Source: a virus
Taxonomy: Duplodnaviria > Caudoviricetes
Direction: 5' to 3' (one strand)
Length of the DNA stretch: 64,000 nucleotides
IMG/VR virus record: IMGVR_UViG_2524614578_000001
Location: 1 to 64,000 of that record
Part shown: positions 1 through 64,000 of the stretch, piece by piece
Layout of the letters: every line of letters begins with the position of its first letter
How positions within the stretch are numbered: the first letter of the stretch is position 1
Notes under the pieces: model-generated
Databases searched by the model: none
What the model saw: only the letters and a program-made list of their open reading frames with translations
Told to the model about the DNA's origin: nothing
Made by a program: the position numbers and the translations under genes

Positions 1-1245
1 TCACGAGACGGCACGCAGGTGCCGAGTCGGCTCTATAGCCGCACGCACCTTCTCCAACGAGTCCTCACTGCCGTGCGTGTACAGCCAAGTGACGCGGCCA
101 CCTCGCTCCTGACCGAGGATCAACTGCACGTCCTTCTCAGAGACGCCAGCCGCGTGCAGCCGCGTAGCGAGGGCATGCCGGTAGTCGTGGACCCGGGGCC
201 ACCATTCCTTCCGCTCGGTCTCGGGGCTGACGACCATGCGTGCGATGCCTGCCTTCTGGATCGCCGGGATCCACAGGCGCCGGAAGTTGTTGCGGTTCAG
301 CACCGCGCCCTGCGGGCCGCGGAATACGAGCTCCTCGACCGCCATGCCGTCCGCAGGCGTCGACGTGCCGGGCGTGCGGCCGAAGACATCCTCCATCGCC
401 TTCAACGCATCCATGGCCTTGCCGCTCAACGGCACGGTACGGAACCCGGCCGTCGTCTTGGGCATGGCTTGCCGGACGAGCCGGCCGTGGTCGTCGACGA
501 CGATCTCGCGTACGGACGCGGTCGCGTTCTCGTGGTCGATGTGCTGCCAGCGCAGCGCCGTGTACTCGCCCCACCGCATGCCGGACTCCTGCGCGAAGTC
601 CACCAGTGGTCGGTAGAAGGCGGGCAGGTGACTGCGCACCAGCTCGTACTGCCCCAATGTCGGCGGACGCAAGTCATCGGGGTGCTTGGCCGGCGGCTCG
701 GCAGTCGCGACGACCTCGTCGGCCGGGTTGAAGGGTAGGCGCCGGTCGAGCACTGCGGATTGCAGGATGCTGCGCAGGAGCTGGATGACCTTCGTCTGGG
801 TGGCGTGGCCCTTTACCTCGTTGGTGATCCAGCCCTGGATCTCCATGTACGTCAAGCTGATGAGCTTGCGTTGGCCCCACTTCGGCTCGATGTGCGTCCG
901 CCACTGGCTTTCCTTGTGGTTCCGCGTGCCGGTGCGGCCCTTGGAGTGCGCGGGCCACCACTCCCCCCACCACTGGGTAACGGTGATGTCGCCGCGGGCG
1001 GTATCCAGGTAGGTGCCATGCCGCACTCGGGAGCGGACGTCATCGAGGTGCGCGAGGGCGTCGCTCTTGCGGTCGAAGTTCCGTGCCTTCTGCCGCCCTT
1101 CGGGGTCGCGCCAGCGTGCCTGCCAAGGACCAACGCAGTCGCGGCGGGGGCGGCGCTCGGGCTCGGGGTGCGCCTCCAGGCAGGGTGCGCATCCGCATGT
1201 CTTCGACCGGATCTGCCGAGGGTTGTTGCTCGGCCTGCGTGCCAC
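1..1245 (-). CDS. int: Tyrosine recombinase/integrase
   Basis: Catalytic motifs MRWGEY (R), HDYRH (HxxR), LGQ and TWLYTH (Y); N-terminal WQARWRDPEG arm-binding region preceded by a CGCAPC motif. Confidence 0.93.
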   Translation of the reverse strand: MARRPSNNPRQIRSKTCGCAPCLEAHPEPERRPRRDCVGPWQARWRDPEGRQKARNFDRKSDALAHLDDVRSRVRHGTYLDTARGDITVTQWWGEWWPAHSKGRTGTRNHKESQWRTHIEPKWGQRKLISLTYMEIQGWITNEVKGHATQTKVIQLLRSILQSAVLDRRLPFNPADEVVATAEPPAKHPDDLRPPTLGQYELVRSHLPAFYRPLVDFAQESGMRWGEYTALRWQHIDHENATASVREIVVDDHGRLVRQAMPKTTAGFRTVPLSGKAMDALKAMEDVFGRTPGTSTPADGMAVEELVFRGPQGAVLNRNNFRRLWIPAIQKAGIARMVVSPETERKEWWPRVHDYRHALATRLHAAGVSEKDVQLILGQERGGRVTWLYTHGSEDSLEKVRAAIEPTRHLRAVS

Positions 1246-1257
1246 GCCGTGGTCACC

Positions 1258-1485
1258 TCATTCGCTCGGGGAGCGCTGTGCGGGGATGCGCTCCCGGGGG
1301 TCTACCGGGGCGCCGCACCAGCAGACTGCACCGTAGTAGGGCTGTCTGACACCGAGTTCGGTGAGCACGGCCCGCACGGCTATGAGGCTTCGTGTTTCGT
1401 CGAGCGAGCTCGGTATGCAGACAGCCTTGGTCGACGGGTCCCACGGGTCTGTGACGACTGAGGCGCGCTGTACGCGGACACACAT
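1258..1485 (-). CDS. Small hypothetical protein between repressor and integrase (C-terminal CWCG)
   Basis: ATG at 1485 preceded by a GGGGG RBS-like run; the ORF track extends it to 1611. Confidence 0.5.
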   Translation of the reverse strand: MCVRVQRASVVTDPWDPSTKAVCIPSSLDETRSLIAVRAVLTELGVRQPYYGAVCWCGAPVDPRERIPAQRSPSE

Positions 1486-1638
1486 AAGTCCCCCATTGAG
1501 GATGTGGCAACCAGATGTGTCTTGTGCCGACGGGGGAGGTTTGTGCATCGGCGTCCCCAAAAGGTACCGCTCTGGGGTGGCTTGGAAACACCGCATAAGA
1601 AACAGACTCACCAGTCGGTTACCGATGGTGAGGCCCTG

Positions 1639-2043
1639 TCATGAGCTTCGCGGGCCGCCGCCCTGCCTGTTGATCTCTACTACTGCGCGCACCTGTGCCT
1701 CCATCGAGGCTTGCTGCTCCTCCGTCAACTCGTCGAAGAGGTTAAGCAGCCTCTCCTTCGCGTCCGGAGTGAGAGGTGCGGGCGGCAGGCGGCGGGCGGC
1801 GGCGAAGACGCGTTTCTCGGGGAACTTGGGGAACTCCGAGGAGATCTTGCGGAGGGTGGCGGGGTTGGGGCCCCGGCCCGATCCGCGGCGCCGGTTCGTC
1901 CAGTTGTTGACGGTGGAGGCGTGCACGCCGAGGCGACGCGCGACTTCCGACTCGTTGATGTCGTACGCCTCGCGGATGGCTGCGATGAGCTGGGCGAGGT
2001 CTTCGTCTGGTGCGCCGCGGTTGGCCCGGTCCTGGTTACCCAC
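1639..2043 (-). CDS. XRE-family HTH immunity repressor
   Basis: SEVARRLGVHASTVNNW HTH; divergent from a cro-like gene, next to the integrase. Confidence 0.85.
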   Translation of the reverse strand: MGNQDRANRGAPDEDLAQLIAAIREAYDINESEVARRLGVHASTVNNWTNRRRGSGRGPNPATLRKISSEFPKFPEKRVFAAARRLPPAPLTPDAKERLLNLFDELTEEQQASMEAQVRAVVEINRQGGGPRSS

Positions 2044-2065
2044 GGGGTAAGCATCCCGGATCGAC

Positions 2066-2091
2066 TTCTACTTTCACAAGTCAAAGTAGAA
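2066..2091. promoter_or_regulatory. Inverted repeat TTCTACTTT-N8-AAAGTAGAA, candidate operator in the immunity region
   Basis: Perfect 9-bp AT-rich arms just upstream of the repressor start. Confidence 0.6.
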
Positions 2092-2172
2092 ACGCGGCGC
2101 GAACACGGCAGGAATCAGCCACTCCCCGAAACTCCCCCAGGACTCCGGGAACCTCCCTTGCGCTCCCTTCGT

Positions 2173-2195
2173 CTGTGACTGTATAACTGTCACAG
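2173..2195. promoter_or_regulatory. Inverted repeat CTGTGAC-N9-GTCACAG enclosing TATAAC, candidate operator/early promoter
   Basis: Read directly; about 50 bp upstream of the cro-like gene. Confidence 0.6.
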
Positions 2196-2243
2196 CGGCA
2201 CTTCATCGAAGGGCCGGCTACCCCCCAGAAAGACGAGGCGCAG

Positions 2244-2552
2244 ATGCCTGAACTGCTCCGCAAGGGCGACGGTCAACCCATACGGACGGCCATGCATCGA
2301 GCCGGGCTCACCGGTCCCGCACTCGCCGAAGCCACCAAGCACGTCGACGACACCGGCAAAGGCATCAGCCCCGCCACCGTCGGCAAGCTGTCCGGTACCG
2401 GCAAGAGCGCCCGGGGAACCACCCGGCTCCGCACCGCCTGGCTCATGGCCACAGCCCTTCGGACGCCCCTCCAGGAGCTCTTCTATTTGCCTGGAGTTTC
2501 GCCTGTGACTGAAGAAAGGTCAACATCAGATGGCAGTGAAGACGCTCGCTGA
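2244..2552 (+). CDS. Cro-like HTH regulator
   Basis: Divergent from the repressor; GISPATVGKL HTH and LRTPLQELF XRE-type end. Confidence 0.75.
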   Translation: MPELLRKGDGQPIRTAMHRAGLTGPALAEATKHVDDTGKGISPATVGKLSGTGKSARGTTRLRTAWLMATALRTPLQELFYLPGVSPVTEERSTSDGSEDAR

Positions 2553-2760
2553 GCGGCAGGCCGAGCTTCCCCCCGGTCTCTCGCCGCTCCTCACCTCCGC
2601 CCAGTTGGAGGCGTACTTCGGCGTGTCCGACTGGACCGTCAAGCAGTGGGTCAACCGGGGCTGCCCGGTGGAGCCCACCCCGTTCCGCGGCAGGCGCTTC
2701 GACCTGGACCGCGTGAAGGACTGGATCAAGGAAGAGGCCGACAAGCAGGCAGTTGCCTGA
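2530..2760 (+). CDS. Excisionase-like winged-HTH protein
   Basis: LLTSAQLEAYFGVSDWTVKQW...RRFDLDRVKDW, typical Xis/HTH_17 pattern. Confidence 0.75.
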   Translation: MAVKTLAERQAELPPGLSPLLTSAQLEAYFGVSDWTVKQWVNRGCPVEPTPFRGRRFDLDRVKDWIKEEADKQAVA

Positions 2761-2848
2761 CGACCCGCCACATGCAGGCGGGGCCGCCGGACGACACCCG
2801 ACGACCCCCTGCTGACCCACCTCACCAACCACTCAGAGAGGCAAGGTC

Positions 2849-3262
2849 ATGACCTACGAGCCTACCGACAAGGACCGTTCGGCTCTCATGCGTGCGCTCG
2901 CCGCCGCCGAACAGGTCGCCGCCCGGATTCCGCACCTGCCGCGCGACATCAAGACCGCCTGGGATTACCGGGGCGGCTACTCCCTCGACCTGTACTTCCA
3001 CCGCGGGTCGGCCAACGTTGGCTCCTTCGCCCACGAGTTCGGGGTCGAGGTCACGGCGCACCCGCATGGCGACAACGTCGAGAAGACGTTCACCGAGGCG
3101 CATGCCGTGGTGGACGGGATAGCCGTCCGGGCCTGGTCGCTGGACGACACGGTGTTCCTGGAGGGGCTGACGGCCGAGTGGAAGCACCAGCTCAACGACC
3201 CGGCTGAGCCGCCGTATGCGGGTGCCTGCCTGCCTGTGGCCACCGAGGCGGTGCCCGCATGA
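2849..3262 (+). CDS. Hypothetical early protein
   Basis: RBS, GC-rich third codon positions, ATGA overlap with the next gene. Confidence 0.7.
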   Translation: MTYEPTDKDRSALMRALAAAEQVAARIPHLPRDIKTAWDYRGGYSLDLYFHRGSANVGSFAHEFGVEVTAHPHGDNVEKTFTEAHAVVDGIAVRAWSLDDTVFLEGLTAEWKHQLNDPAEPPYAGACLPVATEAVPA

Positions 3263-3819
3263 GCGCCCCGCTGACACCCGACGACCGGCGCGACATGGGC
3301 CCTGTCAACCTGCGCGGCCGACAGACCCGGACCAACGCAGACAACGACCGGCGCGACAGCGAGACGGACGAGATTCCCGAGCAGTGCGCCGAGTGCGGCG
3401 CATGGACCGGCCACCTGTACCGGGGTTGCCCTGGGATCGACCGGCGCGACAGCGAGCAGCGAGAGGCACGGTTGGTCGCCGGAATGGACTTGACGACGGG
3501 CACCTACGCCGCTGACGACCGGCGCGACAGCGAGTGCCCGCAGTGCGACGACAGCGGAGCGTGCAACGGCGGACCCTGCCCGCTGATCGACCGGCGCGAC
3601 CGCATCGCGGAAGCTCTCGCCGTGGCGGAGCAGGAGAACACCCGCCTGCGCGCCGAGTTGGCGGCCCGCCCCACCCGCACCTCCGTCCTGCGAGGGGTGG
3701 CGGACCTCTGGTTGGAGCGGTCTACGACCGTCTCGCTCCCGCGTGAGCGGATGGATCTCCGCTACCGGGCCGCCGAACTGCGCGACATGGCTGACGCCGC
3801 TGAGCGGGGTGAGTCGTGA
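3259..3819 (+). CDS. Hypothetical protein with five DRRD repeats and two CxxC segments
   Basis: Translationally coupled ORF; repeats described in findings. Confidence 0.7.
   Translation: MSAPLTPDDRRDMGPVNLRGRQTRTNADNDRRDSETDEIPEQCAECGAWTGHLYRGCPGIDRRDSEQREARLVAGMDLTTGTYAADDRRDSECPQCDDSGACNGGPCPLIDRRDRIAEALAVAEQENTRLRAELAARPTRTSVLRGVADLWLERSTTVSLPRERMDLRYRAAELRDMADAAERGES
3282..3600 (+). repeat. Five exact copies of CGACCGGCGCGAC with unique in-frame spacers
   Basis: Copies start at 3282, 3345, 3438, 3516 and 3588; the middle three extend to CGACCGGCGCGACAGCGAG. Confidence 0.9.
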
Positions 3820-5142
3820 TGACTGCCAGCTTCAGCGCCACCGAGCGCACCGCGATCCAAGTCGGGAAGACGGCGCTGCGAACCAGCGCGCACCCGTGCT
3901 CCGACATCGTCGAGCAAGTCGTCGCCGCCCTGTCCGATGCGGGCCTCCTCGCGGCAGAAGCGCCCGCCGACACCGCGGTTGAGCCGCACCGCGCGCTCGC
4001 CCTCCCGGACGGGGGCGCGTCATGACCGTCGCCATCCCCGCCAACCCGAAGGCCGCCGAGGCCGAGCGCGTCATCCGCACCCTCGTCGAGGACTACCCGG
4101 AGGATCTGGCCGAACTGCTCGACGCCGCAGCATCCGCCAACTTCCAGACGTCGCACGGCAACGACGACGCCCACTCGGTGCACGAGCGCGACGCGCTCGT
4201 GCAGCAGCTCGCCGAAGCGGTGAGCAGGTCATGACCCCCGCCGAGCAGGCCATCGAGGATCTCGTGGCGGGCCGGAAACTGTCCCGCCGCGCGGCCGAGC
4301 AGCTCAACCAGGACGCCGACGCGATCGCCCACGGCGACCCTCTGCGAGGTGCGGCATGAACACGCCCGCGGACGGCACCGAGTTCGTCGAGTACGGCATC
4401 GCCGGCCTCCCCAACAAGGAGATTGCCGACCGCACCACGAACGACTTCTACGCCCGCGCACGGCTCGCCACCTACCAGCAGTGCTGGCCGTCGGCCTACC
4501 TCGTGACCCGCACCGTGCGCGCCAGCGCATGGGAGCGGGCGCAGGACGGGGGCCGGTCGTGAAGCGCCGTATCCAAACCGACCACATGCAGGTCGCAGGC
4601 AACTGCCGTCAGCAGCCCGGCGAATGGCAGCACGTCCGCGCCGTCGCCACCGACGACTACGGCCGCAAAGAGGTGTGGCGCATCGAGGGCACCTACCGGC
4701 TCGCGGCATACGAGCCGGCGGGGGCGTTCGAGGCCCGCACCCGGCAGCGCGACATGGACACCGCTGTCGAGGCCCGCTGGCTCGGCCCCGACGTCGAGCA
4801 CCGCCTGCGCCGCACGGCCAACACCACAGACACCACGACGACCCGCACCGGAGGTGCGTCATGAGCACAGTCGACACCCGATTCGATGCGCCCGCGCCGG
4901 ACGTCCTGCGCACCGCTAAGTCCCGTGCCGCCTTCGCTGACGCGCTCCGCGGACGGCCCGGCGAGTGGGCGCTTCTCGGCCAGCAGACCACCCGCGGCAC
5001 CGCCGGGCAGGACGCCTACGAGATTCGCCGTGGGCTGCGGCCGGCAAACGCCGGCTTCACCGCCGGGGAGTTCGAGGCCGAGGCGAAGACGCTGTTCGGC
5101 GAGCACCGCGTGTACGTCCGCTACGTCGGCGGTGCGCGATGA
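3816..5142 (+). other. Run of six small coupled early CDSs: 3816-4025, 4022-4234, 4231-4359, 4356-4562, 4559-4864, 4861-5142
   Basis: Successive ATGA/GTGA stop-start overlaps; no recognisable family. Confidence 0.65.
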
Positions 5143-6047
5143 CGGTCACCGCCGTGCAGGCCGGGGTCGAGGCCCCGGCCGTCGGGCCGGTCGTCACCGA
5201 GCCCGGCGTCTACCAGATGACCGCAGACGAATATCACGCCGACCCCGTCCCGGGCGGCAGCCTCTCGTCCACCGGTGCCCGCAAGCTGTTGCCGCCGTCC
5301 TGCCCCGCGCTGTTCCGATACGAGCAGGACCATGGCCGCGCACCGAAGAAGACGTTCGACCTGGGGCACGCCGCTCACAAGCTCGTGCTCGGCGACGGAC
5401 CCGACATCGAGGTCGTCGAAGGCGCCCGCTGGGACACCACCGTCGCCAAGTCGCAGGTCGCCGAGATCCGTGCCCGCGGCGGCATCCCGCTCAAGCAGCA
5501 CGAGTACGAGCAGGTTCAGGCGATGGCCGACGCGCTTCGCCAGCACCCCGTCGCCAGCGCCCTGTTCGACCCGGCCCGCGGCGGCAAGCCCGAGCAGGCC
5601 CTGTTCTGGCGGGACCCGCAGACCGGCGTCATGTGCCGGGCGCTCCTCGACTGGCTGCCGCCGCACATCGACGGCCGCCGCCTGATCATCCCCGACTACA
5701 AGACGACCAACGACGCCTCACCCGAGGCCGTCCAGAAGTCCGTGGCCAGCTACGGCTACAACCAGCAAGACGCCTGGTACCGCATGGGCGTCGAAGCCCT
5801 CGGACTCGGCGGCCGGGACACGGTGTTCGTCTTCGTCTTCCAAGAGAAGACGGCGCCCTACCTGGTGACCGTCGTCGAGCTGGACGCCGTCGCGCGCCGT
5901 ATCGGCGCCGCGAAGAACCGGGTCGCCCTCCACACCTACCGCGAATGCGTCGAGACCGGCCGCTGGCCTGGCTACCGCGACGACATCGCCCTCCTGCCCC
6001 TGCCCGCATGGGCCGAGAAGCGCGACGAAGAGGAGTACCTCGGATGA
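5139..6047 (+). CDS. RecE-like PD-(D/E)xK exonuclease (DUF3799-like)
   Basis: YHADP..SLSSTGAR, GHAAHKLVLG, EQALFW, RALLDW, PDYKTT, YNQQDAWY. Confidence 0.85.
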   Translation: MTVTAVQAGVEAPAVGPVVTEPGVYQMTADEYHADPVPGGSLSSTGARKLLPPSCPALFRYEQDHGRAPKKTFDLGHAAHKLVLGDGPDIEVVEGARWDTTVAKSQVAEIRARGGIPLKQHEYEQVQAMADALRQHPVASALFDPARGGKPEQALFWRDPQTGVMCRALLDWLPPHIDGRRLIIPDYKTTNDASPEAVQKSVASYGYNQQDAWYRMGVEALGLGGRDTVFVFVFQEKTAPYLVTVVELDAVARRIGAAKNRVALHTYRECVETGRWPGYRDDIALLPLPAWAEKRDEEEYLG

Positions 6048-6868
6048 ACCAGCCTGAGCACTACAGCAACCCCGCCGCCGCACCGGCAAGGGTCGGCCAG
6101 GGCACCGCCGTTGAGCAGTCCCGCGCCGCCGCCGAGGTGCAGGCAGCCGTCGTCGTCGCCCAGCAGTGCCCCCGCAACATCACCTCCGCCATCGCCGAGA
6201 TGGAGCAGGTGTGCGCGCAGAAGGCCCTGGCCGACAAGGCGTTCTACAGCTTCCCCCGCGGCGGACAGACCGTATCCGGCCCGTCCGTGTTCCTCGCCCG
6301 CGAACTGGCCCGCTGCTGGGGCAACGTCCAGTACGGCCTCGTCGAGATGCGCCGCGACGACGTATACGGCGAGAGCGAGATGCAGGCGTTCGCATGGGAC
6401 GTCGAGAAGAACAGCCGCGTCTCCAACACGTTCATCGTGCCGCACAAGCGGGACACGAAGAAGGGCACGCAGAAGCTCACCGACCTGCGGGACATCTACG
6501 AGTCCAACGCCAACAACGGCGCCCGTCGGGTCCGTGAAGCGATCTTCTCGGTGCTGCCGGGCTGGTTCGTCGACCAGGCCATCGCGGTCTGCCGCAAGAC
6601 GCTTTCCGGTGGGGGCGGCGCTCCGCTGCCGCAGCGCATCGCGAACGGCGTGAAGGCGTTCGAGGGCCTGGGCGTCACCGTCGACCGCGTCGAGGCCAAG
6701 CTCGGCCGGCCGTCTACGCGATGGACGGAGCACGACGTGACCGAGCTCGGCATCCTGCACGGCTCGATCGACCGCGGCGAGGTCACCATCGACGAGGCGT
6801 TCCCGCCGCCCGCAGTTACCGCCAGCGAGGTCACCAGCACACCGTCTGCCGCCGGGGGCGGGCAGTGA
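6044..6868 (+). CDS. Probable single-strand annealing recombinase (RecT position)
   Basis: Directly follows the RecE-like gene; YSFPRGGQTVSGPSVFLARELARCWGN pattern. Confidence 0.6.
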   Translation: MNQPEHYSNPAAAPARVGQGTAVEQSRAAAEVQAAVVVAQQCPRNITSAIAEMEQVCAQKALADKAFYSFPRGGQTVSGPSVFLARELARCWGNVQYGLVEMRRDDVYGESEMQAFAWDVEKNSRVSNTFIVPHKRDTKKGTQKLTDLRDIYESNANNGARRVREAIFSVLPGWFVDQAIAVCRKTLSGGGGAPLPQRIANGVKAFEGLGVTVDRVEAKLGRPSTRWTEHDVTELGILHGSIDRGEVTIDEAFPPPAVTASEVTSTPSAAGGGQ

Positions 6869-7377
6869 GTGGCCAGTCCCGGGTCATAGGTGAGGGCGCC
6901 CGCTACGGGCGCCTCACCGTCCTCGCCACCCGACACCCCGGCGAGACCCACGTGCAGTGCCGCTGCGCCTGCGGCACCGAGAAGGCCATCCCGGTCAAGC
7001 AGTGGGGACACACCCAGTCCTGCGGCTGCGCCCACCGCCGCCACGGCTACAGCGGCACCCGCATCTACTGGACCTGGGCCGACATGATCAACCGCTGCAC
7101 CAACCCCACCCACAAGCAGTGGCGGCACTACGGCGGCCGCGGCATCACCGTCTGCCCCCGCTGGCGCGCCTCGTTCGTCAACTTCCTCGCCGACATGGGC
7201 GAGCGCCCGCCCGGGATGAGCCTCGACCGGATCAACAACGACGGCCCCTACACGCCGAGCAACTGCCGCTGGACCGATCACTCCACCCAGTCCAAGAACC
7301 GCCGCCCCCTGGCGTACGCAGGCAACCGCAACGACCCGGCCACCGGCCGCTTCCTCCCCAAGGAGGTGGCGGCATGA
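6865..7377 (+). CDS. HNH homing-type endonuclease
   Basis: YGRLTV..CRCACG, SCGC, YGGRGITVCPRW, SLDRINNDGPYTPSNCRW. Confidence 0.85.
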   Translation: MSGQSRVIGEGARYGRLTVLATRHPGETHVQCRCACGTEKAIPVKQWGHTQSCGCAHRRHGYSGTRIYWTWADMINRCTNPTHKQWRHYGGRGITVCPRWRASFVNFLADMGERPPGMSLDRINNDGPYTPSNCRWTDHSTQSKNRRPLAYAGNRNDPATGRFLPKEVAA

Positions 7378-8087
7378 CCTGGCACACCCAGCGCATGTGC
7401 GGCTTCGACACCGAAACCAACCACCGCGACCCCGAGCAGGCCCGCATCGTCACCGCCTGCATCGTCCACGTCGGCGGCGGCACTGACACGCACGCCACGA
7501 ACTGGCTGTCCGACATCGACGGCGAGGACATCCCCGACGAAGCTGCGGCCATCCACGGCGTCACCACCGAGCATGCCCACGCAACAGGGCAGCCGGCCGC
7601 CGAAGTCACCCAGGAGATCACCGCGCTGCTCCGGGTGACTGCCATGGACGGAGTGCCGGTGGTGGCGATGAACGCCCGCTACGACTTCACGGTCCTCGAC
7701 CGCGAGGCGCGCCGGCACGGCGTCGCCCCACTGGGCGAGCTGCACGTGATCGACCCGTTCGTCCTCGACAAGCACGTCGACCGGTACCGCCGCGGTGGCC
7801 GAACCCTCACCGACCTCTGCACCCACTACCGGGTGCCGCTTGACGGCGCCCACTCGGCCGACGCCGACGCCATCGCGGCCTGCCGCGTCGCCTGGCGTAT
7901 CGCCGAGGCGCACCCGCACATCGCCGCCATGACGCTGCCCGAGCTGCACGCCGCACAGATCGGATGGGCACGGGAGCAGGCCGACAGCCTGGCCGGCTAC
8001 TTCGCCCGCACACCCGGCAAGGAACACCAGGCCGCCGGCGTTCGCGGCGACTGGCCGCTCGTCCCCTTCAAGGAGGTGGCGGTCTGA
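7374..8087 (+). CDS. DnaQ-like DEDDh 3'-5' exonuclease
   Basis: FDTET, MNARYDF and AHSADADA exonuclease motifs. Confidence 0.88.
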   Translation: MTWHTQRMCGFDTETNHRDPEQARIVTACIVHVGGGTDTHATNWLSDIDGEDIPDEAAAIHGVTTEHAHATGQPAAEVTQEITALLRVTAMDGVPVVAMNARYDFTVLDREARRHGVAPLGELHVIDPFVLDKHVDRYRRGGRTLTDLCTHYRVPLDGAHSADADAIAACRVAWRIAEAHPHIAAMTLPELHAAQIGWAREQADSLAGYFARTPGKEHQAAGVRGDWPLVPFKEVAV

Positions 8088-8500
8088 TGTGGAACCAGAA
8101 GGCCCGCCGTATCCGGGACTTGGCGGCCTGGAAGAACACGCTCGTCGACCGCCTCGACGACGCCCGTGAAGAACTCAAGGCCGAGCGCGGCGCCCGCGCC
8201 ATCATCGCCCGCAACTTCCACGCCGCCGACCGAGCCCTCGGCCACGAAGGCGCCAAGAACCGCGGCCTGACAATCCGCCTCGACCGCGCCCTTCGCACCA
8301 TCGCCCGCCTGCGCGCCGACGCCGCCAACCGCGACCGGCTCATCGCCGACCAGCAGCGCCAACTCGACGACCTCCTCGGGCTCAACAGCCCAGCCGTCGA
8401 AGCAGGCGCCACCTGGCAGGAACGCCGCGACGACAAGCGCCCCATGTACCGCAGCCCCATCGACGGCACCACACCCACAGGAGAGGCGGTCGCGCCATGA
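8087..8500 (+). CDS. Hypothetical coiled-coil protein
   Basis: AGGAGG RBS and TGATG coupling. Confidence 0.65.
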   Translation: MWNQKARRIRDLAAWKNTLVDRLDDAREELKAERGARAIIARNFHAADRALGHEGAKNRGLTIRLDRALRTIARLRADAANRDRLIADQQRQLDDLLGLNSPAVEAGATWQERRDDKRPMYRSPIDGTTPTGEAVAP

Positions 8501-8614
8501 ACCTCGCCATCGCCATCGCACTCGGCGTCGCCGCATCCGGCGGCACCTACGCGCTCCTCGCACTCCGCGAAGCCGCCGCCACCTACCGGCACCACAACAC
8601 CACCACGAAAGGAG

Positions 8615-8866
8615 ATGGCCGTGTTCGCTGACATCGCCTGGCTCATCGCTGCCGCGGTCATCATCGACGGCTTCATCATCGGCCTGCTCGCCGCCGCGGC
8701 CGTGTGGGTCGTCGTGCTCGCCGTCCGGCTGGTGCGCCGCACAAGGGCCCGACGCTACGTCACCGTGCCCATCGTCGACATCGACCGCGACGGCGCCATC
8801 CGCCTCGCCGCCGACACCATGCACCGCAGCCTCACCGCCGCCGTGCAGGCCGGAGGCAAGCGATGA
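8615..8866 (+). CDS. Small membrane protein
   Basis: Hydrophobic N-terminus; AAGGAG RBS. Confidence 0.55.
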   Translation: MAVFADIAWLIAAAVIIDGFIIGLLAAAAVWVVVLAVRLVRRTRARRYVTVPIVDIDRDGAIRLAADTMHRSLTAAVQAGGKR

Positions 8867-9345
8867 CCACCACCGCCGCGCCGGTGCCCGCCCCGCCCGT
8901 TGTTCCCGGACTCGTCCGCCGCTACTACCGCGTCGCCCTGCCCGCCGGCATGACGCTCCTCAACGCCAACTCCCGCAAGCACAACAAGGCCAAGATGCGC
9001 GACGTTCAAGCCCTGCGCGACGCCGCCACACTCACGGCCCTCGGAGACAGCAGCCTCAACCGGGCCATTCGCAGCGCCAAGCCCGAACCGGTACTGGAAC
9101 GGGCCTGGATCTTCGGCGTCGTCCACTCCCCGCGGAACATCCGCCTCGACCCCACGAACTACTACCCGTCGTTCAAGGCCGCCGTCGACGGCATCGTCCG
9201 CGCCGGAGTCATCTCAGACGACGACGACAAGCACGTCCTCGGCCCCGACATGCGTCGCGGCCCCCGCACCCCCGGCTGGCAGATCGTCCTCCATATCTAC
9301 GAGGCGTACCCCGCCGACTGGTACGACGCGGAGGTGGCGGCATGA
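8863..9345 (+). CDS. RusA-like Holliday junction resolvase
   Basis: LLNANSR.H, RLDPTNYYPSFKAAVDGIV.AGVISDDD. Confidence 0.75.
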   Translation: MTTTAAPVPAPPVVPGLVRRYYRVALPAGMTLLNANSRKHNKAKMRDVQALRDAATLTALGDSSLNRAIRSAKPEPVLERAWIFGVVHSPRNIRLDPTNYYPSFKAAVDGIVRAGVISDDDDKHVLGPDMRRGPRTPGWQIVLHIYEAYPADWYDAEVAA

Positions 9346-9746
9346 GCACCGCGCCCGCCCCCGTCCGTCGATGGACGGACCTGGCCGCCTGCCGGGGCCA
9401 CGACGACGTCATGTTCCCGCACGACGAAGACGACGAAGCGCGCACAGCACCCGGCAAGGCGCTGTGCGCCGACTGCCCCGCCCGGCCCGAATGCCTCGAC
9501 GACGCCATGCAGGCGGAGAACGGCGACGGCCGCAACAAGCGGCACGGCATCCGCGGCGGGCTCACCGGCGCCGAACGATGGCGCCGCGACCGAGTCCGCA
9601 TCGACAAGCCCACCCCCGACCGCCACGGCGGACGGCAACGCGCCGCATGCGGCACACCCGAAGCCGCCGCACGACACCGCCGCTACAAGGAAGCCCTCTG
9701 CGACGCCTGCAAAGCCGCCGCAGACACCGCACAGGAGGGGTCATGA
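9342..9746 (+). CDS. whiB: WhiB-family Fe-S regulator with a C-terminal Cys/His extension
   Basis: AACRG...ALCADCPARPECL...GIRGGLTGAER. Confidence 0.88.
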   Translation: MSTAPAPVRRWTDLAACRGHDDVMFPHDEDDEARTAPGKALCADCPARPECLDDAMQAENGDGRNKRHGIRGGLTGAERWRRDRVRIDKPTPDRHGGRQRAACGTPEAAARHRRYKEALCDACKAAADTAQEGS

Positions 9747-10072
9747 CACCCGCATCCGCATCCCGCACCCTCACCGGACGCCTCGAACGGCGCCTCGACT
9801 GGCACGACCTCGGCACCTGCCGCGAAGACGGCCGCGACCCCGCCATGTGGGAAGCCGACTACGGCAAGAAGGCCCGGCAGGCACGGGCCCTGTGCTGGCT
9901 GCACTGCCCCGTCCGCGTCCGCTGCCTCATGTACACGCTCGAACAGGAAGCCGGCGACCTGCCCCGCTACCGGTTCGGCGTCGCCGGCGGCCTCAACAAG
10001 CGGGAACGCGCCGAGCTCGACCGCGGGCTGCGTGAGCGCCGCGAAGCTCGCACCGAGAAGGCCGCGGCGTGA
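9743..10072 (+). CDS. whiB: Second WhiB-family regulator
   Basis: GTCRE...ALCWLHCPVRVRCL...FGVAGGLNKRER. Confidence 0.85.
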   Translation: MTPASASRTLTGRLERRLDWHDLGTCREDGRDPAMWEADYGKKARQARALCWLHCPVRVRCLMYTLEQEAGDLPRYRFGVAGGLNKRERAELDRGLRERREARTEKAAA

Positions 10073-10485
10073 TGGACACCCAGCCTGACGTCTGCGACGT
10101 GCCCGCCGGTGACCACGCCGACCAGGTCCGGCTGTACGCCGGCGGGCGGCTCTGTGGCTGGCACGCCCCGTGGGCGGCTGCTGGACGCGCCGCCCCGCAC
10201 ACCGTCCAGGCCGCCGACGCCGCACAGGACTGCACCACATCTTGACCCCGCACACGGGCGGGGTTCGCCCGTCAAGACGGGCCCGCCCGCATGTGTCCGG
10301 TTCCGCCGACACCATGCGCGACACGACGAAGGGAGCAGCACGTGACACTGCATCAGCGCACGTCGTCGCGGCGCGCAAGCGCGCTGTCTCCATCCCACGG
10401 TTTGCCGCCTGCCGCACACAGGCTTCCCGGACACGAGGAAGGCCCCGCACACAGCGGGACCTTGACGAGGGAGCAGATGATGCGA

Positions 10486-10704
10486 TCAGTCGGAGCCGTC
10501 AGCCGGCTTCTTGCGGCGCACGACCACCTTGCGCTTGGGAGCCTCAGTCCCGTTGGCCTTACGCCACGCGGCGACCTCGCGCTTGACGTACATACGCACA
10601 TCGGCGGCCCGAGCAATGCCCTTCTCCTCGCAGAGCTTGCCGTAGTCCGCCCAAGTGTCGTCGTCGATGCGGACGACGCGGCCGGGCTGTCCCTTCGTGG
10701 TCAT
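10486..10704 (-). CDS. Ribbon-helix-helix-like small DNA-binding protein
   Basis: RVVRIDDDTWADYGKLCEEKGIARAADVRMYV; likely ATG at 10704. Confidence 0.65.
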   Translation of the reverse strand: MTTKGQPGRVVRIDDDTWADYGKLCEEKGIARAADVRMYVKREVAAWRKANGTEAPKRKVVVRRKKPADGSD

Positions 10705-10728
10705 GACGCAAGCGTAGCTGACTCTCCT

Positions 10729-10822
10729 GTGACTGGTCACCTGGCCGTCGCCCATGGTCCGGATCCGACTGTTCGCCCTGACTCAAACTGTACCCCTTTT
10801 GACTATCGGGTGACCGGTCACC
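10729..10822. promoter_or_regulatory. Paired palindromes GTGACTGGTCAC (10729) and GGTGACCGGTCACC (10809)
   Basis: Intergenic, between the divergent RHH gene and the replication gene. Confidence 0.6.
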
Positions 10823-10922
10823 TTGAGGTACACTCACAACACGGCAAGGCCAGCGCAGAGCCGCCCTGACAAGGGGGTGCAACGTCATGCCCTGACCAGA
10901 CCCGACCGGAAGAAGCAAAGAC

Positions 10923-12032
10923 ATGGCACGCGGACACGGCCGCATCCTCACCTCCATCTGGGAGGACGAGGACTTCACGAACCTCGGCGAGCCGGAGCAG
11001 CGCATGTACCTGTTCCTCATCTCGCAGCCCAACCTCAACCACGCCGGACTCCTGCCGCTCACCCTGCGGCGCTGGTCCCGCAAAGCCCGCGGACTCACCG
11101 TCGCCGAACTGGAGAAGCGCCTCGCCGCACTCGAAGAGACCCGCTTCATCGTCGTCGACGACGACACCGAGGAACTCCTCATCCGCACCTTCGTGCGCAA
11201 CGACGGCGTATGGCGCATGCCCAAGGTCATGGCCGCCATGGTCTCCGGTGCCGGCGAGATCTCCTCCATGCGGCTGCGCCGCGCACTCCTCGTCGAGTCC
11301 GAGCGCCTCCCGCTCGACGAACTCAGCGATGAACCCTCGAAGTTGCGCGGCGGCGGCGAAGGCCCCTCCGTGCGCGCCCAGATCGAGGAACACCTCACGA
11401 ACCTTCGACGCACCCTTCGCGTACCCGACCCCACACCCCCGAACAACCCCACACGGAAGGACTCCGACACCTTCTCGGAACCCTTCGCTAAGGGTCCCGA
11501 GACCCTTAGCGAACCCTTCGGAAACCCTTCCGGCACCCCTGGCGAACCCACTACGCGCGGGCGCGCGCGCACATCACACGCGCGTACCCCTGCCCCTGCC
11601 CCTGCCCCTATCCCCAGCCCCATAAAGGAGGGGGGTGGTGACCCAAGCGGGCAAGCACCCCCCGACACCAAGCCGGCCCCGCGGTCTGACGACCGCCCCG
11701 CCCCCATCGACGACGACGGCTTCCAACTCACAGACGCCATGCGCCGCTGGGCCACCGACACCTTCGGCAACACCCTCGACGTCGACTACGAGACCGCCCA
11801 GTTCATCGACCACCACCGCGCCGACGGCCGACGCCGCAGCAACTGGCCCGCCGCCTGGCAGAAGTGGATGCGCCAATCCGCCAAGTGGCAGTCCGAGCGC
11901 GCCCAGCGCGGCAACGTCGTCGCACTCCCCGCCGCACAGCGGCCCTCCACCACAGACACCCGCGTCCAGGCCGCGCTCAACCTCGGCCGCCAGATGCAGG
12001 CCGAAGCCGACGCCCGACAGGAGGCACAGTGA
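10923..12032 (+). CDS. Phage replication initiator protein
   Basis: N-terminal IWEDEDF..L...QRMYLFLISQP domain, low-complexity linker with DNA repeats, C-terminal FIDHH...WPAAWQKWMR. Confidence 0.7.
   Translation: MARGHGRILTSIWEDEDFTNLGEPEQRMYLFLISQPNLNHAGLLPLTLRRWSRKARGLTVAELEKRLAALEETRFIVVDDDTEELLIRTFVRNDGVWRMPKVMAAMVSGAGEISSMRLRRALLVESERLPLDELSDEPSKLRGGGEGPSVRAQIEEHLTNLRRTLRVPDPTPPNNPTRKDSDTFSEPFAKGPETLSEPFGNPSGTPGEPTTRGRARTSHARTPAPAPAPIPSPIKEGGGDPSGQAPPDTKPAPRSDDRPAPIDDDGFQLTDAMRRWATDTFGNTLDVDYETAQFIDHHRADGRRRSNWPAAWQKWMRQSAKWQSERAQRGNVVALPAAQRPSTTDTRVQAALNLGRQMQAEADARQEAQ
11478..11548 (+). repeat. Iteron-like ACCCTT repeats and a 13-bp inverted repeat, candidate replication origin
   Basis: GAACCCTTCG twice plus variants about 11 bp apart; TTCGCTAAGGGTC-ccga-GACCCTTAGCGAA at 11484-11513. 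Confidence 0.6.
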
Positions 12033-12745
12033 TCAGCTACGAAGAGGTGTCACACCTCCTCGGCCTCGCCGCAGCCCGAGACCAACGCACCGTCGGCCGC
12101 GCCGACATCGCCGCCTGGCACGCCGACCTCAACGCCGCCAGCGTCTCCATCGACGACGCCACGCAAGCCCTCAACGCCTTCTACCAAGAGATGGCCAGCC
12201 GCCGCCCCGAAGACCGCTTCCGAGCCACACCCGTCGACCTCATCGACATCGCCAAGCGAGCCCGCCGCGAACGCGTCGCGAACCTCCGCTACGACGGCGA
12301 CCCCGACGAGACGCCGCAGCAATACCTCGCGAACCTCCGCGCCCGAACCAAAGCCCTCGCCGACGGCAACATCACCGCCGACACCGGCCTCCGCGCGCTC
12401 GGACCCGGCACCCCCGACCCGCGACTTGCCCGTCAACTTGCAGCCGTCGGCACCGACATCCGCAACATGTCGACCGACGAAGCCACCACCACCCGCCGCC
12501 CCACCCGCGTCGGCCCGCTCACCATCACCTGCCCCACATGCCAAGCCCCGCTCGGCAAGCACTGCCGCAGCAACGGACGCAACCGCACCGTCCCCCACGC
12601 AGCACGAAGACGGGCCGCACGCGACGCAGCCGGACAGCCCCGCGAAGACGACGAGCAGATCGCCGCCCGCAAAGCAGCCTCAGCCGCCGCCCTCGCCCGG
12701 CTCACCCCCGAACAGCGCCAGCAGCTCGACGACATGAACCAGTGA
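12029..12745 (+). CDS. Putative helicase loader-like protein with a C-terminal zinc finger
   Basis: Coupled to the initiator; LLGLAAARDQRTVG N-terminus; CPTCQAPLGKHC...H. Confidence 0.55.
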   Translation: MISYEEVSHLLGLAAARDQRTVGRADIAAWHADLNAASVSIDDATQALNAFYQEMASRRPEDRFRATPVDLIDIAKRARRERVANLRYDGDPDETPQQYLANLRARTKALADGNITADTGLRALGPGTPDPRLARQLAAVGTDIRNMSTDEATTTRRPTRVGPLTITCPTCQAPLGKHCRSNGRNRTVPHAARRRAARDAAGQPREDDEQIAARKAASAAALARLTPEQRQQLDDMNQ

Positions 12746-12771
12746 CCCGTCAACCCGCACAAGGAGGACCG

Positions 12772-13602
12772 ATGACCACCAAGACGGAACCCGCACACGG
12801 CGAACGGCGCTGCTACCTCCGCGGCTGCCGCTGTGACGCCTGCCGCGCCGCGCACAACCGCTACCTCCAGGAGTACAAACTCGACCAGCTCCGCAACAAG
12901 CCCCGCAAAGTCGACGCTGGCCCCGCCACCCAGCATGTCCAGGACCTCATCGCCCGCGGCTGCACCCGAAAAGGCATCGCCGACCACACCACCGCGCACA
13001 ACAGCACCATCGCCGACCTCGCCGAAGGCACCCGCAAGCTCGTCCTGCTCGACACAGAACGCAGCATCCTCGCCTTCCGGCCCGCGCCCGGGCACCCCGC
13101 CTTCGGGCACTGGATCGACGCCACCGGCACCAGGCGCCGCATCCAGGCTCTCGCGTGGTTCCGCTACCCGTACCGCGTCATCGCCGCCGAACTCGGAGTG
13201 TCCACCGCGACCATCGCCCACATTTCATCCGGCAGGACCAGCACCGTCTCCAACGAGCTCGCCTCAGCAACCTCCGCGCTCTACGCACAGTGGATCACCC
13301 GCCCCGGACCGTCGGTCATCACGAGCCGCCGCGCGAAAGCCGCCGGCTTCCACGGCCCCCTCGCCTGGGACGACATCGACGACCCCAACACGGAGCCCGA
13401 GGCCGACACCAGCGGAACGGTCAAGGAAGCCAAGCGCGACCAGACCCTCGCCGACGAAGTCCGGCACCTTGCCGAAGGCGGCACCAGCGAATGGGAAATC
13501 GCCCGCCGCGTCGGCCGCACCGAGGGCTACATCCACGCACAGCTCCACGGCAAACGCGCCCCCGGCTGGCGCAAACGCGAACAGGAACTCGCCGCCGCCT
13601 GA
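12772..13602 (+). CDS. Zinc-finger plus multi-HTH DNA-binding protein
   Basis: HG...Y..GCRCDAC, IAAELGVSTATIAHI, WEIARRVGRT. Confidence 0.65.
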   Translation: MTTKTEPAHGERRCYLRGCRCDACRAAHNRYLQEYKLDQLRNKPRKVDAGPATQHVQDLIARGCTRKGIADHTTAHNSTIADLAEGTRKLVLLDTERSILAFRPAPGHPAFGHWIDATGTRRRIQALAWFRYPYRVIAAELGVSTATIAHISSGRTSTVSNELASATSALYAQWITRPGPSVITSRRAKAAGFHGPLAWDDIDDPNTEPEADTSGTVKEAKRDQTLADEVRHLAEGGTSEWEIARRVGRTEGYIHAQLHGKRAPGWRKREQELAAA

Positions 13603-13659
13603 ACCAGCACCATTTGCGCTGACCACAACTTCGACAACGACAGTCGAAAGGACGAAGAT

Positions 13660-13929
13660 ATGGCCCAGCAGACACTGCCCCGCAACGGCAGGTGCCAACA
13701 CTGCCGACAGAAGCGCCCCCTGTTCCTCCACGACAACTGGGCGTCCTTCCTGGCAGACGACACCGCCTGGCTCTGCACCCGCGACTACAGCGCCCGCGAG
13801 GAAGCCATCGAGAACGAGGCCCACTTCGACATCTGGCGCGACTTCGACCCGTTCCAGGCCGACGACTACTGGGCCGCCCTCCACGCCGCCCTTGCCGCTA
13901 TCGATCTGGGCGAGGAGATCGCGTCGTGA
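13660..13929 (+). CDS. Hypothetical protein (CxxC)
   Basis: ORF with RBS, coupled to the next gene. Confidence 0.55.
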   Translation: MAQQTLPRNGRCQHCRQKRPLFLHDNWASFLADDTAWLCTRDYSAREEAIENEAHFDIWRDFDPFQADDYWAALHAALAAIDLGEEIAS

Positions 13930-14219
13930 GTCTCCGCCGCGGCGCCCCGATGCCCGCCGACCTCCGACCCGCACGGCACCCCGCACTCGCCCACAACTGC
14001 CGCCACTGCGGAGCCACAGCCGGACACGCCTGCCGCTCACAGAGCCGCATACGGACCATGCCCACCCCACACCCCAGCCGCATCACCGCACTCATCATCG
14101 CCACCGCCAACTGCCCCGACTGCCAAGCCGAACCCGGCGCCCCATGCCACGACGGAAGCCGGCCCCGCGGCGACCACCACCAGGCACGCCAGCAAGAAGC
14201 CGAGAGGGCCACCGCATGA
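13926..14219 (+). CDS. Tandem zinc-finger protein
   Basis: CRHCGATAGHAC..H and CPDCQAEPGAPC..H. Confidence 0.65.
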   Translation: MSLRRGAPMPADLRPARHPALAHNCRHCGATAGHACRSQSRIRTMPTPHPSRITALIIATANCPDCQAEPGAPCHDGSRPRGDHHQARQQEAERATA

Positions 14220-15406
14220 ACGCCCCTCGTATCGGCTCCCTGTTCACCGGCACCGGCGCCTTGGATCTGGCGGTGCAGGACGTGTACGGCGGCGACCTCA
14301 TCTGGCACTCGCAGTGGGAGCCGCCGGACAAGGACGGCAAGCCCGACTGGCACCAGTGGGCCGCCCGCATCCTCGAACGGCATTGGCCAACGGTGCCGAA
14401 CCTCGGCGACATCACCCAGATCCAGTGGCCCGAGGTTGAGCCCATCGACATCCTCACGGGCGGCTTCCCCTGTACCGACGTGTCCTCCGCAGGGAAGCGC
14501 GCCGGCCTCGCACCCGACACCCGCTCCGGCCTGTGGACCCACATGGCCCGCGCTGTCTCCGTACTCCGACCCCGACTGGTGGTGATCGAAAATGTCCAAG
14601 GACTCCTCTCCGCGAAAGCCGACCGCGGCCTGGGACCCGACCGAGAGGCTGTGGATGAAGGAGCTCCCGGAGGGGTTCTTCGAGCTCTCGGTGCCGTACT
14701 CGGAGACTTGGCCGTCCTCGGGTTCGATGCGGAATGGGCGCGCGTGGCTGCAGCGGAGGTCGGCGCTCCCCACCGCCGCGAACGAGTCTTCGTCATCGCA
14801 TGGCCCGCTGCTGAAGACACCCACCGCGCAGCTCGCGGTGAACGGCGGCTCGCAGCACCCGGACAAGCGGAAGCAGGGCGGGCACGGTCCGACGCTGGCC
14901 GACGAGGTGGAGCATCTGCTGCCGACACCCGCAGCGAGGGACTGGAAGTCGGGCGAGTCGAACCTGATGGACCGCAACTCGCGGCCGTTGAACGAGGTCG
15001 TGGTGAACCTGCTGCCGACACCGCGAGCGTCGGACGGGAGCAAGGGCGGACCGAATCAGCGCGGGTCGAAGGGCGACCTGATGCTGCCGTCGGCGGTGAC
15101 GCACATGTCGAATACGGCGACTTCGCCCCCGCCATCCGACGCTGGGAACACGTCCTCGGACGACGAGCCCCGCGACCAGTTGACGATCTGGGACGTCTGA
15201 ACCCGCCCTTCGTCGAATGGATGATGGGCCTCCCCGAAGGCTGGGTCGTCGACACCCCCGGCATCACCCGGCCCGCCGCACTCAAGGCGCTCGGCAACGG
15301 CGTCGTCCGCCAACAAGCCGCCGCCGCGCTGCGGCTGCTGTGGGACCGCATGCCGACCGAGGCGCGGCTTCCCGCCACCGCAACATCCACATCAGTAGCC
15401 GCATGA
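14216..15406 (+). CDS. DNA (cytosine-5) methyltransferase
   Basis: Motif I SLFTGTG, IV GGFPC, VI ENV, VIII HRRERVF, LNPPFVEWMMG, X ALGNGVV. Confidence 0.92.
   Translation: MNAPRIGSLFTGTGALDLAVQDVYGGDLIWHSQWEPPDKDGKPDWHQWAARILERHWPTVPNLGDITQIQWPEVEPIDILTGGFPCTDVSSAGKRAGLAPDTRSGLWTHMARAVSVLRPRLVVIENVQGLLSAKADRGLGPDREAVDEGAPGGVLRALGAVLGDLAVLGFDAEWARVAAAEVGAPHRRERVFVIAWPAAEDTHRAARGERRLAAPGQAEAGRARSDAGRRGGASAADTRSEGLEVGRVEPDGPQLAAVERGRGEPAADTASVGREQGRTESARVEGRPDAAVGGDAHVEYGDFAPAIRRWEHVLGRRAPRPVDDLGRLNPPFVEWMMGLPEGWVVDTPGITRPAALKALGNGVVRQQAAAALRLLWDRMPTEARLPATATSTSVAA
14592..15200 (+). CDS. Nested +1-frame ORF inside the methyltransferase, probable second subunit with three LL(P/K)TP repeats
   Basis: 202-aa open frame; GC3 bias switches to this frame over about 14800-15100; SETWPSSGSMRNG and LLPTPAARDWK motifs. 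Confidence 0.7.
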   Translation: MSKDSSPRKPTAAWDPTERLWMKELPEGFFELSVPYSETWPSSGSMRNGRAWLQRRSALPTAANESSSSHGPLLKTPTAQLAVNGGSQHPDKRKQGGHGPTLADEVEHLLPTPAARDWKSGESNLMDRNSRPLNEVVVNLLPTPRASDGSKGGPNQRGSKGDLMLPSAVTHMSNTATSPPPSDAGNTSSDDEPRDQLTIWDV

Positions 15407-15450
15407 ACACAGCCGCACGTAGATCTACGACCGATTGGACGGAAACCACC

Positions 15451-15669
15451 ATGAACGAACAGCTCGAACTCTTCGGCACCACCGATGTCACCGGCAGCGG
15501 CAAGGCCAAGCCGTGGGCGCTCCGTTGGAACGAGACCAGCAGCAGCCAGGACCAGCCGCACCACGACGCCGACGACTGCGGCTGCGACGACGACTTCGGC
15601 CCCTGCGAGGACCACCCCGCCCTTGACGACAACCAGCGCGTCATCGAGCCGAGTGAGGACGCCGCCTAA
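15451..15669 (+). CDS. Small acidic hypothetical protein
   Basis: MNEQLELFG start; TAATG coupling to dnaN. Confidence 0.5.
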   Translation: MNEQLELFGTTDVTGSGKAKPWALRWNETSSSQDQPHHDADDCGCDDDFGPCEDHPALDDNQRVIEPSEDAA

Positions 15670-16799
15670 TGCGAGTCACCGCCCCCCAGAAGGAGTTGGC
15701 TGCCGTGGCCCAGTTGGTGGCCCGGCAACTCCCCAACAACGCGACCATGCCTGCCCTGATGGGTATGCGGCTCGCCGCAGAGCACGGCCGGCTGACGGTT
15801 GCCGGCTTCGACGGTGCCACGTCGATCCGTGCCGCCCTCGAAGCCGATGTGGACGACGACGGTTCGGCGTCCGTGTCGGCCCGGCTGCTGGCCGACGTCC
15901 TCGGCACGTTGGGTAAGAACGACGTGACCGTCGAGGCCGACGGCCGTGAGGTGTCGGTGACGACTGCTGGATCCTCGGCGGCGTTGCCGCTGCTGGACGG
16001 GGAGTCGTGGCCGACGCTGCCGACCGCCCCGGCCGGTACCGGCACGGTGGACGGCGCCGAACTGGCCGCCGCCTACAAGCGGGTCAAGGCCGCGGTGAAC
16101 CCGAAGGCTGCGGGCCGCTTCGAGGGCATGGCCGGTGTGCGGCTGATGGTCGAAGGTGACCGGCTGCGTGTGACCGCCACTGACTCGTACCGGATCTCCG
16201 ATGTGTGGCTGCCGTTCATGGATCTGACGCCGGAGGCGAAGGGTATGGCGGTGGCGCCGGACAAGGTGCTCGCCTCCAACCTGGGCGCGTTCGAGGCGGG
16301 CCCGGTCAGGTTGGCGCTGCCGGCGGACGGCAACGGCACCGTGGGTCTGGTGTCGTCGGCGGCGCAGGTTGTCACGGGCCTGTTCGCCCCGGGCACGTTC
16401 CCGCACCGCGTCGACGAGGTGACGCCGACCGACTTCACCGGCACCGCCCTGTTCGACGCGGGCGACATGGTTGATGCGCTGCGCCGCGTGTCGGTGGTGT
16501 GCGAGGAGGGCTCCCCGATCTGGGTTCGCTTCGACCGCGAGGCCGGCTCGGCCCGTCTGCGGGCGGCGTCGCTGCGGGGCACGACGGAGGCAACGGTCGA
16601 CTGCCGCTACGACGGCGACCAGCCCGAGTTCTCTGCCGCCTGGAACGGCCGCTACCTGACGGACGGCCTGACCCCGCTCGACGGGGAGGTGCGGATGCAG
16701 GTGACGACGGCGCAGAAACCGGCGGTCATCGCCGACCCGGAGGACGACGCCTACCGGTACGTGGTCATCCCGATCCGGGATCCGAAGGGCCCGCAGTAG
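15669..16799 (+). CDS. dnaN: DNA polymerase III beta sliding clamp homologue
   Basis: 376 aa; ATDSYRIS, AWNGRYLTDGL, KPAVI...YRYVVIPIR. Confidence 0.88.
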   Translation: MRVTAPQKELAAVAQLVARQLPNNATMPALMGMRLAAEHGRLTVAGFDGATSIRAALEADVDDDGSASVSARLLADVLGTLGKNDVTVEADGREVSVTTAGSSAALPLLDGESWPTLPTAPAGTGTVDGAELAAAYKRVKAAVNPKAAGRFEGMAGVRLMVEGDRLRVTATDSYRISDVWLPFMDLTPEAKGMAVAPDKVLASNLGAFEAGPVRLALPADGNGTVGLVSSAAQVVTGLFAPGTFPHRVDEVTPTDFTGTALFDAGDMVDALRRVSVVCEEGSPIWVRFDREAGSARLRAASLRGTTEATVDCRYDGDQPEFSAAWNGRYLTDGLTPLDGEVRMQVTTAQKPAVIADPEDDAYRYVVIPIRDPKGPQ

Positions 16800-16850
16800 C
16801 TAGGGCTTTGTGCTGCCCATCGTTTCGCCTGTGACAGAAGAATCGTCAAC

Positions 16851-16876
16851 GCCCGGCCGTCATCCGACGGCCGGGC
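16851..16876 (+). terminator. GC hairpin after dnaN
   Basis: GCCCGGCCGTC-atcc-GACGGCCGGGC. Confidence 0.6.
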
Positions 16877-16895
16877 CTAACCACCGGAGACCCGC

Positions 16896-17297
16896 ATGAA
16901 CGACACCCGCGACGCTGAACTCGCCGAACACTTCCGTGCGCTGCGCGAACGCGCCGCTACCGAAGCCGCTGCACTCCCGCCCGCGAACGTGCAGCCCACC
17001 CGCTACGAAGTCTCATGCGTGCCCGAAGGCATCGACCGGGCGCACTTTTCCATCCACGTCGAATACCGAGGCCGCGACCTGTGGGCCGTCACCCGGCACC
17101 GCGAATGCCTCGCCGCCGACGGCACCTGGAGCTGGGAGTCGATCCCGTCCGAGCGCGAAGACGAGTGGCTCGCACGTCACCGCTTCGACCTGGACACCGC
17201 ACTCGAACTCGCCAAGCAGGTCGCGCCGCTGCTCACCGTCAACGGCTTCACCGTCACCGAAGCCATCGCCATGGAAGCCCGGAGGAATGAGTCATGA
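16896..17297 (+). CDS. Hypothetical phage protein
   Basis: GGAG RBS, coding-like codon use. Confidence 0.7.
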   Translation: MNDTRDAELAEHFRALRERAATEAAALPPANVQPTRYEVSCVPEGIDRAHFSIHVEYRGRDLWAVTRHRECLAADGTWSWESIPSEREDEWLARHRFDLDTALELAKQVAPLLTVNGFTVTEAIAMEARRNES

Positions 17298-17629
17298 CCC
17301 ACGCCGCGGCCGGACGGTCGACCGCGTCCACCATCACCGACGACCAACTCGACCGGCTGCACGCCCGGCTTGCCGCAGTCGGCGACCTGCACAGCCCCAT
17401 AGCGGACCCGGCGTGGGCCGCGTTCTGCTGCACCCACGACGGAGCACACAAGCACCTCTGCGCCACCTGCCGTACGTGCCATCCGTGCCCCACCATGCAG
17501 GCCCTCGACGGCAGCGAGGGGCCCGCCCATGTGGCCGGTGATCCGGATCAGTGCCCCGCCTGCCGCCTGCTCCCGGCCTCGCAGGTGCCCGCCATCCTCT
17601 GCCCCGGACCCGCCAAGGAGCGATCGTGA
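17294..17629 (+). CDS. Cys-rich hypothetical protein
   Basis: CATCRTCHPCPT motif; coupled on both sides. Confidence 0.6.
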   Translation: MTHAAAGRSTASTITDDQLDRLHARLAAVGDLHSPIADPAWAAFCCTHDGAHKHLCATCRTCHPCPTMQALDGSEGPAHVAGDPDQCPACRLLPASQVPAILCPGPAKERS

Positions 17630-18192
17630 CCGTACCGACCCAGCTCGACGCTATGTCCCTCGTCGAGCCAGCGGCCGGGTTCTTCGAGACCGATGTCCAG
17701 GCCGCCAACGCCATCTGCACCGAATGGGACCACTACTTGGGCCCCTGCAATCGCCCGTACGGCATGCAGGCGTGGCGTCTCGACGTCGCCGGCATGCCCA
17801 TCTCGGTGGCGATCAGCGCCTCGACCTTCAGTAGCACCGTCGCCGAACGCACCCGCGGTGAAGTCGTCGAACTCGCGCGGCTGTGCACCCGTCCCGACTA
17901 CAAGTGGGCGACCCGAGTCATGCTGCGCCTGTGGCGCGAGATCGGCGCCCAAGCCTGGCCGTACTGGGACGTGACCGCTGCCGTCGCCTACTCCGGCAAC
18001 AAGAGGCACCCCGGTCACATCTACCGACACGACGGCTGGATCAAGGTCACCGACCGCGCTGGGGCGCCGAGTGGCCCCAACGCGACATGGAGCAAGCACC
18101 GCGACGCTGAGCACGCCGCCAGTGGCCGCAAGACGCTCTGGCTGTGGAACTACGCGGCTGCACAGGCGCCGGGCCAGGAGGTTGCTGCATGA
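17626..18192 (+). CDS. Mom-like GNAT-fold DNA modification protein
   Basis: HYLG, VELARLC, AVAYS...H.GHIYR.DGW pattern of the Mom/XF1762-like family. Confidence 0.65.
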
Positions 18193-18584
18193 CCGCTCGC
18201 CCGTACCGCGCGCTCATCACCGGCTCCCGCGACTGGCCGTCGCCCGGCGTGGTGTGGTCCGCGCTGAACGACTGCCGCGACGAAGCCCTCATCACAGGCC
18301 GGGAGTTGGTCGTCGTACACGGCGCCTGCCCGACCGGAGCCGATGCCCAGGCCCGCGACTGGTGCATCACCGCCACCCAGTTCGCCACCGGAGTCACCGA
18401 GGAGCAGCACCCGGCGAACTGGCAGATCAACGGCAAGCGCGCCGGGTTCATCCGCAACCAGCACATGGTCAACCTCGGCGCCGACGTGTGTCTCGCGTTC
18501 ATCAAGGACGGCAGCCGAGGCGCCTCCCACACCGCCCGTCTTGCCGAACAGGCAGGCATCCCCGTCAGGAAGTGGACCGCATGA
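18189..18584 (+). CDS. SLOG-superfamily protein (DUF2493/YspA-like)
   Basis: [35 protein letters not shown]...SRGASHT. Confidence 0.85.
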
Positions 18585-19069
18585 ACACCTACTTCGAGTG
18601 CCCGACTCCGTATCGGCCCGCCCCCGGTGACCCGCCTGCGGTGTTCTTGGCGGGCGGCATCGTCGGCTGCCCCGACTGGCAGTCCGTCGCCGCCGACTGC
18701 CTCGCCGGGCAGGCCGTCGTCCTCAACCCGCGCCGGGCGAACTTCCCGATCGACGACCCGTCGGCGACACCCGAGCAGATCCGCTGGGAACACCAGCACC
18801 TGCACATGGACGGCGTGCTGACCCTGTTCTGGTTCCCCGCCTGCGACCGGCAGGTGACGACGCAGCCGATCGCCATGTTCGAACTCGGCGCCGCACTCGG
18901 GGAGCAGCGGCCGATCGTCGTCGGTGCCGACCCCGGCTATCCCCGCGTCGAGGACGTGCGGTGGCAGGCCAGCCTCGCGCAGCCCGGGTTGACGGTTCAC
19001 GACAGCCTCGACGCCACGCTCACCGCTGCTGTTGCTCAACTTGACGCCGTGCAGGAGGTGACGGCGTGA
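18581..19069 (+). CDS. Nucleoside 2-deoxyribosyltransferase-like protein
   Basis: [36 protein letters not shown]. Confidence 0.8.
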
Positions 19070-19284
19070 CTGCCGTACTGCTCGCCGTGGCGTTCGCTGC
19101 CGGGTACGGCCTCGGCCGCTGGCGGCCCTGGTCACGGCTCGGCGACTGGGTGCACTGGCAACTGCGCCTGCACGTCGATGAGCGCTGGCATACCCGGCCG
19201 CGTCAAGCAGTGCTGTTTGTGCTGCTGCTCGCCACGGCCCCGAAGCACATGGTGCGGTCGATGCGCCGCCGCAACGACCCGTAG
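19066..19284 (+). CDS. Small membrane protein
   Basis: Hydrophobic N-terminus; GTGA coupling. Confidence 0.55.
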   Translation: MTAVLLAVAFAAGYGLGRWRPWSRLGDWVHWQLRLHVDERWHTRPRQAVLFVLLLATAPKHMVRSMRRRNDP

Positions 19285-19299
19285 TACGCACCCGTTGGA

Positions 19300-19330
19300 C
19301 GGTCCCGCCCGCTCGAATCGGGCGGGACCG
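19300..19330 (+). terminator. GC hairpin
   Basis: CGGTCCCGCCCG-N7-CGGGCGGGACCG. Confidence 0.6.
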
Positions 19331-19361
19331 CGCCCCGCAACTACCCACCCCGGAGGAACAC

Positions 19362-19673
19362 ATGACCACACCCGCCGACGAACTCCGCGCCGCTGCCGCG
19401 CGACTGCGAGCCCTCGCCGACATGGCGAGCCCCGGCACTTGGGAACGGGGCGGCTACGGCGACTACGGATGGACCGTCCGCCTCGGCGACACCGACGACA
19501 GCGAACTCGGGAAGGCCAACGCCGCCTACATCGCCGCCATGGGCCCGATCGTCGGCACAGCGCTCGCCGACTGGCTCGCCTCGGCCGCGGTCGCCGCCGA
19601 GTGGATCGGCCCCGATCCCCGCGCTGTTGCTGTGGCGCGCGCCATCAACCAGAGCGGAGACACCGATGCCTGA
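19362..19673 (+). CDS. Hypothetical phage protein (ead/Ea22-like pattern)
   Basis: ASPGTW...ANAAYIAAMGP...ALADWL; GGAGG RBS. Confidence 0.65.
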   Translation: MTTPADELRAAAARLRALADMASPGTWERGGYGDYGWTVRLGDTDDSELGKANAAYIAAMGPIVGTALADWLASAAVAAEWIGPDPRAVAVARAINQSGDTDA

Positions 19674-20454
19674 ACCTGACCACGACGGCCAGCGGCCCCG
19701 CGAGACTGCGCCTGTGACTGTCACAGCGACGAACGGCCCCTCCGGCGGGTTGGAGTACCCCGAGGGGGCTGAACGGGCCGCAGAGAGGCGCACGGCGCCT
19801 CGGAGTGGCAGCCGCGCCCACTGCGTTCCGCCCGGCTGCCAACCGCAGGACTGCTGCGGAGACCCCACCGCCCATCTGGCCACAATGAACTCCGACTACC
19901 CGACACGTCCCCTCCACGCCGTCGACCACCGAGAACGGCAGCAGCGGTACGCCGAAGCCATGCACCCGGAAACCGCTGGCGCTGTGACCTCTCGGGAACT
20001 CCGCCGGATCGACGCCGCCATCGCCACGGCCGATGCGGAGATCAGCAAGTTCGTCACCACGGGGCACACCGCGCTAGCCAACGAGAACGCCCGCCTACGC
20101 GCTGAGCTGGACGACTGGCGGCACAACATCGGGGTCCGGTCGTTCACCACTCCGGATGCCGACCTGGACACCGTGCTCGAAAGCCTCGATGCACGCATCC
20201 GCGACGCCAACGACCAAGCCGAGCAGCCGCCTGCCGGGCCAATATGCACCGCCGTCCTCACCGCCCACAGAACCACCTGGTGCTGCACCCAACCCGCAGG
20301 CCACTACGACGACGCCCGCGAACCCACGTGGCCCGACCACGGCCGGGCAGCCAACCCCGGCGGCTGGCACAGCAGCACCCCGCAACCCGACGAGGCCGCC
20401 CGCATCTGGTCCGACCGTGCAGCCGGAGCCACACCACACCAGGAGCAGCCGTGA
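19666..20454 (+). CDS. Hypothetical mosaic protein
   Basis: ORF overlaps both neighbours; start uncertain. Confidence 0.5.
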   Translation: MPEPDHDGQRPRETAPVTVTATNGPSGGLEYPEGAERAAERRTAPRSGSRAHCVPPGCQPQDCCGDPTAHLATMNSDYPTRPLHAVDHRERQQRYAEAMHPETAGAVTSRELRRIDAAIATADAEISKFVTTGHTALANENARLRAELDDWRHNIGVRSFTTPDADLDTVLESLDARIRDANDQAEQPPAGPICTAVLTAHRTTWCCTQPAGHYDDAREPTWPDHGRAANPGGWHSSTPQPDEAARIWSDRAAGATPHQEQP

Positions 20455-20906
20455 CCCACACCCAGCCCAACCCGGCAGACGCCGAAGCGTCATACGGGCG
20501 CAGCGAGTTGCACATCGGCTCCGGCGCCTTCCGCGACGTGTACAGATCCGCCACCATCCCCGGATGGGTCTACAAGTACCTCGACCCGACGCAGCCCACG
20601 CCCGCCAACCACTGGGAACACGACGCCTGGACAGCATTCAGCTCAGGCGCCGAAGAGTGGCCCAAGGGCATCGCCATGCCCGAGACCGTCCTGCTCAACG
20701 TCGAAGGCCACGGGCCGGTGCTGGCCGCCCGTCTCATCGAGGGTGAACAGCCGCCCGCCTGCACGGAAGTTCAGTGCATCTGTGCCGCCACGAGGGCGCG
20801 CATGTGGTCGGCCTGCTGGCGAGACGCGGCAGCCCAAGTCACCTTCGAAGTGGACGACGTGCTGGTCGTGAACGGAACGCTCTTCGTTCTCGACAGGGGG
20901 CAGTGA
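20451..20906 (+). CDS. Small protein-kinase-like protein, catalytic loop apparently degenerate
   Basis: IGSGAFRDVY Gly-loop, WVYKY lysine, NHWE helix; no HxDxxxxN. Confidence 0.55.
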   Translation: MTHTQPNPADAEASYGRSELHIGSGAFRDVYRSATIPGWVYKYLDPTQPTPANHWEHDAWTAFSSGAEEWPKGIAMPETVLLNVEGHGPVLAARLIEGEQPPACTEVQCICAATRARMWSACWRDAAAQVTFEVDDVLVVNGTLFVLDRGQ

Positions 20907-20927
20907 ACAACTAGCCCAGCACCACCG

Positions 20928-20958
20928 ACGCCCCGCCACCACACCGGTGGCGGGGCGT
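20928..20958 (+). terminator. GC hairpin
   Basis: ACGCCCCGCCACC-acacc-GGTGGCGGGGCGT. Confidence 0.65.
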
Positions 20959-21113
20959 TCGCATGCCCACACCCAATCGCCGGAGCACTGGGAGCCCAAG
21001 CAAGCAGGGGGTCGCTTAGCACCCGCACCCCCAACCACTGGCCTCCCCCCCCCTGTCGAGCAGCACCACCGCCCACCCATGAGGCAAGAACCCGCACACG
21101 AAAGGACACGGTC

Positions 21114-21293
21114 ATGAGTGCCACCCGCCCGCCCGTCATCCCCGTCCGACGAGACGGCACCCACTGGGTATTCGCCTGCATCTGGTGCCACCGCACCCAC
21201 AGACACCGCCGCCTCGGCGAACACGTCGCAGCCTGCGGCAGCCCCGACGGCCGCAACTACCGGCTCGTACCGCGACGAAAGCCGGCTACCTGA
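21114..21293 (+). CDS. Small Cys/His protein (59 aa, not in the ORF track)
   Basis: AAGGA RBS; MSATRPPVIPVRRDGTHWVFACIWCHRTHRH... Confidence 0.5.
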   Translation: MSATRPPVIPVRRDGTHWVFACIWCHRTHRHRRLGEHVAACGSPDGRNYRLVPRRKPAT

Positions 21294-21362
21294 CGGGCCA
21301 CCCGTAGACGCACAGCCGCCCCGCCCGGAATCCAGGCGGGGCGCAGTTGCGTGCGGGGGGTG

Positions 21363-21788
21363 TCAGGGCACCAAGTCGACCAGGGCCTCGAAGTCATCCA
21401 ACTTGGCACGGCGTTCGGCGATAAGCGTGCGCGCCTCGGCCCTCGTCAACTCGACGAACTCGCCGCAGCCGGTCGCATCCAACGCGAGCACCGGCGCCGT
21501 GCCCCCATCCGCGAACGGATACTGCGACACGAACACCTCCATGTCCGCCAAGCCAGCTCGCGTCGGCAGCCACACCGAATCCGAAGCGTGCGCCACGCTC
21601 TCCAAGTCGCGCGGACCAGCCGCCGCATGATCCGTCGAGCACCACGACGGGCACGGCACCAGCACCACCTCGCCGCGGAATACGGCCGCCGCCACCCTGG
21701 AACCATCACCCTGCGACACGTCCACACCGGGGCGCGCGGTGACAGATTCGCAAGGTGACACATTCGCACCCGCCGCTACACTCGGCAT
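21363..21788 (-). CDS. DUF6907-like hypothetical protein
   Basis: VPCPSWCSTDH...H motif; AAGGAGG RBS before the ATG at 21788. Confidence 0.65.
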   Translation of the reverse strand: MPSVAAGANVSPCESVTARPGVDVSQGDGSRVAAAVFRGEVVLVPCPSWCSTDHAAAGPRDLESVAHASDSVWLPTRAGLADMEVFVSQYPFADGGTAPVLALDATGCGEFVELTRAEARTLIAERRAKLDDFEALVDLVP

Positions 21789-21930
21789 CAAAGTCCTCCT
21801 TTGACTGGGACTGGACTTGCTGATCAGCGGGTTGCAGCCCGCTGGTTTCCTCAGCGGCCGGGTTTCGTGCAGCCACACGAAGCGCCCGGCCGCTGTGCTG
21901 TCTCAGACTGTAGAGCCGATCGCAACCTTC

Positions 21931-22022
21931 GTGGGGTGCCCGATTGTCCGGCGGGGTGCCCATCGTGTCGGATCGGCCCCCGGAACCTGCCCGATCGTCC
22001 GGTGGGGTGCCCGATTGTCCGG
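21931..22022. repeat. 21-bp direct repeat GTGGGGTGCCCGATTGTCCGG (21931, 22002) plus partial copies
   Basis: Read directly; partial copies at 21953 and 21988. Confidence 0.85.
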
Positions 22023-22025
22023 GCG

Positions 22026-22802
22026 TCAGAACCGGTAGCGCAGCGCGTACAGGTGGCCGGCCTTCGCCATGACCGTCGCCTCAATCGGCCGGTCCTCGTC
22101 CGTCAGCACCACTCGCAGGGTGCGCAGTACCGGGACCTGGCGCGGCAGCAGCAGCGCCTCGTATTCCTCGTGCGTCGGCTCCTCCGCTGTCACCTCGTCC
22201 CGTGTCTGCCGCGGCGGATAGCCCAGGTTTGCGAGCAGTGTCGGCGTACCGCCCTTGATCTTCTTGAACTCCATCATCGCCGTGCCCCGCGCCAACTCCA
22301 GCGGATAGAACGACTTGACCAGCTCACACGGATCCGGGTCGAAGCTGAGCAACTGCTTCCGCAGCAGCGCCCGTTCACCGTCACCCAGATCGAGAGCCGC
22401 TCTGACGTCCGCGGGCGGCACTGCCTCCTTCACCTCCAGCAACTGGATCGACGCCTGCTTCCCCTGCTTCTTCGCCTCCGTCAGCCACCGGTACGGCGCC
22501 CCCTCCTCCGCCGGCTTCGAATACGCCTCCGGCGTCAGCAACTCCCGGCGGGCCTCCAGCACATACACACCCGACCCCGGACGGCCATGCACCAACTGCT
22601 CGTCCTTCAACAGTCGCAACGCCCGCTGCACCGTCGCCGACGAGGTGCCGAACCGCTTCATCAACGTGTCGGTACTGGGTAGCTTCGCCCCGGGCGGCAG
22701 GTCGCCGGCGAGGATTTCGCGGCGCAGGTCGGCGGCGATCTGTTCGTGATCGGGGCGCGGGTCGAGGTCGTCTGCGGTGGTTCGCCTGGCACGGTCCGAC
22801 AC
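22026..22802 (-). CDS. GntR/HutC-family regulator with UTRA domain (KorSA/TraR-like)
   Basis: QIAADLRREILAGDLPPGAKLPS...TVQRAL..L..EQLV..RPGSGVYV plus a UTRA C-terminus. Confidence 0.9.
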   Translation of the reverse strand: MSDRARRTTADDLDPRPDHEQIAADLRREILAGDLPPGAKLPSTDTLMKRFGTSSATVQRALRLLKDEQLVHGRPGSGVYVLEARRELLTPEAYSKPAEEGAPYRWLTEAKKQGKQASIQLLEVKEAVPPADVRAALDLGDGERALLRKQLLSFDPDPCELVKSFYPLELARGTAMMEFKKIKGGTPTLLANLGYPPRQTRDEVTAEEPTHEEYEALLLPRQVPVLRTLRVVLTDEDRPIEATVMAKAGHLYALRYRF

Positions 22803-22807
22803 GGGGC

Positions 22808-23344
22808 TCAGCCCACTTCCATCTCGTAGCGGAGGCGCCGCGTCGCCGCGGCGGTGGTCATGATCTCGGCTTGGAACACGGTGCCGTCGGCGTCCCGGTT
22901 GCTCCGATACAGGGTGATTATCGGTTCCCCGGCGTCCATGTCGAGCGCGGCCCGGGTCTCTTCGTCGGGCATGTCGGCGACGACGTCTTCGGTGACCGAG
23001 GCGGTGGTGTAGCCGAGGCTGGCAAGCGCCGTGATCGCCCCGCCCTTGATCTTGCGCGGCTCGGCGAGGTCCGTGTCGGCGGCGATCCACAGCGGGTAGT
23101 AGGAAGTGGCGATCTCCATGGGTGCGTCATCGAGGTAGACGATGCGACGCCGCGCCACCACCGGCTGCCCCTCGTCGATGCCGAACGCGTCAGCCACGAA
23201 CGCCGGCGCCTGCACATGGCCCACGTGGTCGAGCCGGTTCGTGCCTCGCGCCCCGTGCGCGGCGGCCTCCTGCGTCCACGCATCGGCTTGTCCGGCGGTA
23301 CTCGGCGTGAGGTAGGGCGTCGATCTGCTGACCCAGTTACCCAC
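22808..23344 (-). CDS. Stand-alone UTRA-domain protein (no HTH)
   Basis: RRRIVYLDDAPMEIATSYYP...KIKGG, paralogous to the neighbour's UTRA; GAGGAGG RBS before the GTG at 23344. Confidence 0.8.
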   Translation of the reverse strand: MGNWVSRSTPYLTPSTAGQADAWTQEAAAHGARGTNRLDHVGHVQAPAFVADAFGIDEGQPVVARRRIVYLDDAPMEIATSYYPLWIAADTDLAEPRKIKGGAITALASLGYTTASVTEDVVADMPDEETRAALDMDAGEPIITLYRSNRDADGTVFQAEIMTTAAATRRLRYEMEVG

Positions 23345-23511
23345 GGGCACCTCCTCTCTGCTGCTGGTCATCGAACCTTGTCGCTTCTGCGTTCAAGGTT
23401 AGCGGCGGAGTCGAGGGCACCTCATGCCATGGAAAGCTTGCTACCTTTTCGGGAAGGCGATAAGGTTGCGAACGTTCGACCAACCGACCTCGACACCGAA
23501 GGAGGGCGCGG

Positions 23512-23745
23512 ATGCCGCTGCCCAAACGACTGCCGACGCTCTCCGTGAAGGAAGCGGCCGCCGCGCTCGGCGTCCACATCTCCACCGTCTACCGCTGGGC
23601 CGAACTCGGCGACCTGCCCGTCGTCCGCTACGGCAGCGAACCCAGCCACGGACGCCGCGGCTCAGAGATCCGCATCCCCGAACACGTCATCGCCGACCGC
23701 CTCCGCCGAGGCCCCGTCGTCGAACCCGCCCCCACCCCCGCCTGA
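23512..23745 (+). CDS. Second excisionase-like HTH_17 protein
   Basis: LSVKEAAAALGVHISTVYRWAELGDLPVVRYG...IRIP. Confidence 0.8.
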   Translation: MPLPKRLPTLSVKEAAAALGVHISTVYRWAELGDLPVVRYGSEPSHGRRGSEIRIPEHVIADRLRRGPVVEPAPTPA

Positions 23746-23817
23746 CAAAACGCAGGCGGCCCCGGACGCAGCGACGCAACCGCTGGCCGGGGCCTGGTCC
23801 CCCTAGGAGGGATTGAG

Positions 23818-25110
23818 ATGAAGCGTACTGTCCTCTTCGACTTCGAGAACGCGCCCGCCCCGAAGCCGTTCACCGCCGCGACCCGGGTCGCGCTGCGCGC
23901 CGAGTGGCTGGCCGCGAAGGACCGCCGGGATCTGTCCACCGGCCGGGACATCATCCGCGTCGCGAAGATCCACGACGAGGCGTGGCCGGACGAGGCCAGC
24001 CTGTACGACCAGATCACCGGTCGCGTTACCGAGTACGAGCAGATCGCCGAGGCCGCCTGATGGCCGCCCGGACCGAGGCTGTCGTGACGGCCGCGGTGGC
24101 GGTGCTGTCCTATGTGGTCGCCGTGATCGTGGGCTACACGGTCGCCTCCTACGGCCTGCGCACCCCGGTGCCGCACCTTGCCGCACTGGGCACGACGATC
24201 CTGACGTTCACCGTCGCCTCGAAGCTGGCCGACGCCTGGCTCGACAGCCGCAAGGCGAAGGCGGGTGAGCAGTGATGTCGCGCTACCTGGAAGAGGCCGC
24301 CGCTCTGCTGCGGAAGTCGGCGGAGACGAACGAGCGGGACAACACGGGTTATGACGGCCTCCTGATGAAGGGTCGCGAACGGATCGCGGGTCAGTTCGCG
24401 ACGCTCGCGGCGATCGACAAGGGCCTGCTGCCTGCCGAGCTGACCGAGGCCGTGCTCGACGCCATCCGCAAGGCGGGTGGCCGTGATGGCTGAGCCGGAG
24501 CCGGAGCACGGGCGGACGCGGGATGGCCAGGGGGAGAAGGCCCCGCCGGATCGCCGGACCCCAGGTAAGTCCCTGTAGATCCCCTGACGCTTCTGCGCCA
24601 ACCAGCCCTGCCGTCATCGGGGTTGGCGGGCGTGGTGGGGCCAGGCCACTGGATGCGCCACCCCTGATCGAGAGCCGGACGGACGGGCCGGACATCGACG
24701 ACCGAGAGGAACTGATGGATATGGCGGACACCGAGACCACCACCGAGACGGCCAAGGCCGCGCCTGCGGCCGAGGCGGCGGGGCCGTCGACTGCGCTGGC
24801 GACGCTGCCGACGTGGCAGGCCGTGACGGCACAGCAGCCCGAGGAGACCGCGGGGCAGGCGGCTGCGCACCTGTCGCCGCTGTCGGCGTTCCAGCCGGGG
24901 CGGGTGAACATCTGCACCGAGTACCAGATCGCAGTGATCGACGGGACGTCGGTGTCGGCGCATCTGAAGGCGGGGCTGCAGCACATGCGGGAGGCCGCGG
25001 ACCAGGTGGCTGCGGGTTCACCCGAGCACGCGGGCCGGACATCGTCTGCGCTGCGGCAGGTTCGGCAGGAGCTGGACCGCATCGCCCGGACTCTCAACAT
25101 CGGCTACTGA
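23818..25110 (+). other. Small CDSs of the transfer operon: 23818-24060, 24060-24275 (two TM segments), 24272-24493, 24715-25110
   Basis: RBSs and stop-start overlaps; no family recognised. Confidence 0.6.
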
Positions 25111-25204
25111 GCGGCGGCTGACCGCTGCCTACGTCGCCCCGGCCGAGACCGGGGCGGCAAGGGGACCGGCCAGCCGACTGGACTACATCAACAAGGAGGA
25201 CGGA

Positions 25205-25636
25205 ATGGCGGGCGACCGCGAGATCAGGGATGAAGCGCGGCTGATGGCCGACGTGTCGGTCACGAGTTTCGGGTTCCTGCACGATGCACCACCGGAGGCG
25301 CACCTGCTGCTCGACGTGCGGCAGCACTTCCGTGACCCGCACGTGAATCCGGAGCTGCGCGAACTGACCGCCAACGACGCGCCGGTGCAGGACGCCGTGA
25401 TGAGCACACACGGCATCCCGGAACTGATCGGCGCAACTGTGGTTGCCGCCCGCGCCTTCCTCGACGGCCCGTCAACAGGCACGGTGCGCATCGCCGTTGG
25501 CTGCGCCGGGGGCCGGCACCGTGCTCCCGTAGTCGCATCCGCAGTAGCCGAGCGGCTCACCGAGCCACGGCTCCGGATCGCGCTGAGGCACCGCGACATG
25601 GCCCTGCCGGTCGTGGAGCGGGGTGACGGGTCATGA
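25205..25636 (+). CDS. RapZ C-terminal-domain-like protein
   Basis: VTSFGFLH...LLDVR.HFRDPH...IAVGCAGGRHRA. Confidence 0.78.
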   Translation: MAGDREIRDEARLMADVSVTSFGFLHDAPPEAHLLLDVRQHFRDPHVNPELRELTANDAPVQDAVMSTHGIPELIGATVVAARAFLDGPSTGTVRIAVGCAGGRHRAPVVASAVAERLTEPRLRIALRHRDMALPVVERGDGS

Positions 25637-26274
25637 TGCGCCGTCCTGCCTCTGTCGTGGCGTGGCTGCTGCTCGCAGTCATCGCGTTGAAGGCGCCGGG
25701 CCTGCTGGGCGCGGCACTCAACGGCACCGTCTCGGCTGGCCGTTGGGTGCTGACTGCCCCGGGCGGCACCGCGGTCCTCGTCGCTGCTCTCGCCGTGACT
25801 CTCGTGTGGTGCGCCGCCGTGCGACCCGCCCCGACCCGCGTGAGGAGGTGGGCCTGATGACGTACGTCCTCATCGTTCTGTCGCTGCTGGCGATTACCGC
25901 TCTCGTCGGCTTGACGATCTTCGCGCTTAGTTATCCGATCCGCCGCCGCTGACCGCCAGGGAGGTCGTCATGCGCACCTACTACGTCTGGTCCATCGAGA
26001 TCGTCCTGCCGGGCGAGGGCGTCTTCGAGGCGGCCTCCACCCTGGCCGCCCCCGTGCCGATCTCCGAGGCCGGGATGCGGCAGGCAGTCGTCGAGGGCAT
26101 CGCCGACAAGCAGCACTGCAAGCCAACGAGCCTCGTCGTCGTCCGCTTCACCTACACCGAACTGCCCGCCCTGACCGCTCCGGAAGGTGCCTGATGCGTG
26201 CCCTGTACCTGCTTGCCATCGCGTGGCCGCTGATCCTCGGCACCTACCTGCTTGGCAGTCACCTCGCTCACTGA
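25633..26274 (+). other. Small CDSs, mostly membrane peptides (Spd-like): 25633-25857, 25857-25952, 25970-26194, 26194-26274
   Basis: TGATG couplings; hydrophobic peptides MTYVLIVLSLLAITALVGLTIFAL and MRALYLLAIAWPLILGTYLLG. Confidence 0.6.
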
Positions 26275-26299
26275 CCGCACTCACACATCCGAGAGGACG

Positions 26300-27364
26300 A
26301 TGACCGTGACCAGCACCCCGCAGGATGGCACCCCGCCCGTCCTGGGCGACTGGCGACCCATAGGGGTCGCGCAGCAGTCGGCCACGCCTGCGCCCGTGCA
26401 GCCCGCCACGAAGGAGCCTCGCAACCTGGGCGCCCGCTTCGGCAGCTTCATGCGTGACACCGGTCTGGGGTCGGTCGGCTTCGCCCTGGTCCTCGTCGTC
26501 GCCGTCGCCGGATGGTCCGCCAGCTTCATCGGCCTCCACGACTTCGCAACGAAGCACATGGGACTCAACGAGGACCAGGGCTGGCTGGTGCCGATCACGT
26601 TCGACGGCGCCCCTCTCGGCCTGACGCTCGTCGTGTACCGGGCCAGCGTCAACGGCCGGGGTGCAGCGATCTGGCGGCTGCTGATCTTCGCGTTCACGGG
26701 CCTGTCGTCGTGGATCAACTGGCAGCACATCGACGACCCCACCGGCCGGTGGATCGCCAGCTTCATGCCCCCTGCCGCGGTGATCCTCTTCGAGGGTTTG
26801 ATGTCGGAGGCCCGTGCCTCTGCGTCGGATCGGCCGCGGCTGCACCCGCTTCGCTGGCTCATCGACCGCGAGGGCACATGGAAGATCTACCGCGCCTACA
26901 TCCTCGGCATCGAACTGCCCGAGCACCTCACCCGCACCTCCGGCAAGGTCGTCGACAGCCGCCAGAAGCAGCCCGCCAAGAAGGAGCCGGCCGCCGCCAA
27001 GACGGCCGCCAACAGCGAGCGCCAAGTCGCCGGTTCTGGCGCCGCCAAGGAGCGCCAAGAAGCGACCGCCAAGACGGCCCCCGCTGGCGCCAAGAAGGCC
27101 GCCCCCGGGAAGCGCCAGCAGACCGCCAAGAAGGGCCGCCAGTCGGCCGCCAAGACGCGCCGCTCGATGGACGAGTGGGTGGAGCTCGGTACCCCCGTGT
27201 TCCACGCCGAGTTCAAGCGGCTGCGCCGTCAGCCGACCGGAACCGAGTTCGCGAATGCCCTGGCCGAAGCCGGACTCGGCAAGCCGGGCGCATCGACAGC
27301 GAAGAACATCCGCACCGAAATCCTCGACCGCGAACCGCTCCCGGCTCTCACCGACCCCAGCTAG
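26300..27364 (+). CDS. DUF2637/SpdB-like multi-TM spread protein with a C-terminal HTH-like domain
   Basis: Four TM segments (SASFIGL, WLVPITFDG, SSWINWQH, MPPAA..LFE), RLHPLRWLID, basic linker. Confidence 0.75.
   Translation: MTVTSTPQDGTPPVLGDWRPIGVAQQSATPAPVQPATKEPRNLGARFGSFMRDTGLGSVGFALVLVVAVAGWSASFIGLHDFATKHMGLNEDQGWLVPITFDGAPLGLTLVVYRASVNGRGAAIWRLLIFAFTGLSSWINWQHIDDPTGRWIASFMPPAAVILFEGLMSEARASASDRPRLHPLRWLIDREGTWKIYRAYILGIELPEHLTRTSGKVVDSRQKQPAKKEPAAAKTAANSERQVAGSGAAKERQEATAKTAPAGAKKAAPGKRQQTAKKGRQSAAKTRRSMDEWVELGTPVFHAEFKRLRRQPTGTEFANALAEAGLGKPGASTAKNIRTEILDREPLPALTDPS
26960..27154 (+). repeat. Cluster of nine CGCCAAG heptamers plus variants within the spd-like gene
   Basis: Copies at 26974, 26995, 27020, 27043, 27053, 27067, 27088, 27124 and 27148, in two reading frames. 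Confidence 0.75.
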
Positions 27365-27391
27365 ATCCGCACCCAACCGAAGGAGAACGGC

Positions 27392-27955
27392 ATGCCCAGT
27401 CAGAACACCGCTGTGTTCGACATGTACAAGAACCGCCAACGGGACGCCACAGCCCAGGGCACTGGCGGGCAGGGCTTCCTCCCGCCACAGCCCCGGACGA
27501 GGACGCCGAAGAACGTCAACAAGTCCAAGTCGCTGAACCCCGCTCTGAACGGCGCCATCAACATCAACATCAACAAGGGTGGTGGTGGCGCCACGAAGAA
27601 GGGCGACAAGGCGACGCCCGGCAGCGACTTCATGTCGAACGAGGACATCCGCGCCTACGCCGAGTACGGCCGCAAGCAGGCCCGGCAGCGCGCGGTCGAG
27701 CGGGCCCTCGACGCGGAGATGCTGGAGGGCCGGCTGCGGAACATCCCTAACACCCTGGGGAACATGTCCGGCGCCCGTGCCCGCGCCCGCCGTGTGACGC
27801 GGTGGCTGAAGCGGATCGCGCAGGCCGAGAAGCTGATCGCCAAGTGGTACAGCGCCCTGTACAGCGGTTTTGAGCGCGAGTACGAGGCCGAACTGATGAA
27901 GATCGGCAAGGGGCGGCAGCAGCAGAAGCCCCAGTCGAAGTTCGGGTGGCGCTGA
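27392..27955 (+). CDS. traA: Streptomyces plasmid transfer protein TraA-like
   Basis: Upstream of traB; FMSNEDIRAY...ARARARRVTRWL...FEREYEAEL. Confidence 0.65.
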   Translation: MPSQNTAVFDMYKNRQRDATAQGTGGQGFLPPQPRTRTPKNVNKSKSLNPALNGAINININKGGGGATKKGDKATPGSDFMSNEDIRAYAEYGRKQARQRAVERALDAEMLEGRLRNIPNTLGNMSGARARARRVTRWLKRIAQAEKLIAKWYSALYSGFEREYEAELMKIGKGRQQQKPQSKFGWR

Positions 27956-27956
27956 C

Positions 27957-28106
27957 GTGCTCAACGCCTGGTGGGTCATCGGAGCCGCGCTGCTGTTCGC
28001 GGCGTGGCTTCGGTGGCAGTTCTACATCCTCTTCGCTGACGGCTTGATCATCGCCGTCGTCCTGTTCCTGATCTACCTCGTGGTCGCAGCCGCCGTAAAC
28101 GGCTGA
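27957..28106 (+). CDS. 49-aa two-TM membrane peptide (not in the ORF track)
   Basis: VLNAWWVIGAALLFAAWLRWQFYILFADGLIIAVVLFLIYLVVAAAVNG fills the traA-traB gap. Confidence 0.6.
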   Translation: MLNAWWVIGAALLFAAWLRWQFYILFADGLIIAVVLFLIYLVVAAAVNG

Positions 28107-28166
28107 CACCCATCTGACCTGCATTGACACCTCGCTGACACCCGGAGTGACACCGTGGCTGACACC
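28104..28166 (+). repeat. Phased TGACACC repeats upstream of and overlapping the traB start (clt-like)
   Basis: Copies at 28104, 28125, 28136, 28148 and 28160, plus TGACCTG at 28115; 10-12 bp period. Confidence 0.85.
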
Positions 28167-30158
28167 ATCAAGAACGACGTGAAGAAGGGGCTCGCGTCCC
28201 CTCATGCGCGGCCGTGGCTCGCCCTCGTCGGCGAGGTACCCGCCACCTTCGCCGCCCACATGGCTTGGGGCGACCAGCCCCTCGTTGCGGCCGGCATGGC
28301 TACCGCCGCCGGGGTCCTGACCGCCGCCACCTGGTGGGCGGGCAAGGACACCAGCCCGCAGCGGCGTGCGCACGCGACCGCCACCACCGCCGCGGCGACC
28401 GGCTACCTCACCTACGCCTCCTTCACCGACCCGTTCGGTGTGACCCAGTTGACGTGGCTTGCCCTCGGTGGCGGCACTGCTGCCGCGAGCTGGAACATCC
28501 GCAAGACGATGCGCATCAACCCCGAGACCAGCAACAACGGTGCGGGCTCCGAGGAAAACGGCATCCTCCCGAAGTCGCTAGGCAAGGCCAAGGCGATGCT
28601 GCGGGCACAGCCGAAGATCGAACCGAACAAGGTCACGCTGCCGCTGAAGCTCAACGAGATGACCACCGAGCAGTTCGGCAACCGTCTCAAGGACGCAGCG
28701 GTCGAGGCTGGCGTCTCCAACAACGCCCTGCGCCTCATCAACGACCCCGACAACGCAGCCTGGACGGACCTGGTCATCACCCCCGAGGACATGCTGAAGA
28801 AGTCCCTGCGCTGGCCCGGCCCGACCAACGGCGGCGGCTCCATCACCGAGCCCATCACCGTCGGCCCCTACCAGGACGGTGCCCCGGCGCAGCTCTGGTT
28901 TCCCGCGCACGAGCCGACGAAGATGTCCAAGGAACAGGCTCGCAACGCCACGCACTTCCTCGCCGCCGGCATGAACGGCTCGGCGAAGTCGACTGGCATC
29001 TCGGTTGCCATCGCTGATGCGCTGACCAGGCGCGACGTCATCGTGTGGGGTGTCGACCCGTCGAAGGGCATGCAGACGTTCGCCCCGTTCCTGCCGTACA
29101 TGGACTGGGTGGAGATCACCAAGTCCGGCGGCGACGACATGATCGACGCCCTGTCGCAGGTCATCACCGCCCGCGCTGACGCGCTCGGCCGGAACGGCTA
29201 CAAGAACTGGACCCCGCAGGCGTTCCACCAGCTCGGCATGCCCTACATGATCGTGTGGATCGAGGAGGCCGCGAAATTCTTCCGCGAGGGCACCGAGATG
29301 GAAGGACTGGTCATGGAGGCCCGTTCCGCGGGGATCTCCGTCATCATCTCCCTCCAGCGCCCGTCGGCCACATCGATGCCCACTGACGTGCGGGAACAGC
29401 TCGGCGGGGTGCTGTGCTTCGGCGTCAAGGAGTCCACCACCGCCGACATGGCCCTCCCCGAAGACGTGCGCGACGCCGGCGCCCGCCCGGAAGCGTGGGA
29501 GAACCGCAAGCCCGGCTACGCCTACCTCGTCGCCCCCGGGGTGCCGGAAGACCGGTACGCGATCCCGCTGCGCACCTACATGATCGACGACGAGCAGATC
29601 TCCGACGCGCTCGCCGCCGCACCCCGCGTCCACGCCGACCCGATCACGGCTGCCGCCGCGGGTGAGGCATACGAGAACCGCACCACCTACGAGTCCAACA
29701 CCCCGCTGACCAGCATCAACACGGAGGCAGTCATGAGCAAGGAGGACCAGGCGCGCAAGGAGGAGGCCCTGCTGGAACGGCAGGTCGAGCGTGAGGTCGC
29801 CGCCCGCTTCGACGACGGCGAGGACAACGACGTGTCCGGCATCGACCCCGACGAAGAGATCCCCGCCGTCGAGTCCGACAAGGTGTGGACGTTCGCCGAG
29901 GCCGACAGCACCCCGGAGAAGACCGCCGACGAGGCCATGAACGAGCTGCTCGCGATGCTGGAGGAGTACCGGCAGGAGGGCCTGGAGCACGTCGGCCCCC
30001 GCCACTTCCAGCCCTACGGCCGGGAGGGCCGCATCGGCCGCTCCCGCGCTTGGATCAGCGCCCGCCTCAACGAGTTGGCCGACGACGAGGTCCACCTCCA
30101 GGACACCGACGACGCCGGGGTGTACAAGCTGCTCTACCCCGAGATGGCCGCAGCCTGA
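28155..30158 (+). CDS. traB: TraB FtsK/SpoIIIE-family conjugative DNA translocase
   Basis: N-terminal TM region, Walker A GMNGSAKS, Walker B IVWIEEAA, ARSAGISVIISLQRP, C-terminal wHTH RSRAWISARLNEL. Confidence 0.9.
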   Translation: MADTIKNDVKKGLASPHARPWLALVGEVPATFAAHMAWGDQPLVAAGMATAAGVLTAATWWAGKDTSPQRRAHATATTAAATGYLTYASFTDPFGVTQLTWLALGGGTAAASWNIRKTMRINPETSNNGAGSEENGILPKSLGKAKAMLRAQPKIEPNKVTLPLKLNEMTTEQFGNRLKDAAVEAGVSNNALRLINDPDNAAWTDLVITPEDMLKKSLRWPGPTNGGGSITEPITVGPYQDGAPAQLWFPAHEPTKMSKEQARNATHFLAAGMNGSAKSTGISVAIADALTRRDVIVWGVDPSKGMQTFAPFLPYMDWVEITKSGGDDMIDALSQVITARADALGRNGYKNWTPQAFHQLGMPYMIVWIEEAAKFFREGTEMEGLVMEARSAGISVIISLQRPSATSMPTDVREQLGGVLCFGVKESTTADMALPEDVRDAGARPEAWENRKPGYAYLVAPGVPEDRYAIPLRTYMIDDEQISDALAAAPRVHADPITAAAAGEAYENRTTYESNTPLTSINTEAVMSKEDQARKEEALLERQVEREVAARFDDGEDNDVSGIDPDEEIPAVESDKVWTFAEADSTPEKTADEAMNELLAMLEEYRQEGLEHVGPRHFQPYGREGRIGRSRAWISARLNELADDEVHLQDTDDAGVYKLLYPEMAAA

Positions 30159-30291
30159 CACCCACTTGACCTGCGGTGACACCGGCTGACACCTCGCTGA
30201 CATGTCAGAGCGGGTGTCAGCCCCGGTCAGAGGCCGCGGACGCTTAGGTCAACGCGCACGCGCGCGCGAGCTGACACCCCCACCTGACACC
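30156..30291 (+). repeat. TGACACC repeat cluster downstream of traB, candidate clt
   Basis: Copies at 30156, 30177, 30187, 30272 and 30285; variants at 30167 and 30198; inverted copy at 30213-30219. Confidence 0.85.
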
Positions 30292-30345
30292 CCTAGCCCT
30301 GTCAATCGGTACGAACCGCCACAGAACTCACATAAGGAGCACCCC

Positions 30346-30609
30346 ATGGAGCAGGAGTTCAACCCGCCCCGCTACGCCTGGACCGCCTCGACCGTGCAGG
30401 AGGCGAAGGCGATCCTCACTGCCGCACGCGACCTCGTCGACGCGCACATGTCCACGCTCGTGCCCGGCGACATCGGTGATCGGTGGGACGCCGAGAAGGA
30501 GGCGCCGACGACGCTGACCATTTCGCTGGACCTGTCCGGCCTGGTGGAGCAGATCAACACCCGCCGGACCATCGCCAACATGGAAGCCAGTCTCGGGGAC
30601 GGTGCCTGA
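30346..30609 (+). CDS. Hypothetical protein
   Basis: AAGGAG RBS before the ATG at 30346. Confidence 0.6.
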   Translation: MEQEFNPPRYAWTASTVQEAKAILTAARDLVDAHMSTLVPGDIGDRWDAEKEAPTTLTISLDLSGLVEQINTRRTIANMEASLGDGA

Positions 30610-31217
30610 TGCGTACTCCGTGGATGTCCCGCCGGGACCGCCGCCTGTGGCAGTCCGCCAGCACCGTCCCCGACCTCGGCGAGTTGATGGCCCGCTGGCT
30701 CGAAGGCGACCTGAAGTCGTGGCCCGGCTACGCCCCGGGCTACGGCCCCGACGACGAAACCCGGCACCTCGTCCCGACACTGGCCGCACTCAACCGGGCC
30801 GGGGTCCTCACACACGGTTCGCAGCCCGGCCACATGGGGGCCGGCTTCGACGGGGCCTGGTGGTCGCAGCGCGCGGCCGTCAGTGGCTTCGTCGCCGACC
30901 CGTCGCTGTTTCGCGAGCTGCTGTTCGCCGCCGCCGACAACGCGCTGCTGACGCTGGTGACCGGCGGGCAGGAGGCGTACTGGCCGGAGCCGATCCCGGT
31001 GACGACGCGCAACTCGGAGACGGTCACGGACTTCGGCATGCACTTGGGTCGCCGCGACCTGCGCTGCATGTGGCCCACGATCAACGACGAGGCGTTCACC
31101 GCGATCGAGGCAGCGTGGCAGGTCACCATGGTCGCCCCCGGCTTCGGAGCCTTGGGCGAACGCATGTGGCCGGTGCTGGCCACCGCCGTGGAGGAGGCCG
31201 TCGATGTCGCTGCCTGA
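30609..31217 (+). CDS. DUF6919-like protein typical of Streptomyces mobile elements
   Basis: WMSRRDRRLWQSA...LMARWLEG...PGY...LNRAGVLT.GSQPG...QRAAV. Confidence 0.6.
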   Translation: MRTPWMSRRDRRLWQSASTVPDLGELMARWLEGDLKSWPGYAPGYGPDDETRHLVPTLAALNRAGVLTHGSQPGHMGAGFDGAWWSQRAAVSGFVADPSLFRELLFAAADNALLTLVTGGQEAYWPEPIPVTTRNSETVTDFGMHLGRRDLRCMWPTINDEAFTAIEAAWQVTMVAPGFGALGERMWPVLATAVEEAVDVAA

Positions 31218-31656
31218 GCGTCAGATCCATGCGGAGACCGCACCGTTCGCCATGCGCCCGGCCGCACCGGAGGTGTACCGGCCGCAGCCGATCCAGCCCG
31301 TGCCGGAACGCCGCATCGTCGGCTACGAGCGGTACGCCGACGGCCTGCTGCCCGTGTACGAGGTCGTCGCCCCTGTGGAGCGCACCCCCGCCCGCGACCT
31401 CACCCCCCAGCCGCTGATCGACCCGCGGGCACAACTCGTCCTCGCCGGCGGTGTCGGCGCCGGAGCAGCAGGCGCCGGACTCGGCTGGGGCATCGGACAA
31501 GCCTTCACCGGCATCGCGGCCCTGTCCGGCAGCAGCGCCGTCCTGATGGCGCTGCTGCTGCTCCTCCTCGCCAAGTCCCGGAAGCGCGGCACGACCACGA
31601 TCCACGTCACCAACAACAACCGCTGGTGGGGCCACTCCACCAGCCCGATCAAGTAG
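31204..31656 (+). CDS. Membrane protein, Spd-like
   Basis: Gly-rich TM hairpin; C-terminal IHVTNNNRWWG. Confidence 0.65.
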   Translation: MSLPERQIHAETAPFAMRPAAPEVYRPQPIQPVPERRIVGYERYADGLLPVYEVVAPVERTPARDLTPQPLIDPRAQLVLAGGVGAGAAGAGLGWGIGQAFTGIAALSGSSAVLMALLLLLLAKSRKRGTTTIHVTNNNRWWGHSTSPIK

Positions 31657-31665
31657 GAGCCCGGC

Positions 31666-31872
31666 ATGCCGCTTACGTTCCGCAAGAGCTTCCGTGTCCT
31701 GCCCGAGGTGAAGGTCAACCTGGGGCTCAAGTCGTGGTCGGTGACCGTCGGACCCAGCAACGGGCCGAAGCGCACGTTCAGTTCGACCGGCCGCCGCACC
31801 ACATCCATGGACCTGCCCGGCCCGTGGGGCTACCGCCGCACCAGCACCCGGCGGCAGAGGAGGGAGGGCTGA
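31666..31872 (+). CDS. DUF4236-like small basic protein
   Basis: FRKSFRVLP.VKVNL...SWSVTVG...LPG. Confidence 0.7.
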   Translation: MPLTFRKSFRVLPEVKVNLGLKSWSVTVGPSNGPKRTFSSTGRRTTSMDLPGPWGYRRTSTRRQRREG

Positions 31873-32084
31873 TGAAGCGCGGCGACCGCGTGCGGATCAC
31901 CGCAGGTCGACACGAGGGCGAGACCGGCGTGTACATCGACGACTACACCGCGGGCCGCGTCATCCCCGGCATGGCCTTCGAGGACGAGTCGAACGTCCGG
32001 CTCGACGACGGCTCCAAGGCCACCGTCCCCACGGCGAGCCTCGCGCCCGCCACCAAGAACCGGCGGCGCAACCGCGACCGCTGA
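31872..32084 (+). CDS. KOW/SH3-like small protein
   Basis: KRGDRVRITAGRHEGETG. Confidence 0.6.
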   Translation: MKRGDRVRITAGRHEGETGVYIDDYTAGRVIPGMAFEDESNVRLDDGSKATVPTASLAPATKNRRRNRDR

Positions 32085-32111
32085 ACTGTCATCATCGAAT
32101 CAGGAGGAATC

Positions 32112-32603
32112 ATGGGATACGCCTGCTACGAGATCTACCGCAACGGCGAGAAGATCGAGGCCGGCTACGGTGTCGCCACTGCCTGCGAAGAGGACGGCTG
32201 CACCGAGCAGATCGACCGTGGGCTCGCCCACCTGTGCGGCAAGGACCCCGGAGGCGACGAACACGGCTGTGGCGGCTACTACTGCGGCCAGCACCTGTAC
32301 GGCGACAACCAGTGCACCCGCTGCTCCGCCAAGGCGGACGAGGCCAACCGCTGGGTCCACCCCGAGACCGGTGAGGAGTTCGACCTGCGGGACCGGTTCC
32401 TGCCGGCCGGGTCGCGCTACGACGCCCGAGGGACCGTCTGGCAGTACGCAGGGTTCCAGCGTGAGGGCGCGCCGACCCTGGAGCCGATCTATACGAGTGG
32501 CGAGGGCGCGGACGGTCCGTACCGTTCCCTCGCTGAGGGCGAGTGGGAGGACGTCGGCCGCATCGTCTACCGGCAGGTACACGCCGAGACCGCCACCGCA
32601 TAG
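32112..32603 (+). CDS. Cys-rich hypothetical protein
   Basis: AGYGV...C...GC...IDRGL..LCG...GCGGYYCGQHL; AGGAGG RBS. Confidence 0.7.
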   Translation: MGYACYEIYRNGEKIEAGYGVATACEEDGCTEQIDRGLAHLCGKDPGGDEHGCGGYYCGQHLYGDNQCTRCSAKADEANRWVHPETGEEFDLRDRFLPAGSRYDARGTVWQYAGFQREGAPTLEPIYTSGEGADGPYRSLAEGEWEDVGRIVYRQVHAETATA

Positions 32604-32652
32604 GCGACCGCCCCTCCCGGGGTTAGCGGGAGGGACGGCACGGACACCATAC

Positions 32653-32685
32653 GAGAGGCCCCGCCCGTGTTGGGCGGGGCCTCTC
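32653..32685. terminator. Bidirectional hairpin between convergent genes
   Basis: GAGAGGCCCCGCCC-gtgtt-GGGCGGGGCCTCTC. Confidence 0.75.
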
Positions 32686-32708
32686 TGTGCTCCGGGTTCT
32701 CGGCGCGT

Positions 32709-33212
32709 TCAGCTCTGGGGCTTGTCGATCCTCAACGGGTCGTGCGTGCCTGTGCGCTGCCACCACTGGCCACTCGCATCGCACCATCTGATCGTGCACG
32801 TTACGCGGCCGTATCGGCGCTCAATGAGCAAGTCATCTGCCGCCTTCAGCACCACGGACACCTTGAATGACTCTCCGCGAGGCAGGTGTTGACGCCGCGG
32901 TGGGAGCCGCGACCCCATGAAGGGATTGAGCGCCCACGAGTCACCGGGCTGCGGCTCAGGCCGCTTGAAGTCCACCAGCTCCGGCCAGAGCAGCTCGCGC
33001 GGACTGCCGTTGATGATCGTCACCATGTATGAGCCGGTGGCCGAGCCGTTCGTCTTGAAGTGCACCATCGACGCTTCCGCCACGGCAGACCTGTCCTCAT
33101 CCTGGTCGGCCTTCCGGTTGCGAGCCCGCGTCTCCAGGAGCCCCCAGACCGACATAGCGGTACCAGCAATGCCCACACCGACGCCCTGCCCAAACGACCA
33201 CCAGTCGGTCAA
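32709..33212 (-). CDS. Membrane-anchored hypothetical protein
   Basis: TTG start after GAGGAGG; N-terminal hydrophobic segment. Confidence 0.55.
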   Translation of the reverse strand: MTDWWSFGQGVGVGIAGTAMSVWGLLETRARNRKADQDEDRSAVAEASMVHFKTNGSATGSYMVTIINGSPRELLWPELVDFKRPEPQPGDSWALNPFMGSRLPPRRQHLPRGESFKVSVVLKAADDLLIERRYGRVTCTIRWCDASGQWWQRTGTHDPLRIDKPQS

Positions 33213-33213
33213 C

Positions 33214-33405
33214 TCACCCCTCCTCGGCGGTGTTGGGCCGCCCGGGGAGTTCGGCGCCGGGTAGTCCAGCAAACCATGCCCAGAGTTGCCGGGTGATGCG
33301 TGACCGGTCGCTGGCGGCCTGCTTGGCAGCGGCGTCGAATGCGTCGACTTCTTCGTCTGGGATGCCTCGGACAACTCGCTGTTTGTACTTGTGGGCGTTG
33401 GCCAT
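33214..33405 (-). CDS. Ribbon-helix-helix-like small regulator
   Basis: QRVVRGIPDEEVDAFDAAAKQAASDRSRITRQLWAW. Confidence 0.65.
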   Translation of the reverse strand: MANAHKYKQRVVRGIPDEEVDAFDAAAKQAASDRSRITRQLWAWFAGLPGAELPGRPNTAEEG

Positions 33406-33421
33406 GAAACCCATGGTCCCA

Positions 33422-33473
33422 GGTGGCTTGCCACCCGTCAAAGGGTGTGCCATATTGGAGGTGGCAAGCCACC
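33422..33473. promoter_or_regulatory. Paired palindromic operators GGTGGCTTGCCACC and GGTGGCAAGCCACC
   Basis: At 33422-33435 and 33460-33473, in the divergent promoter region. Confidence 0.7.
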
Positions 33474-33507
33474 CAAGAGCAGGGTTAACGCCACAACAGG
33501 GGGTCCG

Positions 33508-33843
33508 ATGAACACCACCACCGAGCAGGTCACCTGCCTCGGCTGCCGGCGCCCCCTCCGCTCCGCCGCGAGCATCGCCCGCGGACGCGGCCCCGTCTGC
33601 GACCGCCGGGCGCGCCAATCGGCCGTCGACCTCCGCGACTTCACCCCCGCCCAGGTCGACGCCGCACGCGAGCTGATCGAAGACGCCGCGATCGTGCCGC
33701 TCCGCGGCCGAGTGTTCCGGACCGTCAGTACGGACGGCCGCGAGCTGCACCTCACCCACCCGGCCACCTGCAACTGCGCCGCAGGGCTCAAGGCCCGCCG
33801 CTGCTACCACATCGCCGCAGCGCGCTTGCTGTTGGCCGCATGA
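33508..33843 (+). CDS. DUF6011-like zinc finger fused to a SWIM zinc finger
   Basis: CLGCRRPL...SIARGRGPVC and CNC...CYHI. Confidence 0.75.
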   Translation: MNTTTEQVTCLGCRRPLRSAASIARGRGPVCDRRARQSAVDLRDFTPAQVDAARELIEDAAIVPLRGRVFRTVSTDGRELHLTHPATCNCAAGLKARRCYHIAAARLLLAA

Positions 33844-33982
33844 GTACCGCGTCCGAGCCCCTCCCGCGGCTGACGGTGCGCGTCACCGTCAACCCCGTCG
33901 ACCCGGCCGCCAGTCGAGCCGCCGCCGCCGAGGACCGCCACTACTACTCCGACCTCTACGACCACGACGAAGACACCGAGGA

Positions 33983-34811
33983 GTGATCCGCATGGGCGAC
34001 GACAGTCTCATCCTGGTCAGGGCCACCATCGGCCAGCGCGACCACGTGTTGAAGACGTTCACCGGCACCCGCGAGTCGGAAGCCGTGGCCTATGCCGACC
34101 GCGAGCACGCCGCCAGCGGCCTCGACACCCGGCTCACCGCCTACGTGGCCCCCACCGGACCCCCGTCACTCGACGGGCTCTGCCTCAACTGACAGCGAGA
34201 GAGGACCGCGAGATGCCCAGCAACAAGTACGAGTGCCAGTGCGGCTACCCGGCCCGCAGCGCCGACGACCTGTTCGACCACATGGTCAACGCCGACGACG
34301 GCCAGCAGCACGGCAGCAAGTGAGGGGCGAGATGGGCTACACCAAGGAGTACGAGCTCCGCATGATGTCCATCGACGGCGGCTGGATCGTCCGCGGACAC
34401 TACGCCGACCCCGAGCAGGCCATGAAGGACATGTGCCGCGAGTAGGACATGCAGCCCGGCACCTACCGCGTGGTCCGGGTCATCGAGACGACGCTGGCCG
34501 AGTCCGCGCGATAGCCCCCGGCCCGCTCCGGAGCCCCCTACCGAAGCGGGCACCCAGCCCCGCCACGGTCACCACGGACGTACGCCGCAAGGCAGACGAG
34601 GGTGCGCAGGAAGAACTCCCGCGACAAAGAAGGAGCAGTCCCAATGTGTGCGTTTTGCCCGGAAGAGGGTCTCTCGATTCACTGGTCCGATGACGACGCC
34701 ACGGTGGTGGTGAAGGACCATGAGGGGGAGATCTTGGCGACGGAGCCAACCAGTAGCGCAGCAATCGAAACCCGCGAGAAGCTCATCAAGGACCGGAGGC
34801 GCCATAAGTGA
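33983..34811 (+). other. Several very small CDSs (for example 33983-34192 and 34644-34811)
   Basis: Short RBS-led ORFs; boundaries uncertain. Confidence 0.45.
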
Positions 34812-34831
34812 TGTGACCGCTCCGCAGGCGC

Positions 34832-34862
34832 GAGCCCCGGCCGATGTGTTCGGTCGGGGCTC
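34832..34862. terminator. Hairpin between convergent genes
   Basis: GAGCCCCGGCCGA-tgtgt-TCGGTCGGGGCTC. Confidence 0.6.
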
Positions 34863-35034
34863 AGTGGCGCCTGTGCCCCTTGCGGGCCATACGGCTGCGC
34901 CCGGCGAAGGAGCGGCCCGCGTTCGAGATGCGGGCGGCCTTCGACTTGGACATGCCCTTACGGCGCAATGCCCGATAGGCGGCATGCCTGCTGCGGTAGA
35001 CGAAGCCGAACCGGCCGCCGCGGGCCGACACCAT
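34861..35034 (-). CDS. Very basic 57-aa protein
   Basis: YRALRRKGMSKSKAARISNA; TGATG coupling with the upstream gene. Confidence 0.65.
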   Translation of the reverse strand: MVSARGGRFGFVYRSRHAAYRALRRKGMSKSKAARISNAGRSFAGRSRMARKGHRRH

Positions 35035-35258
35035 CAGCGCCGCCCCCTCTTGGACACCGCGATCGACGGATACTTGCGGCGCACCGCAGCCCGAACTCTC
35101 GCCTGCTGCGCTGGCGTTCCATGCTGCGCCACCCGTGCGAGCGCATTGCGGGCACGCGCCTTCGTGTCCAGCGGATACGCCCGCTTCCCCGGGATCGCGA
35201 ACGACGACTTGGGCAGGCTGCGGCGCCTCTTCGTAGTCATCTTCGGCGACTTGGCCAT
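35034..35258 (-). CDS. Very basic 74-aa protein (DUF6582-like)
   Basis: RRSLPKSSFAIPGKRAYPLDTKARARNALARVAQ. Confidence 0.7.
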   Translation of the reverse strand: MAKSPKMTTKRRRSLPKSSFAIPGKRAYPLDTKARARNALARVAQHGTPAQQARVRAAVRRKYPSIAVSKRGRR

Positions 35259-35301
35259 GACCTACGCATGCCCAGATCGACAGGCGCTGCACCCAATTCG
35301 C

Positions 35302-35332
35302 CTACGATTCAAAGGTAGAACGTCCGAATCGG
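35302..35332 (+). promoter_or_regulatory. CTACGATTC-N15-GAATCGG motif upstream of the late operon
   Basis: Same motif and spacing at 62269-62299. Confidence 0.6.
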
Positions 35333-35356
35333 CAGGCCACCAGGAGGGCACGCGCC

Positions 35357-35950
35357 ATGGTCAACGGGCCCCGCACCTACCGGAAAACCGACCCGGCCGA
35401 CCGCGCCGCCCGAGCCGCCGTCGTCTTCGACCTGCGCATCGCCGGCAAGTCCTACCGGCAGATCGACACCCTGTCGCAGGACCCCAACGGTCCGACGAAC
35501 GGCCGCCGCATCTCCACCACCACCGCCAAGGAACTCCTCTACGAAGAGGTGGCCCGCCGCATCGACCCGCGAGTCGAGACATGGCGGGCAGTGGAGGCCG
35601 AACGGCTGGAAGGGTCGTTGCAGCGTCTCGATCTGCTCGCAGAGAAGGCGTGGGTCATCCTCGACACTGACCATGTGACGGTGTCGCAGGGCCGCACCTT
35701 CGAGAACATCGCCGACCCAGGCCCGGCGCTGCAAGCCATCGACCGCCTCATCAAGATCGAGGAGCAGCGGCGGAAGATCTCCGAGTCGCTGAGGAAGCTG
35801 TTCGGCGTCGACGCCCCGCAGCAGATTGAGGCCACCATCACCGAGATGACGCCGCAGGACGTGGAACTCCAGGAGTTGCTCAACGAGGCCAAGGCCAAGA
35901 TGGAGGCGCAGCAGGCTCGGCTCCTCGGCAACGGCGGGGAGTCGGCATGA
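35357..35950 (+). CDS. terS: Terminase small subunit (probable)
   Basis: LRIAGKSYRQI HTH, AIDRLIKIEEQRRK..GVDAP; first late gene. Confidence 0.75.
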   Translation: MVNGPRTYRKTDPADRAARAAVVFDLRIAGKSYRQIDTLSQDPNGPTNGRRISTTTAKELLYEEVARRIDPRVETWRAVEAERLEGSLQRLDLLAEKAWVILDTDHVTVSQGRTFENIADPGPALQAIDRLIKIEEQRRKISESLRKLFGVDAPQQIEATITEMTPQDVELQELLNEAKAKMEAQQARLLGNGGESA

Positions 35951-36195
35951 GCCGCACAACGTACGCCGTCGAATCCCTCGTGCCGTCATGGCTGCTGCAC
36001 GACACCGGCTACCGGCAGGCCCTCACCCAGTACCTGACGGATCGCATGGCCGCGCAGGGTGACCAGCCTGACGGGCCCGTGCGCATCCGGCAGGCCGACG
36101 ACTCGGCGCCGCCGCCAGTCGGGATGATCCTGCTGCGTGCCACCGCGGAGACCGAGGACTTCGACGTGGAGGTGCCCGCCGGGGACGGGGTGTGA
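35947..36195 (+). CDS. Hypothetical protein
   Basis: Coupled ORF between terS and terL. Confidence 0.6.
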   Translation: MSRTTYAVESLVPSWLLHDTGYRQALTQYLTDRMAAQGDQPDGPVRIRQADDSAPPPVGMILLRATAETEDFDVEVPAGDGV

Positions 36196-36199
36196 ACCG

Positions 36200-37747
36200 G
36201 TGACCACCGCGGTACGCCCGGCCCCCTACCTGGACGGGTTGGACGCTGAGACGTTCGACCTCAACGCCTACCTCGCCGGCTTCGATCAGCGGCTCCTTGC
36301 CGAGTCGGAAGGGCGGCACATCCTCACCCGCCTCGATCCGCTGCTGTTCAGCCTTCTCTACCTCCGGCACCACCTCAAGGATTCCGACGGGCACATCACC
36401 TTCTCCGATGCCCACTTGGACTGGTGCCGGGCCGCCCGCGACTGGGTCAAGCCGGTGATCGCGCCCGGTGTCGAGCGGGACGCCTGGGTCGCTCCGCGGA
36501 ACACCGGCAAGAGCACGTGGTGGTTCCTCATCCTCGTGCTGTGGGCTGCGGCTCACGGCCATGTGAAGTTCGTGGCTGCGTTCGCCAGTTCGGCGACACA
36601 GGCGGAGACGCACCTCGGCACGTTCAAGCGGGAGATCGACACCAACCCGGTGCTGCGGCGGGACTGGCCCGAGTTGTGCGCGCCGGCGAAGCGGCCGTCA
36701 GGGGCGAACGTTGGCGACACCCAGAACATCTACATCGCCCGCTCCGGCTTCGTGTTCGCCGCGAAGGGCATCGACTCCAGCTCCCTCGGCATGAAGGTCG
36801 GCGAGCAGCGACCCGACGTGATCCTCTTGGATGACGTCGAGCCGGACGAGTCGAGCTACAGCATCGACCTGGCGCGCAAGCGGCTCACCACGCTGCTCGA
36901 CTCGATCCTGCCGCTTAACGTGTACGCGAGGGTGGTGCTGTCCGGGACGGTGACGATGCCGGGCAGCATCGTGCACCAACTGGTGAAGCATGGCCGCGGC
37001 GTTGAGACCGCGGACTGGGTGCGTGAGGAGTCGTTCCGGGCGCACTACTCGGCGCCGATCGTGAAGCGCGACGACGGGACGGAGCGCAGCCTGTGGCCGG
37101 CGAAGTGGCCGCTCGCCTACCTCAAGTCGATCGAGCACACCAGGTCGTTCGCGAAGAACTACGCCAACGACCCGATGGGCGCCGACGGCGACCTGTGGAC
37201 CCCCGACGTGTACCGGTATCCGGGCCCCGAGGGGCCGGACGGCATCACGCACATGATGCTCAGCATCGACCCGGCGACGACCGCGAAGAAGGGCAGCGAC
37301 TTCACCGGTCTCGCGGTGGTGTCGTGGTCGGCGCAGCACAAGCGGTGCACCGTGTGGGACTCGACGGGGGTGAAGGTCCAGCCGGGCCCGCTGCTGCGGG
37401 AGCGGGTGTTGGCGATCCTCGACGAGCACCCGCAGATCGGCCTGGTGCTGGTGGAGATCAACCAGGGCGGCGACACGTGGCAGGCGATCCTCCACGACCT
37501 GCCGGTGCGGGTGAAGACGGTGACGCAGTCGGAGAACAAGTTCGTCCGCGCCGAGGGCGTGTTGCAGCTCTACCAGCGGGGTCGGGTTCTTCATGCCCGG
37601 AAGCTGCGGGAGTTGGAGGAGCAGCAGTGCGCGTTCCCGAAGGCGCCGCACGACGACCTTGTCGATGCCGTGGGTTCGGCGGTCCGTCGGTTCATCCCGA
37701 CCGCCCCGCGCAAGGTTTCTAAGGTGACGAGTCAGACTTACCTTTGA
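36200..37747 (+). CDS. terL: Terminase large subunit
   Basis: APRNTGKST Walker A, ILLDDVE Walker B, SIDPA...SDFTG, HDDLVDA nuclease motifs. Confidence 0.93.
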   Translation: MTTAVRPAPYLDGLDAETFDLNAYLAGFDQRLLAESEGRHILTRLDPLLFSLLYLRHHLKDSDGHITFSDAHLDWCRAARDWVKPVIAPGVERDAWVAPRNTGKSTWWFLILVLWAAAHGHVKFVAAFASSATQAETHLGTFKREIDTNPVLRRDWPELCAPAKRPSGANVGDTQNIYIARSGFVFAAKGIDSSSLGMKVGEQRPDVILLDDVEPDESSYSIDLARKRLTTLLDSILPLNVYARVVLSGTVTMPGSIVHQLVKHGRGVETADWVREESFRAHYSAPIVKRDDGTERSLWPAKWPLAYLKSIEHTRSFAKNYANDPMGADGDLWTPDVYRYPGPEGPDGITHMMLSIDPATTAKKGSDFTGLAVVSWSAQHKRCTVWDSTGVKVQPGPLLRERVLAILDEHPQIGLVLVEINQGGDTWQAILHDLPVRVKTVTQSENKFVRAEGVLQLYQRGRVLHARKLRELEEQQCAFPKAPHDDLVDAVGSAVRRFIPTAPRKVSKVTSQTYL

Positions 37748-37793
37748 TTTGAAGGTCAATCGCTATGATGGCCTTGACGAAAGGTGGGCGGCT

Positions 37794-39335
37794 GTGTCAG
37801 TAGAAGACCTGATGGACGGCATCGCCGAACTCGACGACGCCCGGCCCGAGTATCGGCAAGCGCAACGCATGTACGACGGCACCGTCCCCGAGGTCTTCGC
37901 CTCCTCCCGCATTCGCGCCCGCCTCGACGCCGAAGGCGTCGACTTCCGCCTGAATTTTGCGAGGACCCCTGTCGATGCGGTGATCGACCGGCTGGAGATC
38001 GCCGCTATCACCGCCGATGACGACGAGGCGAACCAGGCCATCACCGACGTGTGGAACGCGAACCAGCTCGACCTGGAAGCCCCCGACATCCACCGCAAGG
38101 CATGTTCGCTGGGCGACGCCTACGTCATCGCTCTGCCGATCGAAGACGACGACGGCACCGTGTCCGGCATCGAGATCCACTACAACTCGCCGCTCACCGT
38201 CCGTGCGATCTACTCCGCGGAGAACCCGCGCGAGGTCGACTACTACATCAAGCGCTGGTGCCAGCGCACATCACTCGGCGACGTGCAGCGCGCCGAGCTG
38301 TACTACCTGGACGGCACCATCGAACGGTGGACCACGAAGGTCGGCTCGAAGGGCGAACAGGCGCAGGAGTGGGGCCACTGGCTCGCCGCGCCCGACGAAG
38401 GGGAGGCCGAGGACAAGGAGTCGTGGCGGTACGACACCGGCTGGGGCGAGCCGCCCGTCTTCCACTTCCGCACCGACCGGCCCTATGGGGCGCCGGAGCA
38501 CCGCGGCGCGTACGGCCCGCAGAACGCGATCAACAAGCTCAGCGCAACCCACATGGGCACCGTCGACTACCAGGGCTTCCCGCAGCGTTGGGCACTGACC
38601 GAGGCCGCCACCACCGACACCGGCGACCTGGACCCCGGCGACTGGGACGACCTCGACGACAGCCCGGCCGATGAAGGCGACCCCTCCTCGTTGAAGGCCG
38701 GCCCCGGTGAACTGCTGACGCTGCGCGGCATCCGTGCAACGGGCCAGTACGAGGCGGCCAAGCCCGATATCTTCCTCGACCCGATCACCTTCTATATCCG
38801 GGCAATGGCGCAGATCACCACCACTCCGGTCACGATGTTCGACGACCAGACCGGCCAGGAGATATCCGGCGAGAGCAGGCGCCAGAAGGACGCCCAGTTC
38901 GTCAAGAAGATCCGCAACCGACAGCTCAGCTTCGGCGGCACATGGCGCCACCTGTTCACCTTCGTCTTGAAGCGGCTCGGCTTCGAGGCCGCCGTCGTCG
39001 ATGTGCGGTGGGCGCCCCCGGCCACCGTCGAGGACAAGACGGGCTGGGAGACCACGGCCCTCAAGATTGCGAACGGGGTGCCCCGTCGCCAGGCGCTGCT
39101 GGAGGCTGGCTATCGGGACGAGCAGGTCGACGAGTGGCTGTCCGACGTCGACGAGGCTGAACTCGCCCGCCGTGTCGCGGTGCTGGCCGCGCTCGCCGAC
39201 TCTGCGCAGAAGCTATCCGCCGCTGCGGCGCTGGGAGTCGTCACCACCGACCAGGTGCAGAGCCTGCTGGGCGACGTGTTCGCCGACGTCGAGAACCTGG
39301 GCCCGGCCGGCGAGTTGGAGGCGTCGGATGCCTGA
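37794..39335 (+). CDS. Portal protein (SPP1 gp6-like)
   Basis: Follows terL; NFARTPVDAVIDRL, PVFHFR, QNAINK, FPQRW, SGES. Confidence 0.88.
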   Translation: MSVEDLMDGIAELDDARPEYRQAQRMYDGTVPEVFASSRIRARLDAEGVDFRLNFARTPVDAVIDRLEIAAITADDDEANQAITDVWNANQLDLEAPDIHRKACSLGDAYVIALPIEDDDGTVSGIEIHYNSPLTVRAIYSAENPREVDYYIKRWCQRTSLGDVQRAELYYLDGTIERWTTKVGSKGEQAQEWGHWLAAPDEGEAEDKESWRYDTGWGEPPVFHFRTDRPYGAPEHRGAYGPQNAINKLSATHMGTVDYQGFPQRWALTEAATTDTGDLDPGDWDDLDDSPADEGDPSSLKAGPGELLTLRGIRATGQYEAAKPDIFLDPITFYIRAMAQITTTPVTMFDDQTGQEISGESRRQKDAQFVKKIRNRQLSFGGTWRHLFTFVLKRLGFEAAVVDVRWAPPATVEDKTGWETTALKIANGVPRRQALLEAGYRDEQVDEWLSDVDEAELARRVAVLAALADSAQKLSAAAALGVVTTDQVQSLLGDVFADVENLGPAGELEASDA

Positions 39336-40338
39336 CCCGCAGCAGCTCGCCGAACTCGCACAGGGCGAGCACGTCGACGCTGTAGCTGCGCTGGAGCAGG
39401 CCACCACAGAAGCCGCTGTCGGTCAGACCGACGGACAGTTCGTCGCGCTGATCGAGAAGACATTGGCCGCTTGGGCGGCGCTGACTGCGGGCGCCGGTGC
39501 GGCGACAGTCTCTGCGGAGGCGCTGCGGCGCCTCCTGTCCGCTGTGCGGGCCGCTGTGCGCCGCATCCTCACCCCACTGGGTCCGCGTGCCCAACGCGCC
39601 CTGAACGGCGCTCTCGTAGACGCTGTGCGCCTCGGCGGGGACCAGCAGGCCGAGTTCTACCGCGAGGCCGCAGGGCGCCGCGCAGCCGCCCCCACGCCAT
39701 CCGTGACGCGAGCACTGCGGCAACTCGCCGACGGCATCGAGCAGACGGTCACCGACCGACGGGACCGGGCACTCGCCCTGCTGCACGTACGGCAGGCCCG
39801 CACCTGGGGCGACATCCTCACCGGCATCGGGGCGGCACGCTCCGCCGTCTCCGCCGTGCGTGCGCACGTCTCGTGGGTCATCGGGCAGGCCGTCAACGAC
39901 GGCATCGCTGCCGGGATCGCCGCAGTCGGGGCCCGTCGCCTGTGGGTCGCCGAACGGGACGCCTGCACCGGCTGCCTCGCCTACGCCGGCACCGTCGTCG
40001 ACGTTGGCGAGCCGTTCCCGGGCGGCCTCAACTTCGACCCCCGACAGCGCGACACCGACACGCCAGGCATCGACAGCCCGCCGCTGCACCCGCATTGCCG
40101 CTGCCGCTTGGTGGCGTGGCATGACCGGTGGGACCGCCAGGCGGACCCGCTGCCCGAAGTGCTGCGCGAGCAGGCGCTCGTGGCGGTAGCTGAAGGCGTC
40201 GGGCGACCGACAGAGTCCCGTGCCGCCCGCGTACGTGCAGCCGCGGCGCTACTGGCGTCCGGCGTCCACCTGCCCCCGGCAGCCCGCCGGGCGGCTCAAC
40301 AAGCGGCCCGCACGGGCCGCTTCCCGCAGACCGCGTAG
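39328..40338 (+). CDS. MuF-like head morphogenesis/minor capsid protein
   Basis: WVAERDACTGC...PPLHPHCRC. Confidence 0.8.
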   Translation: MPDPQQLAELAQGEHVDAVAALEQATTEAAVGQTDGQFVALIEKTLAAWAALTAGAGAATVSAEALRRLLSAVRAAVRRILTPLGPRAQRALNGALVDAVRLGGDQQAEFYREAAGRRAAAPTPSVTRALRQLADGIEQTVTDRRDRALALLHVRQARTWGDILTGIGAARSAVSAVRAHVSWVIGQAVNDGIAAGIAAVGARRLWVAERDACTGCLAYAGTVVDVGEPFPGGLNFDPRQRDTDTPGIDSPPLHPHCRCRLVAWHDRWDRQADPLPEVLREQALVAVAEGVGRPTESRAARVRAAAALLASGVHLPPAARRAAQQAARTGRFPQTA

Positions 40339-40386
40339 CCCGCGACGGGCCACGCGCCACCCGCAACCCCGAGATGGGAGCACCCG

Positions 40387-41208
40387 ATGAACAACAACAC
40401 CGACCTCACCGAACCGCAGCCCACCCCCCGCCGCACACTCAGCCTGCCGCCCGCCACCGTCCTCGGGTACGTGGGCGACCGCCCCGTCTACAACATCGCC
40501 GGTGGCGCCGACGACGACAGCGGCTTCGACGTCGACGACGGCCACAACAACGGCGAAGGGGGTGACGACGAGGGCGAGGACTCCGACTCCGGCTCCGAGA
40601 ACGACGGAGACGGCGGCGACGGCAAGGCTGAGGCGGAGAAGCCCAAGCCGAAACCGCCCGCCACCAAGCCCAAGCCCGCAGCCAAGGACGACGACAGCGG
40701 CAGCAGCGGCGACGGCGCAGACGAGTACACACCCCCGTCCGCCGCCGAGTGGAAGCGCACCCAGGCCGCGCTGAAGAAGGCCAACGAGGACGGCAAGCGG
40801 CACCGGCTCCGCAACCGCGAGCTCGAAGAAGCCGCCCGCTCCACCGAGTCCGACGCGGAGAAGGCCGTCCGTGAGGCCCGCGAGGAAGGCGAAGCCCGCT
40901 TCCGGAAGCCGCTCGTACGCGCCGCCGCACGGGCCGCGCTCGCCCAAGCCGGCCTCAACGGCGACACCGACCGCGTCCTCAAGCTCGTCGACCTCGACGG
41001 CCTGTCCGTCGACGACGACGGCGACGTCATCGGCCTCGACGCTGAGGTGAACAAGCTGAAGGACGAGTACCCGGAGTTCTTCCAGGTGCCGGCGAAGCCG
41101 AAGCCCAAGGTGCGCCCGACGGCGGCAGACCGGCAGCCCGCCAAGGAGAAGCCGAAGTCTTCGGCGGAGCAGCACGCTCAGAAGATTCTCAACCGCTTCG
41201 CCAGTTGA
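40387..41208 (+). CDS. Capsid scaffolding protein
   Basis: Acidic, coiled-coil; ANEDGKRHR, LKDEYPEFF; upstream of the capsid gene. Confidence 0.8.
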   Translation: MNNNTDLTEPQPTPRRTLSLPPATVLGYVGDRPVYNIAGGADDDSGFDVDDGHNNGEGGDDEGEDSDSGSENDGDGGDGKAEAEKPKPKPPATKPKPAAKDDDSGSSGDGADEYTPPSAAEWKRTQAALKKANEDGKRHRLRNRELEEAARSTESDAEKAVREAREEGEARFRKPLVRAAARAALAQAGLNGDTDRVLKLVDLDGLSVDDDGDVIGLDAEVNKLKDEYPEFFQVPAKPKPKVRPTAADRQPAKEKPKSSAEQHAQKILNRFAS

Positions 41209-41343
41209 CAGTCACAGGTATATTGAGCTTTAGACCTGCGATTCAGGGGATCTGAACCGCTCCGTGTCTTGCTTGCGAAGGCGCCCGTGATGGGGCCCGA
41301 GCCCACCAGCTAGCCCCATCACCGCCCGCAGGAGGGCACCCTC

Positions 41344-42261
41344 ATGGCCCGCAACACGTACGAGAACTGGATCCCTGAAGAGGACGGCTCCGAGGTCATC
41401 ACCCGGGTCGCCCAGATGTCCGCGGTTGAGGCGCTCGCCTCCCCGGAGCCGATGAACTCCAACAGCAAGAGCATTCCGCGGTCTGCGGGTGTCGGCGTGT
41501 CCGTCGTCGACAAGGGCGGGGCGTACTCCGAAGACGTCTCCACCAACGACGACATCACCCTGACGGCGAAGAAGCTGGGCAAGGCCATCCGCATCGCCGA
41601 GGAGGACATCGACGACTCGCTCGCCGACATCCTCGCGACGAAGCAGAAGGACTGGGCGACCAGCTACGCGAAGCTGATCGACAACGCCACCCTCGCCGTC
41701 TCCGCGGCCCCCGGCGCTGGCGTGCCTTTTGCGTCGGTCTACTACCAGCTCACCCAGGCCGACTCCGGTCTCGGCTACGGCGCCAACGACAACGTCACCG
41801 TCGCGGCGTCCGGAGGCGCCACCTACGACAACCTGTCCGACGTGCTCGGCACGGTTGAGGGCGGCGACTACTTCGACCCGGGCCGCATGGTCGTCATCGC
41901 TCACCCGTCCTTCCGCGGCGTGCTGCGCAAGACGAAGGACGACCAGAACCAGCCCATCTTCGTACGTGGCCAGCAGGGTGACTCCGGCTCCCCGGACACC
42001 CTGTTCGACCTGCCCGTGCACTGGTCGCTGGGCGCGAAGGTGTCCGCGACGGCGACGGACGCCCCGACGGGCAAGCCGCTGCTGGTCGTCGTGAACGCCG
42101 ACTTCCTGCGACTCGGCCGCCGGTCGGGCCCCGAGAGCATCTTCATCGACGGCCGTGACGGGCTGTCCGCCCTGACGGACGAGTCGATCCTGAAGATGCG
42201 CGCCCGCCGCGGATTCGCCCTCGGCCACCCGAAGGCCGCTGCCGTTCTGGTCGGCGCCTGA
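41344..42261 (+). CDS. Major capsid protein (HK97 fold)
   Basis: WIPEE, ITLTAKKLG..I.I.EE.IDDS, LRKTKDDQNQPIF; position. Confidence 0.9.
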   Translation: MARNTYENWIPEEDGSEVITRVAQMSAVEALASPEPMNSNSKSIPRSAGVGVSVVDKGGAYSEDVSTNDDITLTAKKLGKAIRIAEEDIDDSLADILATKQKDWATSYAKLIDNATLAVSAAPGAGVPFASVYYQLTQADSGLGYGANDNVTVAASGGATYDNLSDVLGTVEGGDYFDPGRMVVIAHPSFRGVLRKTKDDQNQPIFVRGQQGDSGSPDTLFDLPVHWSLGAKVSATATDAPTGKPLLVVVNADFLRLGRRSGPESIFIDGRDGLSALTDESILKMRARRGFALGHPKAAAVLVGA

Positions 42262-42650
42262 TGGCGACGACCCCCAAGAAGGCTGCCGAGAAGAAGCCGG
42301 AGGCGGAGGTCTCCCGACGTTCCGCCGACGGCTCCTCTGGCACACGCCACCTCAAGGTGTTCGTGGTCTCCGGCAGCTCCCCGCTGCCGGAGACGGACGG
42401 CCCGGAGCACGAGGACAACAAGGCCGCCTGCGCACAGGAGGCGATTCAGCGCGGCCTGCACCCGCGGGGCGAGCCGAAGCTTGACGGCGTCGAGGGCGGC
42501 GCCGATGGCTCCCGCGAGTTCACCTACTCCGTGTCGGTCGTCCCGGCATCCATGGACGCTGAGGCGCCGAAGACGACCACGCCGCGGGACATCGTCATGG
42601 ACGACGGCGCCCGCGCCCGCGAACTGTCCGGCAAGAAGGCGCAGGGCTGA
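42261..42650 (+). CDS. Hypothetical virion-associated protein
   Basis: Coupled to the capsid gene. Confidence 0.65.
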   Translation: MATTPKKAAEKKPEAEVSRRSADGSSGTRHLKVFVVSGSSPLPETDGPEHEDNKAACAQEAIQRGLHPRGEPKLDGVEGGADGSREFTYSVSVVPASMDAEAPKTTTPRDIVMDDGARARELSGKKAQG

Positions 42651-42653
42651 CGC

Positions 42654-43103
42654 ATGGTCGACGCTTGGGCGAGCACAGGGCAGGTCACCGACATCACGAC
42701 TGCCACGGTGACCGAGACTCAGCTTGTCCAGGCGCAGGCGTCGGTCGAGATGTTCTCGAACCGGATCTACGCCGACAGTGACCGCATCCGCCCCCGCGAT
42801 CTGTACTGGCTGCGGCTTGCCGTGGCCTACCAGGCGGCGTGGGAGGCCGGGCAGTTCGACCTGAACACCAGGCTGGACACCACCAGCGCGCAGCAGGACG
42901 GGGCGGTGGCGACGCTCGGAGACCGGGCGGTGATCCTCGGCCCGCGCGCCAAGCAGGCGTTGCAGCGGTGCTCGTGGATGCGGTCCCGCAGCGTGCACAT
43001 CCGCTCCGCGTTCGAGGCGGGCTCGGCGTACGGGCGGGACCCGCTCGTGGACTCGGAGGGCGACGAGCACCTGTGGCGGCCCATGTCCGGGGGTGGGTCG
43101 TGA
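42654..43103 (+). CDS. Head-tail adaptor
   Basis: Position and size. Confidence 0.65.
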   Translation: MVDAWASTGQVTDITTATVTETQLVQAQASVEMFSNRIYADSDRIRPRDLYWLRLAVAYQAAWEAGQFDLNTRLDTTSAQQDGAVATLGDRAVILGPRAKQALQRCSWMRSRSVHIRSAFEAGSAYGRDPLVDSEGDEHLWRPMSGGGS

Positions 43104-43453
43104 TCCTCGCAACGACCACCGTGTCCGTCCTCGGCGGCGACACCACGCGAGACGAGTTCGATGACGAAGTCGACGGCGCCACCGTGCTCGCCTCCGGCAT
43201 TCCGGCCGCGCTCGCCGAAGCCGCCAAGCAGATCTCCGAACCGGTGTCCGGGACGCCGCGGATCGTGCGCACGCACATCTGCCGGATCCAGCCCGGACTC
43301 CTTCCCGAGGGCCTCGTCATCGACGAGTCCCGCCGGATCCAAGACGAGCGGGCGAACGAGACGTACATCGTCACCGCCGCCAGTAAGAACGCCAACCCGG
43401 TCATGGCGCAGCCCCTGCGCTTCGACCTCAAACGCACAGGACCAGCCGCCTGA
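43100..43453 (+). CDS. Head closure/stopper protein
   Basis: Position; beta-rich pattern; GTGA coupling. Confidence 0.6.
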   Translation: MILATTTVSVLGGDTTRDEFDDEVDGATVLASGIPAALAEAAKQISEPVSGTPRIVRTHICRIQPGLLPEGLVIDESRRIQDERANETYIVTAASKNANPVMAQPLRFDLKRTGPAA

Positions 43454-43555
43454 CGGCTGCGATATAGCACCACCGCCCGACCGGCATCCCGGCCCGTAAA
43501 CGGCCAGCCGCCAGGGCGAACAGCAGGCCCGCCGACGTAGAGGAGGTGCAGGGCG

Positions 43556-43930
43556 ATGACAGTGACGTTCACGATGCGCGTGAACCCCGGCTGGCAACGC
43601 AACCTGCACGCCGAGGTCGAGCGGTACATGGAGCGGCTCGCGACGGTCATCCAGGCCGACGCCCAGCGCATGGCGCCCGTAGCAACTGGCCGCCTTCGCG
43701 GCTCGATCTACAAGGAAGCCTCGGGACTGACGGCCCGCGTCGGCGTCCGCGGCGTCAACTACTGGATGGCGCAGGAGTACGGCGCCGGGCCGCACATCAT
43801 CCGGCCCGTGAACAAGAAGGCGTTGGCCTGGCCCGGCGGCCGGCATCCGGTCGCCGTCGTCAACCACCCCGGCAACCCGGCTCGCCCGTTCCTTCGGCCC
43901 GCCCTCTACACCCGTCGGGGGGCGCTGTGA
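43556..43930 (+). CDS. HK97 gp10-like neck protein
   Basis: APVATGRLRGSI, EYG, HPG..ARPFLRPAL. Confidence 0.85.
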   Translation: MTVTFTMRVNPGWQRNLHAEVERYMERLATVIQADAQRMAPVATGRLRGSIYKEASGLTARVGVRGVNYWMAQEYGAGPHIIRPVNKKALAWPGGRHPVAVVNHPGNPARPFLRPALYTRRGAL

Positions 43931-44394
43931 CGACCGTCGTGAAGCGCGCCAACACCGAACTCGTAGCCGTCGCTTGGCTGCGCTCGCTGGACGGAATCGA
44001 GCCAGGGCAGGTCGCCACGACCCTCCCGTCGAAGACTGCGGACTGGGCGGAGAACGGGTTCCTCCAGGTGACCCCCGGCATCGGCGGCAGCATGCAGTTG
44101 CACTACGCGCTGCGGGAGCCCGTCGTGCAGGTTGAGGCGTACGCCGCCCGCCTGGACTCCGGCAAGCCGCCGTGGAATGTGGCCGCTTCGCTGATGGAGG
44201 CCGTCGTCGCCGGCACGTACGACGAGGCGAACTTGCAGCGCACCCTCACCCTGCCCGGCGCCTTCCCCGCAGCCCGCGTGCTGACCGCCCACTTTGTGTC
44301 GGAGCCGCGGCGGATGCCTGACGACGTCGCCTCATACGCCCGCTACGTGGCGGACCTCGCCCTCCACTGGATCTCTCTTGAAGGAGCGTCATGA
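43927..44394 (+). CDS. Tail terminator protein
   Basis: Position before the major tail gene; PVVQVEAYA. Confidence 0.65.
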   Translation: MTTVVKRANTELVAVAWLRSLDGIEPGQVATTLPSKTADWAENGFLQVTPGIGGSMQLHYALREPVVQVEAYAARLDSGKPPWNVAASLMEAVVAGTYDEANLQRTLTLPGAFPAARVLTAHFVSEPRRMPDDVASYARYVADLALHWISLEGAS

Positions 44395-44591
44395 CCCACC
44401 GCGTCCGCACCACGATGCAGCCCGACCGAGAGATCGAGCTGAGCGACGCCGACTACGCATCCCTGAAGGCGCAGGGACTCCTCATCGAGGAGGACCGCAA
44501 GAAGGCCGCCCCTGAAGAACTGTCCACTCCTGCCGCCGCACCGGCCCCGTCTCCCTCCAACGGCAAGCGCAGTAGCGACAAGGAGTCCTGA
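44391..44591 (+). CDS. Small hypothetical protein
   Basis: Coupled ORF. Confidence 0.6.
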   Translation: MTHRVRTTMQPDREIELSDADYASLKAQGLLIEEDRKKAAPEELSTPAAAPAPSPSNGKRSSDKES

Positions 44592-44592
44592 C

Positions 44593-45153
44593 ATGCCGGT
44601 GAACACCAACAACCTGATCATGGGTCCGGCGACCCTCTACATCGCGGACTTCGGGACTGCCGAGCCGGCAGACACCGCGGTCAACGACACCCCGGCCGCG
44701 TCGGCTTGGACCGACCTGGGCGGCACGCAGGACGGCGTGAAGCTGACGGTCGACCAGACCTACAGCAATCTGGAGGTCGACCAGATCGTCGACGTCCCTG
44801 GCGCGCGACTGACCAGCCGCATGTTCACCATCGAGACGAACCTCGCCGAACCGACGCTGGCCAACCTCAAGTACCTGCTGAACGACGGCACGAGCGCAAG
44901 CGGCTCCGGCTTCGACTCCTTCGAGCCGGTGTACGCGGACTCCGCGACGCAGCCCACCTACCGCTGCATCCTCCTGGACGGCTGGGGCGAGAACCAGATG
45001 CGCCGCCGGATCATCATCCGCAAGTGCCTCAGCAACGACAAGGTCGAGTCCACCTACAAGAAGGACTCGCAGACGCTCTACACCGTCAAGTGGGGCGGCT
45101 TCTACGTGGCCGCGAACATCGCGCCCTTCAAGATGATCAACGCCAAGAGCTGA
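44593..45153 (+). CDS. Major tail tube protein
   Basis: GPATLY, WTDLGGTQDGV, LAEPTLANL. Confidence 0.85.
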   Translation: MPVNTNNLIMGPATLYIADFGTAEPADTAVNDTPAASAWTDLGGTQDGVKLTVDQTYSNLEVDQIVDVPGARLTSRMFTIETNLAEPTLANLKYLLNDGTSASGSGFDSFEPVYADSATQPTYRCILLDGWGENQMRRRIIIRKCLSNDKVESTYKKDSQTLYTVKWGGFYVAANIAPFKMINAKS

Positions 45154-45166
45154 ACGGACACCACCC

Positions 45167-45604
45167 ATGGCTACCTCAACCCGCACACGCAAGCCCGCCA
45201 CCAAGCCGGCCGAGGACGCCGGGACCGAACAGGCCCCGGCCGTCCCCGACTTCACCACCAGCACCCCCAAGCCGAAGAAAGACGAACGCAAGCCGCTGTT
45301 CTCCATCGACGGCGAAACGTTCACCGTGCCCAAGGTCATCGGCCAGCGCATCACCTACCTCGGCCTGGAACGCATGCGGAAGGACGGCGCCCTCCTGTCG
45401 TCCATGTACCTGATGGAACTCCTCCTTGGCCCCGAACAGCACGCCAAGCTCATGTCGCTGTATGAGGCCGAGCGCATCACCGAGGAGCAGTTCGACCAGA
45501 TCGCCGGCCTCATCTCGGACATCTTCTTCAAGCGCGCCAACGCCGTGGAGAACCCCGAAGAGGGAAAAGGCGAGGGCTCGGCCTCCACCTCGACCACCTC
45601 CTAG
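45167..45604 (+). CDS. Tail assembly chaperone (short form)
   Basis: Between the major tail and tape measure genes; slippery G GGA AAA near its end. Confidence 0.85.
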   Translation: MATSTRTRKPATKPAEDAGTEQAPAVPDFTTSTPKPKKDERKPLFSIDGETFTVPKVIGQRITYLGLERMRKDGALLSSMYLMELLLGPEQHAKLMSLYEAERITEEQFDQIAGLISDIFFKRANAVENPEEGKGEGSASTSTTS

Positions 45605-45882
45605 ACCAACTCACCGCCCACTCCTGGATCACGGACCACGCCGACGACATCGACTCCGACTGGCTCGCGATCTACGGCATCGACCTCGAAGAACAGGAGA
45701 TCCCCGCCCGCCGCTTCCTCACCCGAACCGTCCGGCTCCCCGCCTACCAAGGCGCCATCGCTATCCGTGTGGCGGCCGAGCAGGAAGAGCAGGCACCCCA
45801 GCCCTCAGACGGCGGCGAAGAACTCACCGTCGAGCAGATGAACTTGATGGTCCCCGGCCTGATCGAAACCGTGGAGGTGTAG
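45167..45882 (+). CDS. Tail assembly chaperone, -1 frameshift long form
   Basis: GGGAAAA at 45562-45568; the -1 frame is open to TAG 45882 (DIDSDWLAIYGIDL...RLPAYQGA). Confidence 0.85.
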
Positions 45883-45885
45883 TCG

Positions 45886-48800
45886 ATGTCGTTCCTCGTC
45901 GCCGAGGGCCACGTCCAGGTCGACGCACGCACCGGCGACGCGGTACGGGAGATCGACAAACTGGTCGCCGCGATGGGCAAGCTGAGCCCCGCGTCCGCCG
46001 CCGCCTCCAACGGCATGAAGGACTTGGCGACCCGGGCCACCGCTGGCGGTGTCGCACTCGGCAAGATGGCGAAGCAAGCCATCGACGCCGAGAAGGCGCT
46101 GGTGCGGCTGCGTGCTTCGGCCGGGGACATCCGAGTGCAGGCGCAGCTCGATGACCAGATCGCCCCCGGGGCGGCTGCGATCAAAGCAGCACTGCGGGAC
46201 CTGAAGAACGAAAGCCCCGTACGGTTGCGCGCCGAGTTCGACGGCGACGCCACCCAGATCGCCGCCTCCGCTCAAGCCATGCGCGACCTGCGGGGCGACG
46301 CCCGCGGTGCCGGCACCTCTCTCAACTCGCTCACCGCCCGCGCTGCCGCGGCAGCAGCAGCCCTGTCGGAGCTGGCGGACGAGGCGAACGACGCAGACCG
46401 TGCGCTGGGGCGGCTGCGCAACTCGGCCGCCGAGACGGCCGCTGCGCTCACCGCGCTGCGTGCCGCATCCACCAGCGCCAGCAACTCGATGCGCACCTTG
46501 TCGGGGCGGACCGACTCCACCGGCGGCCGGATGGACAACCTGGGCGACCGGTCCCGGGCTCTGCGCACCGACATCGACGAACTGGGCGGAGCCCTCGGCA
46601 GGTCCGGTGACGCCCTCCTGCGGATCCGAGGCAGCTTCGGCAGCGCGGGAGCCGGGGCAGCAGGAGCCAGCCGCAACATGGGCGTGCTGATGCGGGGGGC
46701 GCTGCTGCTGGCGCCCGCGCTCATTCCGATCGCGGCGTCGGCTACGGCCGTTGCGCTCTCGGCTGCTGCGGCTGCCGGCGGTGTGGCCGCGTTCGGCGCC
46801 GCAGTGATCCCGCAGATCCAGCAGTTGGCGAAGGCCGCCGAGGCAGAGACGAAGTACAAGGAAGCCCTGGAGGAGCACGGCCGCGGCAGCAAGCAGGCTG
46901 CGGAGGCGTCGGCCGAGCAGCAGCGGGTGCTGCGGACGTTGCCGCCGGAGACGCAGAAGGCGGCAGCCGCGTTCTCGGTGTTGCGGGACGAGTACAAGTC
47001 CTGGTCGAACTCGTTGTCCGGGGACACCATGCCGGTGCTCACGCACGGCATGGGCCTGATTCAGGCGATGCTGCCGAAGATGACGCCGCTGGTGCGGGGT
47101 ACGGCGAATGAGCTGGATCGCATGTTCACGATCCTCGCGGGGGCCAGTCAGACGCCCGGCTTCGACGCGATGATCGCGAAGTTCACGACGTTCTCGACGG
47201 GTGCATTGCGGTCGGCGACGACGCAGATGGTGGCGTTCGCGACGTCGATGAACACCGGCGAGTTCGGCGGCAACTTCCGCGAGTTCATGGACTACGCCCG
47301 CACCAACGGGCCGCTGGTCGCCGAGTCGCTCGGGAACCTGGCCGGGGCCACTGTGCATCTGCTGGCGTCGATGGCAGACGTAGGTGTGTCGGCCCTGACG
47401 GTGGCCAACGCCCTCGCCCAACTGATCAACGCCGTACCCACTGGGGCGATCACCACGTTCGTGCAGTTGTACGCCGCGATGAAGCTGATCCAGATGGGCG
47501 CGGCCGGGATCGCCGCCGTCACCGGCTCGGCTGCGGTCGCGAACCTGACGGCGTTCATCCGCGCCGCTCGCTTCGGCGGCGTCGCTACCGCTGCTTCCGG
47601 TGTCATCGCTGGCATGTCGACCCTGTCGAAGGGGGTCGGTATCGCGACGGCGGCCTTCGCTGCCTTCTATGCGGGTCAGAAGATCGGCGAGGCGTTCTGG
47701 CGGCAGACGCCGTACAGCACTGAGCAGATGAGCCGCGCCTTCACGAACCTGTCGAGGACGGGCCGCCTGGCAGGCATCGACATGGACCGCATGGCCGGCA
47801 GCTTCAAGCGTGTCCAAGAAGCGTCGATCATGGACACGATCTACGACTACGGCACCTTCCACTCGAACCAGGAGTGGAAGAAGGCCAGCGGCGACCTGGA
47901 GGCGTTCGACCAGCAGTTGGGGAGCCTCGTTAAGTCCGGCAATGCGTCCCTCGCGAAAGAGGGCTTCGACCGCATGGCCGCGACGATGATGAAGCAGGGC
48001 AAGTCGCTGGCCGAGGTGAAGGCCGCGTTCCCCGGCTACCGGGAGGCGCTGGCCGCGGCGAAGATGGAGCAGCAGCTCGCCGCCGCCGGAATGGGCCTGT
48101 TCGGGCAGCAGGCCATCGCGGCGAAGCAGAAGCTGGACGCACAGAAGGCATCGGCGGACGGCCTGCGCCAGTCCCTCCAAGCACTCAACGATGTGCAGCG
48201 CGCCGGCCTCGGCGGCATGATCGGCTTCGAGCAGGCCATCGACGCCGCCGCGAAGGCCGCGAAGGAGAACGCCGGCGCCCTGTCGATGACGCACGGCGAG
48301 CTGAACCTCAACTCGGAGAAGGCCCGCAACGCGGCCTCCGCACTCCAGGATCTCGCTTCGAAGACGGACGAGGCCACGGCCAGCGCCCGCGAGTCCGGGG
48401 CCAGTTGGCAGCGCATCTCCGGCATCTATAGCCGCGGCCGGGCGTCGTTCGTGCAGGCGGCGCAGGCAATGGGCCTGACCAAGTCCGAGGCGAATCAGCT
48501 CGCCGACCAGTTGCTGAAGATCCCGGAGAAGAAGTCGACGAAGATCGCCATGGAGACGGAGGACGCCACCCGCGGCCTGGCCTCCGTCATCTCGGCGATC
48601 AACAAGACGCCGGACTCCAAGTCCGTCACGGTCAAGGCACTGTCCGACGGTGCTGTTCTTGCACTGCAAGACCTCGGCTTCAAGGTCAAGCGGCTGCCCA
48701 ACGGTTCGTTCAAGGTGACCGCCCAGACCGGCGACGTCGGCTCGAAGCTCGACGCCGTGAAGCGGCTCCGCGACGGCCTCAAGGACAAGACAGTCACGAT

Positions 48801-50586
48801 CTCCGCGAAGGCCGCGGCGGCGATAGCCGGCCTTGACGGTGTCATCGCGAAGATGAAGGCCACTCCGGGCAGCAAGACGGTCACGGTCAAGACGCTGTCC
48901 GGGTCGGCGATCGCGGCGCTGGAATCCGTCGGCTTCAAGGTGAAGCGGCTCCCGGACGGACGCATCTCCGTCACGGCGAACACCGGTTCGGCGCGGGCCA
49001 ACATCGGTGCCGTGCAGGCCGCCCGCGACCGGCTGTCCAACAAGTCCATCACGATCACTACGAACCGGGTCACCAACGTCGTGACCAACTATGTGACCAG
49101 CCGGAAGGCCAGCAAGGGTGCCACGTTCGGACGGAACGGCTCCTACTGGGCGCGGGGCGGCCACCTCCCCGGCTTCGCCGACGGGGGCTCGACGTCGCTC
49201 GTCCAGGACGTGCAGATGTTCCCGCAGGGCGGCTTCGTCTCCGGACCCGGCACCGGCACGAGCGACAGCATTCCTGCGATCTCCATGGCCGGGATGCCGT
49301 ATCGCATCTCCAACACCGAGTACGTCATCCGCGCCGACTCGGTGAGCAAGTACGGCGTGCCGATGCTCGATGCCATCAACGAGGGCCGGTTCGTCATCCC
49401 CGGCTTCGCCGATGGCGGCATGCCCGGCTACAAGAAGGGCGGCCTCACCGCCAAGCAGAAGGCGGCCATCGCAGCGGAGAAGCAGCGGCAGAAGGAAGGC
49501 AAGTCGGCTCTCACCTCCGACACGACGTTCACCGCCGCGGGCAAGCTGGCGGGCTACAAGTACACCGAGACGATCCACGACTTGGGCATGTCGGACTCGA
49601 CGGCTTCGCTGGTCACCTCGGTCAACACCTACTTGAACAACATCAAGAAGGCGTTCACGGGGAAGACCGAAACGACGCTGGTCAAGCAGCTCACGTCGTC
49701 GGCTGCCACGCTGTTCGCGCACCAGAAGAACCTGGAGTCCGTCAACAAGCAGTTGGAGGACGCGAAGCAGTCCCTCGCCGACGTGAAGGGCGAGTTCGAC
49801 AACCTCCGCAACAGCGTCAAGAACAGCCTGATCGGCTTCGCGAACATCACCAAGGTCGGCAAGTGGGGCACCAACCCGCAGGTGCTCATCGACCAGCTTC
49901 GGCAGGACACCACCCGCACCACCCAGTTCGCTTCTCAGCTCGACCAGCTCAAGGCCCGCGGCCTCAACTCCACGATCCTTCAGGACATCGCCGAGGCAGG
50001 TATCGCCGGCGGCGGGGCGGCGACTGCCACATCTCTGCTGGCCGCATCCCCAGCACAGATCGCGGAGATCAACCGGTTGCAGGCGCAGCTCACTACCGCC
50101 GCGGATGCCGCGGGCAAGACCACCGCAACTGCCATGTTCGGCGCCGGCGTCCAGGCCGCGGAGGGCCTGGTGGCCGGGTTGACGGCGAAGCAGTCGCAGA
50201 TCGAGACGGCCATGATGAACATCGCCAAGGCGATGGAGAAGTCCATCAAGAAGGCCCTCGGCATCAAGTCGCCGTCCACAGTGATGGAGCAGGTTGGCGA
50301 CTTCGCTCAGCAGGGCTTGGCGAAGGGCTGGACGAAGCCGTCCACCCCGGCCAGTTCGCTCATCACCTCGCCCACGTCGAGCGCGTTGCGGGTGCAGGTC
50401 ACCGCCCCTGCCGCAGCGTCGGCGCCGGCCGCGTCGGGTGGGGCGTGCATCAACGTGCAGAACCTGAACGTCAACGTGCGCGGCACCTACGACTTCGCCT
50501 CCCCGGCCGAGCGGCGCGCCGTCGCCAAGGCCCTGGTGAAGGACATCAACGAGGAACTGCGCGCCTACCAGCGGCAGCGGGGGTGA
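45886..50586 (+). CDS. Tape measure protein
   Basis: 1566 aa, Ala-rich helical; GPGTGTSDSI, EYVIRA, LGIKSPS. Confidence 0.93.
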   Translation: MSFLVAEGHVQVDARTGDAVREIDKLVAAMGKLSPASAAASNGMKDLATRATAGGVALGKMAKQAIDAEKALVRLRASAGDIRVQAQLDDQIAPGAAAIKAALRDLKNESPVRLRAEFDGDATQIAASAQAMRDLRGDARGAGTSLNSLTARAAAAAAALSELADEANDADRALGRLRNSAAETAAALTALRAASTSASNSMRTLSGRTDSTGGRMDNLGDRSRALRTDIDELGGALGRSGDALLRIRGSFGSAGAGAAGASRNMGVLMRGALLLAPALIPIAASATAVALSAAAAAGGVAAFGAAVIPQIQQLAKAAEAETKYKEALEEHGRGSKQAAEASAEQQRVLRTLPPETQKAAAAFSVLRDEYKSWSNSLSGDTMPVLTHGMGLIQAMLPKMTPLVRGTANELDRMFTILAGASQTPGFDAMIAKFTTFSTGALRSATTQMVAFATSMNTGEFGGNFREFMDYARTNGPLVAESLGNLAGATVHLLASMADVGVSALTVANALAQLINAVPTGAITTFVQLYAAMKLIQMGAAGIAAVTGSAAVANLTAFIRAARFGGVATAASGVIAGMSTLSKGVGIATAAFAAFYAGQKIGEAFWRQTPYSTEQMSRAFTNLSRTGRLAGIDMDRMAGSFKRVQEASIMDTIYDYGTFHSNQEWKKASGDLEAFDQQLGSLVKSGNASLAKEGFDRMAATMMKQGKSLAEVKAAFPGYREALAAAKMEQQLAAAGMGLFGQQAIAAKQKLDAQKASADGLRQSLQALNDVQRAGLGGMIGFEQAIDAAAKAAKENAGALSMTHGELNLNSEKARNAASALQDLASKTDEATASARESGASWQRISGIYSRGRASFVQAAQAMGLTKSEANQLADQLLKIPEKKSTKIAMETEDATRGLASVISAINKTPDSKSVTVKALSDGAVLALQDLGFKVKRLPNGSFKVTAQTGDVGSKLDAVKRLRDGLKDKTVTISAKAAAAIAGLDGVIAKMKATPGSKTVTVKTLSGSAIAALESVGFKVKRLPDGRISVTANTGSARANIGAVQAARDRLSNKSITITTNRVTNVVTNYVTSRKASKGATFGRNGSYWARGGHLPGFADGGSTSLVQDVQMFPQGGFVSGPGTGTSDSIPAISMAGMPYRISNTEYVIRADSVSKYGVPMLDAINEGRFVIPGFADGGMPGYKKGGLTAKQKAAIAAEKQRQKEGKSALTSDTTFTAAGKLAGYKYTETIHDLGMSDSTASLVTSVNTYLNNIKKAFTGKTETTLVKQLTSSAATLFAHQKNLESVNKQLEDAKQSLADVKGEFDNLRNSVKNSLIGFANITKVGKWGTNPQVLIDQLRQDTTRTTQFASQLDQLKARGLNSTILQDIAEAGIAGGGAATATSLLAASPAQIAEINRLQAQLTTAADAAGKTTATAMFGAGVQAAEGLVAGLTAKQSQIETAMMNIAKAMEKSIKKALGIKSPSTVMEQVGDFAQQGLAKGWTKPSTPASSLITSPTSSALRVQVTAPAAASAPAASGGACINVQNLNVNVRGTYDFASPAERRAVAKALVKDINEELRAYQRQRG

Positions 50587-50592
50587 CGGGCG

Positions 50593-51801
50593 ATGCCACA
50601 GGGAAACTACGGCGACCTCATGGTGGGCCGGCTGCTGCTCCGGGAAACGTTCAAAGCGGCTGAGGCATCGGGGGAGACGTCCCGCGGCCTGGATGTCGAG
50701 GGGCAGGAGTCCTCGCCGCCACGAACCCGCGACGAGGTGGTGTGGCGGCACGACAACCTCCTCGCACTGGACCGGGCGGCCGTGCAGCCGGTGACGTTCA
50801 CGGACAAGCCCGAACGGAACTGCTACGCGCGGGTGTCGACGGCGACGGCGGACTACACCGAGTGGCGCGGCGACGTCGTCACGTCCGACTGGAAACTCGG
50901 CCTCGACAGGCTCGGCTCCGAGACCGAGTCGGACCTTCAGTCCCGCCTGACCGGTGTCGCCCGCGTCAACAACTTCTCCCTGCCGGGGGAGCGGTGGCAT
51001 GCGCCGCCGATCGGCCACTACGGCTACTACACCGGCTCGTCCAATCCGACCGTCATGACGCGCACGGGCGCGGAGGGCGCGATGACGGTGTACCGCGGCG
51101 TCCCGGCAGGGACGTTCCCGCGGTGGGGCTGCGCGCCGGCGGACTACCTGCGCGGCCGGGTGCGGCTCACCTCGGGCGGCTTCGAGCTGTGCGGAACGGA
51201 ACAGCGGCTCCCCGCGACTGGGTGGGCACTGTCGAACGGCCTCGTCAACGTCACCACCTCGGCCAGCGCGTCGCTGGATGTGCAGGCGTACACGGGCGGC
51301 GGGTGGCGGTCGAAGCTGTGGAACGTCTCGGTCGCGGGCTCAGGGTCGTCGATTCCGGCGTGGGACGGGGCGACGTTGCTGCGGAACGATCCGGAGCATG
51401 TCGTGCTGCGCCTCACCCGCTCCATGGGGCCCGGCCGGGCGACGCTCGACTTGGCGCTGCGCCGCGGCTCCCGAGTGGTGGAGGGCTACCTACAGGCCAG
51501 CGGCGCTAACACGCTGGTCGCCTACCGGCAGGCGTCGGAGACCAACACCTCCGCGGCGGCGTCCGGTTACGTGAGCGCCACGAGCAACGACGTGGACGGC
51601 AACCGGTTCGTGTGCGGCTCAGCCAAGACGTTCACCGCACACAGCAACGGCGGCGTACAGAAGGCCGCCACGACAAGCCTGGACTTCTGGATCGGCGTCG
51701 CCGTAGGCGGCTCCTCCGCCGTCGCAGGCGATACCGCACTCGATCTGCGCAACCAGTACATCGGCACCCTGCCGGAGACGACCTACTGTGTGAGGCGGTG
51801 A
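50593..51801 (+). CDS. Minor tail protein (distal tail position)
   Basis: Follows the tape measure gene. Confidence 0.7.
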   Translation: MPQGNYGDLMVGRLLLRETFKAAEASGETSRGLDVEGQESSPPRTRDEVVWRHDNLLALDRAAVQPVTFTDKPERNCYARVSTATADYTEWRGDVVTSDWKLGLDRLGSETESDLQSRLTGVARVNNFSLPGERWHAPPIGHYGYYTGSSNPTVMTRTGAEGAMTVYRGVPAGTFPRWGCAPADYLRGRVRLTSGGFELCGTEQRLPATGWALSNGLVNVTTSASASLDVQAYTGGGWRSKLWNVSVAGSGSSIPAWDGATLLRNDPEHVVLRLTRSMGPGRATLDLALRRGSRVVEGYLQASGANTLVAYRQASETNTSAAASGYVSATSNDVDGNRFVCGSAKTFTAHSNGGVQKAATTSLDFWIGVAVGGSSAVAGDTALDLRNQYIGTLPETTYCVRR

Positions 51802-51805
51802 CCGG

Positions 51806-54718
51806 GTGGCCATCACCGAAGTCCTCGCCTCCTACGGCAGTTGGGACCTGCGGCTCAAGCCGACCACGCCGACGGACCTGTGGGATCGGGTCGCCTACTT
51901 CGGGCACGTTGCTGTGGTGCCCGGACGTGTGGATCCGGTGCAGTACGGCGACAACTTGCTGACCGCTGCCGCCTACGTCGGTGTCATCCGGAAACGGGAA
52001 ACCACAGGTGACGACCGCCGCACGAAGGTGGTGGAGCAGGGCTACACCATGGGCGGCGTCGGCATGGAGGTGTGGCTCGGAGACGAGGACGACAAGGGCG
52101 CCATCTTCGAGACCGCCGTCGACCTCACCAACGCCACGTTCTCGAACGCCGTGCGGGCGCTGCTGCCCGCCTCTGGCGCGGTCACCGAGGGAACGCTGTA
52201 CAGCGTGCCGGGCAACCCGACGTACGGCGGCAGGCACCAGTACGAGACGCCGCGCAAGGCCATCTCGTACGTGTGCGACACCGTCGGGGCGAGCGCGGGT
52301 GTGCGGCTGTCCCATCGCGTCAACGGCGACGGCACGCTCGACGCAGGCCCGGAAGAGGATCTGTACGTCACCGATCCGAAGTGCGTCATCTCCCGCATCC
52401 CCGCGGGTGTGGACGCGGGCGTGGAGTCCATCCCGGGCGGCTTCGCGGTGGCCCGGGACTCCGAGGACTACAGCACGCGGGTGGTGCTCCTCGCCGAGGG
52501 CGACGGCGAGTCCATCGCCACCGCCGTGGCGGACATCGACCCCGGGCTGAACCCGTACAAGGACATCCACGGCAACGCCCTGAAGATGACGCGCATGGTG
52601 TCCGAGTCGGACACGACCGTGGAGAACGCCGACGCCCGCGCCGAGCTGGCGTTGGGCCAGTACACGACGACTCAGAACGAGTTGAAGGTCGAGACCGACA
52701 ACTACTACATCGAGGGCTCGTTCAAGCCGGGTGACTACGTGTGGGCGTACGACCCGGACTCCGGCATCGTCGACACCAACAACGAACTGATCTTCCGCGG
52801 CGAGCGCATCAACCCGATGAGGCTCCAGGTCACGGAGAAGCAGTGGCCTGTCACTGCCGACTACACGGTGGCGTACCGGGCGCCGGACGGCACGTGGTGG
52901 GACCTGACGGACTACACGGAGTGGGACGGCTCCGTCACCGTCTACGCCACCATCGGCGACTTCGCCCGGTCCCTGACGACGGCGAGCGCGCAGCCGGTCG
53001 GAACCCGTCCGTCGACTGACACGAGCACGCCCGGCATCCCTACACTCACCGAACCGTTCGTCGGCTCGGCGTACCTGGACGCCCGCGGATTCACCCGCGC
53101 CCGGGTGGTGATCTCGTGGCAGGCGCCCAACAACACCGACGGCTCCACGGTCCTCGACGGCGACCACTACGAGATCCGGTGGGGCATCGACACCGACATG
53201 ATCTACCCCGCCACCTGGTCGCAGGTGTCGCAGGTGCGGTGGATGGACTTGCAGACGTGGGCACAGCCGTTCGCCGCACCCGATGGCGACTGGCAGACCA
53301 TGTTCGTGGCGTGGGGCGAGTCGACGGCGCAGCTCAACGACCTGTCGCCGGGCGTGGGTTACGACGTGCAGATCCGCGCGGTGGACAGGGCGGGCAACTA
53401 CGGGGCGTGGGGCCCGGTCACGACGTTTGTCGCGTCCGAGGACAACATCCCGCCGTCCACGCCAGCCCCGCCGGCCGTGGCCGCCAGCAGGATCGCAGTG
53501 CAGGTCACGCACGAGTTGGGTAAGGCGTCCGGCGGCACGTACAACCTGGAGCGGGACCTGCACCATCTCGAAGTGCATGTCGACTACGAGCCGTACTTCA
53601 CCCCGTCCGAGGCCACGCTGAAGGCCAAGGTGTCGGCGACGGCCGGGATGATCCAAGGGCAGATTCCCGTCGTCGCCACCGTGCAGATCGAGGAGACCAG
53701 CGAGCGGTACGTCCGCGTCATCGCCGTGGACCAGACCGGCAACAAGTCCGGCCCCTCCGATGCGGCCAGCGCCACCGCCCTGCTGATCGATGACGCGCAC
53801 ATCTCCGACCTGACCGTCTCCAAGGTCACGGCCGGCACCATCACCGCAAGCTGGGTGATGGCCGGCGAGATCAAGACCGGGGACTCCGGCGCCCGCGCCC
53901 GCATGTCCATGAACGGGTTCGAGCTGTACAACGCCGGGGGTACGAGGACGTTCCTCGCCGATGCCGCTACCGGCAACGTGTCCATCGTCGGGGAACTCAG
54001 CTCGGGCGTCAGCGGGCGGCGCCTCGTCGTCAACCCTGCCTCGACATTGGTGCCGCAGATCCGCTTCTACCCGACGACCGGTACTGACTACGCGCTGATC
54101 AGCTCCTACGACGGCCCCGACGTGCCCACCACCAACCCCACGGTCCAAGTCCGATCGGGCCTCGGAACCAACAACGACTACGGCCTGATGGTCAGCAGCG
54201 GAGACCGCACCTTCATCGGCCGCTACGTAACCGACGTCGATGGCGTGTACAAGCCACAGGGCGGCAACCTGTTCACGTCGAAGGACTACGCCAGCCTCAG
54301 CCACTTCGACTTCAACGGCACGAATGACTACGGCGGGGTCTTCTATGCCGATGCCACCTCAGCGATCGCGGGCGTACGACAGAACAACGCGGAAGCCGCA
54401 TACCTCGCCTTCACAACCAGCGACGGATCCATCCGCGCCATCGGCGAGATCGAAACCTCCACAGACCCACAAGCCGCGCTCATCATCGGCACCGTCAACG
54501 TGTCCGGCGGCCCCTACAGCACCGTCACCCGCACCTACGGCCCGACCTACACCGGCACCCCCCGCGTCATCCCCTACGTGTGGGACGGCGACGTCACCAC
54601 CACCACAGCCCGCGCACACATGCTGTCCGACAACAGCAGCACCGGCTTCCAGATGCAGTTCAGCGGCAGCACCACGGCGGGCTTCACCTTCTACTGGTGG
54701 GCTTGGAGGATCAACTAA
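51806..54718 (+). CDS. Tail hub/tip protein with FN3-like domains
   Basis: 970 aa; LSPGVGYDVQIRAVDRAGN and VIAVDQTGNKS FN3 patterns. Confidence 0.8.
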   Translation: MAITEVLASYGSWDLRLKPTTPTDLWDRVAYFGHVAVVPGRVDPVQYGDNLLTAAAYVGVIRKRETTGDDRRTKVVEQGYTMGGVGMEVWLGDEDDKGAIFETAVDLTNATFSNAVRALLPASGAVTEGTLYSVPGNPTYGGRHQYETPRKAISYVCDTVGASAGVRLSHRVNGDGTLDAGPEEDLYVTDPKCVISRIPAGVDAGVESIPGGFAVARDSEDYSTRVVLLAEGDGESIATAVADIDPGLNPYKDIHGNALKMTRMVSESDTTVENADARAELALGQYTTTQNELKVETDNYYIEGSFKPGDYVWAYDPDSGIVDTNNELIFRGERINPMRLQVTEKQWPVTADYTVAYRAPDGTWWDLTDYTEWDGSVTVYATIGDFARSLTTASAQPVGTRPSTDTSTPGIPTLTEPFVGSAYLDARGFTRARVVISWQAPNNTDGSTVLDGDHYEIRWGIDTDMIYPATWSQVSQVRWMDLQTWAQPFAAPDGDWQTMFVAWGESTAQLNDLSPGVGYDVQIRAVDRAGNYGAWGPVTTFVASEDNIPPSTPAPPAVAASRIAVQVTHELGKASGGTYNLERDLHHLEVHVDYEPYFTPSEATLKAKVSATAGMIQGQIPVVATVQIEETSERYVRVIAVDQTGNKSGPSDAASATALLIDDAHISDLTVSKVTAGTITASWVMAGEIKTGDSGARARMSMNGFELYNAGGTRTFLADAATGNVSIVGELSSGVSGRRLVVNPASTLVPQIRFYPTTGTDYALISSYDGPDVPTTNPTVQVRSGLGTNNDYGLMVSSGDRTFIGRYVTDVDGVYKPQGGNLFTSKDYASLSHFDFNGTNDYGGVFYADATSAIAGVRQNNAEAAYLAFTTSDGSIRAIGEIETSTDPQAALIIGTVNVSGGPYSTVTRTYGPTYTGTPRVIPYVWDGDVTTTTARAHMLSDNSSTGFQMQFSGSTTAGFTFYWWAWRIN

Positions 54719-55365
54719 TGTCCACACCCACGTCCGCCACGGAGTGGACGATCACCAACGTGCAAGTCGAGGAGACTCCCCAAGGCGCCGAGGTCCACCT
54801 CGTCAAGGAGGCCCCCGACGGGCAACGCGACTTCCACTCCTTCCCTCTGGAGACACTGGAGTGGAGGGCCGCCGAGTACGACATCGATCCGGCGGATACG
54901 GACGCGCTCATCGACATCATCGTCCACGAGCCGTTCCTGCCCGACGCAGGTGACCCGGCGAACGTGTACGGCGACGCCGCCGCGGCAGCCGGATTCGTGT
55001 CGCCAGCCGTCGAAGCGCGCCGTGGCGTTGCCCCCCTGGAGCTGATGCCGACGACGCTCATGTCCGCTGAGACGCCCGAACTCGCCCGCGGCGCACACCA
55101 GGCCCGCATCGCCAATGCCAAGGCCACACGCGCCCACGTGAAGCGTCCTCGGGGCAAGGGTCGCAAGGACCCGTGCAAGCCCCTCGTCGACGCCTGGAAG
55201 ACCTTCGTCGATGCCGGCGAGTTGGAGGCCAAGCGCTCGGCGGTCTCCCGCAAGCGTGCCCAACTGGCGGGTGCGGCAGCCGAACGTGTAGCACGAGGCG
55301 GAACAGGGGCTCGGCGGCGGGCACGCCGCGAGCCGACACCCATGCTGGAGGTCACCGATGCCTGA
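54718..55365 (+). CDS. Hypothetical tail-region protein
   Basis: TAATG coupling; GGAGG RBS. Confidence 0.65.
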   Translation: MSTPTSATEWTITNVQVEETPQGAEVHLVKEAPDGQRDFHSFPLETLEWRAAEYDIDPADTDALIDIIVHEPFLPDAGDPANVYGDAAAAAGFVSPAVEARRGVAPLELMPTTLMSAETPELARGAHQARIANAKATRAHVKRPRGKGRKDPCKPLVDAWKTFVDAGELEAKRSAVSRKRAQLAGAAAERVARGGTGARRRARREPTPMLEVTDA

Positions 55366-56149
55366 GACGCCCACATCCAGACTCGGGCTCTACCGGCCCA
55401 AGGACGACGGGTCAGAGCTGGTCAACGTTCAGACCGACCTCAACGGCAACTTCGTCAAGCTCGATGCAGCGGCCGGGTTCCAGATCGTCACCTCCACCAC
55501 CCGACCGTCAACGCCCTATGCGGGCAAGGCCATTGCAGAGTCGGACACCGGCCGCACCTACTTCCACAACGGCACGTCGCCCGCTTCCGCCGGATACGTC
55601 GAACTCCCCAACAGCAGCGGCACCTACGGCAGTCACCTCAAGTTGTCCACCGGCACCGAAGTCGCATGGGGCACCGACATCGCCCTCTATCGGGCCGGCA
55701 GCGGCGTCCTCGGTGTGGCTGGTGACATCGCGGTGAGCACCACGACGTGGACCGCCTACGCGCCGACGGTGTCCAACGCTGGTACGGCGACGTGGGCGCA
55801 GCGTCTCGGCTGGTACAAGAAGCTCGGGAAGATCGTGTTCCTGGAGCTGTACCTCGCCGCATCCGCCGCGGGCTCTGGCACGACGGGCCTGACGGTGTCG
55901 CTGCCATCCACCCCGTACCGCGACGGTGGCAGAGCGGGCACCACACAGCAGGCCATCCCTGCCCGCGCACAGGCCGTCGCGGCAGGCACCAACTCGTCAG
56001 TGTCCGGCGCAAGCTGCGGCGTCATCCTCCAAAGCGGCAGCGGCGCAGTCCTCGACCAACTGCGGGGACCCACTGACATCGTCATGCGCGGAGAACAAGT
56101 CGGCGCAGCAACGATCATCACTGTTCAAGGCTGGTATCGAGAAGCGTAA
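55358..56149 (+). CDS. Tail fibre/receptor-binding protein candidate
   Basis: TSRLGLYRP...DLNGNF.KLD anchor; WTAYAPT..., YKKLGKIVFL, SLP pattern. Confidence 0.7.
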   Translation: MPETPTSRLGLYRPKDDGSELVNVQTDLNGNFVKLDAAAGFQIVTSTTRPSTPYAGKAIAESDTGRTYFHNGTSPASAGYVELPNSSGTYGSHLKLSTGTEVAWGTDIALYRAGSGVLGVAGDIAVSTTTWTAYAPTVSNAGTATWAQRLGWYKKLGKIVFLELYLAASAAGSGTTGLTVSLPSTPYRDGGRAGTTQQAIPARAQAVAAGTNSSVSGASCGVILQSGSGAVLDQLRGPTDIVMRGEQVGAATIITVQGWYREA

Positions 56150-56160
56150 GGAGCCGCACC

Positions 56161-56364
56161 ATGGCCATGGAGTATCCGTACGTCCGCGTCGAGTCGATCG
56201 ACTCCTACGCCGGCCTCTCGTCGGCGGTCGAGTTCCGCATAGCCAAGGACGAGACCAACGTGTCCGAGGCGGCCCTTGTCGCCGCGGTAGCCCAGGTCGT
56301 GGAGGACAGCGGCCTGCCCCCGGCGACGGCGACACGGTTCAGCCTGGCTCAGGAGGTGCTGTGA
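56161..56364 (+). CDS. Small hypothetical protein, followed by a 23-aa hydrophobic ORF at 56364-56435
   Basis: AAGGAG RBS; TGATG coupling. Confidence 0.55.
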   Translation: MAMEYPYVRVESIDSYAGLSSAVEFRIAKDETNVSEAALVAAVAQVVEDSGLPPATATRFSLAQEVL

Positions 56365-56431
56365 TGTCGCTGTTCGAGGTGCTGGTCGTGATTGAGCTGG
56401 GTGTCATCGCGCTCGCGCACGTCTGGCGCCG

Positions 56432-56617
56432 CTAGCCCTCAGTGCCCGCCGCACCGGGCGCGTACGGCATCTCCTGTGCTCGCTCCGTGGCGGGCTCCTG
56501 CCCCCGCTCCAGTTCACGGACGCGCGCCCGAAGCATGGTGATCTCCCAGTCCTTTTCGCCGAGCCGCTCTCGGGCGACTTCGAGCGCGGTGTCCATGCTG
56601 ATCTGCTGCTGCATCAT
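56432..56617 (-). CDS. Small coiled-coil protein
   Basis: ATGA overlap with the GT2 gene stop. Confidence 0.6.
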   Translation of the reverse strand: MMQQQISMDTALEVARERLGEKDWEITMLRARVRELERGQEPATERAQEMPYAPGAAGTEG

Positions 56618-57246
56618 GTGCTCCTCTTGGCGTCGCCTCGGTCGGGTTGGCCGCTGCTGTTCCCGGAGTGGTGCACCCATGCCCATGTGCGGCGGGGGAT
56701 GTGCACGATGCGGGCACCGGCCTTGACCAGTTCAACGGTGTGTTGGAAGTCCTCGCCGTATCGCTGGCCGTCGACGAGCGCGCCCGCGGGCGGCTCCCGG
56801 AACCCGACGGCCTTGGCCAGGTCGGTGCGCTCCAGGGTGACGATGGTGGTCTGGTGCGGCCGGGCAGGGTCGAAGGCTTTCCCGAAGTGGCCGAGCGGAT
56901 CGACGTGGGGGAGGGCCGGGCCGTCGGCCGCATGCACCATGTAGTAGGAGAACAGCACGTCAGCACCCCGGTAGACGCGCGCCCCGGCGGCGAGCGTCTT
57001 CAGGTGGTCGGGGTAGAACCAGTCGTCGCTGTCGAGGTAGGCGACCCACTCCGTACGGACGGCGTCGAGGGCCCGCTGCCGTGTAGCTGCCGCACCCTGC
57101 CCGTTGAGGTCGACGGCCACGGAGACGGCCGCCGCCGGGTACGTCTGCGCCGTCACCGACTTCAGTGCCCGGTCGAGCATGCCGTTCGCCACCCGCGCCG
57201 AGTGCGTCGGGATGACGACGGTGATGTCCAGGCGAGGCGCGGTCAC
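56614..57246 (-). CDS. GT2-family glycosyltransferase
   Basis: ITVVIPT, RALKSV.AQT, WVAYLDSDD, GEDF. Confidence 0.88.
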   Translation of the reverse strand: MTAPRLDITVVIPTHSARVANGMLDRALKSVTAQTYPAAAVSVAVDLNGQGAAATRQRALDAVRTEWVAYLDSDDWFYPDHLKTLAAGARVYRGADVLFSYYMVHAADGPALPHVDPLGHFGKAFDPARPHQTTIVTLERTDLAKAVGFREPPAGALVDGQRYGEDFQHTVELVKAGARIVHIPRRTWAWVHHSGNSSGQPDRGDAKRST

Positions 57247-57661
57247 GAGCCGTCGTCCGGTCGTGTCACAAGCGGTTCGGTCTCCCACTGGTCGGGGGTG
57301 ATCTGCTCGGGCAGGTCGCCGATGATGCGCGTCCACCACTCGACGGTCTTGCCTCGCATCTCGACCTGCTTCTCGGGCGGCAGGTTGTGGATGCAGTCGC
57401 GGTGATGCAGATGCTGGCCGCCGTTCGCGGCGCGCTTCCGCAGCGCGGCGATGATCAGATCCTTGGCGTCGCTCATGGCCCGATTGCCTCCTGCCAGGCG
57501 ACACTGCCCGGCTGATGCGTCGCTGCCAGCAGCGCGATGTGGGCGGCGTTGAAGTGCGTCTGCGCGGCGGACATATGCCGGGACGCCTCGTCCGGGGTCT
57601 CGGCCTTGTCGGCTTCCCGGATGTGCTTCTCGCCTTCACGGTAGTGTTCGGGACCTGTCAT
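57243..57661 (-). other. Two small hypothetical CDSs: 57243-57476 and 57473-57661
   Basis: ATGA/GTGA overlaps within the operon. Confidence 0.6.
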
Positions 57662-58182
57662 AGTCGTGTTCCTTCCGCCCAGGCGTAGGCGTCGCCGGGG
57701 TTCGCTCGGTACTCCACCGCCACGTGGTCGAAGCGGGCCGTCAGCGCCTCGTGCAGCGTCCCGGGCGGCACGTTGCCGTACCACTCGCCGGGCAGCGGCA
57801 CAGGTCCGCCTGCGGCGCCGTGTCGCGGCCGTCCGTCCGAGGCGCAGGTGACGAACAGGAACTGCGGCCCGGCCGGGGCCAGCGCTTCGGCGCACGTCGT
57901 CAACAGTGACGGCCAGTCCTTGACGTGCTCCAGCACCTCCGTGCACACCACCACGTCGAACAGCGGGCCGTTGTCGGGCCAGGGACGGGTGCAGTCGTGC
58001 GTGATGTCCACGCCGGGACCCGGCTCGATATCCACGCCGGTCCACACAGCGTTCGGCAGCAGGCCGCGGATGGAGCCGTTGATGTCCCGGCCCCCAAGGT
58101 CGAGCACGCGCCACGGCCGGTCGAGGTCAAGGCCCGAGGCATCGAGCGCGCGGGCGAGTCCGTCGCGGGCTTCGGGGTGCAT
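57658..58182 (-). CDS. Class I SAM-dependent methyltransferase
   Basis: VLDLGGRDING, GVDI..GPGVD, FDVVVCTEVLEH. Confidence 0.88.
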   Translation of the reverse strand: MHPEARDGLARALDASGLDLDRPWRVLDLGGRDINGSIRGLLPNAVWTGVDIEPGPGVDITHDCTRPWPDNGPLFDVVVCTEVLEHVKDWPSLLTTCAEALAPAGPQFLFVTCASDGRPRHGAAGGPVPLPGEWYGNVPPGTLHEALTARFDHVAVEYRANPGDAYAWAEGTRL

Positions 58183-58874
58183 CAGTGCGGCGCCCTTCCC
58201 CACTTGGCGATGAACGTCTCCCGGTCCCGCGCCGCCTGCTCGTTCAGCTCGGGCCGGTCTCGCATCGAGCCGTTCGGGTCGCGGTGCTCGACGGCGAAGC
58301 CGGGAACCAGCAGCGCGCCGCCGCGCTCACGTGCAGTCCAGTCGAGGTCGTCGTCCGAGTAGTGCCAGACCATCGACTCGTCGAGCCGGAGATCAGCCTC
58401 ACCGCGCAGCATGTAGGCGTAGCCGGTGATGCGTTGCCGCAGGTCGACAGGCTCGGCCTTCGTGTGGAGGATCTGCTCGGTGCCGCCGCACTGGTCGGGA
58501 TAGGCGAGCACCGCCGTGGTGGCGCGCATCGCCGCAGACAGGGCGTCCACCCAGCCGGGCGGGACGACGACATCGGAGTTGAGGACGACGACGTCCCACT
58601 CCCGCGCACCGTGGCAGTAAGCCTCGTGGTCTGCCTCGTAGATCCCGATGTTCCACAGGCGGCTGATGTTCGGTGGGTCCATCTCGGCGCGCGTGACAGC
58701 GACCAATGCCCGGTCCATGGTGATCGGCCACTGGCTCATGCTGATCGCCGGGGAGGACTCGTTGTCGATGACCAACACTGTGTCGACCTGTTCGACGATT
58801 GAGTCGACGCAGTCGCGCAGCATGTCGTGGCGGTCCCGGGTCGGGACCACCGCGACACGGAAGGGCCGGTTCAC
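58182..58874 (-). CDS. GT2-family glycosyltransferase
   Basis: VVPTRDR, VIDNES, WNIG, VLNSDV, LDE...YSDDD. Confidence 0.85.
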   Translation of the reverse strand: MNRPFRVAVVPTRDRHDMLRDCVDSIVEQVDTVLVIDNESSPAISMSQWPITMDRALVAVTRAEMDPPNISRLWNIGIYEADHEAYCHGAREWDVVVLNSDVVVPPGWVDALSAAMRATTAVLAYPDQCGGTEQILHTKAEPVDLRQRITGYAYMLRGEADLRLDESMVWHYSDDDLDWTARERGGALLVPGFAVEHRDPNGSMRDRPELNEQAARDRETFIAKWGRAPH

Positions 58875-59911
58875 ACCGCCACCTCGGCGACCGTCATGCC
58901 CAGCCACTCCGGGTGCGTCAGCGTCCAGGCGACCGTCTTCTTCAACGACTCCTCCAACCCAATCGGCGCCGTCCAGCCCGTCGCGGCGAGCTTGCTGCCG
59001 TCGAGCCCGTATCGAAGATCGTGACCAGGCCGGCTGGAGTGGAAGTCGACGAGGTCCAACTGCGGCTCGTCGATGCCCAGATGCCCGGCCAGCAGCCGCA
59101 CCATCTCGACGTTGTCCACCTCCCGCTCGCCCACGATGTGGAAGCGCGACGGCCGCTCGTCCCCCGCGTTGTACGACTGCGGGGTGTGCGTGCGCAGCAG
59201 GTGCAGCCAGGCGTCGGCGAGGTTTCGGGCGTGCAGATAGAAGCGGGACCCGGGCCGAGCCTCGGGCGAGACGTGGACGGTGACGGGCTCGCGGCGAAGC
59301 AGCGCGCGGAGCGTCTTGGGGATGAACTTCTCGACGTCCTGCTGCTCGCCGACGATGTTCATCGTGTTGGTGATGACGACGGGCACGCCGTACGTCCGCC
59401 AGTACGTGAAGCACACCGCTTCCTGTGCGGCCTTGCTCGCCGAGTACGGGTTGGAGGGGGCGATGGTGTCCCACTCGCGGTGCTCGTAGCCGTCCGGTGC
59501 CGGCCCGTACACCTCGTCCGTCGACATCTGCATGACCACGGCGGGACGGGCTGTGCGGGCGTAGTCGAGAACGTTCGTCATCAGGCGGACGTTGTTCTCG
59601 ATGAACGCGCCAGGCAGCTCGATGCTGCGGTCGACGTGCGACTCGGAGGCGACGTTGAGGATGTAGTCGACGCGGCCGAACCGCGCCGCGGTGACCGGGT
59701 CGATCGGCGCGGTGAGGTCGCAGTAGATGACGTCGACCCGCTCCCACCACTCAGGGTGGTCCTCCAGCGCGGACGCGATTCGCTTCGGGACGCCTCGGTG
59801 CCGGAAGGTGACCGGCGCGGAGATCGTCCAGTCGGTGTTGGTTAGGAGGTGCCGCAGGACATGCGACCCGACGAAGCCCGAACATCCTGTGAGCAGCACA
59901 TGCTTCGTCAT
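58871..59911 (-). CDS. rmlB: dTDP-glucose 4,6-dehydratase-like NAD-dependent epimerase/dehydratase
   Basis: TGCSGFVG, ASESHVDRSI, STDEVYG, NPYSASKAA, RPGHDLRY. Confidence 0.88.
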   Translation of the reverse strand: MTKHVLLTGCSGFVGSHVLRHLLTNTDWTISAPVTFRHRGVPKRIASALEDHPEWWERVDVIYCDLTAPIDPVTAARFGRVDYILNVASESHVDRSIELPGAFIENNVRLMTNVLDYARTARPAVVMQMSTDEVYGPAPDGYEHREWDTIAPSNPYSASKAAQEAVCFTYWRTYGVPVVITNTMNIVGEQQDVEKFIPKTLRALLRREPVTVHVSPEARPGSRFYLHARNLADAWLHLLRTHTPQSYNAGDERPSRFHIVGEREVDNVEMVRLLAGHLGIDEPQLDLVDFHSSRPGHDLRYGLDGSKLAATGWTAPIGLEESLKKTVAWTLTHPEWLGMTVAEVAV

Positions 59912-60900
59912 CCGAGGATCGCTTTCTGCCAGAGGGGTGCGGTGGCGGTGATGGTGTGGCCGCGGGCTTGTTCGCGGGCGGCGGCGCCCATCTCGCGCCG
60001 GAGGTCAGGGTCGTTGACGAGGACGCGCAGGTGCTTGGCCCATTCGTGGTCGCGGTGCACGAGGAACCCGGTCTCGCCGTGGCGTACGTAGCCCTCGTAT
60101 GGGCGGACGGCGGATGCGACGACGGGGATACCGAGCGCCCCGACTTCGAGGGCTTTCAGCGCCGATTTGGCCTGGTTGAACAGGTGGGGCCGGAGCGGGG
60201 CGATGCCGACGTGGTAGTCGATGGCCCGCAGGAAGTCGTCGACACAAGGCACCCACGGCGTGGCCCGGGTCTGCGCTGGGGGGACGCGCATCCAGGAGGC
60301 GTAGTCGACGCCTATGCAGTGGAGTTCGCAGTCGGAGTTGCGGGTGAAGAAGCGGCGCAGTTCGCTGGCGGCCTGGGCGAAGTCCATCTGGTGTGTGGCG
60401 GATCCGCCCCAGCCGATGGTGAGGACGCCGTCGTCGCGGCGGGCCGGCTCGTGCTCAACGAGCCAGTCGGGGACGGCGTTCGGTACGACGTGCACGTTGC
60501 TGTTCCAGGTAGAGACGCGCTCGGCGAGGGGCTCGGTCGTGACGGTGACGGCGTGCGCAACGCGGATGTTCCGTTCCAGGTTGGCGCGGACCTCGGGGTT
60601 GGCGAAGAACCGGTGCGCGGTGGGCGAGCTGGCGTCGACGTTCCACAGGTCGTCGTCGATCTCGAACACCAGCCGGCGGCCCTGCTTGGCGAGGTGCTGC
60701 CACATGACGGTGGGGTCGGGCTTGCACACGCGCTGCCCGACGATGACCGTGTCGACGTTGTCGCGCACGGAGTTGGGCATCCGCATACTGGCCGCGGTGC
60801 GGTGGCCGAGCTCGGCCAGGCCCTGCATCGGGAGCGCGACACGGTAGGTGCCGCAACCGGTCTCGTCGGCCTGCCAGCCGAACACGTCGAGGGCGGTCAC
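59908..60900 (-). CDS. GT-B (GT4-like) glycosyltransferase
   Basis: GCGTYRV..P, FEIDDDL, IGWGGS.TH, FNQAKSALK.LE..ALGIPVVAS. Confidence 0.85.
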   Translation of the reverse strand: MTALDVFGWQADETGCGTYRVALPMQGLAELGHRTAASMRMPNSVRDNVDTVIVGQRVCKPDPTVMWQHLAKQGRRLVFEIDDDLWNVDASSPTAHRFFANPEVRANLERNIRVAHAVTVTTEPLAERVSTWNSNVHVVPNAVPDWLVEHEPARRDDGVLTIGWGGSATHQMDFAQAASELRRFFTRNSDCELHCIGVDYASWMRVPPAQTRATPWVPCVDDFLRAIDYHVGIAPLRPHLFNQAKSALKALEVGALGIPVVASAVRPYEGYVRHGETGFLVHRDHEWAKHLRVLVNDPDLRREMGAAAREQARGHTITATAPLWQKAILG

Positions 60901-61133
60901 TCGTCTTCCTCCACCCTGCGGTAACGGCCGTGCTCGATCTCCAGGGAGGCGGACAGCATGCCGACTGCGCTGATCCAGTCGAGACTTTCGGAGGTGCCTT
61001 TGACGAGGGACACGTCACCGTCGGCTTTGATGACCTTGGCCATCACCATGACATCGGTGACCATGTCGCCTTCGTCGAGGTCGAGGGTGGCGCCGAGGCT
61101 GTCGAGGAGCTGGCCCACAGACTGCGCGGTCAT
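60897..61133 (-). CDS. Small hypothetical protein
   Basis: Coupled ORF. Confidence 0.6.
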   Translation of the reverse strand: MTAQSVGQLLDSLGATLDLDEGDMVTDVMVMAKVIKADGDVSLVKGTSESLDWISAVGMLSASLEIEHGRYRRVEEDE

Positions 61134-62119
61134 CGGCGCGCCCGGCCCGTGCGTTCGGCGCGGTGGATCTCATCTCGGACGATGGCCCGGATGTTCTCCC
61201 CAGTGCCGTGTCGCACCCAGGACCGGGCGTCGTCGCGTTCCTGCCGCAGCCGGGCCAGTTCGGGTTCGACGGCGGCAAGCATGTACAGGGTGAGGCCCGG
61301 TTCGACGTTGCCCTCGCCGCTGGCCCTGTGGATGGTGACCGCTCGCTCGTGTTCGGCCTGGGCTACGAGCATCCGGTCGGCGAGCGTCGCGTCCGCCGTG
61401 GCCGTAGTGGCAGAGTCGTCGAGCTGGACGTAGCAGTCCGGGCGGTGCGTGAACCCTCCGGTCGTCGGGTCGCACTCGCCCATGCAGTCGTCGCCGGGGA
61501 ACTCCCTGTCGAACTGCTCGGCCATCGGCTTGCTGTACGCCTTGGTGACGAGTCCCATGAGCCGCGAGGCATCCTCGCTGTCGTCGCGCGGGGTGTCCGC
61601 AGCAGCGCGCAGCCGCTCGTTCTCCTCTTCCAGCGAGCGAATCTTGTGGTGAGTCTTCTCCTTGAGCGCAGCGAACTTCTCGGGCCAGTTCCCGCCCTCG
61701 TCGTCCCGCACCGGCGCCTGTTCGCAGCGCCTGGCGTACGTGTGCCCCTCCGAACACTCCCCGCCGCAGCGGTCCGCGCCGCTGGGCGTGAGGAGCTGCT
61801 CGACATGGCGCAGGGTGGCCCACATGCGGTCCCATTCGCCGAGGCCGATGCCGTACACCGCCACCTGCTTCTCAGGCTCCGGCTGCGGTTGGGTGTTCGC
61901 GCGTATCGCGCTGTCGATGAACGCCTCGGCGTTCCGTCGGGCGTACACCTCGTCGAAGTCGTGGTCGTAGTCGGATGCGTCATGGTCGTGCCGCTCGAAC
62001 GTGACGATGGCGTCGACGAGGTATTCGCGGAAGCCGGTCGCGGGTGAGGGGAACTGGCCGTTCACCGGCGGAGTCTTGCCCTGCTCGGGGGTGCTGTCGG
62101 TCGCGGGATTGCTGTTCAT
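61130..62119 (-). CDS. Hypothetical mosaic protein, first gene of the antisense operon
   Basis: GGAG RBS; two C-x-x-E-C/H segments. Confidence 0.65.
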   Translation of the reverse strand: MNSNPATDSTPEQGKTPPVNGQFPSPATGFREYLVDAIVTFERHDHDASDYDHDFDEVYARRNAEAFIDSAIRANTQPQPEPEKQVAVYGIGLGEWDRMWATLRHVEQLLTPSGADRCGGECSEGHTYARRCEQAPVRDDEGGNWPEKFAALKEKTHHKIRSLEEENERLRAAADTPRDDSEDASRLMGLVTKAYSKPMAEQFDREFPGDDCMGECDPTTGGFTHRPDCYVQLDDSATTATADATLADRMLVAQAEHERAVTIHRASGEGNVEPGLTLYMLAAVEPELARLRQERDDARSWVRHGTGENIRAIVRDEIHRAERTGRARR

Positions 62120-62268
62120 GGGGTCTCCAGTGCGGGTGGAGTGTGCGGGTTGGAGCGGCGGGGCGCACGGACCCGCACGGCCATGGGCCCCGCCGCCGGG
62201 TCGGACCGTGACCCTGAACCCAGCCTAGCCCTATGCCTGCGAATCGCAGGCTATCTAGGGTCAACGGT

Positions 62269-62299
62269 CTACGATTCGAAGGAGAAGTCATCGAATCGG
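62269..62299 (+). promoter_or_regulatory. CTACGATTC-N15-GAATCGG motif upstream of the endolysin
   Basis: Matches 35302-35332. Confidence 0.6.
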
Positions 62300-62307
62300 G
62301 AGCCCGC

Positions 62308-63237
62308 ATGGCCACACCACTCAGCGCCAACGCGATCGTCGCCGCCCTCCGCGCCGAAGGACTGACCGTCCACGAACACAGCGGCTGGCGCACCCACAAT
62401 CGCGACTCCGCCACTGGCAAGAAGTTCGGGCCCGTCCACGGCGTCCTCATCCACCACACCGCCGGACACGGCGACAAGGAACTCTGCTACCGAGGACGCT
62501 CCGACCTGCCCGGACCGCTCTGCCACTCCTGGCTCGGCAAGACCGCCGGCCTGTGGATGATCGGTCACGGCCGCGCCAACCACGCCGGCGGCGTCGACTA
62601 CGACGTACTCCAGGCGCTCATCGCGGAGAAGGCGAAGCTGCCCCCGGACAACGACACCCGGGCCGACGGCAACGACTCCCTGTACGGCCTGGAGATCGAG
62701 AACTACGGCAACGGGAAGGACCCGTACCCGGCTGCCCAATACCGGCAGGCCGTGTTGTGGGCCGCCGCACTGTGCCGCGCGCACGGCTGGACCGAGCGAA
62801 GCATCGCCGGACACAAGGAGATGCAGCCCGGGAAGATCGACCCCAGCTTCGACATGGCGGTGTTCCGCGCTGACGTGAAGAAGCAGCTCGCGTCGAAGCC
62901 CGGCGGCAAGCCGACCGTTCCCGACCCGAAGCCGACTCCCAGCAAGCCGCGCGTTGACCTGTCGAAGCTGGTGTCGGCAGCGAAGGCCGACCCGCCCGCT
63001 AAGCAGGGCCACGTCACGTACATGGCAGGCACCAACCTGGTGGAAGCCGCCCTCGTCAAGGAGAAGTTGCTCGGCAAGACCTACGCCGGGGACGGCTCCT
63101 TCGGCTCGGTGACAGTCAGGGCGTACGCCGCCTGGCAGCGCCGCCTCGGCTACAGCGGGCGGGACGCCGACGGCATCCCCGGCATGGCCTCCCTCAAGAA
63201 GCTCGGCTCGAAGCACGGCTTCGACGTCGTCGCCTGA
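62308..63237 (+). CDS. Endolysin, N-acetylmuramoyl-L-alanine amidase (Amidase_2) with a C-terminal PG-binding domain
   Basis: VLIHHTAG, GRANHAG, GLEIEN, GHKE...KIDP; DGSFG and ADGIPG. Confidence 0.92.
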   Translation: MATPLSANAIVAALRAEGLTVHEHSGWRTHNRDSATGKKFGPVHGVLIHHTAGHGDKELCYRGRSDLPGPLCHSWLGKTAGLWMIGHGRANHAGGVDYDVLQALIAEKAKLPPDNDTRADGNDSLYGLEIENYGNGKDPYPAAQYRQAVLWAAALCRAHGWTERSIAGHKEMQPGKIDPSFDMAVFRADVKKQLASKPGGKPTVPDPKPTPSKPRVDLSKLVSAAKADPPAKQGHVTYMAGTNLVEAALVKEKLLGKTYAGDGSFGSVTVRAYAAWQRRLGYSGRDADGIPGMASLKKLGSKHGFDVVA

Positions 63238-63253
63238 CGAGAACGGACCCGGC

Positions 63254-63988
63254 ATGGCCAAGTCCATCACCCCGAAGTCCCGCGAAACCGCTGCCACAGT
63301 GCAGGCGCAGGCAGAGAAGGCGCTCACACACTGGCGGTTCATCCCCGCGGTGGAGAAGAAGCACGGCCTCACCGCCAACCTGCTCCTCGCCGTCGGCAGC
63401 AGGGAGACGAACCTGCGGGACGTCGTTGGCGACGGTGGCCACGGACACGGCGTCTGGCAGATCGACGACCGCTGGCACAAGGTCCCGTCCGGCGTCGAAG
63501 CCCAAGCCGACTACGCCGCCGCACTGCTGGCCGCGAACTACAAGGCGCTGAAGTCCTGGCCGAACGCGGTCGCCGCCTACAACGCGGGCCTCACCGGTGT
63601 GAAGACGGCTCTCGCCGCAGGCAAGTCCGCGGACAGTGCGACGACCGGCGGCGACTACGCGGCGGACGTTCTCGGGTGGCAGGCCCACATGAAGGGTGTA
63701 GCCCCGCCGCGGCCCAAGAAGTGGCTCAAGGTCACCGGCTACATGCCGGAGTTGAGGCACGGCGACAGCGGCTGGTACGTGGGCTGGCTCCAGCGCAACA
63801 TCAACCGGCTGGTGGACCCGAACGTGAAGGTCACCGGCACGTACGACGACGCCACCGCCAAGGCCGTCCACGCCTTCTACAAGCAGGAGTTGAACTACAC
63901 CACGACCACCGGCGGCCGGGTGTTCGGCGCCGACGGCTGGCGGCGGGTGCTGTCTGTCGCCAAGGACTCGAAGGGCAACAACGCCTGA
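63254..63988 (+). CDS. Second lysin: lysozyme/lytic transglycosylase-like domain plus PG-binding domain
   Basis: LLAVGSRET, GHGVWQID, AAYNAG, TTGGDY; LRHGDSG..V..LQ, TGTYD..T..AV. Confidence 0.82.
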   Translation: MAKSITPKSRETAATVQAQAEKALTHWRFIPAVEKKHGLTANLLLAVGSRETNLRDVVGDGGHGHGVWQIDDRWHKVPSGVEAQADYAAALLAANYKALKSWPNAVAAYNAGLTGVKTALAAGKSADSATTGGDYAADVLGWQAHMKGVAPPRPKKWLKVTGYMPELRHGDSGWYVGWLQRNINRLVDPNVKVTGTYDDATAKAVHAFYKQELNYTTTTGGRVFGADGWRRVLSVAKDSKGNNA

Positions 63989-64000
63989 CCCCTCACAAGC

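Follow-up and report, generated by a model that had tools for sequence, protein, structure and literature searches.

A TraA-TraB transfer cassette with candidate clt repeats in an integrating Streptomyces-type siphophage: a candidate conjugative prophage

Organization of the prophage and its transfer module

The window analyzed here, a stretch of 64,000 nucleotides, covers positions 1 to 64,000 of the IMG/VR record IMGVR_UViG_2524614578_000001, an intact provirus of 73 kb. The ends of the record were trimmed to gene boundaries, and attL and attR of the element itself fall outside it. The features identified are listed in Table 1. In a profile search of the record, the integrase at the left end was the sole match to PF00589. 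A second tyrosine-recombinase-like gene was observed at 67779-68852, outside both the window and the module. Homologues of the XRE repressor (in two relatives) and of the phage excisionase-like protein (62-71%) adjoin close integrases, while the capsid matched those of cultured Streptomyces phages with genome sizes of 68-82 kb at 52-60%. Holin-like genes follow from 64043 onward, past the end of the window. Head, tail, and lysis genes all aligned to relatives over their full length, and no frameshifts or internal stops were found in them by this comparison, as anticipated in a preliminary description of the locus as an integrative siphophage without obvious disruption. With the int-repressor-xis genes, the head, the long-tape-measure tail, and the lysis set all intact, the element is, as judged from its gene content, an integrating temperate siphophage of a Streptomyces-type host.

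Table 1. Coordinates of the phage backbone genes, module genes, and repeats identified in and around the transfer module.
Feature	Position	Strand	Evidence or remarks
Tyrosine integrase of the prophage, 414 aa	1..1245	-	PF00589 E 1.5e-15; record begins at integrase stop codon
XRE-type repressor, likely immunity repressor	1639..2043	-	HTH_3
Phage excisionase-like HTH_17 protein	2530..2760	+	E 8e-4
Phage replication initiation protein, predicted to copy excised circle	10923..12032	+	phrog_3171 E 2e-50
Hairpin between last early gene and convergent left module end	21308..21352		Inverted repeat I2
DUF6907-like small protein	21363..21788	-	PF21848 E 8e-4, below cut-off
Three imperfect 25-bp direct repeats behind gntR	21937..22032		TGCCCGAT core
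GntR+UTRA regulator, predicted Kor/TraR-type repressor	22026..22802	-	Profile match
UTRA-only protein	22808..23371	-	Profile match
Divergent control region	23372..23511		Promoter-like TTGCTA-17-TAAGGT; inverted repeat AACCTTG/CAAGGTT
Excisionase-family DNA-binding protein, first transfer-operon gene	23512..23745	+	HTH_17 E 3.5e-10; TIGR01764 above cut-off
Small-ORF run, several hydrophobic	23818..26274	+	Hydrophobic: 24060-24275, 25633-25857, 25857-25952, 26194-26274
RapZ C-terminal-domain protein inside small-ORF run	25205-25636	+	
DUF2637 membrane protein, predicted Spd-type spread/pore partner	26300..27364	+	PF10935 E 1e-34
TraA	27392..27955	+	NF041213 94.2 bits, cut-off 80
49-aa hydrophobic ORF	27957..28106	+	
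Upstream TGACACC array, predicted clt part	28104..28166	+	5 copies
TraB, FtsK-type dsDNA translocase with C-terminal winged helix	28155..30158	+	667 aa
Downstream TGACACC array, predicted clt	30156..30291		6 copies, one inverted
Downstream small genes: 87 aa conserved, DUF6919, 150-aa membrane protein, DUF4236, KOW, 163 aa	30346..32603	+	
Perfect 14-bp hairpin, right module end	32653..32685		Inverted repeat I12
terS, terL, portal, MuF-like, scaffold, HK97-type major capsid	35357..42261	+	Profile matches
Connector, tail tube, chaperone, tape measure (1566 aa), Dit-like and Tal-like tail genes	42363..56364	+	
Amidase endolysin and SLT transglycosylase	62308..63988	+	

The module lies between the early genes and terS/terL, where a GntR-UTRA gene diverges from a run of small genes that is followed by the DUF2637 gene, traA, and traB. 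Every gene of the arrangement first proposed (a GntR/UTRA pair divergent from an operon with an Xis-like gene, DUF2637, TraA, and TraB) was recovered, as were its many small membrane genes, with six small hydrophobic ORFs starting at 24060, 25633, 25857, 26194, 27957, and 31204. The start of the DUF6907-like gene was taken as the ATG behind an AAAGGAGG site. The GntR+UTRA protein matched pSN22 GntR at 29% over 149 aa and pZL12 gp80 at 30%, and its pairing with a UTRA-only protein recurs in six relatives. The TTGCTA-17-TAAGGT site of the divergent control region, kept in relatives, is presumably a promoter, judging by the HrdB consensus. The DUF2637 protein is predicted to be of the Spd type from its domain and position; a DUF2637 gene also precedes traA-traB in pWTY27, and no pairwise similarity was found between the two proteins. 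A DUF6919 gene follows traB, likewise in pCQ4. In many relatives, Nudix genes are found at the left side of the cassette, and a Nudix type blocks redundant transfer in pSAM2 (PMC2440964).

The TraA and TraB proteins

TraB is predicted to be a full-length FtsK-type ATPase with a winged helix of the clt-reading type. It shares 36% identity over its full length with the pWTY27 transfer protein, and its match to NF041214 (E 4e-234, 778.8 bits) fell just below the cut-off of 800. Among the profiles suggested for checking in the preliminary description, DUF2637 and GntR/UTRA were confirmed, but the Pfam FtsK_SpoIIIE score of TraB stayed under its cut-off. The predicted model nevertheless matched FtsK motors (Foldseek, E 3e-14; pTM 0.44). 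The Walker A motif reads GMNGSAKS (272-279), with Ala preceding the Lys in 7 of 14 aligned homologues, and the Walker B motif ends with E370-E371, both being conserved. A helix-helix-hairpin was present in the model at residues 591-659 (pLDDT 42-76), where the recognition helix matches those of pWTY27, pSN22, and pJV1 (SRAWISARL in TraB vs SRPWVSARL in the pWTY27 protein). The full-length TraB with Walker A/B motifs and a winged helix, as originally described, was thus upheld. Its N-terminus forms four low-confidence helices aligned to a region of the pWTY27 protein predicted as membrane; hydrophobicity there is weak, with a single stretch attaining a hydropathy of 1.4.

Substitution rates indicated that purifying selection acts on TraB, with a dN/dS of 0.13-0.29 in 14 of the 23 close pairs listed, similar to TerL and the capsid. 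Values were 0.35-0.52 between the TraB of the window and its four nearest relatives and 0.20-0.71 for TraA, both from distant pairs in which dS is likely underestimated (GC3 near 0.9).

Candidate clt repeats

Clt-like repeats had been noted near traB, and two TGACACC clusters flanking the gene were identified that hold 11 of the 23 genome-wide copies; neither cluster was reached in any of 200 resamples. The window contains 21 copies against 10.5 expected. At least three copies occur downstream of traB in 23 of the 26 members of the TraB clade. The clt of pWTY27 consists of four TGACACC copies located where the transfer gene ends; they are bound in vitro and required for transfer (PMC3583192). 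Both arrays are predicted to be candidate clt sites, with the downstream array sharing motif and position with the pWTY27 clt. The array behind gntR (21937-22032) was weaker, being reached in 17 of 200 resamples and unclustered in relatives.

Distribution among relatives and origin of the module

A second integrase was not found within the module, nor was an AICE Rep among its ORFs by Pfam. Across the record, no match to an AICE-type Rep (RepSA, RepAM, or Prim-Pol) was obtained, the searches for RepSA and DUF3631 being without a positive control. No convincing duplication flanks the module (best repeat 14 bp, E 0.067), in agreement with the earlier reading that second integrase, Rep, and att-like flanks are missing. 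In the survey of related prophages, the module again occupied this slot, both within single prophages bounded by att-type repeats and in complete terminal-repeat records. Specifically, att-type repeats enclose the pump and the virion genes together in six relatives (G002, G004, G025, G258, G087, G393 (19 bp)), they lie 73.3 and 73.6 kb apart in two relatives with the head type of the window, and two complete records carry terminal repeats, an integrase, and the pump. From these comparisons, the module is native to these phages. Its description as a separate AICE with att repeats of its own was rejected, given the missing flanking repeat and the single att pair that spans pump and virion genes.

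The TraB clade comprised 26 elements. Of these, 22 are phage genomes, whose head modules are of several unrelated kinds. TraB is full length in 24 members. Also in this clade are G291, a canonical AICE, and G005, a remnant resembling an AICE; traB is split in the latter and in L108. Among elements with the head of the window, an FtsK-type pump occupied the slot in 12 of 19 viral loci and in all three chromosomal prophages. These pumps belong to other clades, and 8 of the 16 tested have their own repeat array. The pump of G062 is 79% identical to pZL12 gp71, presumably the tra gene tested in pZL12. The slot pump was missing in the other 7 of the 19 close-head viral relatives, hence it is dispensable. 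In a more distant TraB group, only 1 of 10 loci was near head genes, and the pairing of pump and phage is therefore no by-product of crowded islands. As judged from these distributions, the pairing is common in integrated Streptomyces prophages and was rebuilt several times with unrelated pumps, and the cassette appears to be an interchangeable unit of pump and docking site, held at a fixed position ahead of terS.

Proposed mechanism and alternatives

In established TraB/clt systems, TraB binds clt by its winged helix and moves unprocessed double-stranded DNA, Spd proteins help the DNA to spread once inside the recipient mycelium, and the transfer operon is repressed by a GntR protein. The phage encodes in its own genome what appears to be a complete TraA-TraB-clt cassette, and TraB would probably, after excision, pump the phage circle into touching hyphae as a second, virion-free route. 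In the proposed course of events, TraB would bind the TGACACC repeats of the excised circle and pump it, double-stranded, into contacting hyphae, while the phage integrase, Xis, and replication initiator would supply the excision, copying, and re-integration that AICEs encode themselves. The GntR-UTRA protein would silence the operon in the lysogen, with contact or a metabolic cue lifting the repression, and transfer could proceed without the lytic programme. The phage would thereby probably be able to pass between hyphae as naked DNA as well. The genomic tests of the conjugative-prophage proposal (int/rep genes and att ends) came out in its favour, and it was graded as supported.

Cross-wall spread is the main rival to mating. 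The pump may serve mainly within the mycelium, moving phage DNA across cross-walls to neighbouring compartments at induction or after infection, with inter-strain mating rare or absent. Spd and TraB systems have been described to spread DNA through septa (PMC4170104, PMC2440964), many cultured Streptomyces phages have FtsK-like genes that belong to no transfer operon, and three pump-less relatives retain DUF2637/Spd-like genes in the slot. However, the cassette has the entire plasmid-type set (TraA, TraB, clt, and GntR), its nearest named relatives sit on conjugative plasmid-phages, and no clt-like array was found downstream of the three cultured-phage FtsK genes tested; we consider a pump that serves mainly within the mycelium rather unlikely. 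Far less room is left for a cassette that acts chiefly while integrated, with a chromosomal clt from which TraB mobilises the prophage and flanking host DNA, as pSAM2 requires excision and replication before transfer (PMC3218068). What speaks for it is that TraB is thought to mobilise chromosomal markers via clt-like sequences, that AICEs have chromosome-mobilising ability, and that the regulator of the operon is separate from the phage repressor.

It is similarly improbable that the module is a stranded AICE or plasmid piece, recombined into the prophage and passively carried or decaying. The split traB genes, the AICE members of the TraB clade, and a slot that is variable and at times empty would fit such a piece, but the same slot is used in phages with unrelated heads and was filled repeatedly and independently by pumps of other clades that bring repeats of their own. 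Moreover, 24 of 26 frames are intact with dN/dS well below 1, GC3 of the module (0.887) is close to that of the early (0.869) and late genes (0.884), no AICE Rep, integrase, or convincing flanking repeat was found for the module, and the distant TraB group is seldom found near head genes.

Returning to mating by the excised circle, a tentative extension is that temperate phages of Streptomyces may include a large and mostly uncultured group of true conjugative prophages, with a dedicated slot, swappable pump-plus-clt cassettes, a switch among integration, lysis, and mating, naked-DNA entry into receptor-less hyphae, and host chromosome dragged along from the integrated state. Phages and conjugative elements are usually regarded as separate routes of DNA movement, and here their pairing is common in Streptomyces prophages. 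Should the cassette be functional, lysogeny could pass across a lawn with donors not killed and no surface receptors needed, and clt sites brought into the chromosome by prophages could contribute to gene exchange on a large scale among antibiotic producers.

Comparison with known systems

The cultured Streptomyces phages Gilgamesh and Mischief19 and those of the Jay2Jay/Wofford type (89 records for the last) encode an FtsK-like translocase of ~600-640 aa with N-terminal hydrophobic stretches, which in Gilgamesh lies near an integrase and terL. These proteins are at most 25% identical to the TraB of the window over partial length, and unlike in the window, no annotated TraA or GntR gene adjoins them. 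Since such genes occur without a repeat array, the presence of a pump in a phage does not by itself imply mating.

The plasmids pWTY27, pSN22, and pJV1 encode a TraB 33-36% identical to that of the window. The first shares the clt motif, its position, and the upstream DUF2637 gene; the other two share the divergent GntR gene ahead of traA-traB, but have no TGACACC array. All three plasmids are small (11-14 kb) and have neither tail nor lysis genes. Like the window element, AICEs (pSAM2, SLP1, and pMEA300) unite an integrase, an excisionase, a replication initiator, TraB, and a GntR repressor within a single integrated element. However, the present element spans 73 kb and includes head, tail, and lysis genes, compared with 11.9-36.2 kb in one AICE survey, and its initiator is phage-type (phrog_3171) rather than RepSA, RepAM, or Prim-Pol. 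It pairs an integrase with TraB as AICEs do, but no AICE-type Rep and no convincing att repeats of the module's own were found.

The closest parallels are plasmid-phages, described as both conjugating and forming particles (PMC4170104). The precedent named in the preliminary description, pZL12 (phage ZL12, NC_013420; Zhong et al. 2010), holds for its layout: immediately ahead of terS/terL, small genes, a membrane-protein gene, and an FtsK-type gene are divergent from a GntR gene. It was termed a singleton among actinophages (PMC7157519). Its pump belongs to another clade and had no tblastn match to the window. A 79% copy of gp71 is found in a chromosomal phage whose head is of the same type as that of the window. 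A nearer precedent is provided by pCQ4 (NC_019307) and pCQ3 (NC_013449), the best plasmid TraB matches (60.7% and 60.0%, full length), which share the order of GntR, small genes, traA, traB, a DUF6919-like gene, and then terminase, portal, and capsid, as well as TGACACC copies at both ends of traB. Their head genes are only distantly related to those of the window (TerL 25%).

As in plasmid-phages of the pZL12/pCQ4 type, virion genes and a tra module ahead of the terminase were found in the window element, whereas their extrachromosomal lysogeny with ParA/ParB was not: a search of the element gave no ParB_N or AAA_31 match, with positive controls. pCQ4 and pCQ3 are circular replicons with ParA/ParB (seen in pCQ4) and pZL12 is extrachromosomal with ParAB, whereas the present element is classed as a provirus with int-repressor-xis at its left end. 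No description of an integrating version of this pump layout was found in the literature searched. Compared with the plasmid-phages, what differs is the integration that replaces ParAB, together with the prevalence of the arrangement.

Gene content of the transfer module

The transfer module (21363-32603), which lies between the early genes and terS/terL, is a genuine and undamaged feature, native to prophages of a widespread group. Pfam matches within it included GntR with UTRA, a UTRA-only protein, HTH_17, RapZ_C, DUF2637, DUF6919, DUF4236, and KOW. Of the profiles proposed for checking in the preliminary description, GntR/UTRA and DUF2637 were matched, but FtsK_SpoIIIE remained below the Pfam cut-off on TraB. 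In NCBIfam, TraA scored above its cut-off, and TraB reached an E-value of 4e-234 with 778.8 bits against a cut-off of 800. When an AlphaFold model of TraB, of modest quality (pTM 0.44, 14 sequences), was compared with the PDB, the ten best matches were all FtsK motors (E 3e-14). The Walker A, Walker B, and QRP motifs were kept across 14 TraB homologues, and the N-terminal anchor region was weakly hydrophobic.

The UTRA-only protein, encoded directly upstream of the GntR-UTRA repressor, could be its sensor or anti-repressor partner; the pairing was also found in the relatives G007, L105, L108, G417, G424, and G258, and is retained even where the pump (the FtsK-type translocase) belongs to a different clade. 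A stand-alone RapZ C-terminal-domain protein was within the transfer operon of 9 of 26 mapped elements. A gene of about 143 aa directly after traB, present in L021 and 13 other elements and absent from the window, resembles the C-terminal winged helix of TraB and could encode a second clt-binding protein.

Of the 23 TGACACC copies in the record, 11 form two clusters touching the ends of traB, and neither cluster was reached in 200 resamples. According to the available text of Wang et al. (2012, PMC3583192), the end of the transfer gene of plasmid pWTY27 holds four TGACACC repeats to which the encoded protein binds, and this repeat region is required for transfer. That protein shares 36% identity and a similar recognition helix with the TraB of the window. 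A further array behind gntR was not supported as a clt, being weaker by resampling and not common to relatives.

Coordinates and sizes of features in the window, the full record (G000), and relatives
Sequence	Feature	Coordinates	Extent
Window	Direct repeats, 19-20 bp, within a 186-aa early ORF	3283-3600
Window	C5 DNA methylase, a 146-aa ORF plus following ORFs	14216-15406
Window	Full-length DNA polymerase III beta clamp, phage-encoded	15669-16799
Window	Array behind gntR	21937-22032
Window	UTRA-only protein	22808-23371
Window	RapZ C-terminal-domain protein	25205-25636
Window	TGACACC array, predicted clt	28104-28166
Window	TGACACC array, predicted clt	30156-30291
Window	ARAGORN call	31973-32066
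Window	Three glycosyltransferases, methyltransferase, NAD-dependent epimerase	56614-60900 (-)
G000	Second tyrosine-recombinase-like gene	67779-68852
L021	Gene of about 143 aa after traB	1662-2093
G429	828-aa pump-like gene	45419
G002	att-type repeat, 46 bp, tRNA-Val end	L025:13876 and L028:14867	61 kb
G004	att-type repeat, 150 bp		67 kb
G025	att-type repeat, 114 bp, 87%		65 kb
G258	att-type repeat, 76 bp		73.3 kb
G087	att-type repeat, 108 bp		67 kb
G393	att-type repeat, 19 bp		73.6 kb
G004	Integration target	L100:3717-3866
G025	Integration target	L087:5005-5117

Distribution of the TraB clade

Searching viral contigs and genomes with TraB identified a clade at 54-71% identity. In a quick tree built from 53 proteins, without the two split traB copies, this clade formed one side of a branch with an SH-aLRT of 100. 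The cassette is followed by a terminase in 21 of the 26 clade elements mapped, including the window and pCQ4, and a portal gene was found in a 22nd record, a phage share biased upward because 15 of the 26 came from the viral database or were the window itself. The non-phage members were G291, a canonical Prim-Pol AICE by which a clade exclusive to phages was ruled out, and G005, an AICE-like remnant; L011 and L015 were assigned to neither class. A TraB match was found in 47 of the 401 Streptomyces genomes sampled. Five of these were in the close clade, including three phages (one being the centre of the sample), one AICE, and one on a 2.6-kb contig. In a control group of about 40% TraB identity, one of ten loci was near head genes (tblastn with a custom set of hallmark genes).

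Several unrelated head types surround the cassette; for example, G001 and G007 share 93% TraB identity and have different heads. Full-length traB was present in 24 of the 26 elements, and at least three TGACACC copies were just downstream of it in 23. For TraB, dN/dS was 0.13-0.29 among the first 14 of the 23 close pairs, compared with 0.06-0.27 for TerL and 0.11-0.35 for the capsid within one head type. In distant pairs with the window, it was 0.35-0.52 for TraB and 0.20-0.71 for TraA.

Content of the slot among relatives by head

A TerL search returned 64 viral loci; 19 of these reached 68% identity or more and also had 7 kb of DNA upstream. The proposed survey of related prophages bore out the position of the module, as an FtsK-type pump occupied the same slot at 12 of these 19 loci (7 had none; 11 of 17 when two apparent duplicate pairs count once) and in all three of the closest genomes, fetched from the 6 of 401 with a TerL match. 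Five of the 12 pumps were above the Pfam cut-off, five had E-values of 1e-12 to 1e-24 with a profile built without those five sequences, and the remaining two were recognized by a blastp match and by a match to a Pfam-positive twin, respectively. The slot pumps comprised several clades, mostly 20-38% identical to one another, and that of G062 is a 79% copy of pZL12 gp71. Of 16 slot pumps tested, eight are followed by a repeat array of their own whose motif differs (reached by no more than 1 of 200 resamples), one was borderline, and seven had none. The strongest indication that pump function is selected in phages is that unrelated pumps, bringing docking repeats of their own, have repeatedly come to occupy this slot. 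Two relatives, G413 and G417, were complete records with terminal repeats, an integrase, and a pump.

In the pump-less relatives G419, G427, G415, and L135, a DUF2637 or Spd-like gene was found in the slot before terS, followed by a NERD nuclease (G419, L135) or by other genes of 130-270 aa that belong to no known family; this may be a different cassette, for spread or exclusion. The complete record G429, whose head is more distant (TerL 54%), carries its pump-like gene after the tail genes and not before terS.

Integrity and integration of the provirus

The window makes up the first 64 kb of the 73,106-bp record, which is classed as a provirus with a completeness of 91%. Its genes are ordered as int, repressor, xis, early and replication genes, module, terS/terL, head, tail, glycosyltransferase cassette, and lysis. 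The structural and lysis proteins align over their full length with those of 13 relatives of the same head type, and neither a frameshift nor an internal stop was found, in agreement with the initial reading that the head, tail, and lysis genes show no obvious disruption; a decayed prophage was rejected on this basis. Five alignments with stops fall outside, or at the edge of, window ORFs. The capsid is 52-60% identical to those of cultured Streptomyces phages with genomes of 68-82 kb, so the record size is plausible for packaging, and a genome too large to package was rejected, though other homologues package 15-34 kb.

The glycosyltransferase cassette, 63-82% identical in G424, likely serves surface or virion glycosylation. 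The recombinase-like gene beyond the window, after the lysis genes, may resolve circle dimers; the same gene or a serine resolvase takes its place in relatives, and pCQ4 and pZL12 carry one too. The C5 DNA methylase has a similar two-part form near an AICE in G315 and is a single 427-aa ORF in G413.

On the left, the record opens at the stop codon of the tyrosine integrase; on the right, it closes where an XRE gene starts. Because both ends were cut at genes, the record lacks host flanks and att sites. Homologues of this integrase were found in 19 of 401 genomes, and the attachment-site search found a tRNA nearby at one of 11 loci scanned. An Rfam search gave no match, and the ARAGORN call was rejected as a tRNA, lying inside an ORF without a valid anticodon. 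In six relatives (see table), att-type repeats enclose the integrase, cassette, and virion genes together, and two of these, G258 and G393, have the head type and size of the window. G001 had a 24-bp, 92% att candidate only, while none was found in the trimmed records G006, G007, and G009, nor in G062, where no integrase was recognized. The pump-carrying G004 and G025 are both integrated at the 3' end of the same protein-coding gene, which we take to resemble uppP.

The claim that the module is not a separate element held: no repeat longer than 14 bp is common to its two flanks, no RepSA, RepAM (DUF3631), or Prim-Pol was found in the record (the RepSA and DUF3631 searches having no positive control), and PF00589 matched the left-end integrase only. 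A separate insertion was rejected on these grounds and on the lack of Par proteins. GC3 was 0.887 in the module, 0.869 in the early genes, and 0.884 in the late genes. Contigs of one DNA sequencing run, possibly the source and not independent evidence, had even depth over the module and flanks; one weak 20-base joint in them, from 18719 to 34456, was not counted as evidence. The search for sequencing runs gave this DNA run and no RNA run holding the element.

Predicted function and comparison with known systems

The module is predicted to work like the TraB-clt system of pWTY27 and pSN22. As far as described in the available text of PMC4170104, TraB assembles at clt to move dsDNA, with Spd proteins helping spread and pock formation. 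For pSAM2, the accessible parts of PMC3218068 and PMC2440964 describe transfer that requires prior excision and replication, a GntR-type KorSA that restrains transfer, and a Nudix-type Pif that blocks redundant transfer. Here, the phage int, xis, and initiator (phrog_3171) would take the AICE roles. No Nudix gene was recognized in the window, and one is present in many relatives.

The main rival to such a transfer system is spread within one mycelium. It would fit the frequent FtsK-like genes of cultured Streptomyces phages, which are mentioned without a function in the available portions of two reports (bioRxiv 2024.02.16.580700, PMC13587820). However, three such genes were checked and had no downstream repeat array. 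No cultured phage in INPHARED matched the TraB of the window over 80% of its length. The pump of the relative L134 had matches in 89 cultured Streptomyces phage records of INPHARED (Jay2Jay/Wofford type, Gilgamesh, Mischief19), at about 36% among the matches listed.

In the literature searched, which mostly excluded subscription journals, no account was found of integrating Streptomyces prophages that carry TraB, and the available part of the Samy paper mentioned neither TraB nor FtsK. The suggested precedent of pZL12 stood in part: its layout is like that of the window, a transfer module with virion genes, but its pump is different, and closer precedents are pCQ4 and pCQ3, the top plasmid matches of TraB with the same gene order. 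Plasmid-phages that both conjugate and form particles are described in the available text of PMC4170104, and that of PMC4487206 suggests that pSLE1, a relative of pZL12, can integrate. In contrast to the plasmid-phages, which carry ParAB, neither ParA nor ParB was found in the record, and plasmid-phage status was rejected. By membership, the element is neither an AICE nor a plasmid-phage, and the best classification for it is an integrating form of the pZL12/pCQ4 kind.
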